Notes under the pieces: generated by a model
What the model saw: the letters and a program-made list of their open reading frames with translations, nothing else
The model's database searches: none
What the model was told of the DNA's origin: nothing
Assembly: GCA_946965045.2 (NCBI GenBank)
Contig: OX337234.1
Coordinates: forward strand, 3,596,001 to 3,660,000
Direction of reading: 5' to 3'
DNA length: 64,000 bases
Origin: Epithemia pelagica
Taxonomy: Eukaryota > Protista > Bacillariophyta
Position numbers and translations under genes: made by a program
Shown here: in pieces, positions 1 through 64,000 of the stretch
Layout of the letters: every line of letters starts with the position of its first letter
Numbering within the stretch: the stretch's first letter is position 1

Positions 1-61
1 CAACAACAACAACAACAACACGAGATCCAAGGAGGACTGGAAAGCTGTTCCGGCGGCGCAA

Positions 62-2653
62 ATGTCGCAAGCCGCCTCGGAATCCTCCTCCTCTTCTTCT
101 TCTTCTTTTGGTTCTCGTGTCACCAACTTGCAAGCCTGTACCAAACAGGCGCGACCACCCATGATTGTCTCCGACTCGGGGGCCAACACCAACACGAATA
201 AAAGTTTGACGTGGATTGCCACGCAGGCCACGGTCCATGGCATGACTCCCGTCCAACTCGTGCCGTTCGTGGTCCATCCGTGGCATCGTCCCCAGTACGA
301 ATCCACGTGTACCAGCGCCGCCCCTTTGCACGAGTACGACACCAACACTTCCACAACGACAACAACGGCCTTACAGATTTATCACTATGCCTCGCATTGG
401 TTGTTTCCACGATCCGTCGCCTGTTTTGTGCATTGGACGACAACCAATAACAGCAGCAGTCTGGACGAATTCCAATTCCAATTACATCCAAACGATGATA
501 CGGTAGACAATTCTTCTTCCTGCAACCGCCAATCCATTTTGATTGTGGCCGCCTCCTGTCCACAAGCCAGTCACGCCTGGCAACAACAGCAACAACAACA
601 ACAAACACAAGAACAACAATCACAACCGCAAGGTAATACCTCTGCATCATCATCACCCGCAACGCCCTCCAAGGAAGCGCACTTGCACGTGTCCATGACC
701 TGGTTGCAATGGATGGCATCGTCGTCGTCGGGGGAACCCACGACTCGATGGTCGCGATTGGTCGTATTGGATCCCCAGGTTCCCAAATGGGCCACGGGCA
801 TGGCCCAAACAACCTTGATTCCCTTGCAATGTCAAGTGCCGTACCGGTTGGTCCATCATGCGGCTACTGTCCTACAACAACACGAACACGAACCAGAATC
901 CGGACCAGACAACAACAACGGGGAGGAAAAATGCACTCGTACGGCCATTGCCCAAGCCTTGGAACGTGACCGGCGTCGTGCACATGGAGGAACGGCCGAG
1001 GGTACCTCCAACACCACGACCATAACAACAACAACATCAACAACAACAACGCCGACGGACCAAAGGGAAAGTGAGACTCATCAGACGACGACGACAAGTG
1101 TCAACAATGACATCGAAGAAACCGACCAACAGCAGGAATCGCAATCCGACAACAAGGTACCCCAATCTACGAATACTACTACCCCACGACAAGACTTGAT
1201 TCAACCGCCGTCCATTGTGTGGCAAGCCACCTGCCTCTTGTTTCCCAGTGTCTTGTACTATGTCACGATTTACATGACAACAATGTCCCTCCCCATTCCC
1301 TGGCTTTTCCTGGCATTTCGGGACAGTCTGCACACGGTTTTGCAGTTGCCCCCGCAGTGGTCCTTGTGGTTGTTTGTTGTCAGTGTCTGGTACAGTTGGC
1401 GCTTGTGGGTCTTGGCACATTATCAGGTTCTGGTTGCTACTGGGAATGACCAACCATCCTCGTGTCACAATGACGACGACGAGGACTTGGTAGCAAGCAT
1501 GTCGTGTCAGTTCATGGTGCAGGTCAAGGGTAGTTTGCGATATATTAGCAATCAAAAAGAAGAACAGGCATTGGCCGGACATGCCGCCGCCGCTCGCACA
1601 GGGAATGCTGCGGCGGTCGATTCTCCCACCGCCTCGGTTTCCATGGTCCACATTGTCGCGTCCGCCGTGGCACGTGTGTGGTCCAAACACTTGAAGCAAC
1701 AACAATTGAAGGTGAATGGAAGACAATGTCGCACATTGCGGGTGCCTTGGTTGGCCCTGGATCATACCGTGGTGGATTCTCCTACGAGCAACGACGCGGA
1801 CGAACCAGTCACGGTGGCAATCTTGTTTCCTCCCACCAAAATCACTGTGCCTTCATCTACCAATAGTACCGCCAAGGAAAGTCACAACCACCAAGACGAC
1901 AATACAAAACAACCGTCCTTCTTTATCCAACCCAGTCGACGAGTGGTGGTGCGGAATGCCAATCGTTGTTCGGTCCAAGACATTGCCAATGCTTGTGCCC
2001 ATTCCTCCAACGACGTGGATCGAACAGCAGCGGTCGATTGTGCCGTGGTGTTGGCCGTTGATCCTGTCGCTTCGTCGTATTCCGCCCCATCCCCCTCCTC
2101 TTCCTCGTTCTCCTTGGCTTCAACGACTGATGCTGCGGGCGTTTGGACGGCCATTCCCTCCACCACCAAGGATACGTGCCGATGGTCGGCCGTACCGGGT
2201 GGATCGGCCCAGGTAGTCGTTGTCATTGGAGATGTCACGCTGGCTGAATCGGCTTCGTCCGGAACGACAGCCGTAGCAACAACCGCACAAGGAGGAGATG
2301 CCACCCTTGGTACAGCAACTACAACCGCATCATCCCGAACTAATCGAATCAATGGCAATTCCAACCACAACAAGAATGCAACGCCGAATAACAACAATCG
2401 AACTAACACGCTCTCCACCCCCTCCGCTTCGTTGGGGGGATTCATGGGTCGTCGGCAACGATCACCCGTTTCCACATCGTCAGCGTCGACATCATCATCC
2501 TCTCCCTCTGCTTCCCGACTGCCGCGACCCATGGTGTCCCTGTCCGTGACAGTCCATGGTTCCAAGACGGAACGAACGAGTGCGACGGCAGCTTGGAACA
2601 TTGTCCCCGAACTTCAAACCTTGCTGCAATTTCCCGAACTCTGCGATCCGTAA
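62..2653 (+). CDS. Low-complexity membrane protein with a C-terminal degenerate 2-oxoacid dehydrogenase acyltransferase (E2) catalytic-like domain
   Basis: 863-aa ORF with a hydrophobic segment near aa 395-455. Segments VSMVHIVASAVARVW..LKVNGR, VVVRNANRCSVQDIA and VSLSVTVH...ELQTLLQFPELC follow the order of the E2 catalytic domain, but there is no DHRxxDG motif. Confidence 0.45.
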   Translation: MSQAASESSSSSSSSFGSRVTNLQACTKQARPPMIVSDSGANTNTNKSLTWIATQATVHGMTPVQLVPFVVHPWHRPQYESTCTSAAPLHEYDTNTSTTTTTALQIYHYASHWLFPRSVACFVHWTTTNNSSSLDEFQFQLHPNDDTVDNSSSCNRQSILIVAASCPQASHAWQQQQQQQQTQEQQSQPQGNTSASSSPATPSKEAHLHVSMTWLQWMASSSSGEPTTRWSRLVVLDPQVPKWATGMAQTTLIPLQCQVPYRLVHHAATVLQQHEHEPESGPDNNNGEEKCTRTAIAQALERDRRRAHGGTAEGTSNTTTITTTTSTTTTPTDQRESETHQTTTTSVNNDIEETDQQQESQSDNKVPQSTNTTTPRQDLIQPPSIVWQATCLLFPSVLYYVTIYMTTMSLPIPWLFLAFRDSLHTVLQLPPQWSLWLFVVSVWYSWRLWVLAHYQVLVATGNDQPSSCHNDDDEDLVASMSCQFMVQVKGSLRYISNQKEEQALAGHAAAARTGNAAAVDSPTASVSMVHIVASAVARVWSKHLKQQQLKVNGRQCRTLRVPWLALDHTVVDSPTSNDADEPVTVAILFPPTKITVPSSTNSTAKESHNHQDDNTKQPSFFIQPSRRVVVRNANRCSVQDIANACAHSSNDVDRTAAVDCAVVLAVDPVASSYSAPSPSSSSFSLASTTDAAGVWTAIPSTTKDTCRWSAVPGGSAQVVVVIGDVTLAESASSGTTAVATTAQGGDATLGTATTTASSRTNRINGNSNHNKNATPNNNNRTNTLSTPSASLGGFMGRRQRSPVSTSSASTSSSSPSASRLPRPMVSLSVTVHGSKTERTSATAAWNIVPELQTLLQFPELCDP

Positions 2654-2761
2654 TACATTTGTGAGTTGGTGTTGGGACACCGAGTTTGTTTGTTACCGGA
2701 CGGACGGCTTCCTCTAATACCCATTGGAGCCAGACTTTGAGATCTAGAGTAGAGCGTTTGG

Positions 2762-4504
2762 CTATTGAAATGTAAACGTTCCCGAGGGACTCCCACGGTA
2801 TTCCCAATCCAGCACTTGGTCTTCCAGACAGGTAGCCAAACAAAGCAAAACTACTGCATTCTTTTTGGCTGAACGAGTCCGCAATTGAACTCGTGTCGAT
2901 GATGATGATGATGATGATGATGATACATGTGTATCCGTTTTATCTCTGGATGCCTCGCTCCGACAAGGGTCCTTGTTGTGATGCCGGATGGTACAACGAC
3001 TGGCAAGGGGTTGACTGTTTCCAGGTGAACACGTTGCAATGTCCATGGTTGCCACAGCCTGACCGGTGTAACAGTCCAAGACCAAAAAGTGATGGTTGCG
3101 CGTAGTATTCGGAGGTGATTGCGAATGTGTGGGACGATCCTCTAGGATGGCTGTGTACATGGGTCGAAATTTGGTTTGTTGCGCATGATGATGACAACGA
3201 GTCAAGATGTGGAGTGTGTAACTGCAAGAGGATGCTCTTGCTCTGCGATTGTGAACGCGGTGGTAGTCGGCTCTTCGGAAGGGCTGCAATACGTGTGCTA
3301 CTTTGCGAATTTGAAACCAGGGATAGCACTCGTGGGAGAGGGAATCTCCCGTTTCAGAAACTACGCCGTTTGGACCGTCGGTTTGGTTGTTGGGAGTGCG
3401 TGGTGGTCGCCGGTTCCTACTACTAGGTGATACGGACCGTGGGAAGCAACAAGACGACGACGATTGGTCGTTGTCGCATGGTTCGTTGCAATTTGAATTT
3501 TGGATCTTGTTCTTTTTCCTTTTGTGGTGGTTGTGGAAACCTGTACGATGCTTTACAGGATGGACTGTTTGGGTGAGGTTGCCCGTTTCCCGATTCCAAA
3601 GCCAGGGTGTCGAATACTCATGCGTTCCGGAAAGGAGGGGACGCATTCCGTAAATGGTATACAGCAAGGATGACGACCCTGTGGAGGACGATTCGGGCTT
3701 GTCGTGCGGGGAATGATAATGATGCCACCACAAGTGAGGTCGATGAGTGTGAGGATGCTGGCGGCTTGGTGTCGATCTGGTGGGGCCGGATTTGGTTTCG
3801 TGTGCAATGAGCGCCACAGGTTTAGGATAACCAGCTGGTCGTTGTTGGCCCGCATCCATCAATACACAATGGCAGGGCTTGCAAAGGACCGTGTCGTTTG
3901 CTTCGAATTTCACATGGCCGGCGCTGGATCGATGGGGATGATGCGGACGTGACAACCACGTCTTTTCTCTCTTGTTGTGTTCCGCCGCAGGAGGACTTTT
4001 TTCAAAATACGCCCCGCCGGCAAATGGTTTACGAATAGTAGATACCATGGTGTGTTGGTTGGGTTTGGCGGATTGCCCATCCGTATCGAATCGTGGCGGA
4101 GCATACTGCTGGGGATGTTGCCTTGATTGAGGCGTGACTTGTGTGAGTTGAATCGTCTCAGAACATGGCATGGTCGTCGGTGACGACGATGACAACAAAA
4201 CTGTCTTGTGGGATGGTGTTTGTGGCTGATGGTCCGAATGAACGTCAGTCATGGTTTTGGTGCTGCACGTCACGGTCCGTTTTCTTCGCCTCCGACTTTG
4301 CTTGGCGAAACGGTTCTGGCCGTCAGAATGATTTGGACCGGGTGACGCGAAACGGACCTGCCAATCATGTTGCATGTGGATTTCGCGATACGAGTGCTGG
4401 TGCACGCCGTGGTTCTTTGGCTTCGACACCGAGGTGGGAGTCGAAGGAATCGTCTGGACTATCGATGATACAGTCACGATCTTTGAGGAGGAGGATGAGT
4501 TCAT
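2762..4504 (-). CDS. Hypothetical protein, paralog of 46189-47814 (possible tubby-C/LURP-one-like fold)
   Basis: Long ORF with likely ATG at 4504 (MNSSSS). It shares ordered blocks with the 46189 ORF: TIYGxRPLLxGxHxYSTP, YPWFxIxK, HxLTR, FxPMY, DxYxGxxVA, VLLLC. Confidence 0.7.
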   Translation of the reverse strand: MNSSSSSKIVTVSSIVQTIPSTPTSVSKPKNHGVHQHSYREIHMQHDWQVRFASPGPNHSDGQNRFAKQSRRRRKRTVTCSTKTMTDVHSDHQPQTPSHKTVLLSSSSPTTMPCSETIQLTQVTPQSRQHPQQYAPPRFDTDGQSAKPNQHTMVSTIRKPFAGGAYFEKSPPAAEHNKREKTWLSRPHHPHRSSAGHVKFEANDTVLCKPCHCVLMDAGQQRPAGYPKPVALIAHETKSGPTRSTPSRQHPHTHRPHLWWHHYHSPHDKPESSSTGSSSLLYTIYGMRPLLSGTHEYSTPWLWNRETGNLTQTVHPVKHRTGFHNHHKRKKNKIQNSNCNEPCDNDQSSSSCCFPRSVSPSSRNRRPPRTPNNQTDGPNGVVSETGDSLSHECYPWFQIRKVAHVLQPFRRADYHRVHNRRARASSCSYTLHILTRCHHHAQQTKFRPMYTAILEDRPTHSQSPPNTTRNHHFLVLDCYTGQAVATMDIATCSPGNSQPLASRCTIRHHNKDPCRSEASRDKTDTHVSSSSSSSSSTRVQLRTRSAKKNAVVLLCLATCLEDQVLDWEYRGSPSGTFTFQ

Positions 4505-5060
4505 TGGATATAGATCCAGGAGAGACTCTAGAGCAGGATAGGAATGAATTGAACTTGATGGTTGCTTTTTCAACACAAGTATTTTGATTTCAGGAGATTG
4601 TGAGAACGCACGAATGCCGACGAGAGAGTAATCGGCAACCCAAGACATGAACACGAGCGACTAAAAACGTTACCGACTGCATGTAGCGCGACTAACCAAT
4701 CAATCGTGCAACTGGCGTTTTCTGGTTTGATTCAAGCGGGAATGACCTACATGGACTACATGTTGATTTACCATAGTTGTCTTCATCCTTCTTTGGAGCA
4801 AGTCTTCTCTGACGGTATTAGACCACGCCTCATATGAACAACAAAAGTAACTCTAGCAATTTATACTGATAATCAATGGCTATAGGAATGCCCTAAAATC
4901 ATTGTGGATAGCAGTAATCAAAAGGCTGGTCATGGATCGGAACGATTGACCCGAATCTGTGTGGCGGCTCACTCCGAGATCTCCCTCTCTCTCATTGTGG
5001 GTTACTCCATGGTCTTTCTCTATAGATTCTTTTATTGTTTCCCCGGTTTTTCTCTCTGTC

Positions 5061-5552
5061 TTATTGCGACGAGAGCAATCCTCGAGCACTGTGGCTGCGA
5101 TACAGTGTCTTGCGGAGACTGGTTCGAGAAGTCCCTCCTGCCATGCTCGTAAATCGGCGTTTCGAGGAGGTACGCGTCAATGCGTGAAAGTTGTTGGACC
5201 CGTAAAGAGGATTTTGGTTCTTGGTGGAGTGAATAACAACAGCATGCCTTTGTGTTTGCTTGTGGCTGTCACGTCGATTGTGGCCATAATTGGACTGGTT
5301 CAACAGCGTGGTAGAAGTAGCCGCAGTTGCTGTTGTTCCACGATGATGGAGGGACGACCCAATGAGGCGATGACCATGTTTGGTCGAGTCGGAATGAGAT
5401 CGTGTCAATCTTGGTCGACGGTGCGACTGACTCGTCAAACCCGGTCGTGGTGATGGCCCAGTTTCGTTCCTGACGCTGTCCGGTGATGGAACCGTTCGTA
5501 CCCGTTCGTGGCGTTCTTCTGGACAATATAATGATTGCTTCTTGAAGGGCAT
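5061..5552 (-). CDS. Possible small basic Ser/Arg-rich hypothetical protein
   Basis: ORF from MPFKKQSLY, 163 aa; no recognisable domain. Confidence 0.25.
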   Translation of the reverse strand: MPFKKQSLYCPEERHERVRTVPSPDSVRNETGPSPRPGLTSQSHRRPRLTRSHSDSTKHGHRLIGSSLHHRGTTATAATSTTLLNQSNYGHNRRDSHKQTQRHAVVIHSTKNQNPLYGSNNFHALTRTSSKRRFTSMAGGTSRTSLRKTLYRSHSARGLLSSQ

Positions 5553-6277
5553 GGTGCAAAGACTATGGAGGAGATGTACTTGAAATCTCTCTTGGTGTCG
5601 TCTCTGTCGAATTGTGTGATGGGTCGTTGTGTGGACGGCTCTCTGCTTTTGCTGGTTGATGTGATGATTTCTTTTTTTTGTGCGTGTGTTTGTCCACCAG
5701 GAGAGACACACACTGGGAAACTGGAGATCGATGGTTCGATCTGTTCTATTCCATCTTGCAGACACTCGGTTTTTTGTTGTTTGGTTGTGTGCAATAATAG
5801 ATCGTAAATCGTCATGTTGTGAGACTGCATAGACAACATTAGACATGCGGCCCCCCATGCGGGCGAACCAGCCCTACCACCAGTGTGTCCAAAAAGGGCA
5901 ATTCTTTTGCATTGCCAAACCTGGTGAAAGAGGATCTTGAAACGGGCCCAACTAAAACTAATGGAGCAGGGCAATTTCTTATGATACACAGTGAACAGTG
6001 ACTGAGATTCTATTTCTCTTAAAAAAATAAACGGGGCGCGGGACTGGCATTAAGTTTTCGGGACCGGGCAGGACCCAGCTATCCAAACTATCTTTGATAT
6101 AGGCTGATAAGATCGTCTGTTTCGACCCTACTTCCGATATCTCCGACGACGGCTATGTTCGGATCTATTCGACTCGATTTGTGAAAGACAATAACAGGAG
6201 CATGGGTCTAAGTGCCGTGTCGGACGGGAAATCGTAGAACTGTTCCGAGTACTTACGATATCCTGTAAGTATACTAC

Positions 6278-8063
6278 CTACTCTACTTTGTCTTCTTCCT
6301 CAGTGTCCTCGTCATCATCGTCATTTCCTCCTCGATAATACGAATCGCCCGAACGGCGTGGCCGATTGGGATGCGTGAGATCCAAAATCCGGTGGGCGGC
6401 CGCTTGTCCCGACCGAATGGCACCATGGACCCATCCATGGTCGTTTTCGTGCACCGGATAGGCTTCTCCTGCCAAAAATACCTTGTTGTTGGCAAGACTG
6501 TGTGGTCCTTCCAATCCCTGACTGGAATACGTGCCGCGAATGTAGGGATGGGCCGTCCAATTCAGGAGAAAATGACTGCGATAATACTGCGTCACGGGGA
6601 GTTGGAATTTGCGTTCCATGCGTTGCAATACCCATTGGATCACTTCCAATTCCGTCGAACCCCAAAGAGGCTGTTGTTGCACTTGTGGTGTCCATCGTAT
6701 ATTCCTCTTCCTTGCTGTTGTTTGGTTCTTCGTGTTCCCATGTTTGGACACGGCTTGCGTCAGTCGTTGATAGGGTTCCCCCAAAATCAAGCCCGCCAAG
6801 GCAAAGCGATTCTTATTCTCGACGGGATAGTCCCAAAAGTAACTTTCTCCCTCGTCCGTTTCGGCGGGACACGTAATCAAACAAAATCGATGACCGCGAC
6901 GAAACCAGGGGTGCGAAAAGGACACAAAGAGTTTGATTCCCTGCCACATGTGCCCCGGATGGTCGTGGACCAAGGCCCGGGGGAGGGGTGGATCAAAGCG
7001 AATGTCGCCCTGTTGCAAAATGGACAAGGCAACGGTACAAATGACGTGACGTGCCACAAAGCGTCGACCACCTGTGGTCCCATCACACGTGGCATGGACC
7101 AAACTTTGTCGATAGTCGACTTGCGAAATGGGACAATTCAATACCAATTCGGGTCGTTGCCTGGGTGGTGATTCCCTCGAGTTATTGCTCGTGGCCGATT
7201 CCTCGAGTATGGGACCCAAACATTCGACGTAGGTGGAATTGGCAAAGGAGACTTCTCCCTCATAGGCATGTTGAAAGAGCAGTGGCATCTCGTCGTAATA
7301 CTTACGATTGCTTTGTCGGAATGCCTCTTGGCTTTCATACACCATCTCTTGCACCAGTTCGGGCTGGCCCACCAAGGTGGCGCCCAGTTCAATTTTAGTT
7401 CCCTCCCACACATGTTTGCGCATGCGACCACCAATGCGATCCGATGCTTCCACCATGACAATCTTTGGCATTCCATTGAGTTTGGCCGCACCGGCACCAA
7501 GAATGAGCACATCCCAGACAGGTTCGTCGTCCTTGTTGTTGTTGTCGTTGTTGTGTTGTTTCACGTCCTTCTGGTGGTGCAACGAGCTTGTCGTTTCTTT
7601 TGGGGGAGACACGGAGGACTGCGCCACCCCACGATGACGACGAGTAACAGAGGAATTGGTCGATCGAATCAGACGAGCATGGGACACGGAGGAATGGGGA
7701 TTGGACTGTCTGGAATGGGTAGTACTTGTCTGCGGCAGCAACAACAAACTGGATGAAGCAACCAGCGATTCGGTGGATTCCGATTGAAACTGGTTCCATA
7801 CGACACCCATGCTCACACATACCAAAACGAGTAGGATGAGAAACAGGACATTGGTTGTTGTTGTCCCACCATGCGGTTGGGTTCGTGTTGGTCGTCGTGG
7901 CAAACACCACCACCAACCGTGCCTCATTGGGTGTGGTCGTTTGGCATGCTTGTTGTAGATCGAATCTTCTTGGAGATTGTTCGCCCCATCGTTGGAGGGC
8001 AAGGAAGCAGTCTTGACGTTGACATCGTTCTTGGGGGAATTGGATCGACTGTGACAGCCACAG

Positions 8064-8096
<33 letters not shown>

Positions 8097-8113
8097 AACG
8101 AGTTCATTGTCAT
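6278..8113 (-). CDS. Flavin-containing amine oxidase (polyamine oxidase-like), N-terminal membrane anchor, internally shortened
   Basis: Motifs DVLILGAGAA, EASDRIGGR, ELGA, WTAHPYIRGTYS, FLAGEA and GWVHGAIRSGQAAA. TM helix VLFLILLVLVCVSMGVVW. Confidence 0.85.
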
Positions 8114-8895
8114 GGGATTGAATTGTTCGCCTCAATTCTCGTGTGTGGTTTCAATAGATTGCAACAACCAACAAAACCTCTCTGTTTCCCCTTGACCTTT
8201 CCCTTGACCTTTTCTAGTTTGAACCGTGTGAGTAGGATCCTGAGGAGAGCAATACCATCCAAGAGAAGAGAAGAAGATGATGATTCACTTCCGTTGCCAC
8301 ACGTTTTCTAATCACCTTGAAATATTGGAGAGAATCTTACAAGATCCCATCAAACGGAGTCGTCTAAAGTGGACATGAGATGATGATGGTGATGTAGAGT
8401 AGTTGGTTTCCCACTTTAGTGTCCTTTTGTCTTGGATGATACCTGCATAGGTAGAAATTCTCTAGACATGGGATTGAGGAACCGACAGTAAGACAAAGAA
8501 GAGACAGCAAACAGGGCTTCTTCATCGTCATCAGAGAGACAACGAGGTGAGAAATTGAGAAAGAAAGCGAAAAATGAGGACACAATTCACGTGCGTGGTG
8601 CTCCATAGTGCGACACGCGACTAAACCTGATCGAACAGCGACTGACTAGGGAATGGAAGATGGCAGACGATACGTGACCGCACTATGGTATAGAGTACGA
8701 CTAAGTATTTCATGCGGCTTTACATACACACCGCAACGCAACCACCACAATGGTTCCCCCCATCATCTGTTCATAATTGCGACTCCACGTTGTTGTTGTT
8801 CTTTCCGCTGGACCACGCTCGTCAAATGGATTGTGTGGCGCGGCCTTCTTCTTCTTCCCTCTCTCCAGCAAATAGACATTCTCGTCGTTGGATGG

Positions 8896-9861
<966 letters not shown>

Positions 9862-10365
9862 GTTTTGTTCCAATCAATTCAATGCAATGCAGCAGCAGAT
9901 GGGAACGTGTGTATTTCTCGATAGTGGATTGTTGACTGGCTGGAACAATCCACGGGACGACAACAAATATGATGGCTGTCGCTTCTCGAAAAAAAGAGGG
10001 GGATTCTTGTTGTGATTGATATATAATCAAAGCTCGTTGCCAGGTGCAAAAGTAGTCTATCCAAGATGATAGATCCACGACAATGCTTGCCTCTCTCTTG
10101 TCTTCCTTGGTCTTCGACACAATGGACTTGAACCTGCGACCAGTGACGAGCCAGCTCGATGGAGCGGCTGGCGTATCCGGTCGCGGATTTTGAAGAGTCA
10201 GAATGACGTCAGTCCATGGAGTATCTTTTCTCGTTTGGGGTGGTGTCACGCGCGCTCCATGTCCCACCGCCATCCACGGGAAAGATACGCTTCGACCGTT
10301 CCGGAGGAGCCATCACCATCACACTGGATCCTTTGAATTCGAATCCCAATCCGAATCCATCCACC

Positions 10366-12065
10366 ATGAAGTTTGTTGCCGCTACTCTTGCCGCTGCAAT
10401 TCTTTCCTCCCCCACCGAGGCCTGGTCCTCCTTGTCCATGAAGGCTGGTACGTTATATGATGTTGGTGTTGGCAGTTTGCTACTAGGATGGTGCATCAAT
10501 CATGTAGAAGAATATAGGACTTTTTGTTGGCCCAACGTGACTCTTCAAAAGACGCGTTGTCACTCGTTTTGGCTCACTGCGGACATGGGCATGTGTGTCT
10601 TGTGCTTGTTGTCATGGGAAAATATGATTTTCGTTTTCTGACATTCATTTGTCTTTTATGTCTTTTTTTTTGGAACCACACACTGTGCTTGCTGGACCAT
10701 TTTGGGGCGATTCCTCTCGACCATCTCTTGTGTGTGTGTGTGTGTCATAGAGGGACCCTCGTCGTCGCGTCGTGCCTTTTTTACGCAAGGAGCGGCGGCC
10801 GTGGGTGCTGTCGGTGCGGCCGTGGTAGCCAGTCAAACCCCGGCCCATGCCTACAGCCTTCCCGATCTCCCCTATGCCTTTGAAGCCTTGGAACCGGTAC
10901 GTGCAACGACGACAACGACAAGGTGTTGTGGAGCAAAACGCAAGATTTTGGAGGAGGATAAGTTGATTTGAGTGTAGACTCTAGTATGGTGGATGAGCGG
11001 AGTGTGTTCCTGGGGAGGTGGCACCTGTTGGAGCAATCGGCATTGTGCATTGGAAACTACCTAGATAGACTTCTCGATCTTGTTCTGTTGTTCACACGGC
11101 GGCTTCTAACTTGGTGCTTCTCTTTTGCGTGATATTTTCTTCTTTATGTTGTTGCATGGTTAACTCTTTTCTTGAATCGGAACAGTACATTGATGCTCCC
11201 ACCATGAAGATTCACCACGACAAGCATCATGCCACGTACGTGGCCAACATTAACAAGGCCACCGAAGGCAAGGACGCCGTCGCTGTCTTGGATTTGCAAG
11301 CTTCGGCCATTGAAGCCGGTGCGGCTGTCCGCAACAATGGCGGTGGTCATTACAATCATGCCTTTTTCTGGCAAGAAATGGCTCCGGCCGAGACGGCCAG
11401 CAAAACGGCTCCCTCTCCGCAATTGCAAGCCTTGATTGATTCCAGCTTTGGCAGTTTGGACGAACTCAAGGCGCAATTCGAGGCCCGTGCCGCACCCGGT
11501 GCTCTCTTTGGTTCGGGATGGGTGTGGATTTGCGTCAACCAAGCCGGAGATGCCTTGAAATTGGTCGGAACGCCCAATCAAGACAATCCGCTCATGAAGG
11601 GCGCCGTCCCCGGAGAAGATATCATGTTTCCCATTTTGGGACTCGATGTGTGGGAACATGCCTATTACCTCAAATACCAGAATCGGTACGTTCCACACGT
11701 TTTGTTCGGCGGATGAACCATGGCATGTCTATGTGCCTGGATCGTCTTTTTGGTTTCTCACTCCGTGTCGTTTTCCGGTCTGGATGGCGTGACTGTGATC
11801 GATCCCCCCTTGTTCCAATTGTGTTTCACACAGTCGACCTGAATACGTGAGCAACTGTAAGTACTGAGTTTCCCCGGTTTCATACGGACTGGACTGGTGA
11901 CTGACGTTTGATCTGGTTGCCTAAAATATGTTCTCTCTCTCTCTCTCTGTTTCCTATAATACTATCTCTACCTTTACAGGGTGGAATGTGGTGAATTGGG
12001 AAAAAGTGTCGGAAAATTGCGCCTACGTGGTCGAGAACCATGCCGGTGTGCCCGTCGAAGGATAA
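10366..12065 (+). CDS. sodA: Mn superoxide dismutase with signal peptide, short transit peptide and twin-arginine signal; exons 10366-10447, 10751-10896, 11186-11685, 11834-11856, 11980-12065
   Basis: LPDLPYAFEALEP, HHDKHH, NNGGGHYNH, PNQD and DVWEHAYY motifs; GGG/NQD are Mn-type signatures. All four GT-AG introns are phase-consistent. Confidence 0.93.
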
Positions 12066-12501
12066 AATCCATCACACACACACACGCTCTCCTTGGCACT
12101 CACAAATCTTCACGCTTTAGTAGTAATTACTCGCACCATGCGCGCGGAAGAATCCTCTAACATATAGAATCCCATTCCGTGCTCCGACAGTGACGTCTTA
12201 TGGCAGTGTCGATTCTATGACTTGTTCTTGGGGTCAGTCAAAAGACAACCATGTTTGGCATGCTGTCGGTAACTAGCAATACATCGAGACTAGCTAGGGG
12301 GATACAATTGATCAACAGACAAGCAAACATCGTTGGTAGAGGATTGAAATACTTCGAATGCTACGGTGTAGGTTGTCCATTGCAAACACAACAAATGAAA
12401 CATGATTGTGCCACTGCAGAGACAGGGGGCGAGTCAATCCTTGGTATTTCGTCGCCGCTCTCAGAAGGCTCTGTGGAGAGAGCAACCATGGAATACTGAT
12501 A

Positions 12502-13061
12502 CTACAATTCACCCTCTTCTCGAGTCGTCGTGGAGGAGGCATATTGTTGTCGTTCTCGTTCTCGTTCTCGTCGCGCATGGACGCGGACATCGCGTTCTCG
12601 TTCGCGTTGCAAAATACGATCAATTTCCGTGTCGTCCGGGACTTGTTGCAACATTTCCAATTTGCGAGTATACAATTCCACCTTGCGTTCCAAACTCGTC
12701 TTTTCCTCCGCATCCAAGACTCGCAACGAACTGGCATGTTCCGCCAATCGGGCCTGTGCATCCGACAACATGCTTTCCAATTGCGTGGCCCGACGTTTCC
12801 GATTTTCCATCACTTCTTGACGCTATATAGTAAGAGAACCATAAATGAAAAGAAAAGGAAGAATGCCATCATCCAAGCCGCACGTGATATGTTGAGGCAT
12901 TGAGAGGCCCAACACAACCAACCAAACAGAAAAGACTCCTGGCCACGTACCGCTTTTTCAATTTCCGATGGTGCGGCCCAAACTCCTCCAAGTGGTGATG
13001 CAATGAGGAGAGCCACGAATACGAAGAGGATGTGTTGCAAACTGACCAGTCGACGGTGCAT
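12502..13061 (-). CDS. Small secretory-pathway coiled-coil protein; exons 13061-12951 and 12822-12502; ends EEGEL
   Basis: Signal peptide MHRRLVSLQHILFVFVALLIASPLGGVWA. A phase-0 GTACGT...TATAG intron joins EKA|RQEV, followed by a charged helical region. Confidence 0.65.
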
Positions 13062-13572
13062 GTGCTTCGTCTCTGGATTCAGGATGGAGGACGAGGATGA
13101 TGGGGAGGTGGAGGTGGTTGGAGAATTTGGACCATGATGGGGTCTTTTTCTTCGTTGTCGTTTCAGGCTTGCCGACGATTGAACCATGATATTGAATGAT
13201 TCGAAATCTGGAGAATGGTGTCTTTTGGGTCGTTTGCGCACTGTCTCTGCTGCTGGTATGTTCATTGCCGCAACAGACAATGGATTGGACATTGAGGTGA
13301 CAAGACATCATGAATGACTTTTTCGTTCGGGGGCACTCTTCATGCTCCACGTGGAGACGGGCGACGGCAAGATCAGCTTCCGGATTGTAAACGAGTCGCG
13401 TTTAAAGGTCGCGGATATGTCGCTTGCGACATCTCGAAGCACTGCCCTGCTTCACCATGGTCATCTTCGCTGTTGTTGAATCGGAGAGACGCGTTCTTTG
13501 CTGTTTGCTGCACCTACCTATTCCAAGCTTGCTGGCTGACAGCGACGCAACATTTGACAGAGTGAAGATACC

Positions 13573-14556
13573 ATGAAGCGAAAGTTCCGGTCCGTGACAC
13601 GGCCCCGAACGCATTTGGAATTGCGAGTGGGAGACAATGCCCTCGTTTCGGTTCGATTGCACATGGAACCACGCCATTTTGAGTGGTTCAACCACAAGGA
13701 GTCGGATGCTCCAAATTCCTCCACAATACCCGACGACAAGAGCAACGAGGTCACTGCCATGTCCTCGTCTCCGCGATGGATGGAATTGTATCACTTGTTG
13801 CAAACGGAAATTTTGCCGCGACACTTACAACAAGAACTGGAAGATGTGTATTGGAACCATCGACCACCAGAACCAGCATCCAAAACAGCCAATTCGTTGG
13901 ATCCACAACGACCACCCGCTCTGTTGGGACCACGAGGCATTGCCATTGGTGAAACGGTCAAGGACAAACCACTTAAATCCACAACGACATTGGAAACGAC
14001 CAAAAAATCAGCCAAGGGCCGTGGTCGTCGCATGACGAAAAAGAAAGAACAAAAACTCGAACAAGAACGATTGGAACAACATCAATTGTTGGAAGGCCGA
14101 ACCAAAAAGCCTCGCGAGTTTTACTTAGCCGAAGGACCAACGATGCAAGTCTGGTACAAACTTGAACCCTTGCATGCGAGCCACAGCAGTTCCTGTACGC
14201 TCGTGTCGTGTGATGTGTCGTCCTCCCAGGACGAGAATAATAATAATACGACGACGACGACGAATAGTGCCACGAAACCAAACGCATTCGCATCCAACAC
14301 CGACTCCAGGACGACAACGACCCGAGCCAACGAGACCGAGTCTCAACATGCTCCTCCTCCTTCTCATTGTCGTGTCCAACGGAGAGCCTTGGAGCCCTTG
14401 TCGCAACGACTTGTACTGTGGTGCCGTCCCTTGATTGATGGCGAACGAAACGCAGAAGACGACTGGAATGAGGGACCGCCACGGATGGACTATCTACCCC
14501 TCTCGTCGCTCTTTGCCTCCTCGAAAACGAAAAAGAGTCGAACGACACAAGCCTAA
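13573..14556 (+). CDS. Hypothetical protein, tentatively SLX4IP/UPF0492-like
   Basis: 327-aa ORF. The N-terminal pattern VRLHMEP..WFN..ELYHLLQTEILPRHLQQELE and C-terminal PLSQRLVLWCRPL resemble SLX4IP as recalled; not verified. Confidence 0.6.
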   Translation: MKRKFRSVTRPRTHLELRVGDNALVSVRLHMEPRHFEWFNHKESDAPNSSTIPDDKSNEVTAMSSSPRWMELYHLLQTEILPRHLQQELEDVYWNHRPPEPASKTANSLDPQRPPALLGPRGIAIGETVKDKPLKSTTTLETTKKSAKGRGRRMTKKKEQKLEQERLEQHQLLEGRTKKPREFYLAEGPTMQVWYKLEPLHASHSSSCTLVSCDVSSSQDENNNNTTTTTNSATKPNAFASNTDSRTTTTRANETESQHAPPPSHCRVQRRALEPLSQRLVLWCRPLIDGERNAEDDWNEGPPRMDYLPLSSLFASSKTKKSRTTQA

Positions 14557-15061
14557 TATAGAGAGTTGCGCGGGTCCGTTCGAACGAACCTTCTTCCTAG
14601 CGACGGAGCAACGGGCGCTGGTTTTCAGTAAGGACTGTCCAACTCCAAACGACGCAGAACCACTGTTTGTCTAAGTATATAGGGTTGCATGGACATTCCA
14701 CATCCTTGTACGAGTACGTTGAATCTTTCACACTGTGTTTGGTTCGAACTGGATATGCCAATGGAAATGGCTCTACCACTGTCGCGACGACAACCGATAG
14801 AGGTAGATAGACAAAGCTATCGACGAAGCTATATGATAGCCATTCTCTTTCCTCGCATCGAATTGATGTTATTATCGTGTCGTAAGGTTACATATGTCTA
14901 TAGAGTCGTAATCTTCTGTCTATATGCGTAATAATCATTCAACACTCAAAGGAGCATGTCACTTTGATGGGTCGTGTCAATGAAAGGCGCTATGGTTTTC
15001 CGGGATTGGGCTTGTAGAATTACTCCATGACATAATACCCGACTCAAAGAGACATAGCCAT

Positions 15062-16446
15062 AAACCCTCGGTATCAGTGTCCACTGCTTAGCTGTTTTTT
15101 GTCTGTGCCACCTTTACAGGTTCCCAGGTGGACACAGACAGCATTTTTCGTTTTTCGTCTGTCTGTCTAACCATTAAAATTCCTCAGGGCTGAAGCAAGG
15201 CCAGCGTGCAAGTGACAGTTGACGGTTGGTGGTTGTCCTCGCCGGGTCACCACGATTCAAATTTGGGCATCCATCATCATCTCAACACCTGTCACAAAAA
15301 CCCAAAACCGAGCCAAATGCTTGACCATGACGGGGGTGAGGTGAGAACAATGGATGGATCATGCTGGACTGAACCGTTTCTCTCTATTGCTGCTTATTAC
15401 TTATCTTGTTGTCTCTTTTCCCTTTTTCTCACGCATCACTGCTTCAGCTGTCTTTCCTATTGTTCTTGCATGATCCTTTACTTTTGTCTCATTTCGTACG
15501 AGTAGATGACAAGCCGCCAGATGTCAACTGGAATATCTTTTCCTTGTCGTAATCGTTTGTTGTTTGATTGTTTTTTGGCTACTGTCATATGCTCTATAGG
15601 ATAGATTATTCTCTCTCGTCTCTCATCATAGCGTCATTCTCAATCATTTCTCAACGCTGTTGTTTTTGCATCAAATAGATGGGAAGCCATCTTGCCACAC
15701 CCTACTGACCAATTATCATATCCTACCTAGGTAGTCGACACAGAGTGCTCAAAGTGAGCGGTACAAGCTTGTGAGAGCTGTTCTGTTGTGTTTTCATAGC
15801 GAAACTGAGGGTCATCATCGTGCTCACAACAAAGAACAAAGCTGCAACGAATTCACCAATTCACAAGGCTCAAAAGTCTCATGGATGACAAGCACTGGCG
15901 TTCTACTACTAGTAAATAAACAAAAGAATGTCTAGAGTATAGAGTTTTTTTAATACAATCAAAGTTATGGCGCTCAGCAAAAACCAGTCATTTCTGTTCG
16001 ACAAGAATGAACAATGGCAAGTAATGAGCTGCCCAGCGACTAAACAGATGAGTAGCGTCTCCCACGAGCAGAGCAAACAAAAGTGGCAAGTGGCAGTGAG
16101 CATGAGTGATGTCATTGACAACATGGCAATTGGCAATGGATCAAGCTCACCTGGAAAGCCAGTAACATTCGTAAGTAGTAAGTACGATGTGCTTTGGCAA
16201 AAGAAAAGAGAATGTGAGCTTGCCCCGAATTATGCAACAACCAACCGTCATCCACCCAGGGGACGCTTGTTGGGCTTGCGTCCGTTTCAAACGTCGAAAA
16301 ATTCAGCTGGGCATGCGTGTCAATTTGTACTTTGATAATTTCTATTTGCATCAAAAGCGAAAAATGCTGTCTGTGTCCACATGGGAACCTGTGAAGGTGG
16401 CACAGACAAAAAACAGCTAAGCAGTGGACACTGATACCGAGGGTTT
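15062..16446. mobile_element. Non-autonomous DNA transposon, 1385 bp, with 89-bp TIRs
   Basis: 15062-15150 (aaaccctcggtatcagtgtcc...) is the reverse complement of 16358-16446 with 2 mismatches. No long ORF and no clean TSD found. Confidence 0.85.
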
Positions 16447-16720
16447 TAATAGTATATAGCGAGACAGTTGCTCCGTGTTCCGAAAAGGGCATGAAGGCAA
16501 GCCTTGAGGCTCAAGCCTCTTGAAATCAAACAGCTTCCTATGGATGAGTTGGGTGTGTTTGAATCGTCCACTATAACAGAAACCGCCTCCCAGGTTGGAG
16601 TACAAAAAGAAAGGGGGAGCCTTTCTCGAAACAATCGCGCAAGAGGAAAGGTCGATCGCATCATTCTCTTCGCTTACCCGCACTCTTCCTTGCTCGATAA
16701 CAACAAACACTGTGGGTGAC

Positions 16721-18301
16721 ATGTCGACGCATTTGGCAAGCACGGAACAGAAAGGCACACAGAGGATGGCTCCCCTGCCACCATCATTCTCATCATCGCA
16801 AGAAGGTCATCCACAATACGACAAAAAATCTACCATCGATGAAGCTACCTCTACAAACAGAGAGCGTTCGACAAGTTCTTCCCAAATGACCGACAATATG
16901 GCACTTGTACTATCACCAGCCATGGTCCAACAAGTGTTGCCCCCCTTGCGAACTCGTATTCGACAATACGTTCACGATATCATCTTGCACTGCGTCCCCT
17001 GGCGCGAATCGGCGGCCTATCAGCACGCGGTTTGGTCCAATCCACAATTGGTCATGGAGCAGGATTCCGATCCCTTGCTCTTTATTCGTTATTATCACTA
17101 CGACAAGAACATTTGGTCCGCGGCGCAACGATTGTGCTTGTATTGGACCGAACGCCTGGCCTTGTTTGGGCGAGATCGGGCCGTATTGCCCCTGACACTG
17201 ACTGGTACGGGTGCCTTGCGGGGTGACGATTTGATGACACTGGAAGCGGGCTTTCCAGCCTTGTTGCCACCCACGGCGACTGGACAGGGTTGTTTGTTGA
17301 TTGATCGACGGAAACGAGTGCCACACGTGGGACACGACAGTGTGATGCGCGCCTTTTTTTATTGCTACCACGTCTTGGCGGAAACCGAGTGTGCGGCCGT
17401 TCCCGGAATCCACCGCTTGGCCGTATCCGTGACACCCCCTCGCGATTGTGGGCATCGCCGCAATCCACAACATCAAACGGTGGATTTGGACTTGATGCAC
17501 AAGGTCAATTCGCTTGTGTCCAACATCTTTCCCGTCCGTGTTCAAGCCATTCATTTACTGTGTTTGGGAGTTCCCTCCTCCACTACGCATGCGCAGTATA
17601 TCATGACCAACAAGCTCATCCAATCCAGTGTGAACGTTATGAAACAATTTCAGGAAACTCCCATGATTCATGTCCATGTCCAATCGGCCCACGAGGACAC
17701 GAAGGCCGACGATACTACCAGCATGGCGTGTCGATTGCAAAAGACCATACCGGGCTTGTCCAAGGAAGGCATTCCTACCTACGTCGGTGGAACGTGGACC
17801 TTTAATCACTTTTATCAATGGTGCCAAGTACGAAAGCAATGGGAAACGACGGCTCGTCCTAGCCGGTGCCAAAACTCAGAGACTCGGGACGTACGGGTTG
17901 CGGATCGAGGCCGACTCCACAACGACAATTCACACCTACTAGCTAATGCGGACACTACTATTCCACAATCGACTGCCGAGAAACCATCAGTACTCAACAA
18001 CACCGCGAATCGTACTTGTGAGAACCAACATTCTATTATGGCACTGGATTCTCACCGACCTGTACAACACGCTCAGCAGCAACACGGAGCACACCAAGAT
18101 GCCGAACAAGACCGTAAAAGGGCCAAGAAACGGTTGTCCGACATGCTCAGTTCTCGACGGAAACGTGAACGGCGACGAGAAGAATTCAAAAGTATTCAGC
18201 AAGAGTCGGAGCGGTTAGTTCGTCAACACAAGGTCCTTCAAATGGAACATGATCGATTGCTCCAATTGTTGCAAGAAGCGAACGAGATGGTGGATGGTTG
18301 A
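16721..18301 (+). CDS. CRAL-TRIO/Sec14-like domain + C-terminal atypical bZIP protein (paralog 1)
   Basis: DPLLFIRY..AAQRLCLYWTERLALFG, FPVRVQAIHLL and GIPTYVGG motifs. Basic region RLSDMLSSRRKRERRR followed by an I/L heptad zipper. Confidence 0.85.
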   Translation: MSTHLASTEQKGTQRMAPLPPSFSSSQEGHPQYDKKSTIDEATSTNRERSTSSSQMTDNMALVLSPAMVQQVLPPLRTRIRQYVHDIILHCVPWRESAAYQHAVWSNPQLVMEQDSDPLLFIRYYHYDKNIWSAAQRLCLYWTERLALFGRDRAVLPLTLTGTGALRGDDLMTLEAGFPALLPPTATGQGCLLIDRRKRVPHVGHDSVMRAFFYCYHVLAETECAAVPGIHRLAVSVTPPRDCGHRRNPQHQTVDLDLMHKVNSLVSNIFPVRVQAIHLLCLGVPSSTTHAQYIMTNKLIQSSVNVMKQFQETPMIHVHVQSAHEDTKADDTTSMACRLQKTIPGLSKEGIPTYVGGTWTFNHFYQWCQVRKQWETTARPSRCQNSETRDVRVADRGRLHNDNSHLLANADTTIPQSTAEKPSVLNNTANRTCENQHSIMALDSHRPVQHAQQQHGAHQDAEQDRKRAKKRLSDMLSSRRKRERRREEFKSIQQESERLVRQHKVLQMEHDRLLQLLQEANEMVDG

Positions 18302-18454
18302 CCAACGACACCATTGTCCCCTTGTTCATGAGCCTCTAGTCCGGATGATCCAAGTCATCTGAAACTGTCACGATGACAAGGCCGAGACTCATGGAGTCAT
18401 ATCCATATCAGAAGTTTCACCAAGCATCTTCAAAGCCTAGCGCCCCTCTCGTCA

Positions 18455-19165
18455 TTACTGGAAACCACCATCTCTTTTGGGACCACGAGGCATTGGGAAA
18501 AGGAGAACGACATCAACAAGTCATGGTCGAGGTCGACGCCTGACGAAAAAGCAAGTCCAAAACTGGCACAAGACCGACTGGAACAAAACCAAGGCTGCAA
18601 GTCCAAAAACCTCGTACTTGATCGAAGGTCACACGATGCAAGTGTGGTACAAACCAAACTCCGTGCATGCCACCACACCAGGTTCCTCTATCCTCGTGGT
18701 TTCCTTCAAGGACAATACTTATAGTGCAAACTAAACGCACCATCACATACGGAGTAGATTACAAGGTCGAGATAGACCCAGATCAATCCACAAGCAAAGG
18801 CTTCATCGCCACCGGAAACTGAGAGCCTTGGAGCCCTTGTCGCAACGAGTTGGGATTTGAAGCAATCCCATGGCCAAATCGCATTCCATACCGAGGACAT
18901 GAACGGAGAAAGAGGATGATGCGGCCTGGAACGTTGGACCTCCATACATGGAGTATTTACTCCTGTCGTCGCTCTTTGCTATATATAACATGTTGCTGGC
19001 TTTGCAACTTCTTGGAATAAGAGTCGAATGCATTCATCGGCATGTTTGCGGTCCTTTTTGGAACAAACGCTCTGGTGGTGAATTCAAAACAGAATTTGAC
19101 GGAGCACTTTGTCACAGATTTATCGACTGAACGAACTCGTAACGACAGACAGAACCACTGTCTTG
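18455..19165 (+). pseudogene. Decayed partial duplicate of the 13573-14556 gene and its 3' flank
   Basis: Collinear shared blocks gggaccacgaggcattg, cgatgcaagt.tggtacaaac, gagagccttggagcccttgtcgcaacga, tcgtcgctctttgc and cagaaccactgt. Frame is broken and the 5' part is missing. Confidence 0.85.
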
Positions 19166-19345
19166 AGTTCCATGGAAGATCAATAGCATTGGAAGCGGAG
19201 GAATGAGTTTGATGGCTCAAACGACAGATGGAATATTGATCGATGAAAATTACTCTTCTGTTTTCGCAGGACAATAAAGTACTCCTAAGGGAGTAATAGG
19301 AGTAGATAGATATCCAACCACCAACCATAGTCGAATGGACCTTTC

Positions 19346-19595
19346 AATAAGATAGCCATCCTACCTTGTCGGCTAGCAGAGAGCTTAACGCATGTGCAGT
19401 TGTTCACGTCTTTCCGTTCTTTATCTCCTATCAATAAGATAGCCATCCTACATCCTGGCGGCTAGCCGATGTGCAGTTGTTGACGTCTTACCGTTCTTTA
19501 TCTCCTATCAACAAGATAGCCATCCTACATCCTGGCGGCTAGCAGAGGGCTTAACGCATGAGGAGTTGTTGACGTCTTACCGTTCCTTATCTCCG
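19346..19595. repeat. Three imperfect tandem repeats of 77-86 bp
   Basis: Unit starts aa(t/c)aagatagccatcctac recur at 19346, 19432 and 19509. Confidence 0.9.
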
Positions 19596-19662
19596 TTGTC
19601 CGTCCATAGTCCATAGTCCGAAATGCGAAAACATCCCATGTACGTGTCAGGGTTGTAAATCT

Positions 19663-19873
19663 ACTTTAATAGCCAGGTTGGGACGAGGAGGAGCTAGGGT
19701 GTGAGGAGTGGCTTAACTCCGAGAAGGGCAATAGCGACGAGGAGTGGACTGCCCCTGTGAGATCCGCGTAAGCGGATCGAGGGGGCAGTCCACGACGAGA
19801 AGCTATTGCCCGACGAGGAGTTAAGCCACGAGGAGCGCCCTGCGACGAGGAGTCCCCCGGGGCTATTAAAGTA
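19663..19873. other. Interrupted long palindrome/hairpin in the hAT left subterminal region
   Basis: Nested inverted arms tactttaatagcc, gtggcttaactcc, gggcaatagc, gtggactgcccc and gatccgc around a GTAA loop (19768-19771), separated by purine-rich GACGAG-type spacers. Confidence 0.9.
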
Positions 19874-20182
19874 TGTTAGCTTCCTTTGTCACGAGGAGTC
19901 GTGCGGGCGCACCCTAGGTAATTTTCGGTCTTCCTAAGTGATCGTTTATCTCTATCGATACTTAGTAATAGTTGGCCTATTTAGCTTTTTACATTCGCGC
20001 CGGTACAGTGTTAGTTAGGTATCTTGCTTGCGTGCTTGCGCACCTTATCCGATTGCTCGCGTTTCTCAATAAGCAACATACTGTCGTGCTTGCGCAACAA
20101 ATCCGATGGCTCGCATCTATCAAATAGGTACATACGACAAGTCGTGTTGTTTACATAGGCGTGACACAGGAATACATAGGTA

Positions 20183-20608
20183 ATGTCTATATATTACTTA
20201 GATCCCCCACCCCCCAACGGACATTCCCACGATAATCTCTCACAGACGACACATTTTGTGCAACAACAATGCAACAACATGATGAGAAAAGGAAGACAAC
20301 CGACCATGGTGACTCCTCCTCCTTCTGGTGGAGTTGCTCATGCTTCCAAACAGGTTGATTGTGGAGTCATAGACCTTTGCACCCCTCCTGATGTAATAGA
20401 TCTTTGTAGTTCGTCTTCGTCGTCTAGTTGCTCATCAGACTCTTCGGGCGAAACTCTCGTCTTTGTCACCAAGGACAATGCAACAGACGAATGGGATGGC
20501 AATCTCTTTCGCCGCTCGGAACTCTACCACGACTGTACTGGGTCATCCGACGACTTCAGCACCTGTAGTTCCGACCCTTGGATCATGGAAATCCTACAGA
20601 GACGGTAA
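20183..20608 (+). CDS. Small hypothetical protein with two VIDL SUMO-interacting-like motifs; may be spliced at gtaagt 20606
   Basis: 141-aa ORF containing GVIDLCTPPDVIDLCSSSSSSS. Confidence 0.4.
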   Translation: MSIYYLDPPPPNGHSHDNLSQTTHFVQQQCNNMMRKGRQPTMVTPPPSGGVAHASKQVDCGVIDLCTPPDVIDLCSSSSSSSCSSDSSGETLVFVTKDNATDEWDGNLFRRSELYHDCTGSSDDFSTCSSDPWIMEILQRR

Positions 20609-20839
20609 GTTTTCGCCGCGTTTCCCACCATTGTCGTGTGTTTTCGTTCCAGACGTCTTCCCAAAATTTCAAACCACCTGCCGTGCGCGCGCGCATGGTT
20701 GAGTCACTGTTCTGTTTCCTACTGATTCCTACGTGTAACCTACGTGTCCGCACTTTCTCGCAAGTGTCACCGTCTTCACTTTCCTCACCCTCATTTTTCA
20801 TTGTGCATCGTTTTTTCATCGTCGTTTCACAGCCTGACC

Positions 20840-23800
20840 ATGGCGACTCGACAATCTCGCCGCCAACTGGAGCGGGCGGCCGCAAGAAACAATATGGACG
20901 CCACAAACTCAACCAATAACGTGAACCCGTACCGAAATCCCGGCCGCCCACCCAACAACCGTGCCAATCGTCCGCCATTAACGGAAGTGAACCTTCCTCC
21001 TTCCCGAAATCCTCGTCGACAACCACAACAACAAGACAACATCCAAGCTACAGAGCAATCAAAGTAAGTGACAGTATGTTTTGTTTCTATTCTTATCTGT
21101 CTCATTCTAACCACCATGTTTCCTTTTTCCCTTCAGCAATGTTGCGAGGCCTGATCCTTCTTCCCGTCGTCACCAGATCGAAGGTCTCGATCTTCCCAAT
21201 GGCGCCAACGACGCCCTTCTCAACGCCGCAACGGTTGTGGAATCTTGCAAAGTGGATACCAAGCTTGTATCCCAAGCTTTGGTCAAACGGAAGCATCTGA
21301 CATGGGATGCCGAAAAGGGCTCCATGCGGATTGGTGAGGTCACCTTCAACCCGCCCACCATGAACTCTTCTCGTGCACGTTCGTTGGCCGCCTGGAGTCA
21401 ATATTGTCGTCTGTCTCCAACCATATACGGCAACAACACCTTCACCATCCGTGACCTCACTGGATGCAAGGCGTCATACGACAAAGAAAAGGCCGCCTCC
21501 GTCAACAAATTTTTGGAGTGTCTTCAAAAGCATCACGAGATGCACTTTCTTCTTGAAATCGTCGAAGATATCGATGAACTGTCGGGTGGAGATACACCAA
21601 CGCCGCTCCTCTTTCTTGCTCTCCGCGGAGTGAAGACTCCATCGAAATTGACATTGTTGAATAGTTGCGTAATGGTTTTTCTCGTGAACCATCGAATGCG
21701 GGGTTTCAATATGGAAACGGATTCGGTGGAGGACCCCAAGTTTTTCTTCCAGCCCAACACAACAATGAAGATGCTGAACCATCTCTTTGCTCTTCTTAAA
21801 ACACACGGGATCGTGATCGCTCAAAGTGATCTCAAACATGGGCTTGGCAATTACCATGCCTACCTTGCCGACATTTGGAACAAGGCAGCCCTCGTCCGAC
21901 CCGAATTTGGCCGCCTACCCAATCGTGCACCAACGGCATTCGACGACGAAGAAAAGATGCGGACATGCGAGCCGGAGCTTCGGCCGTTCGAAGACGGCGA
22001 GTATTCCACGGCTTTGAGCATGGGAGTCTACAAGACTTCCCGAGACTTCGGTCTCCGCGGCCCAGAAGTAAGTTGTTGTTTGTTGTTGTTGTATTTGTTG
22101 ATTGTCGCCGTTGTTGTTGCTGCTGTTGTCTAACAGTTTGGTTGTTGCATGTTGTCTCCAGATAAGACTACTTAAAGTATCCGATTTAATTTTCAAGGCG
22201 TGTCTTGACAAATCGTACGGAATGTTGGCTGGGCTTCCCGCGATTATTCTCAAAGAATCTGTGCTTGAGAAATCGTCGCACCTCGCGACGAACAATCTCG
22301 CCTTTGATCGAGTCGCCAACGATACACAAGACTCGTCGCACATGATCATCGACAACCCAGATGATAAGTTTGCGACGTACAAGATCCTCTTGCACATCAT
22401 GAAAGTGGCGCACCCGCCAGGATGGCAGGGTCTGCTGTTTCTAGAGCAGATACCCGCAAAACACCTCAAGGCCCGCAAGGATGGTGCGAAGCACCTCGGT
22501 TGGACTGAGCTCGTCCCCGAGACTTCACAGAATGACGCGGATGGATCTGGCTTCAAGTGTGCGGGTAGATTGGGCGTGAACTGGCCGTTGAGGAATGCCC
22601 GTCAACTTGCCATTCGTTGCAAGTTTGACAACGCCGAGAAGGTGACGTTCCGGACCGGCCGACGCACCGGAATCTCGAACGTTGCCAACTGTGGAGTACC
22701 ACAGAAGTCGTCGAACTCCTTCGCCCGTCACAAGTCAAGTGAGGTCAACGTACTGTACCAGGACGTCTCGAAAGAAAATCATGTTCGGACCGTCACGGCC
22801 AACTGGTACCGTCCACCCGAAAAGAGCGACGAGGCCGACAAAGAAAACACGAAGAATGGTACGTAGACTCATTGCATGAATCACTCTTTATACTTTGTTA
22901 CTAACTACTCTGCTATTATGTTTAGATGAGAAGGGATCCAAGAAGAAAGAGTCAAAAACCGCTTCATCCCCCTCGTCCTCGTCGTCGTCCTCCACCGACA
23001 TTGAGGCCTTTATGAAAAAGGCCAAGAAGAAGATTCGCCGTCGCAAGGCGTTGCAGCAGCTCAAGGCTGCCAAGAAACAGAATGACGATTCGTCCATCGA
23101 AGACGAGGATTCATTGGCGCGAATCCTTCGTCTCTTGGACGACAAACCATCCAAGTCGTCCAAGTCGCAAACCCATGGTAAGTTGATTGTTGCTTTGTTG
23201 TTTTCTTGGTTGCATCGATCTCATTCCGTCTTCTCTTGACCACAGACACCAAATCCAAGAAAAAACGCAAGAAGAAGAAGAAGAAGAGTAAGTCGATCGC
23301 GGACTCATCATCATCGTCATCTTCATCGGATGGCATGCTTGAAGTTCTTTCCCGATGTCAAAAGAAAAAGAAAACTTCTCCGCCCTCTACCATCGTTGGT
23401 ACGTAGATTGTTTTGTTTTGTTTTGTTTGATTGTTGCTTTATATGTTCTCACTGCCATTCCCTGTTTCATCACCTTCGTCCACTCCAGTGGCTTCTTCAA
23501 AGCCTCCTCCACCACCTCCAGTCGAGCATGAAGCGCCACAACCGCCACCACCAGTCGTTGTACCACCACCAACAACAACAACAACAACAACAACCACGGT
23601 GGCCGTGCAACCACCACCAGCTACGTCAACAATGGACCAACATGCACCACCTCCAAACAGTGCAACAGTCCAAGCACCAACAACAACCACCGTAACAGCC
23701 ATGAAACAACCTCCACTGCCATCTACTGTTACGGCCACGCATCCACACCCAACAGCAACGACTGAGCAACAGCCACCACCACCACCACCACCACCACCAA

Positions 23801-24342
23801 CCATTGCGACCACGGAACCAACGGTATCCGCTGCAGCTCCACCAGCCATTGCGACCACATCAACGTCGCAACCACCTCCACCACCACCAACCATTGCGAC
23901 CACGGAACTGCCACCACCACCCACAAATGTGCCATCGTCAACGGCCCTTGTTCCGACGGAACACCACACCAGCCACCACAATCCCTCTCAGAATCATCAC
24001 GGTGGATATCATCGCAATGACGGTAGTCGAGACCGCGGGGTTGATTGTCGTGTGGAGGAGCACCATCGTGTTGCTTATCATCGCAACAACTGGTACTCCC
24101 CACCTCCACCACCATCCGACTCGCCGCCATATCATCCTCATCATCATTCCCACCACCATTCTTCCCGAGGATACCACCACCGCCCGTACACTCCATCGCC
24201 ACCACCCCCACCGTACTACCGTGACCACATCCACCACCGTGGTGGTGGATACACTCCACCACCTCCACATCATCATCATCATCACCATCATCGTGGTTCG
24301 CGTTACCATGGCGGTAGCCATGGATACGGCTACCACTATTGA
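20840..24342 (+). CDS. Tyrosine recombinase (Crypton/DUF3504-like), 6 exons: 20840-21063, 21137-22067, 22162-22858, 22926-23177, 23246-23398, 23489-24342; 1036 aa
   Basis: Box I FGLRGPE|IRLLKVSDL is joined across an intron; box II is TFRTGRRTG...ARHKS...VLYQ. All five GT-AG introns are phase-consistent. Lys-rich, then Pro/Thr- and His/Pro-rich tail. Confidence 0.85.
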
Positions 24343-24843
24343 AGTACCATAGTATTCGGTACGTTTGCTGTTGTTGTTGCATTCTTGTTGATTGCTGTAT
24401 CATTGTTCTTACCCCTTTATTCACTCTTTTTGACAGATTGATGTCGCTATTGCTCTTTGCATGACCATTTGGGTGGTGGTCTCTAGCTTGACGTCTCGAA
24501 AGGTACGTGAGAATTAGATGATGACACTTGTTCCGCGTTCCACTCCACGTTACGTACCAGTTTCTCACACGTTCACGATTTTTGTAATTCTGTCTTGGCA
24601 TGAAATTTCGTGGTGCATCTCTTTGCTACTGAATTTTCCGTGTCGTGTGAAAACTCGTCTGTGTCGTGTTTCAATTATTGCCTACATTTTGATTATTGTT
24701 TTTTGGTCTCTGTGTTTCCGTTGCTGTTGCTGGTGCTTGCTGCTTGATTCGTGTGGTGTTTGTTTGTTGTGCTCTTCTTTTTTCCGTTGGTGCACCTCTT
24801 GTTCGCTTTGTGCTCTTTCCCGTATTCTCTCCCTGTGGATTTC

Positions 24844-24894
24844 CTGGGTGTACTACTTTTCTGGGTGTACTACTTTCCTGGGTGTACTACTTTT
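24844..24894. repeat. 3 x 17-bp tandem repeat ctgggtgtactacttt(t/c)
   Basis: Read directly from the sequence. Confidence 0.95.
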
Positions 24895-24937
24895 TCATTT
24901 TGGGCTATTCTAATTTTATACACTAAAATAAAAATCC

Positions 24938-25392
24938 AAGTACAGTAATTTTTAGGGCTTATGTAGTGTGGGTAGCGTTTTGGGAAAGGTACGACGACGA
25001 GTGGTGAAGGTAGTGAAGTACGCACACTCACACCTTGTACTTGACTACTAGTCCTTAAGTACACTAAAACTAGTAGCTGTTACTTTACTCTTATTACTTT
25101 AAGTACGTCTAATGAAAGCATGTACTTTTCTTGTGATACTTACAAGATTAGTCGTCTGTGCTGATTAATTAGCGTACTTAACTTAAGATAAGTAAGTGCA
25201 ACAATCTAACCAGACTTACTTTACTAAGCAAAAGTATCTGTTGCCGATACTGTGCTGGTACTTTAATATCAACAAGTACCACATCATGAGAGTTTCCCTC
25301 GCCTTACTTACTCCAAGTAAGTACCTTGCTGTCTAACCCAAAGTACTTAATTTATAACATTAAGTACGTACTTTCAAGTAATCAAAGTACCT
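24938..25392. repeat. Cluster of AAGTAC subterminal-type motifs (hAT left side)
   Basis: About 9 AAGTAC copies in AT-rich non-coding DNA; these are the reverse complement of the GTACTT motifs at the right end. Confidence 0.75.
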
Positions 25393-25554
25393 ACTTCACG
25401 CATCAATTTATCTCTTACCTGTTACAGTCTGTTACATACTACTGCTCTCCAAGGTACAAGTGCAGCGTTCAGTGCAGTGCATAGTGCATCCTGTGTTCCT
25501 TGCCCAATTCCAATCCCATTTTCCAATCCAAGTAATGAGACATCCCCATTCACC

Positions 25555-27282
25555 ATGTCGATGGATTCTCTCATAGAGGACAATTCTCTTCTGCAATTCA
25601 CATCAACCTGTCACATCGAGTGGTCTCTGTCATGCTGTGACTCATATTCTCTTTTCATTGCGGACAGTATTACTTCATGCATTCTGGCTCCGCACGAGGA
25701 ACAATTACATGCGGTTGTTACTGCCTCTGCCTCCTGGCTGAACCGTAATCAGCATTCGATAAAACTTCTTACTCTCTCGGAATGTCAAGCAAGTCACCAT
25801 TGTATTATACCCAGATTTTCTTTCGAACAACTCCTTTTTCAAGTTAGCTCCCTTATTCTCCAATGGCTCAATGGAACAGACGAACACAACCTTATTTCCA
25901 TCACATCACATGACGAAACAACCGATCTTTATCTTGAAGTAAAATGCACACCGAAGTTCTCAATCTCCCCATGTATGGGTTGTTCCCAGTGCACCTCCTT
26001 TGTCATTGACGAAATCAAGGAATATCCCGACGACTCTTTGCTGAGTATTGTTCTTGCATGGATACAGCGCAATCAAGCCCAATTCGTTGTCACTGATACC
26101 CTAACAGGTGCCTCCACTGTTCCCAACTCAATTGAAATGGTAATGGAAATTTTACTGAATTATATATCGGAAAAGATAACTCAATTACCGACTCCACCAG
26201 ACCCCCTAAACACACCACCCGTGTCCATCCAAGATGTATCCAAAAAAGCCTCTGACGATTCCACCACATCCTCATTATCTCAATCCACGAACTCTGTGCA
26301 GAATACGAAAACATCTTCTCCTAAAAAGCTCAGTCCATCCCGCCACAAGTACCAAACTCGGAAACAGAATGCTTTACTTTCGAGAGAAATCATTCTTGGG
26401 TCAAAATCTCGCAACAAAGTACAATACAATGATGGGAAAGGACCACGTCGGTTCATGCATGGCGACCCATTCAAAATATCCCCAAGTCGCATTACATGCC
26501 CGAATTTACCACTCCGGCCATCCGCAACAACTATCGCAGATCGAGAAGCTTTCCTTGACAAACTACAAGCCTTCCACAACGTGCTTAAAAGTTCTGGACT
26601 CCATTCTCCTCGTGATGCCTGGGAAGAATGGATGGACATGGTGGCAGGTGATGACAAACTAGCGGACAAGGCCTTCATGTGTCTCATAATCATTCTTATG
26701 AGCTTGAGTACAACAGACAGTCAATTAGCGGCATTCATTCCCAAAATATTCTCTGCCGGTGTTACCTCCGCTGATGGTGTTCTCGAAGTGGTAGATCGCA
26801 TTGGAATTGACCCCTTTTGTGCACTAATTTCTCCAGTTGGCCGTTTCCATCAAAATGCCGAAAGGATTGTCCATTCGGCATCGTACTTTGTCACCAGATA
26901 TAACGGCAGAATCCCCAGCGACATATCCATACGAGAGTTGACCTCCTTGTTTGGAATTGGATACAAGACAGCACAAATTGTTGTATCCACTGCATTTGAC
27001 CGAATAGATGGCATCCCATCTGACGTCCATGTTATGCGTTGGTGCGAGGCACTGAAATGGACACCGCCACTTTCAAACGACGGTCTACTCTGTTCGAAGT
27101 GCATAGAACAATGGCTGCCTCCATCAAAATGGGGAATAATCAATCCCCTGTTTGGTGGAATTGGTCAGCTGATACAAAATCCGGAAAAACGTCCGCAATT
27201 GCTAGCATTATTGGACGAGAACGGCTCTGACATGCTACAATCTACGATTCGCCCGGTTCTGAAAGCTTACGGTAAATACTAA
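25555..27282 (+). CDS. HhH-GPD superfamily DNA glycosylase, endonuclease III (Nth)-like, without FeS cluster, with long N-terminal extension
   Basis: C-terminal domain with LTSLFGIGYKTAQIVV (HhH, catalytic Lys) and GIPSDVHV (catalytic Asp). There is no Cys-x6-Cys-x2-Cys-x5-Cys motif. Confidence 0.88.
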   Translation: MSMDSLIEDNSLLQFTSTCHIEWSLSCCDSYSLFIADSITSCILAPHEEQLHAVVTASASWLNRNQHSIKLLTLSECQASHHCIIPRFSFEQLLFQVSSLILQWLNGTDEHNLISITSHDETTDLYLEVKCTPKFSISPCMGCSQCTSFVIDEIKEYPDDSLLSIVLAWIQRNQAQFVVTDTLTGASTVPNSIEMVMEILLNYISEKITQLPTPPDPLNTPPVSIQDVSKKASDDSTTSSLSQSTNSVQNTKTSSPKKLSPSRHKYQTRKQNALLSREIILGSKSRNKVQYNDGKGPRRFMHGDPFKISPSRITCPNLPLRPSATTIADREAFLDKLQAFHNVLKSSGLHSPRDAWEEWMDMVAGDDKLADKAFMCLIIILMSLSTTDSQLAAFIPKIFSAGVTSADGVLEVVDRIGIDPFCALISPVGRFHQNAERIVHSASYFVTRYNGRIPSDISIRELTSLFGIGYKTAQIVVSTAFDRIDGIPSDVHVMRWCEALKWTPPLSNDGLLCSKCIEQWLPPSKWGIINPLFGGIGQLIQNPEKRPQLLALLDENGSDMLQSTIRPVLKAYGKY

Positions 27283-27328
27283 GTTGGTTGAATGTTCATT
27301 AAAAGACTACTTTAGTTCTTCACTGGTG

Positions 27329-30300
27329 TCAATGGTTTTCCTCGTCGTCTTCATTGGTCTCCTCATCGTCCTCATTGGAGTCGTCGTCTCCCACCTCCTC
27401 TTCTTCTGCCTCCTCATTGGCATCCTGGAACTCCTCTTCTTCCTCTTCATCCTCATTCCCATCATGCTCTGAATTTTCATCTTTATCGTTATCTGACAAG
27501 GCATCAAGCAATCTACGAGAGAAGTTGCTCTCTTTTTCCATATTGTCCGATTGTTCATCGCTCCGACCTGATTGAGTCGATCGTTGTTTGTTCTCTTTCT
27601 TCTTCTTCTGTCTAGGAGACCGCCTCAATTCTTCGCTTCCTGATGACCTTTTTCTCGGTGGTGGTGGATTTGTCTTCTTTGTCGTTGACTTGGAACTGGA
27701 TGTTGTTCTAATTTTGGACTGCTTGGCCTTCTTCTGACTCGAAGTTGTTGGTGTTTGGTTAGCCTTCCTCTTCTTCTTTGACCCAGATTCAGATCCTGCC
27801 GTATCGTCCTTTTTTTGGCTCATCGCTTTTCTCTTTCGTTCCTCGACTGCTTGTTTCCTTGATCTTTCTAGTGATTCAAGACGGTCCATTTCTTCCTGTA
27901 GATGAACTGTGATGGCTTCATCTGTGTCGATGTCTTCTTCGACATCACTTTCCTCATTGTGATCACTGACATCAGACAAGTCCAATGATACTGGCTGTAT
28001 GTTGTCTGCTGGCATCGGTACTGCGTCGTCGTTGTTGTCGTCTCCCAAGTCTGGATAGTACTCGTATACAGGTTCCGGTGTGCTACTTGCGAGAATATCG
28101 GTCGGCGGATTTTTCTTTGCGTTGAAATCTTCCAATTCTTTAGTCGCTTCCTTCAACAACATGTTCCTCAGATATTCTGCCTGCTCTGTGTTCTCGAACA
28201 AGTGTGGAGCCCGCTTCTTGCCAGGACCCGAGTGTGCTTCTGCCCCGACTTCTGTCAACTGCGGACTTGTTGCATCTGGATTGTGTTCGTCCCCTACCGT
28301 AGGTGCTTCATTCGCTGTTGTGTTTGTACCTGTGGCATCTTGCCTTGTTGTTGCTTGGTTGTCTCCCCCCTCTCGCGAGTCGTTTCCGATCGTTACATTC
28401 GTAGTATTGCCATTGTTATCGTCGTCTTCGTCGTCCTCAATGACAATCACATCTTGTTCCTTCTTTTGATTTTCTAAGGCAATCTCCCTTTGAACAATAT
28501 CCAATCGGATTTTTCGTGTCAGCTTCTCCATCGCCCTCATCTCGAAGTTCTTGGCGGTAGTTTTGGTCTGCAACTTGTTTTGTTGAAACCACGAACCAAG
28601 GGAAAACACACGCTCTTGGAAGGCGTTTGTGGCGGGCTTCGTGAGCCATATGACAGCTGTTGGGAAGACATGTTGGTAGTTGTCCTTGTTTTTCTCCCAC
28701 CATCCCATGACGTCGAAATACTTTCCCACAACAAGGAAATCAGTATCTTGGCATGCCGCAATGAACTGGGCTTTTTCCGGCCCTTTCCATTTCTTGGACT
28801 CGGTAGTGTATGCCTCAGTAGGGTATTTAGTGATCGCCTCTTGCCATCGACCATCGATTTCTCTTTTACATGCACGACGGAAATCTCGGAGACTATCTTC
28901 GCATGTTTGTCTCAAGACCTTGGCCACACGGGCTTCTTCCTCAGCAGCAGACGCCTTACCAGTAATGTTCAATAATGCTCTCTCGTTCAGTTCCTGAGAT
29001 TCTCGAAAGTTGCGGAAAGCATTGAACTTTTTGAACGGTACATTTGCAGTTGGAAGAGAGTTGGTCGCTTGAGTCGTATTGCTTTGGGTTGTAGGAGTGC
29101 TGCTCTGTTGTTGTGTTGCCATCAACGAACCAATTCTGGAGTACGACTTGTTCGAGAATTTTTTGATCATGTCCCTGAGAAAAAGTTCCTTCACACGGGC
29201 GCCATCGTTCTGATCATACACTCCCAATGATTGGAAGAACTTAACAAAGATGTTTGTCATCAATGGATGGGCCATAAGAGCCTTTTCGGAGTCATCATTG
29301 ATGGAACCACCATCGTCGCGGACTCTACGCCGTTCTGCCAACAAGGTCTTGAACTCAGCAATGATACGTCGAATAAGAGTCCGTGGACCTGCTTTCAACT
29401 CCCCAAAAGACATGGGATCCCGTTGGCGATCTAATTGGGAAATGGTTATGTCTCCATTCCATCGTTTGTTGACTGGTGTTGTAAGTTTCACTGGAAGACA
29501 ACCAATGGAATTGACTGTATTCTTCATTCGATGAGCATAAGACCGGGCGAGATAAATTTGCATTAGGGCAGCGGAAGAGGATCCTGGTTCGTCGGACTGA
29601 ATGGAGATGGAAACCTCCTGTAGTACGACCAAGATTGCCTCGTATTGGGCCAGTGTTTCCCATTGTTCCTGCTGTGGATAACTCTCTTTGAAGTCAGGGT
29701 CGGTCCCAAAGTGACGTGAGGCGTAGTCGTCAAAGCACCATTTGTTCCTCAACAAATACTGGATGGTAAGCACACATCCAGAAACACGTGTTTCATTAGG
29801 TAGCGGAATCTGGACTACGCTTTGGTTCATACGTTCCATTTCTGTGCGAACAGTATCAAACCGGTGGTTTGCCTTCTTGGACATCAACCACGCTGCAAAT
29901 TTTTTGAATTCTGAGTACAGCTCCTCAAAAGCCTTGTTGTCGTCCACCACTCTCTTATCTCTCGTCCGGACAACCAACCCTGTGGCGTGTTTCAAGACCA
30001 ATTCGGCCTTATGCATGTCGCATTTGCCCACATTGGACGAACCCGTTATATATTTCCCTGCAAGCACAGCCGAAGCCGTGTTGTCGTTGACGGACGAGCA
30101 GAGATCACTTTTGTGAAAGCCCACTGTCTGTAGTAAAGAGTGAGTCAGTCGCGCAACTTGTACAGCAGTGTGACCTTTAGTCTGTGCCAAACCAATTGGG
30201 ATGCGATACACGGCACAATTGCGAGGATCACAGAACATGACAGTGACCCCAAGTACATCGTACTTCTTAGCCTGCCACACATCATGGCATACAGTGGCGA

Positions 30301-31183
30301 AAGGGATTTCCTGTCGGCAAACCTTTTTGTAGTGTTGCCGGACACGATAGGAAAGCTTGGACACTGTTCTGATGAAATCTTGATACGAAGCAACACGCAT
30401 GGATGTTACTTTGCGACGACTGATCACCTCAGGCCTGGATTCACGAAGAAGATTCGCATTTTTGATAGCAAAGTCGATCATCTTGCGGAACTCTGGCTTC
30501 TCCACAATAGAAGCGGGTAGGCAACAGTCGTTGACACACTGGTATGTGTGTTGCTGCATTTGTTGTCGAATGTTTCTCTTCGTGATCATTCCAGATCCAT
30601 CGCCACGATACATCGTCATTGTCGTTTGCGTCGGACTAGGTTGTTCTGGTTCGTTCGGATCGTCCTTTGTTCCTGGGATGACGAAGTCTTTGTGCTTTCC
30701 GTCAGTATGCTGTTTTATATTGGAGGGCTTGCCGGTCAGCATGACAACTGCATTAGACAATGGAGTCTCGGGGTCCTTCATACACAACGGGCATAGAACA
30801 CATCGCTTGGCAATGAAGGAAAACGGAGTTTTGTAGTCGGCCTTGTTAGGAAACTTCTTTGCTGCTGAGGCTTGTTCTTTTTGGGCAGCCTTGAAAGCTT
30901 CGTTGATGCGTTGGAAACCTTTATACATGGTCAAATTCTGTGGATCGTGAGAACTCACAAAGGCCGAGAACTGTACCCAGTCAATGTGGACAGCAAATTT
31001 CCAAAGGGGCGACACATTGTGATGTCCAAAGTGGTCGGAAGGTAGCTCTTGACATTTGGGAACAATCTCCTTTTCTTGTAGGATGAACGACCGGAGAGAC
31101 TTCTGTTGTGCAGCAATTACTTTCTCCGATTTCTTTCTCTCAGCATCACGGTCAGCTTTCTTTTTCTTTTGACGGATGGGCAT
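27329..31183 (-). CDS. hAT-family transposase, 1284 aa, uninterrupted
   Basis: BED-like CPLC...QHTDGKH, CHDVW (D), VNDNTAS (D), CDMH (CxxH), and a dimerisation domain WWEKN...PATNAFQERVFS (E). Long acidic/basic tail. Confidence 0.93.
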   Translation of the reverse strand: MPIRQKKKKADRDAERKKSEKVIAAQQKSLRSFILQEKEIVPKCQELPSDHFGHHNVSPLWKFAVHIDWVQFSAFVSSHDPQNLTMYKGFQRINEAFKAAQKEQASAAKKFPNKADYKTPFSFIAKRCVLCPLCMKDPETPLSNAVVMLTGKPSNIKQHTDGKHKDFVIPGTKDDPNEPEQPSPTQTTMTMYRGDGSGMITKRNIRQQMQQHTYQCVNDCCLPASIVEKPEFRKMIDFAIKNANLLRESRPEVISRRKVTSMRVASYQDFIRTVSKLSYRVRQHYKKVCRQEIPFATVCHDVWQAKKYDVLGVTVMFCDPRNCAVYRIPIGLAQTKGHTAVQVARLTHSLLQTVGFHKSDLCSSVNDNTASAVLAGKYITGSSNVGKCDMHKAELVLKHATGLVVRTRDKRVVDDNKAFEELYSEFKKFAAWLMSKKANHRFDTVRTEMERMNQSVVQIPLPNETRVSGCVLTIQYLLRNKWCFDDYASRHFGTDPDFKESYPQQEQWETLAQYEAILVVLQEVSISIQSDEPGSSSAALMQIYLARSYAHRMKNTVNSIGCLPVKLTTPVNKRWNGDITISQLDRQRDPMSFGELKAGPRTLIRRIIAEFKTLLAERRRVRDDGGSINDDSEKALMAHPLMTNIFVKFFQSLGVYDQNDGARVKELFLRDMIKKFSNKSYSRIGSLMATQQQSSTPTTQSNTTQATNSLPTANVPFKKFNAFRNFRESQELNERALLNITGKASAAEEEARVAKVLRQTCEDSLRDFRRACKREIDGRWQEAITKYPTEAYTTESKKWKGPEKAQFIAACQDTDFLVVGKYFDVMGWWEKNKDNYQHVFPTAVIWLTKPATNAFQERVFSLGSWFQQNKLQTKTTAKNFEMRAMEKLTRKIRLDIVQREIALENQKKEQDVIVIEDDEDDDNNGNTTNVTIGNDSREGGDNQATTRQDATGTNTTANEAPTVGDEHNPDATSPQLTEVGAEAHSGPGKKRAPHLFENTEQAEYLRNMLLKEATKELEDFNAKKNPPTDILASSTPEPVYEYYPDLGDDNNDDAVPMPADNIQPVSLDLSDVSDHNEESDVEEDIDTDEAITVHLQEEMDRLESLERSRKQAVEERKRKAMSQKKDDTAGSESGSKKKRKANQTPTTSSQKKAKQSKIRTTSSSKSTTKKTNPPPPRKRSSGSEELRRSPRQKKKKENKQRSTQSGRSDEQSDNMEKESNFSRRLLDALSDNDKDENSEHDGNEDEEEEEEFQDANEEAEEEEVGDDDSNEDDEETNEDDEENH

Positions 31184-31195
31184 GATGATATAATG

Positions 31196-31377
31196 ATTGA
31201 AGGAAGCACTGATGGACAAGAGAGACTTGTTGCTGTTGTTGTAGATTATGAGAGGACAACAAGTTACAAGGGACCGAGAGGCAACAATTGAAGGAAGCAC
31301 TGATGGACAAGAGAGACTTGTTGCTGTTGTTGTAGATTATGAGAGGACAACAAGTTACAAGGGACCGAGAGGCAACA
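31196..31377. repeat. Exact 2 x 91-bp tandem duplication just upstream of the hAT transposase start
   Basis: attgaaggaagcactgatggac...ggcaaca occurs at 31196 and 31287. Confidence 0.95.
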
Positions 31378-31482
31378 ACATTCATCCATGTTGGCATGAG
31401 ACATGGATTGAAAGATATAGGTGCAAGCGATTTTGGAGATGAATGAGAGAGTGGAGAGGCTACTTGCTCCATACTGTGATGT

Positions 31483-31810
31483 ACTTATGGACTTAGAAGT
31501 AGATATATACAAATAATAGTACTTACCGATAGAGCTTTAAGTACGAAGAGAGGAGCTAAGGTACTTGATAGGGGTACTTTAGGTGCCGGTGAGGAGTAAT
31601 GGTACTTGATAAGGGTACTTAAAGGATGAGGGTGAGGGAAGTGGTACTTCATTAAGGGTACTTAAGGTGGAAAAAAAAAGAGACGGTACTTGATGAAGAA
31701 GGCCTTGCAAAAAGTAAAGGAATTGGTATTGATCGAAGGGACTTGGACAAAGGCAAAGGCAAAAGTACTGAAAAAGTACCGTTTTGGCGAAAAATGGGTA
31801 CTTGGTACTT
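31483..31810. repeat. GGTACTT subterminal repeats at the hAT right end
   Basis: About 9 GGTACTT copies between the transposase 5' region and the TIR. Confidence 0.85.
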
Positions 31811-32340
31811 CACAACCCTGGTACGTGTACCGGGGAAAGAGCCCTGAGACAAACAATAAACATGCGCCATAGACCTAGGTGTAGGATAAAAAATGTCATG
31901 TCATTTCACTACACGACACTGATACGATATCACATTGATGTCATACTGCGACACGCACTATACCTAGTCCCGGACGACAGATCACGGGAATTTTGCACGG
32001 GGGGAATGATCTCCAACCTTCAAAGAATTATACTCGCCAGGACATAGTACAAGTAATCATAAGTCTAACATAGGCTCTAGGACTCTAGGAGCATTCAATA
32101 CTGAATATAACAGAGGAAGCATTTGAGATCATCAAACATCTGACATCCTACGCCATAGACGCATCTTACAACTGACGGTGGCTTTGAATCATCCCTTCTT
32201 GGATGGGCAGCCGTCAAGAATGAAAAAACTGAGCTTTTCAATAGGGGCTCACGAAATAGAAGGCAGAAATATGATTGGGTTAGAAAACTCACAAGACATA
32301 GACAAGACATCAAAATACTTAACGAAAACTCACACAAGAC

Positions 32341-35300
32341 ATGTCTTCTCTTGCCAGTAGACATCGCGCGCCACGCGCAAAAAGCCACGGAATTTTGCCG
32401 ACTTCCCCACGAAAACAGCCGAAACGACAGGGATTTCGTCTCCAACACGATTCCGTGCCAATGAGGCCGGTCGCGGTTGCCGTGCCCCAGGACATGGACA
32501 ATGGTGTCGATGTTTCTGGAGCGACAATGGACCCAACCACGATGACTGTCCCTGAGGAGAATGACTCTCCTCCACCACCACCAGCACCCTTGGTGGTGAA
32601 CCCATACAAAAAGCTCAGCAAGGAGCAAGAGATGGGTGGGCAGAGTCAACGACGAAACAACCAAACAAAAAGGGCAAAGTCGTTAGCACAACAGAGAAGC
32701 AACAAGAAGAGGAAGCGACAAGAGGCAAAGCAGTTGAGGCAGCTCACGCTTGAGAAGAAAAAGGCCTTTGAGCCAGACAGGGACTGCACCATCTGCAGTT
32801 CCAAAAGGCTTGGGACCAAGCCTCCCAAGCGCCCCCATCACGTCTTCTGCCCGAAGAACACAAAGACCAGGGGCATACCAGACCACTTGGTAGAGGCCAT
32901 GAAGGAGGAGGAACGACTGAAGAAAGAGGTCAACAAGGAAGTAACTTACCATCCAATCATAATGAGGCAAGAAGATTTCAACCTCTTCTTTCGTCTCAAC
33001 AATAAACCTGTCTCGGAAGCTTCAAATGAAGCAACGACCGTGACAGAGGACGATTTGAAACTTTCCAGGGTTCGAAAGGGGAAGCGCAACTGTATTGCGC
33101 GTACGGACTGCCTGATCAATAATCAGGTGATGTCCGCCGTTGGGTCGGATGAGTATGTATTTATGCAATCGGTACTGGCTAAATACAAGGAGATAGAGCA
33201 AGACGAGTCGATCACGTGTCCGAAAACAATGTACGCGCTTGCCAAGACTATTGCCGAAACTTGTTTGGAACGGAAGCGCGACGTGCGGTCACTTAAGCCG
33301 TTCATGCGCGACATGTGTTTGACTGTACCCGACGTGCGAAACAACAATAATGCCCTGTGGGACTCAATTGTAGGGCGACGTTTGTACATTGTTGACTGGG
33401 AGCTGTTTATGCCGGTGGAGTTTCAGAAAATTGGGCTTAAGTGTCCAAAGTGTAACAACTGTACACTACAACGCGAGCGGACCAACCTTTCCAAGAGCAA
33501 AAGTCTATTCCCCATTTTTGGTCTTGATGGCGCACCGTCTTACGCCCTTGTCACGCACTACCATTGCAAGGAGTGCAATACCACGCATGCCGGCAACGAC
33601 GGAGCACTTTTCAATTCGTTGCCTCCACATTTTGCGAAATGGTATCCGGTCGAAGCAAAGTGGGCTCGAGGTGCCCAGCACTTTGACATTACAACAACAA
33701 CAGTGTTGGAGGAGGAGATGCTTACCTATGGCAATGGTGACCACTGTAGTGGACTATTGTATGCTGCAATCAACAGGGATTATAGGAATAGAACAACTAA
33801 CTATTACTCCTTCTGCGATGCAACACATCAGCAAGGGCAAGAGTATCCAGCGAAAGATGGAGAGTGGCTCACCAGGTATCCTCCTCTTGGTGAGACAATC
33901 AGACAGGCCTACCACGAGGCATCAAGATCAAGACTCAATCCCTGGAGAACAAGTGACTATGAGAGGCACACCAGGGAAATCCAAGCAGTGGGCTGCCAAA
34001 CAAGTTTTGCCCAAGACCACACCTTCCAAGCAGTCAAGAACTATCCCAAGAGGCTCAAGACAGAAGCTGTATGGGATGCTGCCAATGAAGTAGGCGAGAT
34101 TGCATGTGCAATCTTGGTTCCAAACTTGGAAACCCAGACCTTCTCCCATGCTGCCCAACAACTCTGCAGCCGTGGAAATTTTAACCCGAGCGTCATCTAT
34201 TCCGACACATTCCCCCACAAGAGCGATTATTGGGTTGGATTGTTGGGTGAAGATGTAGTCCCAAGACTGGGACTCTTTCATTTCCTCCAGCGAATTATAA
34301 AGACCCTGCGCCATAAACACATGGACTTTGGTGACGCGTTGCGCGAATTGTTGGATTGCATCTACGAGTATCACGATGGTGACTTCCATAAAGTCATCAC
34401 GGCCCTGAAGAATGGCACCCTTGGAGGCAAGAAATATAATGACAAGCAAATAGCAGAAATGAGACAGACCAAGGTTTTTCGCGAAAGATACGGCAAGTAC
34501 TTACGGAAAATCATCCGCGCGTTCCAAACAATCGTGATGCGCCTGGAGGAGTGGAAGATAAAATATAAAGTGAGAAGTAGTAGTGACAGTGGGCCACCGG
34601 CACGAGGAAGGCTCAATAACAAGACACAACAACCATTGTTCACACAAGATACACACTCAGCAATCGAAAACTGTAAAAAAAGGCAGAGTTTCTCGCAGAT
34701 CCGATTCCAATCGAAGAAATGTATCGTGAGATCAAGCCACACCCGAAATCAAGCCATCAATTGTCCGAATGGGTCTCTTACCGAGGGGAATCCAAATTGG
34801 AGTCATGGCACAACAACTTGGCCCATTTCAGTAATGGGGGCACAAATGAAAAACTCTCGGACGACTTGAACTTGTGCGGAACAGCGCGGTACAACCGTCA
34901 GATTCGACACAAGCTGCGCTTTGTGTTGAAGACAACGGAACAACGCAACAAGAAAATGCCTGCGGCGTGGGAAACAGTGGTGAGTCATTGGAACCACCAG
35001 CAACTTGCCTTTATCAACAAGTTGGCCGTTCGATGGGGCGCATCCAAGTTGTTTGATGACGTCGAGCACTTACCGCAAGACAATGGTGAACGCTTTTTTT
35101 CTGAGTACTTGCAAGTTTATGAGCAACTCAACGAGGTCTGGAACATCTCGGTCCAACAGCATGACTTCTGTCCCTGTGAGAAATGCGAGGCTCAGCGCAA
35201 TATGCAAGATGAAGAAACAATGCAAACAAGCGAGACACTGGAACAACAAGATACAGAACAATCACGAGAAAATGAAAAAGAGCAACAAGTTGAGGAAAAA

Positions 35301-35783
35301 GAAGAGCATCAAGACGACGCAAACAAAGAAGATGACGATGATCCAATGTTGAGTGATGAGGAGGAAGAGCTGCCGCCACCACCAGCTCCAACAGTGCAAC
35401 AGTCTTCTCCAACACGACCACAACGACCACCACCACAAACACAACAGCAACCTGCTCCCAAATCGCCACCAAGAACAGCAATACAACCGGCCCCCAGACC
35501 AATCACCATGCCACAACCACAAATGCCATCACTTCCACCATTGCTTCCGCCAAATACGCCGCTTGCTAGTGTTCATCACTTTCAGCAACAGCTGCTGCAG
35601 CAAGCGGCGTATCACTCGTCCTACCTTGGTTGCCAACCGGTCCATCAACAACCAACACATCCACAACCGACTCAAAATTGTTGCATCCGCAATATTCAGT
35701 ATTGGCGGAGGCCCAATCGTCGGGGCATCCCACCCCATGACAAATCTTGTTCCAACCATCCCAGTAATGCATCGTACCCTTAA
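32341..35783 (+). CDS. Mutator-like/DUF6729-type DDE transposase, split by one frameshift at the A7 run 34675-34681
   Basis: Zn ribbons CTIC..H..C and CPKC...CKEC; motifs QDHTF, IYSDT, LGLFHFLQR in ORF1 and RGESKLESWH in ORF2. Adding one A joins the ORFs as ENCKKKAEFLADP. Superfamily is uncertain and ends were not found. Confidence 0.7.
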
Positions 35784-36409
35784 AACACAACAACAACATC
35801 GGTTAGAGAGCAGCAAAAATCAACACAGCAGCAACAGCCAACAGTCGCGACTTACCATGGAGGCCAGACACTTTAAGACAAAGATTCAAGAGATATAACA
35901 ACAACAACGACGACAACAACAACAGTAGTGAGAAAACCATCGATCAGAAAATAATGAACTAACAAAAACTGTGCAAAACTTCTCGTCCATGCCGTAGCTA
36001 TGATTGCGCGATATACTGGAAACAATGTATGCCAATATCTTCGCACAGGCAATACAATCAGAGATCAAAGGCATATGTGAGGCTGACGATGTTTTGTATA
36101 GGTAAAAGACACACGGTGTCAGCACTTACCGTAGCCAGATACGTAGAACGACCGTAGGGAACTGCCAAATCCCCCTCCACCGGGACATTGGAGCAACACG
36201 TAGTCACCACACATCCCACACAGACCAGAAGCAGTGACAAATGGACCAACCAATGAGATCATATTATGATGGTGGCAATCGCACGTTCGTAGCAAAGGGA
36301 ATCTTACCACTAATTCTTCCTCTTTTTTCTTTTTTCCTTCTTCTTCTTCTTTTTTCTCTTCCTTTCTTTCCCCTCCTCTTCTGCGACTTCCCCCTATAAA
36401 GTCGTAATA

Positions 36410-36990
36410 GAGAAGATCGATCGCATCAGTCTTAGCTTACGGACTCTTACTTACTGGAAGACACTGTGCGTTAGATAGATGTCGACGTAGTTTACAAGCA
36501 CGCTGTAGACAGGTGCACAGATGGTGGCACCCCAGGCTCCCCTGTCACCATCATTCTCATTATCTCATGGTCATCAAGATCACGGAAGATCTATCGACCG
36601 ATGAGGAAGGTACCACTACAACAAGAGCAAGTACCAGCACTAGTTCTCGAAAGAGCGACCGAACGGCTCTTCTTTCACCAGCCATGGTCCGAGGCATGTT
36701 GCCCACCTTGCGAGCTCGTTTTCCACAATATGGTCACGATATAATCTTGCAATGTGTCCCCCGGCGGGAGTCGGCGGTCTTTCAGCCCGCAATTGGTGAT
36801 GTAACAGGATTCAGATTACGACAGGAATGAGAAAAGATTACTCGTCCCACCACGGGAATACAATCAGAGCCTGTAGTAGAAGTCCGACATGATAAGTTCT
36901 CGACGCAAGCAACGAGAAGAATTCAACAGTCCCAATAAACAGTCGGAGCTATTTGTTCGCGAACATGAAGGCCTTCAAGCCGGACATGGT
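36410..36990 (+). pseudogene. Internally deleted relic of the 16721-18301 CRAL-TRIO/bZIP gene
   Basis: Matches the 5' part (gatcgatcgcatca, ggctcccctg.caccatcattctcat, tcaccagccatggtcc) and then jumps to the bZIP part (tccgacatg...agttctcgacg...acgagaagaattcaa). Confidence 0.85.
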
Positions 36991-37479
36991 GGATTTCACC
37001 TAAGATATGGTTGAAGGTAGATGACCAAAGTTGCCACACGAAGGACTTGTCTCGAGGCGTACAAAGTCGATCGAATACACCGCTCTGAGCTCGTTGAGAA
37101 TACATTTTTGCCCACGAGAGTGTCTTTCTACTTAAATGTCAGAGCAAGATACGTTTTTCCTTGAGGAATCTTGCACGGCATCCGTGGCACTTTCACTGCA
37201 TCTTCTTGCAGTAACAGCTTTGTAATTCCAGCAGAGTCAAACCGCAAGCACCACAAAGACTAAAAGTGATGGCAATTCCAACCTGCCTTGTTGCCGGAAC
37301 TCTTGGCTCGCACGGACTTTTTGGGTCTTCCTCTGCCGGAACCAACATTCGCCATTATTTCCCCTCCATATTGGTGAGGCGGCCAGACCAAATTTGGTCG
37401 CGTGTACTGGACACGTGCTAGGGAGAGCTTGCTCTCAAACAGGGTGGCTTTGCCAGCTCTCCAACTGCCAGCAAGCGGC

Positions 37480-38470
37480 CCTGCGTGGATGACGGTTGGT
37501 TGTTTCATAATGCCGGACAAGCACACAACACACAATCCTTTTCTCTTGCCAAAGCACATCGCATTAATGGCATTCCAGGTGAGCTTAATCCATTGCGGAT
37601 TGCCATGACAATTACATTGCTCATGCTCACTCACACTTGTCGCTTTTGCTTGCTCTGCTCATTGGACGAGAGTCTGCTCATCTGCTGTGTCTCTGGCTCA
37701 GCAGCTCATTACTTGCCATTGTTCATTTCTGTTGAAATGAGACCCATAACTTTCATTGCATTTATCCACAGACTATAAACCTTCTTTTCTTTATTTCCTA
37801 GAAATAGAACTCAAGTGCTAGCCATCTATAGAGTTTAGTGCCTTCTGTTTTCGTGTTGTACATCTGTTTTCTGTTTGGAGCACGTCAATGACCCTCAGTT
37901 GCACCATGAACACATGACAGAGCAGCTCTTACAAGCTTGTACAGCTACAAATTGAATCATTCGCTGTTTGACTCTCGATCTAGGAGCTGATAATTAGAAA
38001 GTAGGGTGTGGGAGGAGCAAGATGGAGCCATCTACTTGAAGCAAAAACAACAAAATGTTTGGTCGTTGAGAAATGATTGAGAATGATGCTACAATATGAA
38101 TAGTGAATCATCTATCCTACAGAAGACATGAAAGTAACAAACCAGCCAACAATCAAACAACAAAAGAATTACAAGAAGGGGAAAGGAAAAGATATTCCAC
38201 TCGACCATAAGCAGCTTATACCTAGTCTACTCGTACAACATGAGACAAAACCAAAGGATCATGCATGAACAAAAGGAAAGATTGCAGCAGTGATGAGTAA
38301 GAAGAAAGAAAAGGAGACAACAAGATTAGAAATAAGCAGCAGTAGTGAGAAGTTAGAAGTGATTCAGCCCAGCATGATCCGTCCATGGTTCTTACCTCAC
38401 GTCATGGTCAAGCATTTGCCAGGGTTTTGGGTTTTGTGACAGACGAGAGCGAGAGGGTTGTCCAAATTTA
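37480..38470 (-). repeat. Diverged inverted copy of the interior (about 15255-16260) of the 15062-16446 TIR element
   Basis: Collinear blocks on the reverse strand (gtcacaaaa, ttgaccatgac, tgcatgatcc, tacaagcttgt, aatgaacaatggcaagtaatgagctgc, caaccaaccgtcatccac). The TIRs are absent. Confidence 0.85.
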
Positions 38471-38882
38471 TGAGCATTCGTCTCAAACAAGGACGCAAGC
38501 CGACCTTGATGTAACGGTGTTGGCAATTAGGGATACTTAAAGCTACCTGAAGCAGTGGCGGGCGACATTGAAAACAGGATAGGGTTGGGGATTTGTCTGG
38601 CCGTCTCACCAATATGGAGGGGAAATAATGGCGAATGTTTTGTGGATCAATGTCTTGGATGTAAAACGCACGAATACAGAATACATCATTGAATGTTGAA
38701 TTTTTGGAAAAACACAGAGGGCGCCGATCTCCGGAAGTTATAAGTTTTTCTTGGGGGGTCGCCCCTCGCCACGCGCAACTCGCAACTCGCAACAGTCGTC
38801 TGAAATTATTAGTACAAGGAATAAGAAAATAAAATAATAATAAAAGCGACAAGGTCGTTTCTGTGCAATTCCTGGTTATATT

Positions 38883-39583
38883 GGGTCTTTACTGAAATGT
38901 TTTTATCATAAACACAACATAAAACATAAACACAAAGTTTTTGCCTCGTTATGTTATGTTTATGTTTATGACTGCTCATGCCACTGAAACTCTTTGAAAC
39001 ATAAAACATAATAGCGAAACATAAAACATAGCAGCGGGAACACAAAAATTCTCCAAAGTTTCCCCCCACCTCAATCCGACGCATCTCTATGCTTTTGCCT
39101 TGCTTTTCTTTGGCATCAAAAAAGAGGTGCTGGTGTGATGGTCAAGCTTGATGATTCTTCTTCTTTCTTCCTTCTTCCTTCTTCTTTCTTCTTTCTCCTT
39201 TCTTCCTTCTTCCTTCTTCCTTCTTCCTTCTTCCTTCTTCTTTCTTCCTTCTTCCTTCTTCCTTCCTCATCAAGCTTTGAGCGGAAGTGACATACCCAGC
39301 GTACCAGTGTAACCAGAGAGTCCCATGAATCTGGTGGGGAACTCGTGTCAATTTTCATGCGCATGCCCGGTGTTGGGCATGCGTTCAGAAATTTTCGGAT
39401 GTGTTTTGTGTTATGTTTGAACACAACGGTTATGAGGCATGAATTCATGCCTCATAACCAAGCGACGAATCATAAACTTAAACATAACCAATAGGTTATG
39501 AGCGGGTTATGAGCCCTACAAAAATTTGCGTTGTGTTTATGTTTTATGTTATGTTTATGATAAAAACATTTCAGTAAGGACCC
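38883..39583. mobile_element. 701-bp MITE, PIF/Harbinger-like, with 53-bp TIRs and ATT TSD
   Basis: gggtctttactgaaatg... (38883-38935) versus 39531-39583, 2 mismatches. ATT flanks at 38880-38882 and 39584-39586. Internal CTT-type microsatellite. Confidence 0.9.
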
Positions 39584-40038
39584 ATTCTCTATTGTCTAGT
39601 ATCATTTCTTGTTTTGTCAGCAAGGAAATAATAAATATTAATATTCGACTTACCTTAATCTTATAGTCTAGATATTGTCTATCGTGGATGGTGGATGGTG
39701 GTTGGTGGTTGGTGATTGGTGGTTGGTGGTTGGTGGTCCAAGGTCCAAGGTACGTCGTGGTCTATACTGGATTCTGAATACTATGAGAAAAAGAAAATTG
39801 CGCCAAAGCCGACGTGTTTTTATTTTGACGACTGGATCGTGCCAGTCGCGTGTCGCATTGTGCTCATCCAAGCGAACCCAAATGACAAATGACTTTCATG
39901 GTGAGCGATCAGCGCTGATCGGGTTCGCGTCGCCAACCCAAAGAAGAGAGAAGACGCAAAACGCTAAATTCTATAATTCTTGGAAATTTTGAACCATAAC
40001 AAGTCAGCGGAGTACGGAACGATTCACCAGACAAGACG

Positions 40039-42270
40039 ATGAACAACAACAGGTGGGATGGAAGATTAAGTTTATATCTTCATGGTAACGACAATACAGA
40101 TCCACAGCAAGAGTCAAATGAGGCAAATGGGCTATCAAGGCCTTCCACCGCGCCCTTGCATCCATCGTTGGCTGCACAGTTGTCTACCTATCCGTATACT
40201 TCCCCCGATTTGAGTTTTGTCGGACGTAGAAGGGTTGCAGAGGCCCTTTCAAGACAATCTGGACAAGGGGCTACCTCTGTTTCTCCATCCTTGCCACGTT
40301 CAGCAACTTCAGCTGCGTCGCTATACGGAACTGTAGCTCCTTCTTTAGCTGCCGCTGGTCTTCCCATTGCCGCAGCACAAGCCGTCTCGCCTGTTCGTTC
40401 TTCAGCTGTGGCTGCATCACTTTCTGGTGGTGTTCTAGCTCCAACGGCAGCTGTCGGTCGTCCTGCTGTTCCGATCAATCCCTCAGTGGCTCCGTCGAAC
40501 CATCCTCGTGGTCTGGATTCGACGACAGTCCAGGTCAGCCCGCGTGACCTCGAAGATCTGCATCAACTGCCAGCCTTGAGAGAACGTGTCCGTCGCCACA
40601 CAGAAGATGTGATTGCATGTTTGCCACAGCATCTAACAGGAGCGTACAGGGAAGCCATGAGACGAGCCCCCGATCTGGTACGAACCGAGACGGATCCTCT
40701 CCAGTTTATCCGATACTGCAACTACAACATGGTGGAGGGAGCGAAGCGGCTGTGCTCCTATTGGACGGAACGATTGGCCTTGTTTGGACCACAAAGGGCG
40801 TTTTTGCCTCTAACACTCACAGGAACGGGAGCTCTGACACCGGAAGATTTGATATCACTTCGAGCCGGTTTCCCAGTCCTCTTGCCATTGACAGCACATT
40901 CCAGTAAACAGTTTTGCTTGTTGCTGGATCGGCGAAAACGAGTTGCCGGCACAAGCTTCGAGCAAATCTTTCGATGTTTCTTTTACATGTTCAAGCTTGT
41001 GGCGGAAGACACGTTGACGCAGCTGGATGGAGCCTATTGCTTCATCGTTTCGATTACACCTCGAACGGAAGATCACAACAACAATTTGATACAAGGCCTG
41101 GCTTCGTTGACAACGCGAATCTTCCCAGTCAAACTCAAGTTTCATCTACTGAGTCTACCAAATCAAATGAGGCAAACCGTGGCTGCCGAACTGGTCGAGT
41201 CATTGACAGCTTTGTTGAAACGGCACTTTCGTGTGGGAGGACAAGATCCAGCTGTCCAAACATATGTGGAACGAGAACCGGGAGATATCTTGGAAAGCTT
41301 AAAGAAGATTGGCTTTTCACCTCAGGGGATTCCCTACTTTGTGGGTGGCGAATGGAAGTTTGAGGACTTTTCGGATTGGTGCAAAGAGCGTGTGGAAATG
41401 GAAAAGACACGATACAAGAATCGATTGCTGAAAGATGCTCCGGGTATTACAGACTGGAGCAAGTTCAATCGAACCAATGTTGCCTTGCCATCGTCCTCCT
41501 CACCCTCGAGCACTTTGCTGCCTGGAGGATCCAGCAGCAGTACCATCCTTTCCCCTAATACCATAACTTCCACAACAGGTAAAACTCCTCGTCCTCATTT
41601 GCATAATGATGATACTACTAGTCCTCATCCAGCAATCAATGCTACTGTTCCTCTTTGTGGTACTGTCGTTCCTCCTACAGGTGGTCTGAGAGCTACCCTT
41701 GCTGCGCAATCAGCAGGACATGCAACGCATACGAACCTCCAACAGCAAAGGATGGGCCATGGAACTTCTATCTCTGGACCAGCAGTGGCTGCACCAGCAG
41801 CGGCTGCCGTGGCAATGTCCGACCATGGCCCCAGAACCGTGGCAGCAGCCAAAGCCGCCAGTACTCCTCCTCGAAGAAAGGCAGCCCCGACCAAGAAGGC
41901 TGCGGCAGAGGATGCTGATCTCACAGAAGAAGAGGCAGCTTTGGCACAACAGCGAAAACGAGAAGAACGAGTGGCAAAACGCAAAATGGCTGACATGTTA
42001 TATTCCCGTCGCAAGAGAGAACGGGAGTACATTATGGTCCAGCAGCTCAAGGAACAATCATCCGCTCTTCGAAGGGAGCAGCAAACATTGCGGAGTGTAC
42101 AAGAACGACTGACAGCCTTGTTGGCCGAAGCGGAAGCTTGCGTTGCTCACCAGCGCTCCTCAACTATACCTAATCGTATGGAGGATGACGATGAGACTGA
42201 GGATGACGATAGCACAGAGGATTTGTCGAGATTTTCGCCTCACGACGATAAGCTGGAGCTACGAACGTAA
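40039..42270 (+). CDS. CRAL-TRIO/Sec14-like + atypical bZIP protein (paralog 2), 743 aa
   Basis: DPLQFIRY..GAKRLCSYWTERLALFG, FPVKLKFHLL and GIPYFVGGEW motifs; KMADMLYSRRKRER followed by a Leu heptad. Confidence 0.88.
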   Translation: MNNNRWDGRLSLYLHGNDNTDPQQESNEANGLSRPSTAPLHPSLAAQLSTYPYTSPDLSFVGRRRVAEALSRQSGQGATSVSPSLPRSATSAASLYGTVAPSLAAAGLPIAAAQAVSPVRSSAVAASLSGGVLAPTAAVGRPAVPINPSVAPSNHPRGLDSTTVQVSPRDLEDLHQLPALRERVRRHTEDVIACLPQHLTGAYREAMRRAPDLVRTETDPLQFIRYCNYNMVEGAKRLCSYWTERLALFGPQRAFLPLTLTGTGALTPEDLISLRAGFPVLLPLTAHSSKQFCLLLDRRKRVAGTSFEQIFRCFFYMFKLVAEDTLTQLDGAYCFIVSITPRTEDHNNNLIQGLASLTTRIFPVKLKFHLLSLPNQMRQTVAAELVESLTALLKRHFRVGGQDPAVQTYVEREPGDILESLKKIGFSPQGIPYFVGGEWKFEDFSDWCKERVEMEKTRYKNRLLKDAPGITDWSKFNRTNVALPSSSSPSSTLLPGGSSSSTILSPNTITSTTGKTPRPHLHNDDTTSPHPAINATVPLCGTVVPPTGGLRATLAAQSAGHATHTNLQQQRMGHGTSISGPAVAAPAAAAVAMSDHGPRTVAAAKAASTPPRRKAAPTKKAAAEDADLTEEEAALAQQRKREERVAKRKMADMLYSRRKREREYIMVQQLKEQSSALRREQQTLRSVQERLTALLAEAEACVAHQRSSTIPNRMEDDDETEDDDSTEDLSRFSPHDDKLELRT

Positions 42271-43163
42271 GAGCATAGTATGATAGGCGTAATAGGACTT
42301 CCTACTAGTACTTTGAGTTGCGTTCGTCAAACCTATGAACCACAGGTGGGGAACCTCTGACTTGGACCCTTGACGTGGTTCCAATGCGTGGAAGGCACCT
42401 ACTATGAAAACTCTTGCTAGGAATAGAGATTTCATAGTGAGGGCAACATTAGATCAGAAATCAGAACATCCAACAAAAGCGCTCTACAGGCAACATGCGA
42501 TGTAACGACAGTATTTCCATCTCATATTGCGTGAGGCATTCATCAAATGATCGTATCACAAAGAAGCGAACTACTCCTAGGAGTACCCAAACAACATTGT
42601 CAGGTTCGATAGCTACTAGCTACCACCTCGATGCGTTATAGCGTTTAGCGTATCTTTTTGAAGAACGCCAGCAAGTAGCAGAATTCGCAATTCTTCATGT
42701 TAAATCTATTTTGTTCATTTTAACCGTACCATAACGTCTTTGTCCTAGATCACGGACATCGTTTGCTTTGCACGCCATTTTTTCAGCCGTTCACATGCGA
42801 TTTTGCAAAAACGAGAGAGCCGGTCCAAAAATTTGGGAGTTTCTTCTACTGTTGTAGACTCGCAATACACTCGTCCCACTCGAAGCACTCCCCTTTGTCT
42901 CGATAGGATGACGGGCTAGAAGGCCTGTCGACAATTGCTTGCAAGGCCCTGTAGGCCCTAGGTGGCAGTGGCCTTGTACTCGTAAAGGGCGCTCTATGCC
43001 AATCTGGTTCGCCATAAACAGCAGGCAGTTCCGGAGTGATGACAGAATGGCCTCAAACCAGCCTCTCTTTATCATGATTGAGAACTTAAAAGTTCCCATA
43101 AGGAGGGAATTTTGTGCCTGAATGTTCGTTGTGGTTGAGGCATTGAGACTACAAAGAAGAACC

Positions 43164-44715
43164 ATGATTATCTCGACAACCCTCCGACTCTTGCTTGCTG
43201 CTGTTCTATACTGCAGCTCCAGTTCAGTGAATGCACAGTACTCCAGTGACCAAGGTAAGTCTTGAGCTCAAGATGCTTCTCGTTGTTTCCAGGCAGCCTC
43301 ATGTTGCTGTAATCTTTCTGTCATTCTCTCATTCTCACTTGAATCTCACAGGAGAATATGCATGGGTACAAAAGGGACAGGATCTGTATGGCAACCAGCC
43401 GTTCATCGAGAATGGCTTTCCGCCATTTTTTGGATTGCTTCTGGACTACTCTGCCGATGGAAACATAATCGCGGCGTCCTCCTTTGCCCGTGACGTGGAC
43501 CCAGAGACTCAAGGGGCCGGTCGACTGGAAATGTTTGAGTACAACGATGCCAAAGAGTTGTGGGAACCACTTGGCAGTCCCATTGATGGGACCGTGTTTC
43601 AGTTTTTTGGACGACCGGTAGCCTTGGCGGGCAAGGCCTTGCGTGTGGCGTCCGGATCGGCCAGTTCCTTGACCGACATTAATGTGTTTGAATACGATCG
43701 ACATGTAAAGGACTGGGTCGAAATGAGCGATCCCATTGAAACGAAAATGTCCAATGACTTTGGAATGGGTTTGGCTCTTTCGGAATATGGGGACATTGTG
43801 GCCTTTGGCCAACCGGAAGGCAATAATGATACGCAGTTGGTCCGCGTGTTACACTACGACCGTTCATCCCGTCAATGGATGCCCCTGGGGAAGGATATTG
43901 TGGGAGACACTATAGGTGGTGACCGTTTTGGAATGGGGGTACGGCTTTCGGCCAATGGCAAGATTCTCGCGGCGGGATCGCAAAATGCCGAGAATGGCAA
44001 GGGCAAGGTTCAAGTGTATCGGTACAGTCGCAAGTATGGAGACTGGTTCCCCATGGGGTCGCCCGTGATTGGTACAGAGGACAGTGCCATTGGGAATGAT
44101 ATCAGTTTGAACGCCGAGGGCACTGTCCTGGCCGTTGCCTTTCCCCAAGGAGAAGGCGATGAAGAGAGTGGTGCGACGCTGGGCAATGGACTGGTACGAG
44201 TCTATTACTTTGACAATGACTATTATCATGATTGGGTTCAAGTGGGTTCCGACATTGTCAATACCATGGTGGGTGCTGGGTTTGACGGCGCCATGGACCT
44301 AAATGCCGTGGGTGATGTCATTGCGATTGGTTCCCCCTCGTACGAAACCGTGGGCATGGTGAATGTCTACCAGTATACGCTGTCCAAGGATGGTGGTGAC
44401 TGGGTCCAACTGGGACAAAATGCCGATCTGTTGGGAGATGCTCCTGGTGATGGGGCCGGATCGGCCACCGCCGTGGATGCCCGTGGCACGCAGGTGGCGT
44501 TGGGCATTGGGGGGAATGATGTCACCTGCAACGGGTGTGGAGCGGTTCAGATTTGGGAGTGGAAAAATCTGTCCGAGGGCAAAAAGAAGAAGAAGGAAAA
44601 GGACGACACGAGTGGCAAAAAGGATAGTGATGCAAAGGGCAAAAAGGAGAAAAAGGGAAAAGGCAAGAAGGATGACCATGGCAAGAAAGAATCCGACAAG
44701 GACTACCACTCGTAA
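43164..44715 (+). CDS. Secreted FG-GAP/integrin-alpha-like 7-bladed beta-propeller with Lys-rich tail; exons 43164-43254 and 43352-44715
   Basis: Signal peptide, a phase-1 intron, seven WxxxGxxI/LxG...FG...LSxxG..A repeats and a K/D-rich C-terminus. Confidence 0.85.
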
Positions 44716-44754
44716 AAGGGATCCTACAAAGTCCAAGTGGCCTCGTTGTGAATT

Positions 44755-45470
44755 CAGAGTGTCGTGAGCAAGAGAACCAAACCTATTATTTGTCATCATC
44801 CGTACCAGAACGAAATACAAATCCAAAATACAGTCTACAGCGTCCAGGTGACAAGAACCAAGCCTATTATTTGTCATAATCCATAACAGAACGAACTACC
44901 AGTCCAACCCACTGTCTGCAGCGTAAAGCAAGCTACTTTGACAGGTGTTGGGTATTTCTAGTTTTGGCAAGCTCCTTGATGCCAGAGTGTCGTGAGCAAG
45001 AGAACCAGGCCTATTCTTTGTCATCATCCATAACAAAAGAACGAAGTACAAATCCAACCCACAGTCTGCAGCGTCCAGCTGACATGAACCAAGCCTATTA
45101 TCATTTGTCATAATCCATAACAGAAGAACGAACTACAAGTCCAACCCACCGTCCTCAGCGTACAGCTAGCTACTTTGACAGGTGTTGGGTATTTCTAGTT
45201 TTGGTAAGCTCCTTGATGCCAGAGTGTCGTGAGCAAGACAACCAAGCCTATTCTTTGTCATCATCCATAACAGAAGAACGAAGTACAAATCCAACCCACA
45301 GTCTGCAGCGTCCAGCTGACATGAACCAAGCCTATTATCATTTGTCATAATCCATAACAAAAGAACGAACTACAAGTCCAACCCACCGTCTTCAGCGTAC
45401 AGCTAGCTACCTAACTAGAGACAGGTCTCGTGTTGCGTTGCGTATTTCTAGTTTTGACAAGCGCCTTGAC
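44755..45470. repeat. Higher-order tandem repeat, 3 units of about 228-237 bp, each with two ~70-bp subrepeats
   Basis: cagagtgtcgtgagcaag at 44755, 44983 and 45220; aaccaagcctatt...tttgtcat occurs twice per unit. Confidence 0.92.
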
Positions 45471-46188
45471 CGCAGGTACAATGAGAGAATCATTCGTCCG
45501 TCCTTGTCCGTTATTATTCTTCAAGGTCTGGAAGAAAACGCTTGTCGTGGATGGTTTCGATTGGATTCTCGGCTGCTTGTGTTTCTACACCTCTCTACTA
45601 CTCCTAGACGGTTGTTGTGGATCTATAGTCTTGGATCTCTGCGTTTTGAGGTACGATAGTGTGCATAGAATCGGTCCCAAACACTGGCATCAAACACCAA
45701 CGCAGACAGGACAGAAGTCGCGCCAACTCTGCGCGAGAAAACGACACTGCCGCGACATGACGTCACGAGCGAGGAGGTTCGCATCGTCGGCAACTCCTCG
45801 CCCTGCGCGACTTGCAAAAAGTTGCCATCCAACGTATCCCACAATGTCTTCCGAAGGCTTCGGGGTAACACACTTCTCTGATTTCAATAAAGACCCAAGC
45901 AGACACACGATTGATCCGGATGCCACCTTCCCTCCGGCCTTCCGAAACCGGCACCATCGTTTTACCGGATGAACAAACACGACAGCACGGGCGATGCAGA
46001 GAACCGTTATGTGTACAATTCTCAACCAGAGAAGCAAGACGCAGACACAGATCGTCGAGGAGGCGAACCATTGAACCTTGCTGGTTGAACTAGTTTCTGC
46101 CAGCTCAGTTATTCTTTCCACTGCACAAGATTCTCGAAGCACAAAAAAGAATAACATACAGGAGAAAACAAAACCAAACAAAACCAGC

Positions 46189-47814
46189 ATGTGCTCGTTT
46201 CCATCTCCCATGTTATCTTCGTCGGACCTTGATGGTGAGGATGAAGTACTCCGCAAGAAGGCTCTCTTATCATCGCTGTCGGACAGTGTGACGAGCAAGA
46301 TCCAACGCCACTTGGATCGACAAGTTGCCCGAACCAGACCCACCATGCAAGTGATTCACATGAATCATCATCAGCATGTGACTTCTTCTTGTTCGTCTTC
46401 GTCTTCTTCTTTTTCCTTGTCGGAAACCACAAGGATGGGACAAGAAGCCTCCTCCAAACGTCGTTCTCGTCGACGACCCATCTCGGAAAGTCGCAGTGTC
46501 TCCTCTGGCATGGATCCAGCTGCGAGTAGGGGTGTCCAGACCAATCTTTGGCAACAAAAACACCAATCCTCCTCCTCCTCGTCGTCCAAGAGTGGCAACG
46601 ACAACAACAATCCTGGGCAAGAACCGTTTGCGGGTGGGGCCTATTTCTGGACCACGAATACTACTGTCGGGGTCTCCTCCAAGGAATCTCGTCGTCGCAG
46701 TCGTCGTCGTCATCATCGTCCCTCGCTGCTCCTCAAGTCGCAAGCTCCATCTCCATGCCATGTCACATTGTACGACAATGAACATCGACCCGTGGCAGTG
46801 TGTTTCCCCGAAGCTCCGGTCGTTCAAGAGTTTTACAAATCCTCCACTCGCCACACTCGTACCAACAACAACAAGAACAAGAACAACTCACAACCACAAC
46901 GATCTAGACGAACGCGACATTTCGGTGTAGAGGACGACGAACCGGTCGTAGTGGGCAATTGTACCATTTATGGAACGCGGCCCTTGTTGGGCGGCGAACA
47001 CCATTATTCGACGCCCAAAGTCGTTCCTCTCGTCAACCCCATGGCCCATTCCAACGACAATGACGACAACAACGACAACAACGAGTCGAAGAGACATGCA
47101 CAAACACCAAACCAACAAGAAGAGCAAGAAGAACAAGAATTGTATCCCTGGTTTCACATTACCAAACAACAACCCAAAGCCGTCGCATCTCCATCTTCCA
47201 AAAACACTGGAACACAGAACAACAACAATGGATCGGACCAAACGCTCCTTCTCGTTCACGTGCTAACGCGGGATGCATCCGGACATGGCACATCCTTTCA
47301 ACCCATGTACCAAGTGTTGGAACGACAACAACAACAACACGAGGCGCCGCCAATAGTAGTTGAAGGAGGAGGACCCGAGGAACCAGTTGGGACGACACAA
47401 ACAACCACCACAACAAGAACGACTCGTTACTTTGTCGACTACTATAGTGGAAGCCTGGTGGCAATTCTCACGTCCACCACTACAACTACGAGTATCTCGG
47501 AGGAGGACCAACAAGACGATGGACCAACCGGGAACCAAAGGGGTTCTACCAAACAGAGAACCAAGGGTCCTGCAAGTCGCCCACCAGAACCTCACGATCG
47601 GAACTGGGAGTCGTCGTGGCATTCCACCACCAGTAGGGCCGAGGATACCGTGTCGGTGACATCGTCCACATCTTCGAATACGTCCCTGTCGTCGTCGTCC
47701 AAATACGACACCAATCACAACCACACCACGAGCAGCACGTTGGAACTCTTACCCGATGCGGATCCAGTCTTGTTGTTGTGTACCGCCAACAGTCTGCTGC
47801 AAGGTTTGCTCTAA
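46189..47814 (+). CDS. Hypothetical protein, paralog of 2762-4504
   Basis: Long ORF sharing ordered blocks with the 2762-4504 protein; ends LELLPDADPVLLLCTANSLLQGLL. Confidence 0.75.
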   Translation: MCSFPSPMLSSSDLDGEDEVLRKKALLSSLSDSVTSKIQRHLDRQVARTRPTMQVIHMNHHQHVTSSCSSSSSSFSLSETTRMGQEASSKRRSRRRPISESRSVSSGMDPAASRGVQTNLWQQKHQSSSSSSSKSGNDNNNPGQEPFAGGAYFWTTNTTVGVSSKESRRRSRRRHHRPSLLLKSQAPSPCHVTLYDNEHRPVAVCFPEAPVVQEFYKSSTRHTRTNNNKNKNNSQPQRSRRTRHFGVEDDEPVVVGNCTIYGTRPLLGGEHHYSTPKVVPLVNPMAHSNDNDDNNDNNESKRHAQTPNQQEEQEEQELYPWFHITKQQPKAVASPSSKNTGTQNNNNGSDQTLLLVHVLTRDASGHGTSFQPMYQVLERQQQQHEAPPIVVEGGGPEEPVGTTQTTTTTRTTRYFVDYYSGSLVAILTSTTTTTSISEEDQQDDGPTGNQRGSTKQRTKGPASRPPEPHDRNWESSWHSTTSRAEDTVSVTSSTSSNTSLSSSSKYDTNHNHTTSSTLELLPDADPVLLLCTANSLLQGLL

Positions 47815-48755
47815 ACGAATCATTCTAGTAAGAACAACCCGGTTGCTCTTTTGCAAACTGTCCATTCTTGTATTGTATAGCTTAGAATCTATCTATCCTG
47901 TAGTGTAGTAGGAATCCTACGACTTCGGGACCTGCTTTGGGACTTCGAGTTTCATGACCCACCAAAGTAGTACATCCTCCACATGCCTCCCTCTAGCTAG
48001 TATAGAGCCTTTCGATCCACAAAACCGACCATGTGCAAAAGGTCGTGTTGTAGTACCAAGTAGAGGGGAACACACTAGTACACCCAGGTCGAGAATGGCG
48101 GAGCAACCGCGAATATCCTTGTGTCACACACAGTTCCAAAGACAAATGGGGGGTACACACACACACACATCTCTCGACAGTTTCATTGTGTCTCTTCTCA
48201 CCTCTCCTGTTTGGGTGGTGGTGTGTTTGAAAAAGAACGATTCCAGCATCACAATCCCAAGAACGAATGGGTGTTCCACAACGAAACACACAGTGCAAGC
48301 ATACACACACTATAGATTGTTTGTACATGTTGTTTTCCAATAATAATAATAATAATAATAAAAGACTCAAAGAATACTTGGGTGATGGAGTTTGTGAGGA
48401 ATGAGTTACCCTACAAACAACAAGAGACGTTTGGGGGGCATTGTCCTTGTTGGTGCTTTGTTCGGGGGAACGTTCCGATTGGGACATGTGAAACAACGAA
48501 AAAGAGCAACCAGATCCGGCCAAGCGTTTGGTCCTTCTTGGAAGCCAGCAGCAGGGCAGATCCTTGGTAGCCGCGTCGTCCTGGATCCTTTTTGGCCGGC
48601 GGTTTTCCTCCCAAACAAAACTGTGAATCCATGGAATCGCTTGACTCGTACGACATTGCACCCCATCCCATCCATGGAGTGTCGTCGTCGTCCTAGTTTG
48701 GATCGTCCTTGGCGTCCTTGTCGCTGTCGTCGTTTGTCACTGTTTTTTAATACAA

Positions 48756-49214
48756 TTGCAACAACCACAACCACAAACAGTCCGGTCCTCCTCTTCCACC
48801 ATGACCACCGTGTCGTCCTTCTCTTCTGTTAGTGGCGCATGGCAGTGGGTGTGGTGGTGGGGGCGTCTCGTGGCACTGACCATGGCGGTGGTGAGTGTGA
48901 CGGGATGTAGCTTGGCCATGTGGTATTATTCCACTCTCGTGAATCAAGCCGACCACGCAAAGGCACAACAAGGAGTGTGGCAACAACAACAACACCTGGC
49001 GGTTTCATGGAACAACAATGACAACAACGATGACAACAAGGAGGAGATGGGCGGCAATTCGTCCAGGAGGAGGACAACGACGATGCTTGTTCCAGTTCCT
49101 CAACAGACGATCCGCAACAGTCCGCAAGAACAAGACCAACAAGACCAACAACAACCGTTGGTTCCCGAACTCATGTTGGATCTCGTCCCCACGGCACGAC
49201 TCTTGGTCATGTGA
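48756..49214 (+). CDS. Hypothetical membrane protein (may continue in a second exon to 49484)
   Basis: 152-aa ORF with TM segment RLVALTMAVVSVTGCSLAMWYY and Q/N-rich linkers typical of local coding DNA. Confidence 0.4.
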   Translation: MQQPQPQTVRSSSSTMTTVSSFSSVSGAWQWVWWWGRLVALTMAVVSVTGCSLAMWYYSTLVNQADHAKAQQGVWQQQQHLAVSWNNNDNNDDNKEEMGGNSSRRRTTTMLVPVPQQTIRNSPQEQDQQDQQQPLVPELMLDLVPTARLLVM

Positions 49215-49669
49215 ACGACACACACGCAAGAACAAGCATGAAGAATCCGAATGGGTCCTACCTGTTATACAGTACAGAGAGAATCAGTCGAGTCATCTCG
49301 ACACTTGTGTGTGTTCTGGTTGGTTTCTTTCCAGCAACATGGAGATGTTTTTTTTTGTGACTCGGGTCTCCATCCTTTTCAATCTTTCGTTTGGTTTTGT
49401 GTAGCCTCTTTGATTTCGTTTGGTTGCGTACCTTCTCTTTGGTGGACTCAACGACAACCACCACCACAACAATTGGAAAACTAGTGTAGAACTGTGTATC
49501 TCCTAGAATAGGAATTTATGACCAACAACAAGTAATCTTCTTCTTCTTTCGTTGGGTTCTTTTGGTGGTGGTGTTTGGTTTCATTCATCTGCACTCGAGT
49601 CAATCAAAACAAATGTTTCGATCGATTGCTCGTTCTGGTTGTCTCATGTGTGCCTTGTGGTGGTTGTTG

Positions 49670-52652
49670 CTAGTCATCCTCGGAGCGCCAATTTTTCCAT
49701 TGTTCCGGAAAGGTGGTGCGATCGTCCTTCGTTTCGCTGTCGTTGTCGTCGTGCGATTCCGGCAAGCCAATCCAATGGCGAAAGGCGTGAGGCCAATGTT
49801 GATCACTGGCTTGCGGTTTGACAAGGTAGTGAATGGCATGGCGGGGAAAATTCCGCAAATACCGAGGCAACCCGTGTTCGGCCCAGGCGGGATATTCCTC
49901 CTCACCCTCGGGAAGAATATGGCGTGGATGAATGCGCACGGTATACAGCTGTGGATCCGTTGACTCAATGACGGTACAGGGCCAATAGCTTTGATCGTCA
50001 TGGGTCGCATAGGAGTATGCGGGGGAAATAAAGTCTTCGGTTCCATTGACGGTACGAATCTTTTTGCGGTGGCCATGGTACCAGGTAAATTCCCTGGCAT
50101 CGTCCGAGTAATTTTGCAAGAGTTGGTCATCCGAAAACTCTTCCCAGTCTTTGACGTCTTCGGAAAAGACGGGGTGATTGTCCCAGCCATCCACCATGTG
50201 GTAGTGACAACCCGTAAACAAATAATCATTGCTTCTCCACGTTTGTTTCCGCAAATCGCCCGATTGCAAGGCAATCACGTCTTGTTGATTGGCCACTTGA
50301 ATGCTGGATTTCCACAACTCGTCGTCGTCGTCGTCATTGTCCTTCTCCTTGTCAGGTTCGGCATGCTCGTGCTCGTCGTCCTCCTCCTCCTCGTCCTCGT
50401 GGTGTTCCATTTCACGGCGGAGTCCTTGGGTTTGGACGACATGACGATTCCAGGCTCGTTCCCAGTCGGGACCGTAATCGACCGTGACTTCTTCGCCTCG
50501 ACGAATATCCCGTAGGGCCACCACTTCCATGAACAATCCCCGTTGCGTGCCTTGGTCCCACAATTCGTCCATGGTCAATTGACGCCATTTGTCACTCGTG
50601 GCATCGTACGAGGACCATTGAAATCGCGCATTGGGAGCCACTTCTTGGTGTGTGGCGTCGTCCGTAGGGTCCGGAACGAGTCCGAGCTCTTGATAGGCCG
50701 GAAACTGTCGTTGATAATGATTGATGAGAATGGCATTGGTATTGGGACAGAGCAGGACGGAGGATTCGGCATGCCCAATACAGTAATTCAAGAGCAATTG
50801 TTTCGTGTCGGGCAATCGTTCACCGTCTTCATTGTACATGTCCAAGGCGCGTTGATCGACAATGTGCAAAATCGGTGCCGGAACAATGACTTGGCCTTGC
50901 TGTAAGTCGTGTTGGGCAAAGGCTCCGCGACCGGCAAAGGGAATGGTACTGGGTTTGGCCACCAAGTGTTCCAAACACAAGCCATGCTCGCGAATCCATG
51001 ATTCGGAACGCACATGGGTTCCCAAGTGTCGTGCCACGCGATGCAACAAGGGACCCTTGGGTCGTGGTCCTTGTCCGGCATGACCCAAAATGTGTTCCAA
51101 ATCGGTTCGCGATTGCGGCAAGAGACGTTGAATCAAGGCGGTACTGGCCTGGACGACGGGAAAGGCATCGTCTTGGGTGTCGTCGTCGAGTGTCTTATTC
51201 TTCTGGTCCAAACTCGTCGTGGCAGGATCCGTGGATTCCTTTTGTTGGGCAGCCTCTTGTTCCTTGGTTTGTTGCCGAATCAGCCAGGGTTGATAGACGG
51301 TTTCGACCAAGGCCGTGACTTGTTGAAAATCGTCGACATTGGGAATGGAATCTTGCCATTTTGCTTCGGCATTGTCGTTGTCATCCGCACTTTCGAGTGG
51401 ATGCGGATCGCAATGTCCATAATCCAAAAAAATTTCTTCCGTCGCCTGCAAATCTCGAATGGCGGTAAAGTTGCGGCCATTGCTATAAGACAAGGCGCCT
51501 CTCATGGGACTATTCGTATTTGGAGTAGGAGCGAGACGATACGAATCATCGTACGGGGCATACTGAGCACTGTCGGTATGAGGATAATAGGCTTCCAAGC
51601 CTTCCAAGACACAATGATGATTGGGCAAACTGCCAAAGGTGATTTGAAAATCCACCGAATACCCATGGGTCAACACATCGACATGATCCGGTTTGCCCCG
51701 TGCCCACCAATAATTGTCAAACAAGCCGGTAAATTGCATTTGAGCCCGCAAAAAGGCGTCACTTTCGTCGTACTCCTCGTCGTCGTCTTCATCGTCGTCG
51801 GGCCAGTAATCCAAGACGGGAATCGATGGGGCATCGGGCAAGTGGGATTGCAAAATGCTGTGCGTCCGTGGTATATCTCGAGTCGTGTACAAGCCAAAGC
51901 CTTGCACACCCTTGAGTGACGTGGGGGCCATGTAAATGGAACCTATACCGAACCACCAAACAACAACAAGCAACCAAAATGACAACACCCATAGAACCAA
52001 CTGCAGTGAGCGGATCGAAACAGACACACACACGACGAATTCACACGACACTACCAAAAACAACCAACAAGGACAATGGGCGGTACGTACATTGGGGGGA
52101 TGCTGTTTCCTCTTCCTCCTCCTCCTTGGAACTAGATATTGGGGACGCTTCTGTTTCTTCTGTTGTTTCTGGTTGTTCTTGTGCTTGTTCTTGTGCTTGT
52201 TGTTTTGGTTGTTCTTGTGCTTGTTCTTGTTCTTGTTCTTTTGGTTGTTCTCGTGCTTGTTCTTGTGCTTGTGGTTGCGATACCAACTTGGTGGTCATGG
52301 ATTCGGGTTCTGTCGTCGTCGTTTGGAGTGTGGTGGTGGCCCGATTGGCGGATTCTTGGTGTAATTGCAATGGTTGGATCCATGTTTGTTTCAGAGTGGA
52401 CCAGGAGCCAACGTTGACGGGTTGTTGCAACCAGAATCCAATCATCATGGTCATGACAACCACAAGACCGGTCCACGACACAAGGTACAGGCAAGCATGA
52501 CGCCGTGGCATCAATTTGGGTGGTGGAATGGGCCGTGTGGTGCTGGTGCTTGGGGTGGAAGAGGATGCCGTGTCATTCTTCTCGCTCTTGTTCTTGTTAT
52601 TCTTTTTCTTGGGAGGCGTTGGAGGCGTCATGGATTTTCGACGCCACAACAT
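49670..52652 (-). CDS. Membrane-anchored protein with two SET-like domains (diatom BacSET-like); exons 52652-52091 and 51942-49670; 944 aa
   Basis: CSIYMAPTSLKGVQGFGLY...PNHH...EEIFLDYG and PSTIPFAGRGAFA...LINH...EEVTVDYG. N-terminal TM helix. The intron restores the frame. Confidence 0.85.
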
Positions 52653-52978
52653 GGTCGTTTTTCTTCTTCTTGTTGTTGTGGTTTCTCACCCTCTCGTTTG
52701 CAACAGATATAATAAGGATGCCACAATGTGTGTGTGTCGTTCCAGTTCTTTCTTGGTTTCGCTGTTGGTTGGATGAATGTCGGTGGAGTCGTCCGTGGAA
52801 CGGATGGAGTCTTGATATTATATAGTTTCGAGGATCCGACTCCCGAATTTGTCGACCCCGAGACGGCACGACACATCACTTGTCCTCATGGTGGAGCATC
52901 GGTTGTCTTGTGACGAGACACATGATACCAATCGTAGATATAACACGACCACGACCAACGATCGGAAGTAAATGGCTT

Positions 52979-53156
52979 TGTCTCATTCTGGTCGATACGG
53001 GATTGATACGTCAGCATGACGTAGATTGGGCCTTATGGCGACGTAGATTGGGCCTTATGGCCGGGGGGCCACTTTACTGGTTTTATGCGATGGATGTAGT
53101 TGTAACGCTTATCTTAGTCTTTCTTTGGAACGGATTCTATCAAGTAGAATAAGACA
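52979..53156 (+). repeat. 5' LTR (178 bp) with an internal 2 x 22-bp duplication at 53018-53061
   Basis: Identical to 59400-59577. Confidence 0.97.
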
Positions 53157-53194
53157 GTTTATCAGACCCATCGTCTGGTAAAGAAGAACGAAGA

Positions 53195-56100
53195 ATGGCT
53201 ACATCGACACGATCGAATACGAAAACTGCAACTGCAAGTGGAAGGAGCGGAAGCGGAAGCGGAAGCGGAAGTGGAAGTGGAGGCGGAAGCGGAAATGGGA
53301 ACCCCGGGGCCACGGGGAATGGGGGAGGAGATCGTACTTCACGCCATGGCGCAAGTATGGGAACGGGAGCGGGAGGGAGTGACCCGCCAGGAGGTGTACC
53401 TGGAACTACAGGAGGAACCGCAGCAGGGACAGCTGCAGGACCGGCCCCGGGAGTGGCGGCACCAGGTGGTGCGCCTGGGACTGGCGCAGGAAGCGCCGGA
53501 ACGGGAGGTGCCGGCGGTGGAGCCGGTGCAGGATGTGGTGCGCTGGGAGCGGGAGGAGGCGGACATGGTGGCGGTGCCGCAGGAGGCGGAGGCGGCGGCG
53601 GAGGTGCAGGAGGAGGTGCAGGAGGAGGTGCAGGCGGCGGCGCTGGAGGCGGAGGAGGAGGAGCAGGCGGTGGTGGCGCTGGAGGAGGAGGAGGAGATGG
53701 AATACCTCCAGGCGTTCCAGCACCACCACCACCCCTCTCTGCTGTGGGAATGGCACTTAGTGTATGTGGCGCGAATCCTTTCGAAATATACGCCCTAGAA
53801 CATACCGAACGCCTTAACACCCTAGAGTCATATGGAAGAATGACATCGGATGACGTGACCCAACTGGTGTCGAGGCTGGAAAAGCGCCCGTACCCGCACA
53901 ACGTGGCGATTCCTTCAAGCGTCGTAAAGAACATTCAAGGAATGTGCTTCTGGTCCGCCAGAGCGCGTCGTCAAGGCCGTCCGCTTAACTACGGAGACTT
54001 CACAACTGCTGTCCTAGCCGAATCCCTGGACGCGATGGAGATCCAGTCGGAGAAATCCTCTGCACCTGATATTAAGCCCTCTGCCCTCAAGGAAGAAGAC
54101 TGGGAGGATTGGAGTCAAGAGTTCCCAACCTACCTATCGCATATCTATGGAAAACAGAAGGCACCATTGGACTACGTGATTCGTCCCGATTTAGCGCCTA
54201 CCCATGTCTTTGCAAGCACTAGGGAACAAGAGCTCTATAGCTACCCTCTAGGTGGGCCGTACTTCAAAGAAGACAACAAGGAAGTGTTTCGCCTATTGAG
54301 TGACCTTGTCAAGGATCAACCTGCGACGTGGATTCAGCCTTTCCAGGCTTCACAAGATGGTCGACGCGCATGGATGGCATTGGTCGATCATTTCGATGGG
54401 GGGGGACAGAAGGAGCGTCGCATCTCCAAGGCTGAAGCTATTTTAGAAACGGTGGTCTATCAAAACGAACGTGTATTTAGCTTTGACTCGTACTCGGCAC
54501 AACTATTGCGTGCTTTTCGGACGTTGGATAGCACCCCAAATCGCCGGTCTACGGCGAACCAGGTCAAGATTCTCATCGACAATATGAAGGTGGCGACAGC
54601 AGAGTTCGCTGTGATTAAATCGTACGTTCGAAGCAACCACCGGACCGATCTTCAAGGGGCTATTGCGTATATCTCTCGAGAGATATCTGACATCTACCCG
54701 GATGTCGCTGTCGGGAACCGTCGCAACCAAGGACGTCACCGCTTTGTTTCGGAAGCCACATCAAGTAATCGGCCGCGCAATTTTACTGGCCTTGAGCAGA
54801 ACAATGGCGTTTACACCTTCTTTGGCGTGGACGTGACTGATGTCACCCGCCGATTCTCAAGCCAAGAAATGAACTTGTTAGGTCCCAGTGGCCAAGCTTA
54901 CATCCATCAGGAACGGGAACGTGTTCGAGCACAGGGCGGTCGTGGTGGCGGCCGTACTTTCGGTGGCCGGGGACGTGGTCGCGGTGGACGAGGACACGGT
55001 GGTGGACGACATGGTGGTGGAGGCCGTGGGGTCGCCGAAATTCAAATGGAGAACCAATCCGTCATCACGGATATCACCAACGAGGGGAATCGCACCACCA
55101 GCGGGGGCAATGGGGGAAGTGACGGCAATAGGGGAAGTGACGGCAATACTCAGGGAGAGCGCGGAAGCACCAATGGGAGAAGGTTCGGGAACGGGGCTTA
55201 TGGGGACGATTCGGGGAGTAGCCGCCATGGCATATCGGTAGTGAATTGTGGTCCGCAGAGACGGGTCGGGAAGGTGGAGAAAGGTTGGTTGTTGAAGCAA
55301 GGATCCGGGGGAGAGACTGGCAGAAACGAAATGGACACCATGGCAGATACGTGTTGCGCTGGACGCAACTGGACCTTGGTGGAGACAACTGGCATGGAAT
55401 GCACAGTGAATGATTTCGCTGGCAATCAAGTGGGGGCAACATCCGTCCCAGTCGCGACATGTGCAACGGTGGTGAGGGATCGGAAGTCTGGGATGGAAAT
55501 TGTGATTATTGGTCATCAGATGCTGTGGTTCGGTAACAGATTAGACAAATCCTTATTGAATCAAAATCAGGTGCGCCACGCGGGGCATGACGTCCGAGAT
55601 GACCCGACGCGGCAGGACAAGGAAGGGTTTGGGATATGGATTGATGGGTTCCACATTCCGTTTCAGCTACGCGGAACGACGGTGTATTTTGAGTCCCGGG
55701 CACCCAGTCCTCAAGACATCGAGAGTTTGCCGTCGGTCGTCCTTACTCGGCAGGAAAAATGGGATCCCCATACGGTAGACTTGTTGCAAAAAGGGGACAG
55801 TCCGTACCTCGAGACGCATGACATGGGCATGGCCGGGGTCGGAGCGATCTCGGCTGCTCTGGTACCTCAAAGAATCAACCGCGAGCTGGCCGCTCGTCCG
55901 CGTGTCAAGCAGGTGGAGAGCACGCGACATGGGGCAGTCACACCGGAATCACTCAGTCGCAAGTGGCGCATTGGACTCGATTCGGCTCGGGCTACCCTCC
56001 GAGTAACCACCCAACAGGGGATCCGGACGGCTATCTCGCCTATCACACGACGATACCGCGTGGATAACTTAGCCCTACATCGTAACAGATTGCAAACGCG

Positions 56101-59100
56101 TATCTATACGGACACTCTATTTTCGAAAACGACTTCGCTGTCAGGGAACAAGTGTGCCCAAGTCTTCACCGACGGGCAGTTCACCTCGGTTTATCCCATG
56201 GTCAGCAAGGCACATGTCGGGCAAGCGCTTGCAAGGTTCATTGATGAAGTCGGCATACCCGACAAGATGACGGCAGATATGGCCGGAGAGCAGGTTGGTG
56301 AATCCACCATGTTCCAGAAATTGGTCCGCATGCATCGTATTGACATGCACTGGACAGAGCGCAATACGGGGAAACAAAATCACCGTGCTGAACGCGAGAT
56401 CGGGTTGCTCAAACAGAGGTGGCACAGACGTGCCATGGATCTTCATGTCCCAAGAAGGCTTTGGGACTATGGTCTTGTTTACGAGGCCGGTGTACTCAGT
56501 CGAGTCGCCCGGGGACATGACGGCCGATCCGGCTTAGAACGACTCTCAGGAGATACACCGGACATCTCGGAGTGGATTGATTTTTCCTTCTATGACCTCG
56601 TGTGGTTTCACAACAATGCCAAAACAGATGCAGCGGACGATCTCGTGCAGCTGGGATACTGGTTAGGGATTGCGCATCGAATCGGGAGTGACCTTTGCTA
56701 CTGGATCTTGACAAAGGGGGGAAAGGTGATTGCTCGGACAACGGTGCAACATGTCACGGAAGAAGATATGGGAAAGCCAGACATTGCCGAAAGGGTCAAA
56801 CAATTCAAGTTGATTGTTGAGGAGAGGTTAGACGATCAGAATTTCACCAATGAAGAAGGAAATGGGCCGGGTTATCTCGAGGATGTAGAACCGGAAGAGG
56901 AAAGACGGGGACGTGTCGGGATCGTCCCAACGGACGACGAATATGGTGACATGATCGTCGAGGAGACAGATGAGGCCGATTTGCACGGGGAAGGATACGA
57001 CGAGTACATCGGAGCACAGATACAAGTCGAGATGGGAGGTGAGCAGATGTTTGGCACAGTGGAAAAACGGCAAAAAGGGTTAGATGGCAAGCCAGTAGGA
57101 AAGTTCAATCGAAACCCGAAATTCGACACAAGAACGTACCAGGTAAGCTTTCCTGGTGGCGTGATACAGGAATACACTGCCAACTTGGTGGCGGAAAATC
57201 TCTATTCACAGCTGGACACGGAGGGAAAGAGATACGTCGTTATACAGGAGATCGTCGGTCACAGGAAAAACGGGGACGCTGTGGCCATCGAGGACGGATA
57301 CCATGTGGGACAGAACGGGAATCGGCACCCGAAGAAAACGACGAAAGGATGGGAAATAGCTGTCGAATGTCGAGACGGGACGCAAATGTGGATACCTCTT
57401 AGGGACGCGAAAAATGGGTACGCAGTCGAGTTGGCAGAGTACGCGGTCGCACAAGGGCTAGTGGAAGAACCAGCATTCAAGTGGTGGGTGCCACAGACGC
57501 TAAACCATATGCGTCGGATGGTGAAGAAAGTGAAGAAGAAATATTGGAAGACCACGGAGAAATATGGGATAAAGCTACCCCATTCGGTTGAAGAGGCACT
57601 AAAGATTGATGAGGTAACTGGAACTACCTTCTGGAGGGATGCGATAGACAAGGAGCTCAGGGTAGTGAAGGTAGCATGGGAAGCGAGGGACGATCTGGAT
57701 CTAGAAGAGGTACGAGCAGGGCGGCAGCTCATCGGGTATACGGAAATTAAATGTCATATGGTTTTTGACATAAAAATGGATCTTACCAGGAAGGCACGGC
57801 TCGTGGCAGGGGGGCATATGACTGACGCGCCGTCAAGCCTGACCTACTCGAGCGTCGTCAGCCGAGACTCAATCAGGATTGCTTTTCTCATTGCCGCACT
57901 CAATGGGCTAAAGGTACTCGCGTGTGATATAGGTAATGCCTACTTGAATGCGCCATGTCGAGAGAAGATTTGGTTTCATGGGGGTCCGGAAGTGGGGAAC
58001 GAGTTTCAGGGAAAGGTCTGTGTCATGGTAAGGGCCCTATACGGGCTGAAATCCTCCGGTGCAAGTTGGCGGGCCACGCTCATGGTGACCCTTTATGATA
58101 TGGGTTTCATTGACACCCAAGCGGATCCATGTGTCCTACGGAGGAAGGCGAGGAGAAGCTCGGGAGAGGAATATTATGAGATCATATTAGTCTATGTGGA
58201 TGACATACTACTGGTAAGCGAAGATCCGCATCCGGTACTTGACGAGATTGATAAACATTACAAGATCAAAGCAGGGAGCGTGGGTGAGCCAACAGTGTAT
58301 CTCGGCGCTCAGATATATAAACACAACTTGCCAAGCGGGTCATGGGCATGGGGCATGTCCAGTGAAAAATATGTCGCCAACGCGATTCGAATCGTGGAAG
58401 ATCTTCTCAAGGAAGACGGGGACGGGAAACACCTTAAAACGACGGCCAAGGTACCGGTTGTCTCTTCTTACAAGCCGGAGTTGGACACAACCCCAGAACT
58501 CAACGCAGCATTAACGTCGCGGTATCAACAGTTGATTGGTGTGTTACGTTGGGCCGTGGAGATTGGGCGAGTGGACATCTACTTGGAAGTGTCCATTCTT
58601 TCACAATTCTTGGCAAACCCGAGGGTCGGTCACTTGGAGGCAGTCTATCACATATTTGCTTTCCTCAAGTCGCACTCGAAGCTGAAGCTGGTCTTTGATC
58701 CAAAGGACGTGGTGCTGGATGAGTCATGTTTTCCCCAAGTGCCAATTGACGATTGGAAAGAGTTTTACGGCGAAGTTGCCGAGGAGATTCCAAGTAAAAT
58801 GCCTCCACCATTGGGGCGTCCTGTCAGTATCACATGTTTCGTGGATGCTGACCATGCTGGAAACGTTGTCACTCGTCGATCTCACACCGGTATACTCATC
58901 TTTGTGCAAAATGCTCCCATCTTGTGGTACTCCAAGAGGCAAAATACCGTTGAAACTTCAAGTTTTGGCAGCGAATTTGTCGCGCTTCGTATCGCCAAGG
59001 AAATGATCGTCGCATTACGGTACAAACTTCGGATGTTTGGGGTTCCTTTGGTTGGTCCGGCGAGTGTTCTCTGTGACAACCGGGGTGTCGTGAAAAACAC

Positions 59101-59353
59101 GAGTCTCCCGTCTTCAGTCTTGAGCAAGAGGCACAATGCTATCAACTACCACTCGGTACGCGAGGCAGCAGCGGCATCTATTATCCGTGTGGGCAAGGAA
59201 GCTACTGAATCCAACATCGCTGATCTTTTCACCAAGATCTTACCACGGGAACGTCGGAATATTCTCATTTCGCAGTTTACGTATTCGGCCGCTTTCGGGG
59301 CAGGCGGTCCTCCGTCCTTATCTACCAATGGGACCAATCCCGCACACCTCTAA
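53195..59353 (+). CDS. Gag-Pol polyprotein, 2052 aa
   Basis: Protease MDTMADTCCAG; integrase FTDG/TAD/AEREIG; RT KARLVAGGH, DIGNAYL, LYGLKSSG, YVDD; RNase H VDADHAG, SEF, CDN, IADLFTK. Confidence 0.97.
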   Translation: MATSTRSNTKTATASGRSGSGSGSGSGSGGGSGNGNPGATGNGGGDRTSRHGASMGTGAGGSDPPGGVPGTTGGTAAGTAAGPAPGVAAPGGAPGTGAGSAGTGGAGGGAGAGCGALGAGGGGHGGGAAGGGGGGGGAGGGAGGGAGGGAGGGGGGAGGGGAGGGGGDGIPPGVPAPPPPLSAVGMALSVCGANPFEIYALEHTERLNTLESYGRMTSDDVTQLVSRLEKRPYPHNVAIPSSVVKNIQGMCFWSARARRQGRPLNYGDFTTAVLAESLDAMEIQSEKSSAPDIKPSALKEEDWEDWSQEFPTYLSHIYGKQKAPLDYVIRPDLAPTHVFASTREQELYSYPLGGPYFKEDNKEVFRLLSDLVKDQPATWIQPFQASQDGRRAWMALVDHFDGGGQKERRISKAEAILETVVYQNERVFSFDSYSAQLLRAFRTLDSTPNRRSTANQVKILIDNMKVATAEFAVIKSYVRSNHRTDLQGAIAYISREISDIYPDVAVGNRRNQGRHRFVSEATSSNRPRNFTGLEQNNGVYTFFGVDVTDVTRRFSSQEMNLLGPSGQAYIHQERERVRAQGGRGGGRTFGGRGRGRGGRGHGGGRHGGGGRGVAEIQMENQSVITDITNEGNRTTSGGNGGSDGNRGSDGNTQGERGSTNGRRFGNGAYGDDSGSSRHGISVVNCGPQRRVGKVEKGWLLKQGSGGETGRNEMDTMADTCCAGRNWTLVETTGMECTVNDFAGNQVGATSVPVATCATVVRDRKSGMEIVIIGHQMLWFGNRLDKSLLNQNQVRHAGHDVRDDPTRQDKEGFGIWIDGFHIPFQLRGTTVYFESRAPSPQDIESLPSVVLTRQEKWDPHTVDLLQKGDSPYLETHDMGMAGVGAISAALVPQRINRELAARPRVKQVESTRHGAVTPESLSRKWRIGLDSARATLRVTTQQGIRTAISPITRRYRVDNLALHRNRLQTRIYTDTLFSKTTSLSGNKCAQVFTDGQFTSVYPMVSKAHVGQALARFIDEVGIPDKMTADMAGEQVGESTMFQKLVRMHRIDMHWTERNTGKQNHRAEREIGLLKQRWHRRAMDLHVPRRLWDYGLVYEAGVLSRVARGHDGRSGLERLSGDTPDISEWIDFSFYDLVWFHNNAKTDAADDLVQLGYWLGIAHRIGSDLCYWILTKGGKVIARTTVQHVTEEDMGKPDIAERVKQFKLIVEERLDDQNFTNEEGNGPGYLEDVEPEEERRGRVGIVPTDDEYGDMIVEETDEADLHGEGYDEYIGAQIQVEMGGEQMFGTVEKRQKGLDGKPVGKFNRNPKFDTRTYQVSFPGGVIQEYTANLVAENLYSQLDTEGKRYVVIQEIVGHRKNGDAVAIEDGYHVGQNGNRHPKKTTKGWEIAVECRDGTQMWIPLRDAKNGYAVELAEYAVAQGLVEEPAFKWWVPQTLNHMRRMVKKVKKKYWKTTEKYGIKLPHSVEEALKIDEVTGTTFWRDAIDKELRVVKVAWEARDDLDLEEVRAGRQLIGYTEIKCHMVFDIKMDLTRKARLVAGGHMTDAPSSLTYSSVVSRDSIRIAFLIAALNGLKVLACDIGNAYLNAPCREKIWFHGGPEVGNEFQGKVCVMVRALYGLKSSGASWRATLMVTLYDMGFIDTQADPCVLRRKARRSSGEEYYEIILVYVDDILLVSEDPHPVLDEIDKHYKIKAGSVGEPTVYLGAQIYKHNLPSGSWAWGMSSEKYVANAIRIVEDLLKEDGDGKHLKTTAKVPVVSSYKPELDTTPELNAALTSRYQQLIGVLRWAVEIGRVDIYLEVSILSQFLANPRVGHLEAVYHIFAFLKSHSKLKLVFDPKDVVLDESCFPQVPIDDWKEFYGEVAEEIPSKMPPPLGRPVSITCFVDADHAGNVVTRRSHTGILIFVQNAPILWYSKRQNTVETSSFGSEFVALRIAKEMIVALRYKLRMFGVPLVGPASVLCDNRGVVKNTSLPSSVLSKRHNAINYHSVREAAAASIIRVGKEATESNIADLFTKILPRERRNILISQFTYSAAFGAGGPPSLSTNGTNPAHL

Positions 59354-59399
59354 TGGGGCCAGTAACTCAACTCTCATTGGTTGATCCACTGGCGGGGAC

Positions 59400-59577
59400 T
59401 GTCTCATTCTGGTCGATACGGGATTGATACGTCAGCATGACGTAGATTGGGCCTTATGGCGACGTAGATTGGGCCTTATGGCCGGGGGGCCACTTTACTG
59501 GTTTTATGCGATGGATGTAGTTGTAACGCTTATCTTAGTCTTTCTTTGGAACGGATTCTATCAAGTAGAATAAGACA
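59400..59577 (+). repeat. 3' LTR (178 bp)
   Basis: Identical to 52979-53156. Confidence 0.97.
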
Positions 59578-59797
59578 GCTTGCGTGCCAGACGGGACTGC
59601 TGACACGCGCATGCCGACATGACCAAAGAACTCCCATTTCGCGCATAACGTTGACTTTCGCTATCCTTACGTAGTTTATGTCTACACCTGGTAGTGCAGT
59701 TCGAACGGAGTGTCTCGCATGTCACTCCGTCTAGCTAGCTAGCTCCAGAGTCGTAGGCTCTGCAATTCTCTACTAGGAGTAGTGTCTAGTCTACCAT

Positions 59798-60003
59798 TGT
59801 CCTCATATGAGGACATATCCTCATATGAGGACACATTTGGCACATCTCAGTTCATGGTATTCTTTGCAGCATAGAGAAAAATGGATGGCACCATCGTTTC
59901 ACTCAGTTTTAGTTTGGTCGTAGTACCAGTTGTCAGGCTTTAATATCTTGGTACCGGTTGCCAGGCTTTAATATCTTGGACATGATGTCCTCATATGAGG
60001 ACA
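59798..60003. repeat. 206-bp unit bounded by identical 18-bp perfect palindromes
   Basis: TGTCCTCATATGAGGACA at 59798-59815 and 59986-60003, a 14-bp copy at 59818-59831 and a 2 x 28-bp repeat at 59924-59979. Confidence 0.85.
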
Positions 60004-60124
60004 GAGACCGGTAGACTAGACACTAGGGTGGTGGACAAGCCATTGGGTCTCGGATCGTGTGTGGTTCCTCTTCCTCTTTCGGTCGCCGATCGATGGATCG
60101 ATCGATCGTCGTCCGGAGGAGTCG

Positions 60125-62303
60125 TCAGTTCCCATTCCTCGTGGTCGTTGTGGTTGTCGTCATCGGTTCAGTCGTCGTTGGGGCAGTATTCGTTGTCGTG
60201 ATTGGAATGGGACACGGTCCAATTTCGGTCACCCCATGGAGGAACAAGACTTGACGGGCTTGATTCCACCACGTTTGCAATTCGCCGTGTCGTTGCTGCA
60301 ACTGGACTTGTTCGTGTTGCAGATTGGTACATTCCTGTTGCAAGGCTTGCACATATTGTCGTTTGCGTTCGCGTTTGCGACGCGAATGAAACAAATCGGC
60401 CAAGCGACGTTTGGCCAACCGATCGTCTTGACACAACGAATTCCGAATACTCGCCTCGACCATAGTGGTGGTCGTTTTTATCGTCGTCGTGCTGCCGGGA
60501 GGTTCCTTGCGTTTGGGCGTGGGTTTTTGTCGTTTCTGTTTGGTGGTCGTCCTTTGTGGTTGTTTTTGGTTGGTCGTGCTAGTCGGTTTCCAGGATGCTC
60601 CCCCCTTGTTGGTCCCTAGTAGGACCTTGTTCTGTGGATCCATGTCGTTCCAGGCCATTTGTAAATCGGGCGTCGTTCGTTGTGGTGCTTGTGCTTGTTG
60701 TTGATGTTGTGGTGGATTGGTGGTCCTTGTTGTGGTGGCCGCCGCCGCCAAGTCGTTCCCACCAAAGGCGGCAATGGCCGTGGCTGGAAACGCGGCCCTG
60801 GAATCATGGACTGAAAGGGCATCTCGGGCAGTGGTGGCGACTGGACGTTTGCGTTTTCGGGTCTCAGTTTTAGCAATAGCAGTAGTCGTTGTAGCAGTAG
60901 CAGTGGTAGCAAGAAACGGTGACTGGAACCCAGGTTCGGCATTCACCAACGGCCTCGTCGTCGTCGTCGTCGTCGTAGCAACAGTCGGCTGCTGCTGCTC
61001 CGCCGATTCCTCCTTGTCGTCCAACAAACGGGCGGCAAACTGGTGGTGTTCCCAGTGCATGCGGTCTTGACACCAGGCATAAAATTGGGAATATTCCCAT
61101 TGACCGCCCAAAAAGCGGGGAATACTCGACAGGGTCATGCCCAAATCCTCGACCAAGTGTCGAAAAATGCGATGGGGATCCGTTTGCATATACACTTGAA
61201 TATTCAGGGAAGACGACGAGGACGACGCTGTTGTGGTGGTGGTATTGGAAGGAGCTCCCGAATGTTGTTGTTGTTGTTGTTGTTGTTGTGATGATGGTGC
61301 TGCGGTTGTATTCGTTGTCGGCGTGAGTTGTGCTGGTTGGTTGTCTGTTGTCGTGTTATTGTCATTGTCGGTTCCAAAAAATTGTTGCAACAATTGGACG
61401 GCGCCTTGCAACAAGTACGAGGCCAAGGGCAATTTATTTTTATGAGGAATACAGAGCAATCGAAAGTGGAGGGGCACAAAAAAGGCATGACGGGTCAAAC
61501 TACAGGCTTGATGCATGAAATTCCAATCAATATTGTGATCGCGCGGTGTCACCATGAGAAGCATGAGCCAGACCGGACGAATCACGGCGGGAGCGGGTGC
61601 ATCCATGGTGGTGGAGAAATCCAGTGGTGCAGCTCCACTTGGTGGTTTCTGGTTGTGGTTGGCAGTCCTAGTAGTAGCAGTAGTCGGGTCTCGACTGTCC
61701 TCTTGTTCCTCCACCTCTTCATCGTCGTCCTCCTTTGTGCCGTGTTGTTGCAAGTGGGGATGGGCGAGGATATGAAAAATATAAAAAAAAGCTGCGCAAC
61801 CGACTGGTCGGTGGCGAATCCTTTAGTACTTTGCGTCGATCCGTCAAGCAACAGGCATGTCCGGACCGGGTCGTGGGCAAAATGGTCAAGGCCCTGGACA
61901 AGACATTCCAGACATCTTGTTGGGTCAAGGCACCCGTGCCGGTGAGTGTGAGGGGCAAGTAGGCGCGGTCGGCGCCAAAGAGTTTGCGAGGTTCCGTCCA
62001 ATAGCGACAGAGTCGTTGGGCGGCGGCCCACAAATCGTACTGACAATACCGGACAAAATGGACTGGATCCGATTCGAGGAGAATCAACCATGGCGCTTGC
62101 CGATGGACCGTCCGATAGGCCAAGGAGGTGTCGGCATCCAAGGACGATTGAATGACATGATGGACATAACTGCGAATTACCTCGGGCAATTCGGAACAAA
62201 CATCGCGTTGTGGGAGTTGTGTCGACGTCGTCGCCGACGTCTTGGGGTGTTGTTCGTTTGGATCTTCTTGATTGTTGATGGTTTTGTCTCCGCCGTCCAA
62301 CAT
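60125..62303 (-). CDS. CRAL-TRIO/Sec14-like + atypical bZIP protein (paralog 3), split by a +1 frameshift in the A8 run 61783-61790
   Basis: Removing one base gives RSFFYIFHILAH, matching the paralogs' RAFFYCYHVLAE and RCFFYMFKLVAE. Also has IPRFLGGQW and RRLADLFHSRRKRERKR plus zipper. Confidence 0.82.
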
Positions 62304-62651
62304 TCTATGTATCTTTTATCTTTTCGTCGTTCGCGTGGGAACTCTTAGCTAAACTGCCAAACGCGAGCTATCCTCTATGCCACACTTCCAAACCCCATAC
62401 ACCTTCGACTACCTAGCTCCTCCCTCCTCTAGCAATCAATAGATTTGTCGTGACCATTTCCAGTCTCTCCATAAGTGTATGAATCCTTTCAGAGATGACA
62501 AAGTGCTGGTGCTAGAATCCAATGGGCGCCTCTGTGAGCGTGGCGATGAACCCATCCAAGACAAGCGATCGCAAGAGTCACAATGTTCCAGAATATGTCC
62601 TGAGAAGACACCCATCCTCGACGGCACTCTAGGATTACACTCTCTCTACTA

Positions 62652-63827
62652 CTACGAGTCCTTTTTTCGTCCCGGAAGAAAGAGTGTCGAGGCTTGCGCC
62701 AAGACACGGTCGCGGTGTTTCAGAGGAATGCTTTCTTCCATATTCAGACGCACCAGGTAGGCATCGTGCAACAACATGTTTTCGTATTGTCCCGACAGGG
62801 GGACCAAGACTCGTCGGAAAATGACATTGGCCCCTTGAAACATGGGGAGGAATAGGTACAAGGTTGCCATGGCGCAGAGAGAATAGAATCCGACAATATG
62901 ACCGACAAAGTTTTCCGCATAGTCCATCAAGATAAACAACAAACTGTAGGTGGCCCAATAAATCAACCAAAATTGAGCCGCCTCACTGTCCTTCTTTTTC
63001 TGAGCCTCTGTGGTAGTGGATGACGTGCCGTCACTTCCGGTACTAATGGCAACCGTGGAACAAATCATGGGATAGACCGTGCCCAATGCCACGACGAGGA
63101 AACGTCGTTGGTCTTCGGGCAACCGGACAAAGCAGAACCACACAATCCACAGATAGGAAGTGTTAACCATGGTTAAAATGACACTCACATAACCTTCCAG
63201 TTGTACCTTGAGTTTCTTGGCCAGCGGTGTCAAAAAGGGCTTGGTAATTTGTTCGTACAGCAATCCGGAACCATCCGTGACGGGCAAGACCAACCACAGG
63301 GTGACAAAAAACTCAACTTCGTACCAATGTTCCCCCGCTTCGGGCAAATAGGCTGTGATTTCATCCATAAATTCCGTGGCAAACGAAAAGGTACTGGAGG
63401 CCACCCAAAATTGCAACCAGGCCAAATCGTCGTCGGCATCAATCGATAACGCCACGACGATACTCGAGTAAATGGGCATCAAGGTTCCAACGAGCAAGAC
63501 ACCACCGGGGGAGTACAATTCGTCTTGAACCCATTCGGGGACAAGGGCAATCATGGCCATGACAAAGACTAGATAGACTCCTTGGAAAATGAGATTTTTG
63601 CCCTTGGAACGAGGAATCTTGTGCAAGAACGGCGTCATGACAACCGCCACCAGGACGGTTATGCCGTAGAGCATGATCTTGTCTCCATCAAGTTCTCGCA
63701 TACTGTCAACTACAAGAGCAACAACGATAACAACCTTTGTGGAGGGCTTGGCAGATAGCTTTGATAGGAAAACAAGGGTCTCTTGTAAATCCGTTTCTGG
63801 TTTCGAAAGAGAAGCATATGAGATCAT
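62652..63827 (-). CDS. TB2/DP1/HVA22 (REEP/Yop1-like) membrane protein with two HVA22 domains; start uncertain
   Basis: Two copies of the W(L/I)x(F/Y)W...(W/L)LxLP..G...(Y/F)..++.P pattern; multiple TM helices. Confidence 0.85.
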   Translation of the reverse strand: MISYASLSKPETDLQETLVFLSKLSAKPSTKVVIVVALVVDSMRELDGDKIMLYGITVLVAVVMTPFLHKIPRSKGKNLIFQGVYLVFVMAMIALVPEWVQDELYSPGGVLLVGTLMPIYSSIVVALSIDADDDLAWLQFWVASSTFSFATEFMDEITAYLPEAGEHWYEVEFFVTLWLVLPVTDGSGLLYEQITKPFLTPLAKKLKVQLEGYVSVILTMVNTSYLWIVWFCFVRLPEDQRRFLVVALGTVYPMICSTVAISTGSDGTSSTTTEAQKKKDSEAAQFWLIYWATYSLLFILMDYAENFVGHIVGFYSLCAMATLYLFLPMFQGANVIFRRVLVPLSGQYENMLLHDAYLVRLNMEESIPLKHRDRVLAQASTLFLPGRKKDS

Positions 63828-64000
63828 TTTATTTCATGCTGTAGAGTCAGTATCTTGACGAATGGCGATTTCTCAAAATCATTCATTCAGCAGTTCCGGA
63901 TAATGAGAACGACCATGATGGCGGCGAACACGAGTGGAGACGGGTGGCATCCCTCCAAATTGCCACATGATTCTCAACGCAAAAAATAACGGCAGCCACT

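Follow-up and report, generated by a model that had tools for sequence, protein, structure and literature searches.

The 12.2-kb composite in the window, that is, in the whole 64-kb stretch of DNA analysed here, would be the product of two independent insertions, in which a hAT transposon with two genes arrived first and a Crypton-like element integrated later inside its left TIR, a reading to which we give a probability of roughly 90%. The boundaries of both elements are fixed to the base, each of them exists independently elsewhere in the assembly, and the composite is unique. All the parts listed by the first-pass annotation, namely the CAGGGTTGT(A/G)AA ends, the 8-bp GTACGTGT flanks, the hAT transposase, the glycosylase, the tyrosine recombinase, and the VIDL ORF, are present where it had placed them. 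However, its assembly of these parts into one mobile unit combining a DDE transposase, a Y-recombinase and a base-excision enzyme is not supported, since the insertion is nested and both partners have independent copies. The glycosylase is a true second gene of the hAT, but the recombinase and the VIDL ORF, which had been taken as further cargo, belong to a separate 5,358-bp element with six independent copies elsewhere, none beside a hAT, and are therefore not hAT cargo. To treat these genes as one mobile unit of three enzymes would lead both annotation and cargo searches astray.

Layout of the locus and its boundaries

The outer ends of the composite, CAGGGTTGTAAA (19648-19659, + strand) and CAGGGTTGTGAA (31809-31820, - strand), share 11 of their 12 bases, and the 64-kb window contains exactly two copies of GTACGTGT, which directly flank both of them. 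As had been proposed, both the hAT insertion and its 8-bp target-site duplication are genuine, and other copies carry perfect 8-bp duplications of their own. When 250 bp of both outer ends were aligned, no similarity was found past the first 12 bases, which was the first hint of a foreign left end. Of the 12-bp left TIR described initially, the first 8 bases (CAGGGTTG) do belong to the hAT, but the following four (TAAA) start the inserted element and are alike by chance, the true TIR being 16 bp long. The internal junctions of the composite read CAGGGTTG/TAAATC and GGTAG/TGAAGTAC (slashes marking the junctions), and the two TIR halves rejoin exactly, no base being lost or gained. The features are collected in Table 1.

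Table 1. Features of the composite locus (positions in the window)
Feature	Position	Strand	Remarks
Left 8-bp hAT target-site duplication, GTACGTGT	19640-19647	.	
hAT left TIR, first 8 bases, CAGGGTTG	19648-19655	+	severed from the rest; canonical left end, CAGGGTTGTGAAGTAC
GTTG, target copy of the Crypton crossover core	19652-19655		inside the hAT left TIR
Nested 5,358-bp Crypton-like tyrosine-recombinase element, TAAATCTAC...GGTGAAGGTAG	19656-25013	+	
Interrupted hairpin, about 210 nt, repeated ACGAGGAG loops	19662-19874	+	left end of the Crypton-like element; z -11.6
VIDL ORF of the Crypton-like element, 141 aa	20183-20608	+	
Tyrosine-recombinase gene, 1036 aa	20840-24342	+	six exons
Recombinase exons	20840-21063, 21137-22067, 22162-22858, 22926-23177, 23246-23398, 23489-24342	+	all introns GT-AG
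Crossover core GTAG	25010-25013		right end of the Crypton-like element
hAT left TIR, other 8 bases, TGAAGTAC	25014-25021	+	
hAT left subterminal region	25014-25413	+	14 AAGTAC/GTACTT motifs
Endonuclease III/NTH-like HhH-GPD glycosylase gene of the hAT, 573-575 aa	25555-27282	+	
hAT transposase, 1284 aa, intact	27329-31183	-	within ORF 27329-31300
Perfect 91-bp tandem duplication	31196-31377	.	upstream of the transposase start; shared by L005, lacking in L001
hAT right subterminal region	31421-31804	-	14 AAGTAC/GTACTT motifs
hAT right TIR, 16 bp, reverse complement of CAGGGTTGTGAAGTAC	31805-31820	-	
Right 8-bp target-site duplication, GTACGTGT	31821-31828	.	

The hAT element and the Crypton-like element

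DNA was read for three hAT copies besides that of the window, five of the eight copies being checked through contig lists only. These three copies measure about 6.7-6.8 kb and have an uninterrupted 16-bp left TIR; CAGGGTTGTGAAGTAC is found in all of them (L001, L005, with one mismatch on the right, and L013), while the left TIR of the window is split 8+8. Each is flanked by a different, perfect 8-bp duplication (GTAGCTAC in L001, GTTACCAG in L005, and ATATGGAC in L013), which is what the first-pass annotation had suggested looking for, except that each holds the transposase and the glycosylase only. They align to the window only over 25009-31823, the divergent L013 only to patches within 25014-31820, and the segment 19656-25013 is absent from all three. 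AAGTAC/GTACTT motifs are found 14 times in 25014-25413, 14 times in 31421-31820, and not at all in 19648-20047. No second hAT copy was found inside the 64-kb window: the sole further TIR-like site, at 57658 (one mismatch), was rejected, since it lies in coding sequence and 0.7 such matches are expected from shuffled sequences.

The transposase ORF (27329-31300, - strand) scores 25.6 bits (E 1.1e-5; cut-off 21.4) with PF05699, the C-terminal hAT dimerisation domain, which is also precomputed for most of its homologues. Transposases of hATs have an RNase H-like DDE core with an inserted domain and a BED-type zinc finger, for which a C-x2-C...H-x4-H pattern near residue 170 of this ORF would be a candidate. 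For the glycosylase ORF, the matches are human NTHL1 (7rds, E 1.7e-16) and the nth model TIGR01083 (E 6.6e-17, but far under the equivalog cut-off). The Lys of the HhH motif (GIGYKTA, aligned to GVGPKMA of NTHL1) and the catalytic Asp (SDVHV, aligned to VDTHV) are both present. The C-terminal four-Cys [4Fe-4S] loop is absent, as the stretch following the GQ motif (the last 50 or so residues) is devoid of Cys, so this protein is a relative of NTH, not an orthologue. The clusters of transposase and glycosylase occupy the same eight contigs according to their contig lists, the pair is found in two subfamilies whose transposases are 66% identical, and the dN/dS of the glycosylase is about 0.1. The real multi-gene unit is the hAT plus its glycosylase. 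No description of a hAT with an endonuclease III-like glycosylase was found in the papers open to searching, and the new copy independently confirms the constant link of this hAT family with such an enzyme under selection.

The inserted segment (19656-25013) aligns end to end to six loci, 98.0-99.6% identical (blastn), in unrelated contexts and never beside a hAT. All seven copies have a GTNG left flank, a GTAG right end, and identical ends TAAATCTAC...GGTGAAGGTAG; the GTNG/GTAG flanks are a Crypton-type crossover signature. Mini copies of ~310-340 bp share the left end of the element, with a k-mer depth about 30x that of unique flank, and at L007, L008/L009 and L010 a full copy is followed by a mini copy in head-to-tail orientation, as expected from integration into the element's own junction and as indirect evidence for excision as a circle followed by re-integration. 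Inside the segment, no long terminal repeats were found and no Pfam family was matched by its ORFs, which leaves it with neither the reverse transcriptase or LTR-like repeats that would point to DIRS or Ngaro nor a DDE transposase of its own. The VIDL ORF, which contains VIDL twice followed by a Ser/acidic tract and resembles SUMO-interaction motifs, is open in all seven copies, with too few substitutions for a selection test. Cryptons have no TIRs, their terminal direct repeats of 4-6 bp are thought to be recombination substrates, and their boundaries are hard to characterise (PMC3212892). A target of known pre-insertion sequence is therefore useful, and this Crypton-like family now has base-exact boundaries, a 4-bp GTNG/GTAG core, and such a target in the uninterrupted hAT TIR.

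The recombinase, which ends in a long Pro/Thr/His-rich tail, is encoded by a gene intact in six of the seven copies, where all coding indels are multiples of 3 and the nonsynonymous/synonymous ratio is 0.31; judging by its sequence, this gene is under purifying selection. Searches of Pfam, NCBIfam, and PDB sequences with the window's own recombinase pieces gave no family match. Among its 86 homologues, 4 of the 41 scanned match PF00589, the Atlas places the recombinase next to clusters of Phage_integrase and DUF3504 (score 0.96), and the sole PDB match of the profile is XerA (E 0.044), with RxxR, H, and Y aligned. A Foldseek search of the PDB with the AF2 model (pLDDT 86) gave no significant match (best E 1.5), but the same matches re-aligned by VIA gave a Z of about 7 for Cre. 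All five VIA matches with Z of at least 2 have tyrosine-recombinase or topoisomerase IB folds, including Cre (Z 7.2) and the Crypton-derived domain of QRICH1 (Z 6.0). The candidate catalytic residues are R382, K422, R549-x-x-R552, H575, and Y584, the His of HxxR being replaced by Arg. The product of 20840-24342 is described here as tyrosine-recombinase-like, its profile and structural matches being individually modest.

Order of insertion and alternative readings

According to the proposed order, a hAT of ~6.8 kb with transposase and convergent glycosylase would have inserted by cut-and-paste, duplicating GTACGTGT, and the 5,358-bp Crypton-like element would later have integrated into GTTG, positions 5-8 of the hAT left TIR. 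The substrate would have been a circular intermediate with GTAG, and its recombination with a GTNG target would leave GTTG to the left and GTAG to the right; an excised circle would carry the junction GAAGGTAG/TAAATC. Private substitutions are fewer in the insert (3 in 5241) than in the hAT part (30 in 6724), which is consistent with a later insertion. The reverse order, a hAT inserted into a Crypton, was discarded, since it is the hAT that is split, the Crypton being uninterrupted. The ORF cluster of the Crypton is found on about 9 contigs, which overlap with the about 8 hAT-bearing ones only in the contig of the window, and neither these lists nor the copies read, which are all separate, revealed the 12-kb composite a second time. 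No Crypton-free or empty allele was found in the assembly, where the two flanking host proteins are each on the window's contig only and the locus has a single contig, nor was any piece bridging the junctions found in public runs, whose short contigs break at repeats. Since its left tip keeps 8 of the 16 TIR bases and lacks subterminal repeats, the 12-kb composite is, judging from other hATs, probably immobile for the hAT transposase. The intact transposase and glycosylase genes could still act in trans, and excision by the recombinase across GTTG/GTAG would restore the hAT TIR. The locus is a natural experiment bearing on two questions: whether a hAT end can still be used when 5.4 kb divide it, and whether recombinase excision restores it.

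The matching outer ends and the perfect 8-bp duplication flanking them would also agree with one hAT of 12.2 kb that had captured the recombinase, the small ORF, and the glycosylase, moved as a unit, and made the GTACGTGT duplication itself. Structure alone cannot order this duplication and the arrival of the Crypton, which possibly joined the hAT at an earlier site. A composite of DDE transposase and Crypton is also known in Fusarium, where MarCry-1_FO, with TIRs, TA duplications, and four copies more than 97% identical, moves as a unit (PMC3212892). Here, however, single-unit transposition is very improbable: a second composite is lacking from the copies surveyed (about 8 of the hAT and about 9 of the Crypton), the TIR is whole and the insert missing in each of the three other hAT copies read, the hAT part looks several-fold older than the insert, and a left tip with half of its TIR bases has no subterminal repeats within 400 bp.

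GTAG on the right in all seven copies with a variable left side fits a fixed core and a loose target better than a staggered-cut duplication, and the head-to-tail arrays form at the same junction. Together with the purifying selection, the R, K, R, H, and Y at the expected places, the best fold matches (Cre and the QRICH1 domain), and a Pfam search of the ORFs in which the insert encodes no other enzyme, this makes it improbable that the element was mobile without site-specific tyrosine recombination, for example as a non-autonomous or hairpin-primed element with a recombinase inactivated by the His-to-Arg change, and that GTNG/GTAG is a 4-bp duplication made by another enzyme. In favour of such a mechanism would be the lack of a direct Pfam match for the window's own protein, the RxxR in place of HxxR, the third base of the 4-bp repeat, which differs between sides in four of the seven copies, and the large hairpin at one end. 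That the assembly wrongly joined a copy of the hAT to one of the Crypton is hardly credible, even though both are multi-copy repeats able to mislead assemblers. Both internal junctions coincide exactly with the recombination core, the TIR halves fit with no base lost or gained, the contig is 2.18 Mb long, and 81-96% of the 31-mers sampled from 18900-19700 (flank/TIR/Crypton junction) recur in three public runs of two samples, which may include the reads behind the assembly.

Within the nested-insertion reading, the Crypton family might prefer transposon ends or sequences like its own junction, as the hAT end GGTTGTGAAG resembles the right end of the Crypton, GTGGTGAAG. If so, insertion would disable a TIR that recombinase-mediated excision restores. 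Separately, the hAT glycosylase may remove methylated or damaged bases from the element. We regard it as rather unlikely that the insertion is a non-random, reversible switch on transposons and that the glycosylase strips silencing marks from the hAT.

Comparison with known systems

As in nested transposon insertions generally, a younger element lies inside an older one, whose duplication flanks the whole; no essential difference exists, the one peculiarity being that this insertion is within the TIR itself and could in principle be precisely reversible by the recombinase. The outer element resembles the hAT superfamily (Ac, Hermes, Tol2 type) in the 8-bp duplications of four copies, short TIRs starting with CAG, short subterminal repeats, a C-terminal dimerisation domain, and a canonical size, here of about 6.7-6.8 kb. 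It differs in its conserved glycosylase gene, convergent with the transposase, and in the length of the latter (1284 aa), which has an acidic Lys-rich tail.

The inner element shares with Crypton DNA transposons, above all the CryptonS of stramenopiles, a probable tyrosine recombinase as its only enzyme, with no reverse transcriptase, LTRs, or long TIRs, together with short terminal direct repeats that fit a recombination core, low copy number, a stramenopile alga as host, and non-autonomous derivatives. Contrary to most CryptonS, for which a 5-6-bp TATGG core has been reported (PMC3212892, Kojima & Jurka 2011), its core is the 4-bp GTNG/GTAG, and it also differs in the Arg replacing the first catalytic His, the ~210-nt hairpin at one end, the VIDL ORF, and the head-to-tail arrays with mini copies. 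Lastly, MarCry-1_FO from Fusarium oxysporum and Tec1/Tec2 from Euplotes likewise enclose a DDE transposase and a tyrosine recombinase within one TIR pair; in contrast to MarCry-1_FO, the composite described here is single-copy, both of its partners also occur on their own, and a TIR is interrupted by the insertion.

The left end of the composite

All the features that the first-pass annotation listed for the 12-kb composite (19640-31828), which it read as one cargo-carrying hAT, are present: both ends, the GTACGTGT flanks and four coding features between them (see the table). Across the 64-kb window there are just two instances of the 8-mer GTACGTGT, each abutting one of the outer ends, and even though the counts of the 12-mer and of the 8-mer are each unremarkable, their adjacency at both ends is not due to chance. 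Both the hAT insertion and its target-site duplication are real. Between 81 and 96% of the words sampled from 18900-19700, which spans the junctions, were found in three public runs, which argues against mis-assembly, with the qualification that these runs may be the assembly's own source.

Past their first 12 bases, the outer ends share no sequence, a first sign that the left one is foreign. The right end is dense in AAGTAC/GTACTT motifs; at the left end their place is taken by ACGAGGAG motifs within a large hairpin, and AAGTAC motifs return only 5.4 kb further inward, at 25000-25400. Within 400 bp of the left tip there is no AAGTAC motif, versus 14 at each canonical end. Of the 16 TIR bases, 8 are left at this tip; they account for the real part of the apparent 11/12 match between the ends, the rest being a chance likeness of TAAA to TGAA.

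The uninterrupted form of this end is known from other copies of the hAT. A search with the transposase protein returned 24 relatives from a single ENA assembly, ERZ21939226, in which the window itself is contig ctg1360l (locus L004; 100% over 23.9 kb). The canonical hAT left end reads CAGG-GTTG-TGAAGTAC (CAGGGTTGTGAAGTACGCACAC in L001), versus CAGG-GTTG-[TAAATCTAC ... GGTGAAG-GTAG]-TGAAGTAC in the window. The bracketed sequence is a 5,358-bp insert, and comparison of the copies indicates that it is a separate Crypton-like element, nested in the hAT left TIR, and that this element is the one carrying the recombinase gene and the VIDL ORF.

Features of the composite and its surroundings (window coordinates), and other hAT copies
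Feature	Position	Strand	Remarks
1.38-kb repeat	15065-16443		~91-bp terminal inverted repeats; 98% identical to L005:7017-8396
Tandem units	19340-19594		3-4 units of ~77-89 bp each, directly upstream of hAT insertion site
Outer left 12-mer CAGGGTTGTAAA	19648-19659	+	sequence search of window
Crypton-like insert	19656-25013		5,358 bp
VIDL ORF	20183-20608		141 aa
Recombinase ORF run (exons)	20840-21063, 21137-22067, 22162-22858, 22926-23177, 23246-23398, 23489-24342	+	joinable into a single six-exon gene; all introns GT-AG; product 1036 aa
Recombinase low-complexity part, last exon	23431-24342		~285 aa, Pro/Thr/His-rich; length varies by multiples of three bases
Glycosylase ORF	25555-27282	+	573 aa; human NTHL1, E 1.7e-16; nth model, 6.6e-17
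91-bp tandem duplication	31196-31377		perfect; just upstream of transposase start codon
hAT transposase ORF		-	1284 aa; dimerisation domain PF05699, above Pfam cut-off
Outer right 12-mer CAGGGTTGTGAA	31809-31820	-	sequence search of window
Relative of 1.38-kb repeat	37468-38469		~72% identical
hAT copy L001	25009-31823 (only part aligned)		6,724 bp; flanks GTAGCTAC; transposase 98% identical
hAT copy L005			6,823 bp; flanks GTTACCAG
hAT copy L013			~6.7 kb; flanks ATATGGAC; same 16-bp TIRs; subfamily with 66%-identical transposase

The Crypton-like insert and its genes

The insert aligns end to end by blastn, at 98.0-99.6%, to six other loci (L002, L003, L007, L008, L009 and L010), which have unrelated surroundings and none of which adjoins a hAT; the L008 and L009 copies appear to be alleles. 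The element starts with TAAATCTA in all seven copies, except for the ninth base in L009, and ends with GGTGAAGGTAG in all of them, the final four bases being GTAG throughout. The four bases preceding it are GTTG in the window, L007 and L010, GTCG in L002, and GTAG in L003 and L008/L009. If excised as a circle, the element would carry the junction GAAGGTAG/TAAATC.

A mini copy of the left end comes immediately after the full element, in head-to-tail orientation, in L007, L008/L009 and L010; it starts exactly at the GTAG/TAAATC junction (L007:13770-14079 and L010:10769-11105, with aligned parts of 310-340 bp; also in L008 and L009). The sequence of these mini copies is slightly unlike the left end of the full element. 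Over the hairpin (window 19700-19899), k-mer depth in three public runs is ~30x that of unique flank, indicating that hairpin or mini elements are numerous, far more so than the coding element. The left flank of the L003 copy (L003:7490-7539), GGTAGTGAAGAGGTAG, is similar to the right end of the element itself, GTGGTGAAGGTAG; an earlier copy may have left it behind, or it may be an att-like site that the element prefers. A likeness to this right end is seen in the hAT TIR segment GGTTGTGAAG too, although there the crossover point does not fall in register.

The recombinase gene model is intact in six of the seven copies. A premature stop interrupts the gene in L002, and in L008/L009 the donor site of intron 3 is mutated. 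All coding indels among the copies are multiples of three, and the variable codons comprise 24 synonymous and 24 non-synonymous changes, with a site-corrected ratio of 0.31. In a Pfam scan of its ORFs, the element showed no enzyme besides the recombinase, and in particular no reverse transcriptase.

The lines of evidence suggesting that this gene encodes a tyrosine recombinase are modest when taken singly, but they agree. The Atlas neighbours of the exon-3 piece at 0.96 are Phage_integrase clusters, diatom 'Tyr recombinase' clusters and one DUF3504 cluster. An exhaustive HMMER search gave 86 relatives, with PF00589 reached by 4 of the 41 scanned, and their profile has XerA as its single PDB match, the family R-x-x-R falling on H-x-x-R, RH on GH, and Y on the catalytic Y. 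The candidate catalytic residues would be R382, K422, R549-x-x-R552, H575 and Y584. Foldseek returned no significant match for the AlphaFold model (pLDDT 86); when the structures were re-aligned, five matches reached a Z of at least 2, all of them tyrosine-recombinase or topoisomerase IB folds, namely Cre (7.2 and 7.0), QRICH1 (6.0), topoisomerase I (3.8) and SSV1 integrase (2.3). The QRICH1 domain is a reported member of Kojima and Jurka's Crypton-derived DUF3504 group.

In the product of the VIDL ORF, which is open in all seven copies, the two VIDL motifs precede a tract rich in Ser and acidic residues, an arrangement that looks like tandem SUMO-interaction motifs. Since some published Cryptons carry a gene for the SUMO protease Ulp1 (PMC3212892), a link of this ORF to SUMO may be worth testing.

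The hAT family and its glycosylase

The glycosylase that had been described as hAT cargo is real, and is present in all three other copies, L001, L005 and L013, each of which consists of the transposase plus the convergent glycosylase and nothing more. The glycosylases of the window and L013 are 61% identical, with a dN of 0.27, a saturated dS and a ratio of ~0.1, and the transposase and glycosylase clusters comprise exactly the same eight contigs. Copy content, ratio and this identical distribution together indicate that the glycosylase gene is under selection and forms an integral part of the hAT family. The protein has retained the endonuclease III Lys and Asp and lacks the C-terminal Cys cluster; its N-terminal 370 aa belong to no recognisable family and are ~60% identical between the two hAT subfamilies.

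The window and L005, but not L001, have the 91-bp duplication, which therefore defines a sub-lineage; it may also affect the promoter or 5' UTR. The L005 copy of the 1.38-kb repeat, which looks like a non-autonomous DNA transposon, adjoins the L005 hAT.

The composite and known systems

The proposal of a three-enzyme mobile unit is thus upheld for the hAT, its duplication and the glycosylase, and not for the recombinase and the VIDL ORF, which are carried by the nested element. Other copies of the composite with the same cargo, as such a unit might have left, were not found among ~9 Crypton-ORF contigs and 8 hAT contigs, where the window's contig is the sole overlap, and every copy of either element read at the DNA level outside the window stands alone. 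Ac/Ds and other hATs need both TIRs and subterminal repeats; with 8 of 16 TIR bases and no AAGTAC motif at its left tip, the composite would be a poor substrate for the hAT transposase, or none. Alternatively, the Crypton could have joined the hAT elsewhere, the whole composite then jumping to its present site, a scenario that nothing supports. Private substitutions number 30 in 6724 in the hAT part, an upper bound given that only three hAT copies were compared, versus 3 in 5241 in the insert, which fits later insertion of the Crypton-like element in place. No hAT-free or Crypton-free allele was found, the assembly having one contig at the locus and the public runs yielding short contigs that end at repeats.

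Nested transposons are ordinary; what is of interest here is a glycosylase-bearing hAT family, together with a well-delimited Crypton-like family whose target at this locus is known from uninterrupted hAT copies. MarCry-1_FO is a true DDE-plus-recombinase composite with several copies, whereas the composite described here is a single one. The insert by itself fits the description of Cryptons by Kojima and Jurka (PMC3212892), which lack TIRs, are bounded by 4-6-bp direct repeats presumed to be the recombination substrates, and include a diatom representative (CryptonS) as well as non-autonomous derivatives. It differs from them, however, in its core (GTNG/GTAG versus TATGG), in having Arg in place of the first His in its recombinase, in its hairpin end (z -11.6), and in carrying the VIDL ORF.

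Follow-up and report, generated by a model that had tools for sequence, protein, structure and literature searches.

A probably autonomous Crypton-type transposon of the diatom Epithemia pelagica whose tyrosine recombinase carries arginine in the His-II position

Of all classes of eukaryotic DNA transposons, the rare Cryptons are the least well understood: where they end is mostly uncertain, and the model of their movement as circles was drawn by analogy. To our knowledge, no Crypton has been demonstrated to move experimentally. The described elements have short terminal direct repeats and no terminal inverted repeats (PMC3212892). CryptonS elements are known from oomycetes and the diatom Phaeodactylum (Kojima and Jurka 2011, PMC3212892; Goodwin et al. 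2003 cited therein), and the majority of them, not all, have TATGG termini (PMC3212892). Non-autonomous derivatives had earlier been reported only for a Rhodnius Crypton (PMC3212892). Among the catalytic residues of tyrosine recombinases (YRs), His-II is the least conserved, being His in 87%, Tyr in 7% and Gln in 1% of proteins, with Arg unlisted, and the Cre mutants His289Arg and His289Lys are inactive both in vivo and in vitro (PMC2943603).

The window analysed here is a 64,000-nucleotide stretch of the Epithemia pelagica genome, and all positions refer to it. The segment from 19656 to 25013 is very probably a Crypton-type DNA transposon that is autonomous and has moved recently. This placement is made by its described features, namely the presence of a tyrosine recombinase gene and the lack of reverse transcriptase, terminal inverted repeats and long terminal repeats. 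It resembles Cryptons, and CryptonS in particular, in having a tyrosine recombinase as its sole enzyme, an intron-containing gene, a stramenopile host and a low copy number. Like Cryptons in general, it lacks terminal inverted and long terminal repeats, has a direct repeat of 4-5 bp at its ends and causes no target duplication; like the Rhodnius Crypton, it has non-autonomous derivatives. By its described termini, GTNG (GT(A/T/C)G)...GTAG, it is set apart from most CryptonS elements with their TATGG. Cryptons are described without structured ends, whereas the 5' end of this element is a 212-nt rod palindrome with iterons. The first-pass annotation had described only the gene, which is real; the mobile unit proper is larger and comprises the following features.

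19652-19655, no strand: target tetranucleotide GTTG, part of the interrupted hAT inverted repeat and left partner of the GTNG...GTAG microhomology
19656-25013, + strand: mobile element of 5,358 bp, TAAATCTAC...GGTGAAGGTAG, with the same end bases in five other copies (blastn, 98.4-99.6%)
19662-19873, + strand: rod-like imperfect palindrome of about 212 nt, starting 6 nt from the 5' end, its stems broken by unpaired purine-rich loops
19683-19899, + strand: cluster of six direct copies of ACGAGGAG(T), all on the + strand; candidate recombinase-binding iterons
24837-24894, + strand: three 17-nt tandem repeat units (TTTCCTGGGTGTACTAC) in the 3' non-coding part
24994-25013, + strand: 3' terminus ACGACGAGTGGTGAAGGTAG, including the iteron-like ACGACGAGT and the invariant terminal GTAG (25010-13)
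25014-25021, no strand: second half of the hAT left repeat, TGAAGTAC, which together with 19648-19655 restores the 16-bp repeat CAGGGTTGTGAAGTAC

The recombinase gene is the only gene of the element, and its exons are the only conserved coding sequence in the 5,358 bp. Neither a reverse transcriptase, RNase H, methyltransferase or DDE transposase nor any other domain was found in these 5.4 kb, and a repeat scan of the element returned neither terminal inverted nor long terminal repeats. Folded as DNA, the rod palindrome reaches -66.6 kcal/mol (z -11.1); its inner arms lie at 19708-19755 and 19782-19829, and the inner part is inverted in copy L037. Scanning the window for the iteron pattern gives 33 matches where 13.2 are expected; six of these fall inside 217 bp, and the iteron region is 90-95% identical in the non-autonomous derivatives. 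All copies seen, full-length as well as non-autonomous, share one and the same 3' terminus.

The window copy splits the left 16-bp inverted repeat of a hAT transposon, the right-hand repeat of which lies at 31805-31820, with 8-bp duplications (GTACGTGT) at 19640-47 and 31821-28. The corresponding empty site, CAGGGTTG/TGAAGTAC... (the slash marks the joint), searched as a 29-mer, is present at four loci exactly and at four more with 1-2 mismatches (control 0). The empty site of copy L037, which comes from another assembly, was found at one locus exactly and at four with 2 mismatches (control 0). With two independently reconstructed empty sites intact elsewhere, the element inserts without target-site duplication. 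The left core is G-T-N-G in all 10 insertions (GTTG, GTAG or GTCG) and the right end is always GTAG; two copies have GGTAG at both sides. These junctions show that the element inserts directly 3' of a target GTNG and always ends in GTAG.

Between 38 and 40 protein matches to the recombinase occur in the genome. Six young copies, 98.4-99.6% identical, share their end bases at unrelated loci, and they are accompanied by three older copies, about 25 diverged paralogs and about 30 short non-autonomous derivatives. Segmental duplication was rejected as the source of the copies because their ends are identical at unrelated loci. The first 340 bp of the element are present at at least 40 places, about 30 of which are paired with the last 95 bp at a distance of 0.7-1 kb downstream; the roughly 30 short derivatives retain only the element ends. 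The element often inserts head-to-tail at the 5' end of a resident relative: three of the six young copies stand in this way beside a short relative (92-95% identical), a single GTAG lying between the two. This arrangement is the product expected of circle integration at a resident end and speaks indirectly for such a route.

In the proposed mechanism, the recombinase would bind the iteron-studded 5' palindrome and the 3' end. The flanking GTNG would be joined with the terminal GTAG, releasing a circle with the junction GTAG/TAAATC (...GAAGGTAG/TAAATCTAC...). Integration would follow when this junction recombines with a GTNG at another place, or with the left end of a resident element, where the same junction is present. 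The DNA contigs examined contained no end-to-start (circle) joint and no excision footprint.

The gene consists of six exons.

20840-21063, + strand: exon 1, basic N-terminus MATRQSRRQ...; the N-termini of relatives start alike
21137-22067, + strand: exon 2, core-binding (SAM-like) N-terminal domain and start of the catalytic domain, ending with Arg-I and Glu-I
22162-22858, + strand: exon 3, remainder of the catalytic domain
22926-23177, + strand: exon 4, Lys/Ser-rich and nuclear-localisation-signal-like, phase checked
23246-23398, + strand: exon 5, poly-Lys and Ser-rich
23489-24342, + strand: exon 6, low-complexity tail, Pro/Thr-rich and then His/Tyr/Gly-rich, with the stop codon at 24340-42

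Six exons joined by five phase-consistent introns had been claimed from the start, and both a count by hand and a script reproduce them: 3111 nt, or 1036 codons plus stop, with no internal stop. All five introns are of the GT..AG type with the donors gtaagt or gtacgt. All but one of the six near-identical copies have the same reading frames open, which together with the low dN/dS places the gene model far beyond chance; length differences of exon 6 among the copies are multiples of three, C11 excepted. The tail of about 450 aa has the composition first ascribed to it (rich in Lys, Pro/Thr and His/Tyr/Gly), and tails of like composition occur in paralog L020 and in an Entomoneis transcript protein. 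The intron after Glu-I has a position common to paralogs and metagenomic relatives, and a protein from the Entomoneis transcriptome runs contiguously across this site. A search for sequencing runs yielded three DNA-like runs of the organism, one metagenome and no RNA run; contigs from them retain the introns and show no splice joint. A joint between 23166 and 23252 is a length variant of another copy and not intron 4. Splicing and expression of the six-exon gene are thus predictions from the genomic sequence.

Sequence searches place the protein at the edge of what current family models recognise. Pfam gave no match for the window exons, searched exon by exon, or for a 593-aa open read-through copy. 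In the proposed profile search, Phage_integrase (PF00589) gives weak, sub-threshold matches in 14 of 75 family members (best E 1.6e-4), no other family comes close, and the window exons themselves are unmatched, while DUF3504 (PF12012) matches neither the window exons nor the 593-aa open copy nor any of the 75 members. A phmmer search against PDB sequences found none, and two word-indexed protein searches returned nothing or the query alone. The only match of the family profile against PDB sequences is the tyrosine recombinase XerA, with RsaRR aligned on HvlRH. Among 20 relatives looked up in clusters, the only taxa named are Entomoneis and Cylindrotheca. Public protein sets label family members "hypothetical protein", and since the family is also invisible to Pfam, it has probably been missed in diatom genome annotations.

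The YR fold anticipated for the protein is supported by two structure models. Exon 2 of the window models as the core-binding (SAM-like) fold of recombinases. Since the catalytic domain of the window copy is split by an intron, that domain was modelled on a relative with 31-33% identity rather than on the window protein, and it has a Cre/Int/Xer-type fold. Exons 2 and 3 have a dN/dS of 0.06-0.14 between subfamilies, against 0.16-0.45 in exons 4-6 (exon 4, 0.16-0.38), values that show strong purifying selection on the enzyme exons.

The catalytic positions are those named in the first-pass annotation: Arg at 22056-58 (in GLRGPE), RTGR at 22651-62, His-III at 22729-31 and the nucleophilic Tyr at 22756-58, with the RTGR motif supplying both the Arg in the His-II slot (22651-53) and Arg-II. 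Glu-I (22065-67) and the beta-hairpin Lys (22270-72) can be added. In the family alignments, in which L010 and L020 are the only diverged paralogs, Arg-I is conserved in 22 of 22 members, Lys in 43/45, Arg-II in 55/59, His-III in 57/59 and Tyr in 58/60. Five of the six catalytic residues of tyrosine recombinases are present and conserved, and 55 of 61 members have Arg in place of His-II. Judged by these alignments, RxxR marks the family as a whole and is no peculiarity of the window copy. The suggestion of a possibly active, atypical Crypton-like recombinase is supported by the multicopy element, its exact ends, empty sites, lack of target duplication and non-autonomous partners, as well as by the modelled fold and the residues conserved family-wide.

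Because the His289Arg change abolishes recombination by Cre, Arg in the His-II slot could mean altered or reduced chemistry. On a rival reading, the protein would be catalytically dead and survive as a DNA-binding factor, the copies being relics or spread by another enzyme. Both the Cre mutants and the absence of Arg from the listed natural variants (PMC2943603) favour such a loss, but the remaining catalytic residues, Tyr included, are kept in at least 90% of members and dN/dS is 0.06-0.14. The youngest copies, 99.6% identical, have intact frames and precise, duplication-free insertions, and all of the roughly 38 genome paralogs belong to the same family, no HxxR partner being seen among them. 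A dead enzyme is thus improbable. For an active recombinase, we infer that catalysis in the RxxR family must tolerate Arg in the His-II slot. Lys220 of poxvirus topoisomerase IB contacts a neighbouring phosphate, and the Arg may do likewise. The likeness to type IB topoisomerases (poxvirus and nuclear) is limited to this possible accommodation of Arg, as those enzymes are without Glu-I, are immobile and perform no strand exchange between partners.

The element differs from Cre, Xer and lambda Int not only in the Arg at His-II, a change that inactivates Cre (PMC2943603), but also in the extra tail of about 450 aa, the eukaryotic, intron-containing gene and a recombination core that is apparently only a 4-nt microhomology with a free third base. 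From Cryptons it differs in the RxxR active site across the whole element family, which goes unrecognised by the Pfam models Phage_integrase and DUF3504.

Tyrosine recombinases are also found in other eukaryotic elements, namely DIRS, Ngaro and PAT, and the matches of the N-terminal-domain model include ALOG, a domain derived from DIRS-type elements. The element could accordingly be a retroelement of this kind that has lost its reverse transcriptase and is copied via RNA. However, DIRS, Ngaro and PAT have reverse transcriptase, RNase H and inverted or split terminal repeats, whereas the 5.4 kb contain no reverse transcriptase, RNase H or methyltransferase, no inverted terminal repeats and no split direct repeats. 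Passage through spliced RNA is disfavoured, since every copy retains all introns at the same places. A retroelement origin is therefore very unlikely.

Rated lower still is the reading, raised as an alternative in the first-pass annotation, of a DUF3504-like family of domesticated host genes that descends from an ancient Crypton and is now immobile. DUF3504 genes have lost the catalytic residues (PMC3212892), while Tyr, Arg-II and His-III are retained here. The DUF3504 genes ZMYM2-4, QRICH1, KCTD1 and KIAA1958 are single-copy and without the catalytic Tyr and Arg-II; the protein of the element has both residues, and its gene is mobile and present in many copies. An immobile gene does not fit with six near-identical copies that share their ends at unrelated loci, nor with the non-autonomous derivatives and empty sites. 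This reading is rejected, since none of the 75 members matches DUF3504, the catalytic residues are kept and near-identical copies are many. Hardly worth entertaining is the idea that the gene moves as cargo of the 12-kb hAT transposon (19648-31820). In its favour, the gene lies inside the hAT inverted repeats and 8-bp duplications, and a 1323-aa ORF (27332-31300) has a hAT dimerisation domain; but the five other copies share 19652-25013 alone, with no hAT sequence, the left end is uninterrupted in other hAT copies, and the 16-bp hAT inverted repeat is itself split by the element.

Read as a Crypton-type transposon, the element supplies what experiments on this class need: exact ends, two reconstructed empty sites, the GTNG rule, short derivatives as possible substrates and intact source copies. 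The Arg found family-wide in the His-II slot of a recently moved element conflicts with the prediction from Cre mutagenesis, and this conflict provides a natural test of the flexibility of the YR active site and of its closeness to type IB topoisomerases. It is tentatively proposed, at somewhat less than even chances, that the family represents an undescribed, diatom-wide lineage of YR transposons, with an enzyme that functions without His-II by means of a basic residue located three positions ahead of Arg-II, as in type IB topoisomerases, and with a GTNG 4-nt microhomology site beside a long rod palindrome that bears iterons. Were this true, the ends, target rule, helper-dependent derivatives and structured cis sites of a Crypton-type element would be fully defined for the first time, and this element would be the first usable as an experimental system.

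The gene may extend further upstream than the six exons.

20183-20604, + strand: possible exon 0, a 141-aa N-terminal extension with a phase-2 GTAAG donor at 20605

The corresponding acceptor AG (20831-32) keeps the reading frame of the ATG at 20840, and a gene that includes exon 0 would comprise 7 exons (3540 nt, 1179 aa). The older copies C17b and C6, in which this frame is broken, speak against it; dN/dS is uninformative in this region. Exon 0 is supported by a 42%-identical paralog, where the donor phase recurs together with an in-frame acceptor, by a conserved motif and by in-frame N-terminal extensions on Cylindrotheca and Entomoneis proteins.

The unit at window 19656-25013 is a real, intact and recently mobile Crypton-type transposon. 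Like Cryptons as they have been defined (PMC3212892), it encodes a tyrosine recombinase only, in a gene with introns, has neither terminal inverted nor long terminal repeats, bears short terminal direct repeats, and enters its target without duplicating it. The first-pass annotation saw a Crypton-like tyrosine recombinase here, and exact ends, empty sites without duplication and conserved catalytic residues bear it out. Compared with CryptonS as described, the element has GTNG/GTAG rather than TATGG termini; its structured, iteron-bearing 5' end and its RxxR site also set it apart from the CryptonS descriptions and may be new for Cryptons.

The gene model was examined over window 20400-24800, by hand and by script, and consists of the following exons:

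20840-21063, exon 1
21137-22067, exon 2
22162-22858, exon 3
22926-23177, exon 4
23246-23398, exon 5
23489-24342, exon 6

The five phase-consistent introns and the length of 1036 aa proposed earlier were confirmed in both readings. All introns are of the GT..AG type, with gtaagt or gtacgt donors and phases 2, 0, 1, 1 and 1, and the coding sequence comprises 3111 nt (1036 codons plus stop) with no internal stop. Searches used the exons by reference, which were joined only for length, phase, stop counts and dN/dS. The intron that follows Glu-I is shared in position by paralogs 42-59% identical and is read through in frame (E|V...) by several metagenomic relatives, and a transcriptome protein of Entomoneis is unbroken at this site (...YRSKE-MLTLV...). 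The proposed joining of GLRGPE to IRLLK therefore has transcript-level support in a relative and is a predicted splice in Epithemia pelagica, for which the three sequencing runs found in the index are DNA-like, with contigs that retain introns and no RNA run among them.

A seventh, upstream exon is possible at ORF 20183-20604. This ORF ends at a phase-2 GTAAG donor and can be joined in frame with the ATG at 20840 through an acceptor at 20831-32. In a paralog just 42% identical, the donor has the same phase, an acceptor is in frame and a motif is conserved, and the proteins of Cylindrotheca and Entomoneis extend in frame ahead of M-x-TRQ. Against such an exon, two older copies in which the six-exon frame is open or almost open have this upstream frame disrupted. 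The region has diverged too little for dN/dS to be informative.

Searches of Pfam, PDB sequences and a word index with the recombinase gave no matches. A family profile built from the exons of the window together with two open read-through copies and two diverged paralogs gave 404 matches at E up to 1e-3 among 1.84 billion representatives, largely exon-sized pieces; the two named ones came from Entomoneis paludosa (MMETSP1065 transcriptome) and Cylindrotheca fusiformis, and the nearest clusters in the Atlas search were from Bacillariophyta, in keeping with a pennate diatom as host. Residue conservation was counted over the catalytic region in an alignment of 75 rows.

Catalytic residues of the recombinase and their conservation in the family
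22056-58, Arg-I (GLRGPE): 22/22
22065-67, Glu: added to the residues first reported
22270-72, Lys: 43/45
22651-62, R-T-G-R: Arg in the His-II slot 55/61, Arg-II 55/59
22729-31, His-III: 57/59
22756-58, Tyr: 58/60

The positions first reported for the Arg of GLRGPE, R-T-G-R, His and Tyr are correct. The spacing is that of Cre, Xer and lambda Int: His-III lies 23 residues after Arg-II, and Tyr 9 residues after His-III. In HMM searches, the window exons match nothing in Pfam, 14 of the 75 family members have sub-threshold Phage_integrase matches, and none of the 75 matches DUF3504. The sole PDB match of the family profile was the tyrosine recombinase XerA (E 0.034), aligned with RsaRR over HvlRH and RH over GH. 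Since the window's own catalytic domain is divided by intron 2, the domain was modelled on the Entomoneis relative with the 75-row alignment (AlphaFold; pLDDT 89.2, pTM 0.85). Judged by offsets, Tyr, His, Arg-II and the first Arg of the family correspond to Cre Y324, W315, R292 and H289, which places Arg in the His-II position, as had been suspected.

Across tyrosine recombinases, the His-II position is occupied by His in 87%, by Tyr in 7% and by Gln in 1%, and Cre tolerates most substitutions of His289, the exceptions being Asp, Glu, Lys and Arg, along with Trp (Gibb et al. 2010, PMC2943603). In view of this survey and the Cre data, a recently mobile family with Arg as the rule is unexpected. 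In poxvirus topoisomerase IB, a Lys three residues ahead of Arg-II is directed toward the +1 phosphate (Gibb et al. 2010, PMC2943603); by analogy, the local geometry of the family's Arg may be nearer to the topoisomerase arrangement. Between subfamilies, dN/dS is 0.06-0.10 for exon 2, 0.10-0.14 for exon 3 and 0.16-0.45 for the tail exons 4-6.

A search with exons 2 and 3 through the 60.5-Mb genome that holds the element (23 contigs) yielded 38-40 matches, of which six are about 100% identical, three 83-90% and some 25 only 30-59%. When 20 kb around eight copies were compared by blastn, the common unit was window 19652-25013, and the six young copies were 98.4-99.6% identical. Every copy has the left end ...GT(A/T)G|TAAATCTACTTTAATAGCC and the right end ...GGTGAAGGTAG|. 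Frames are fully open in five of the six young copies, whose length differences are multiples of three confined to the low-complexity tail; copy C11 has a 13-nt insertion within exon 6. The older copy C6 (G000:C6, about 2265755-2272477) measures 6.7 kb and includes near its 3' end an extra insertion of ~1.3 kb related to window 15060-16445.

In the window, the element lies within the end of a hAT transposon. The 8-bp hAT duplication GTACGTGT stands at 19640-47 and 31821-28; the hAT right end reads, in reverse complement, CAGGGTTGTGAAGTAC, and at its left end CAGGGTTG precedes the Crypton-type element. Excising 19656-25013 in silico regenerates the 16-bp inverted repeat of the hAT, CAGGGTTGTGAAGTAC, and the reconstructed 29-mer empty site is found exactly at four other loci and with one or two mismatches at four more (reversed control, 0). 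The restored repeat and the intact 29-mer elsewhere show that the element is not hAT cargo but was inserted into the end of the hAT. A copy in another public assembly, L037, is 98.1% identical and sits in a repeat other than the hAT; the empty site predicted for it, which contains GTCG once, has one exact match and four with two mismatches (control, 0). Of ten insertions, four have GTTG as the left core, four GTAG and two GTCG, and the right end is GTAG in all. As the left tetranucleotide belongs to the target in both insertions with an empty site, the element inserts directly 3' of a target GTNG and leaves the target unduplicated, the outcome of conservative site-specific recombination and unlike that of a DDE transposase.

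The hAT itself (19640-19655 and 25014-31828) measures about 6.8 kb after subtraction of the nested element, and its minus-strand ORF of 1323 aa (27332-31300) encodes a hAT dimerisation domain. Elsewhere in the genome, the hAT left end is intact at eight or more places. A 601-aa ORF inside it (25477-27279, plus strand) has no Pfam match at E up to 0.01. Immediately upstream (19400-19594) lie direct repeats of 70-90 nt, 92-94% identical, pairing 19400-19469 with 19477-19546 and 19469-19505 with 19558-19594. The host sequence of L037 (L037:1-3430 and 8752-12621) is itself a repeat, with at least six copies at 98% identity in the Epithemia pelagica genome and a 1014-aa ORF weakly matching Exo_endo_phos, which makes a LINE-like element probable.

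The 5' 340 bp of the element are present at 40 or more places in the genome. About 30 of these matches are 90-95% identical, each with the element's last ~95 bp 0.7-1 kb downstream; they are short non-autonomous derivatives, in agreement with a read depth about seven times higher at the 5' end than over the body. A short derivative follows the full-length element head-to-tail in three of the six young copies, the two being separated by a single GTAG. The partners differ by 5-8%, which rules out tandem duplication and indicates insertion beside a resident end. Such a pair is what would arise if a circle junction GTAG|TAAATC recombined with the identical junction at the resident's left end.

The 5' end carries a rod-like palindrome of 212 nt (19662-19873; -66.6 kcal/mol, z -11.1), the stems of which are broken by purine-rich loops that stay unpaired, since one motif recurs in the two arms on a single strand. 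There are six plus-strand occurrences of ACGAGGAG(T) within 217 bp, and a related ACGACGAGT sits 12 nt from the 3' end of the element. The palindrome of L037 has its inner part in the opposite orientation to that of all nine own-genome copies (L037:3487-3608 versus window 19708-19829; 96.7% identity in reverse alignment versus about 74% forward), which could be due to recombination between the palindrome arms.

Subfamilies with an exon 2 dS above 1 share 94-96% identity over the first 1.2 kb of the element, which points to sequence-level constraint or to an exchange of ends between subfamilies. Divergence is mosaic when window 19651-20832 is compared with copies C17b, C6 and C3: the 5' 1.2 kb, and also exon 4 with its adjoining introns, are 94-97% identical between subfamilies, and exons 1-3 are 73-84% identical (dS 0.7-2.2). 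Exon 2 of copy C10a contains a patch with 14 synonymous differences and one non-synonymous difference. Such a pattern suggests that subfamilies have exchanged sequence.
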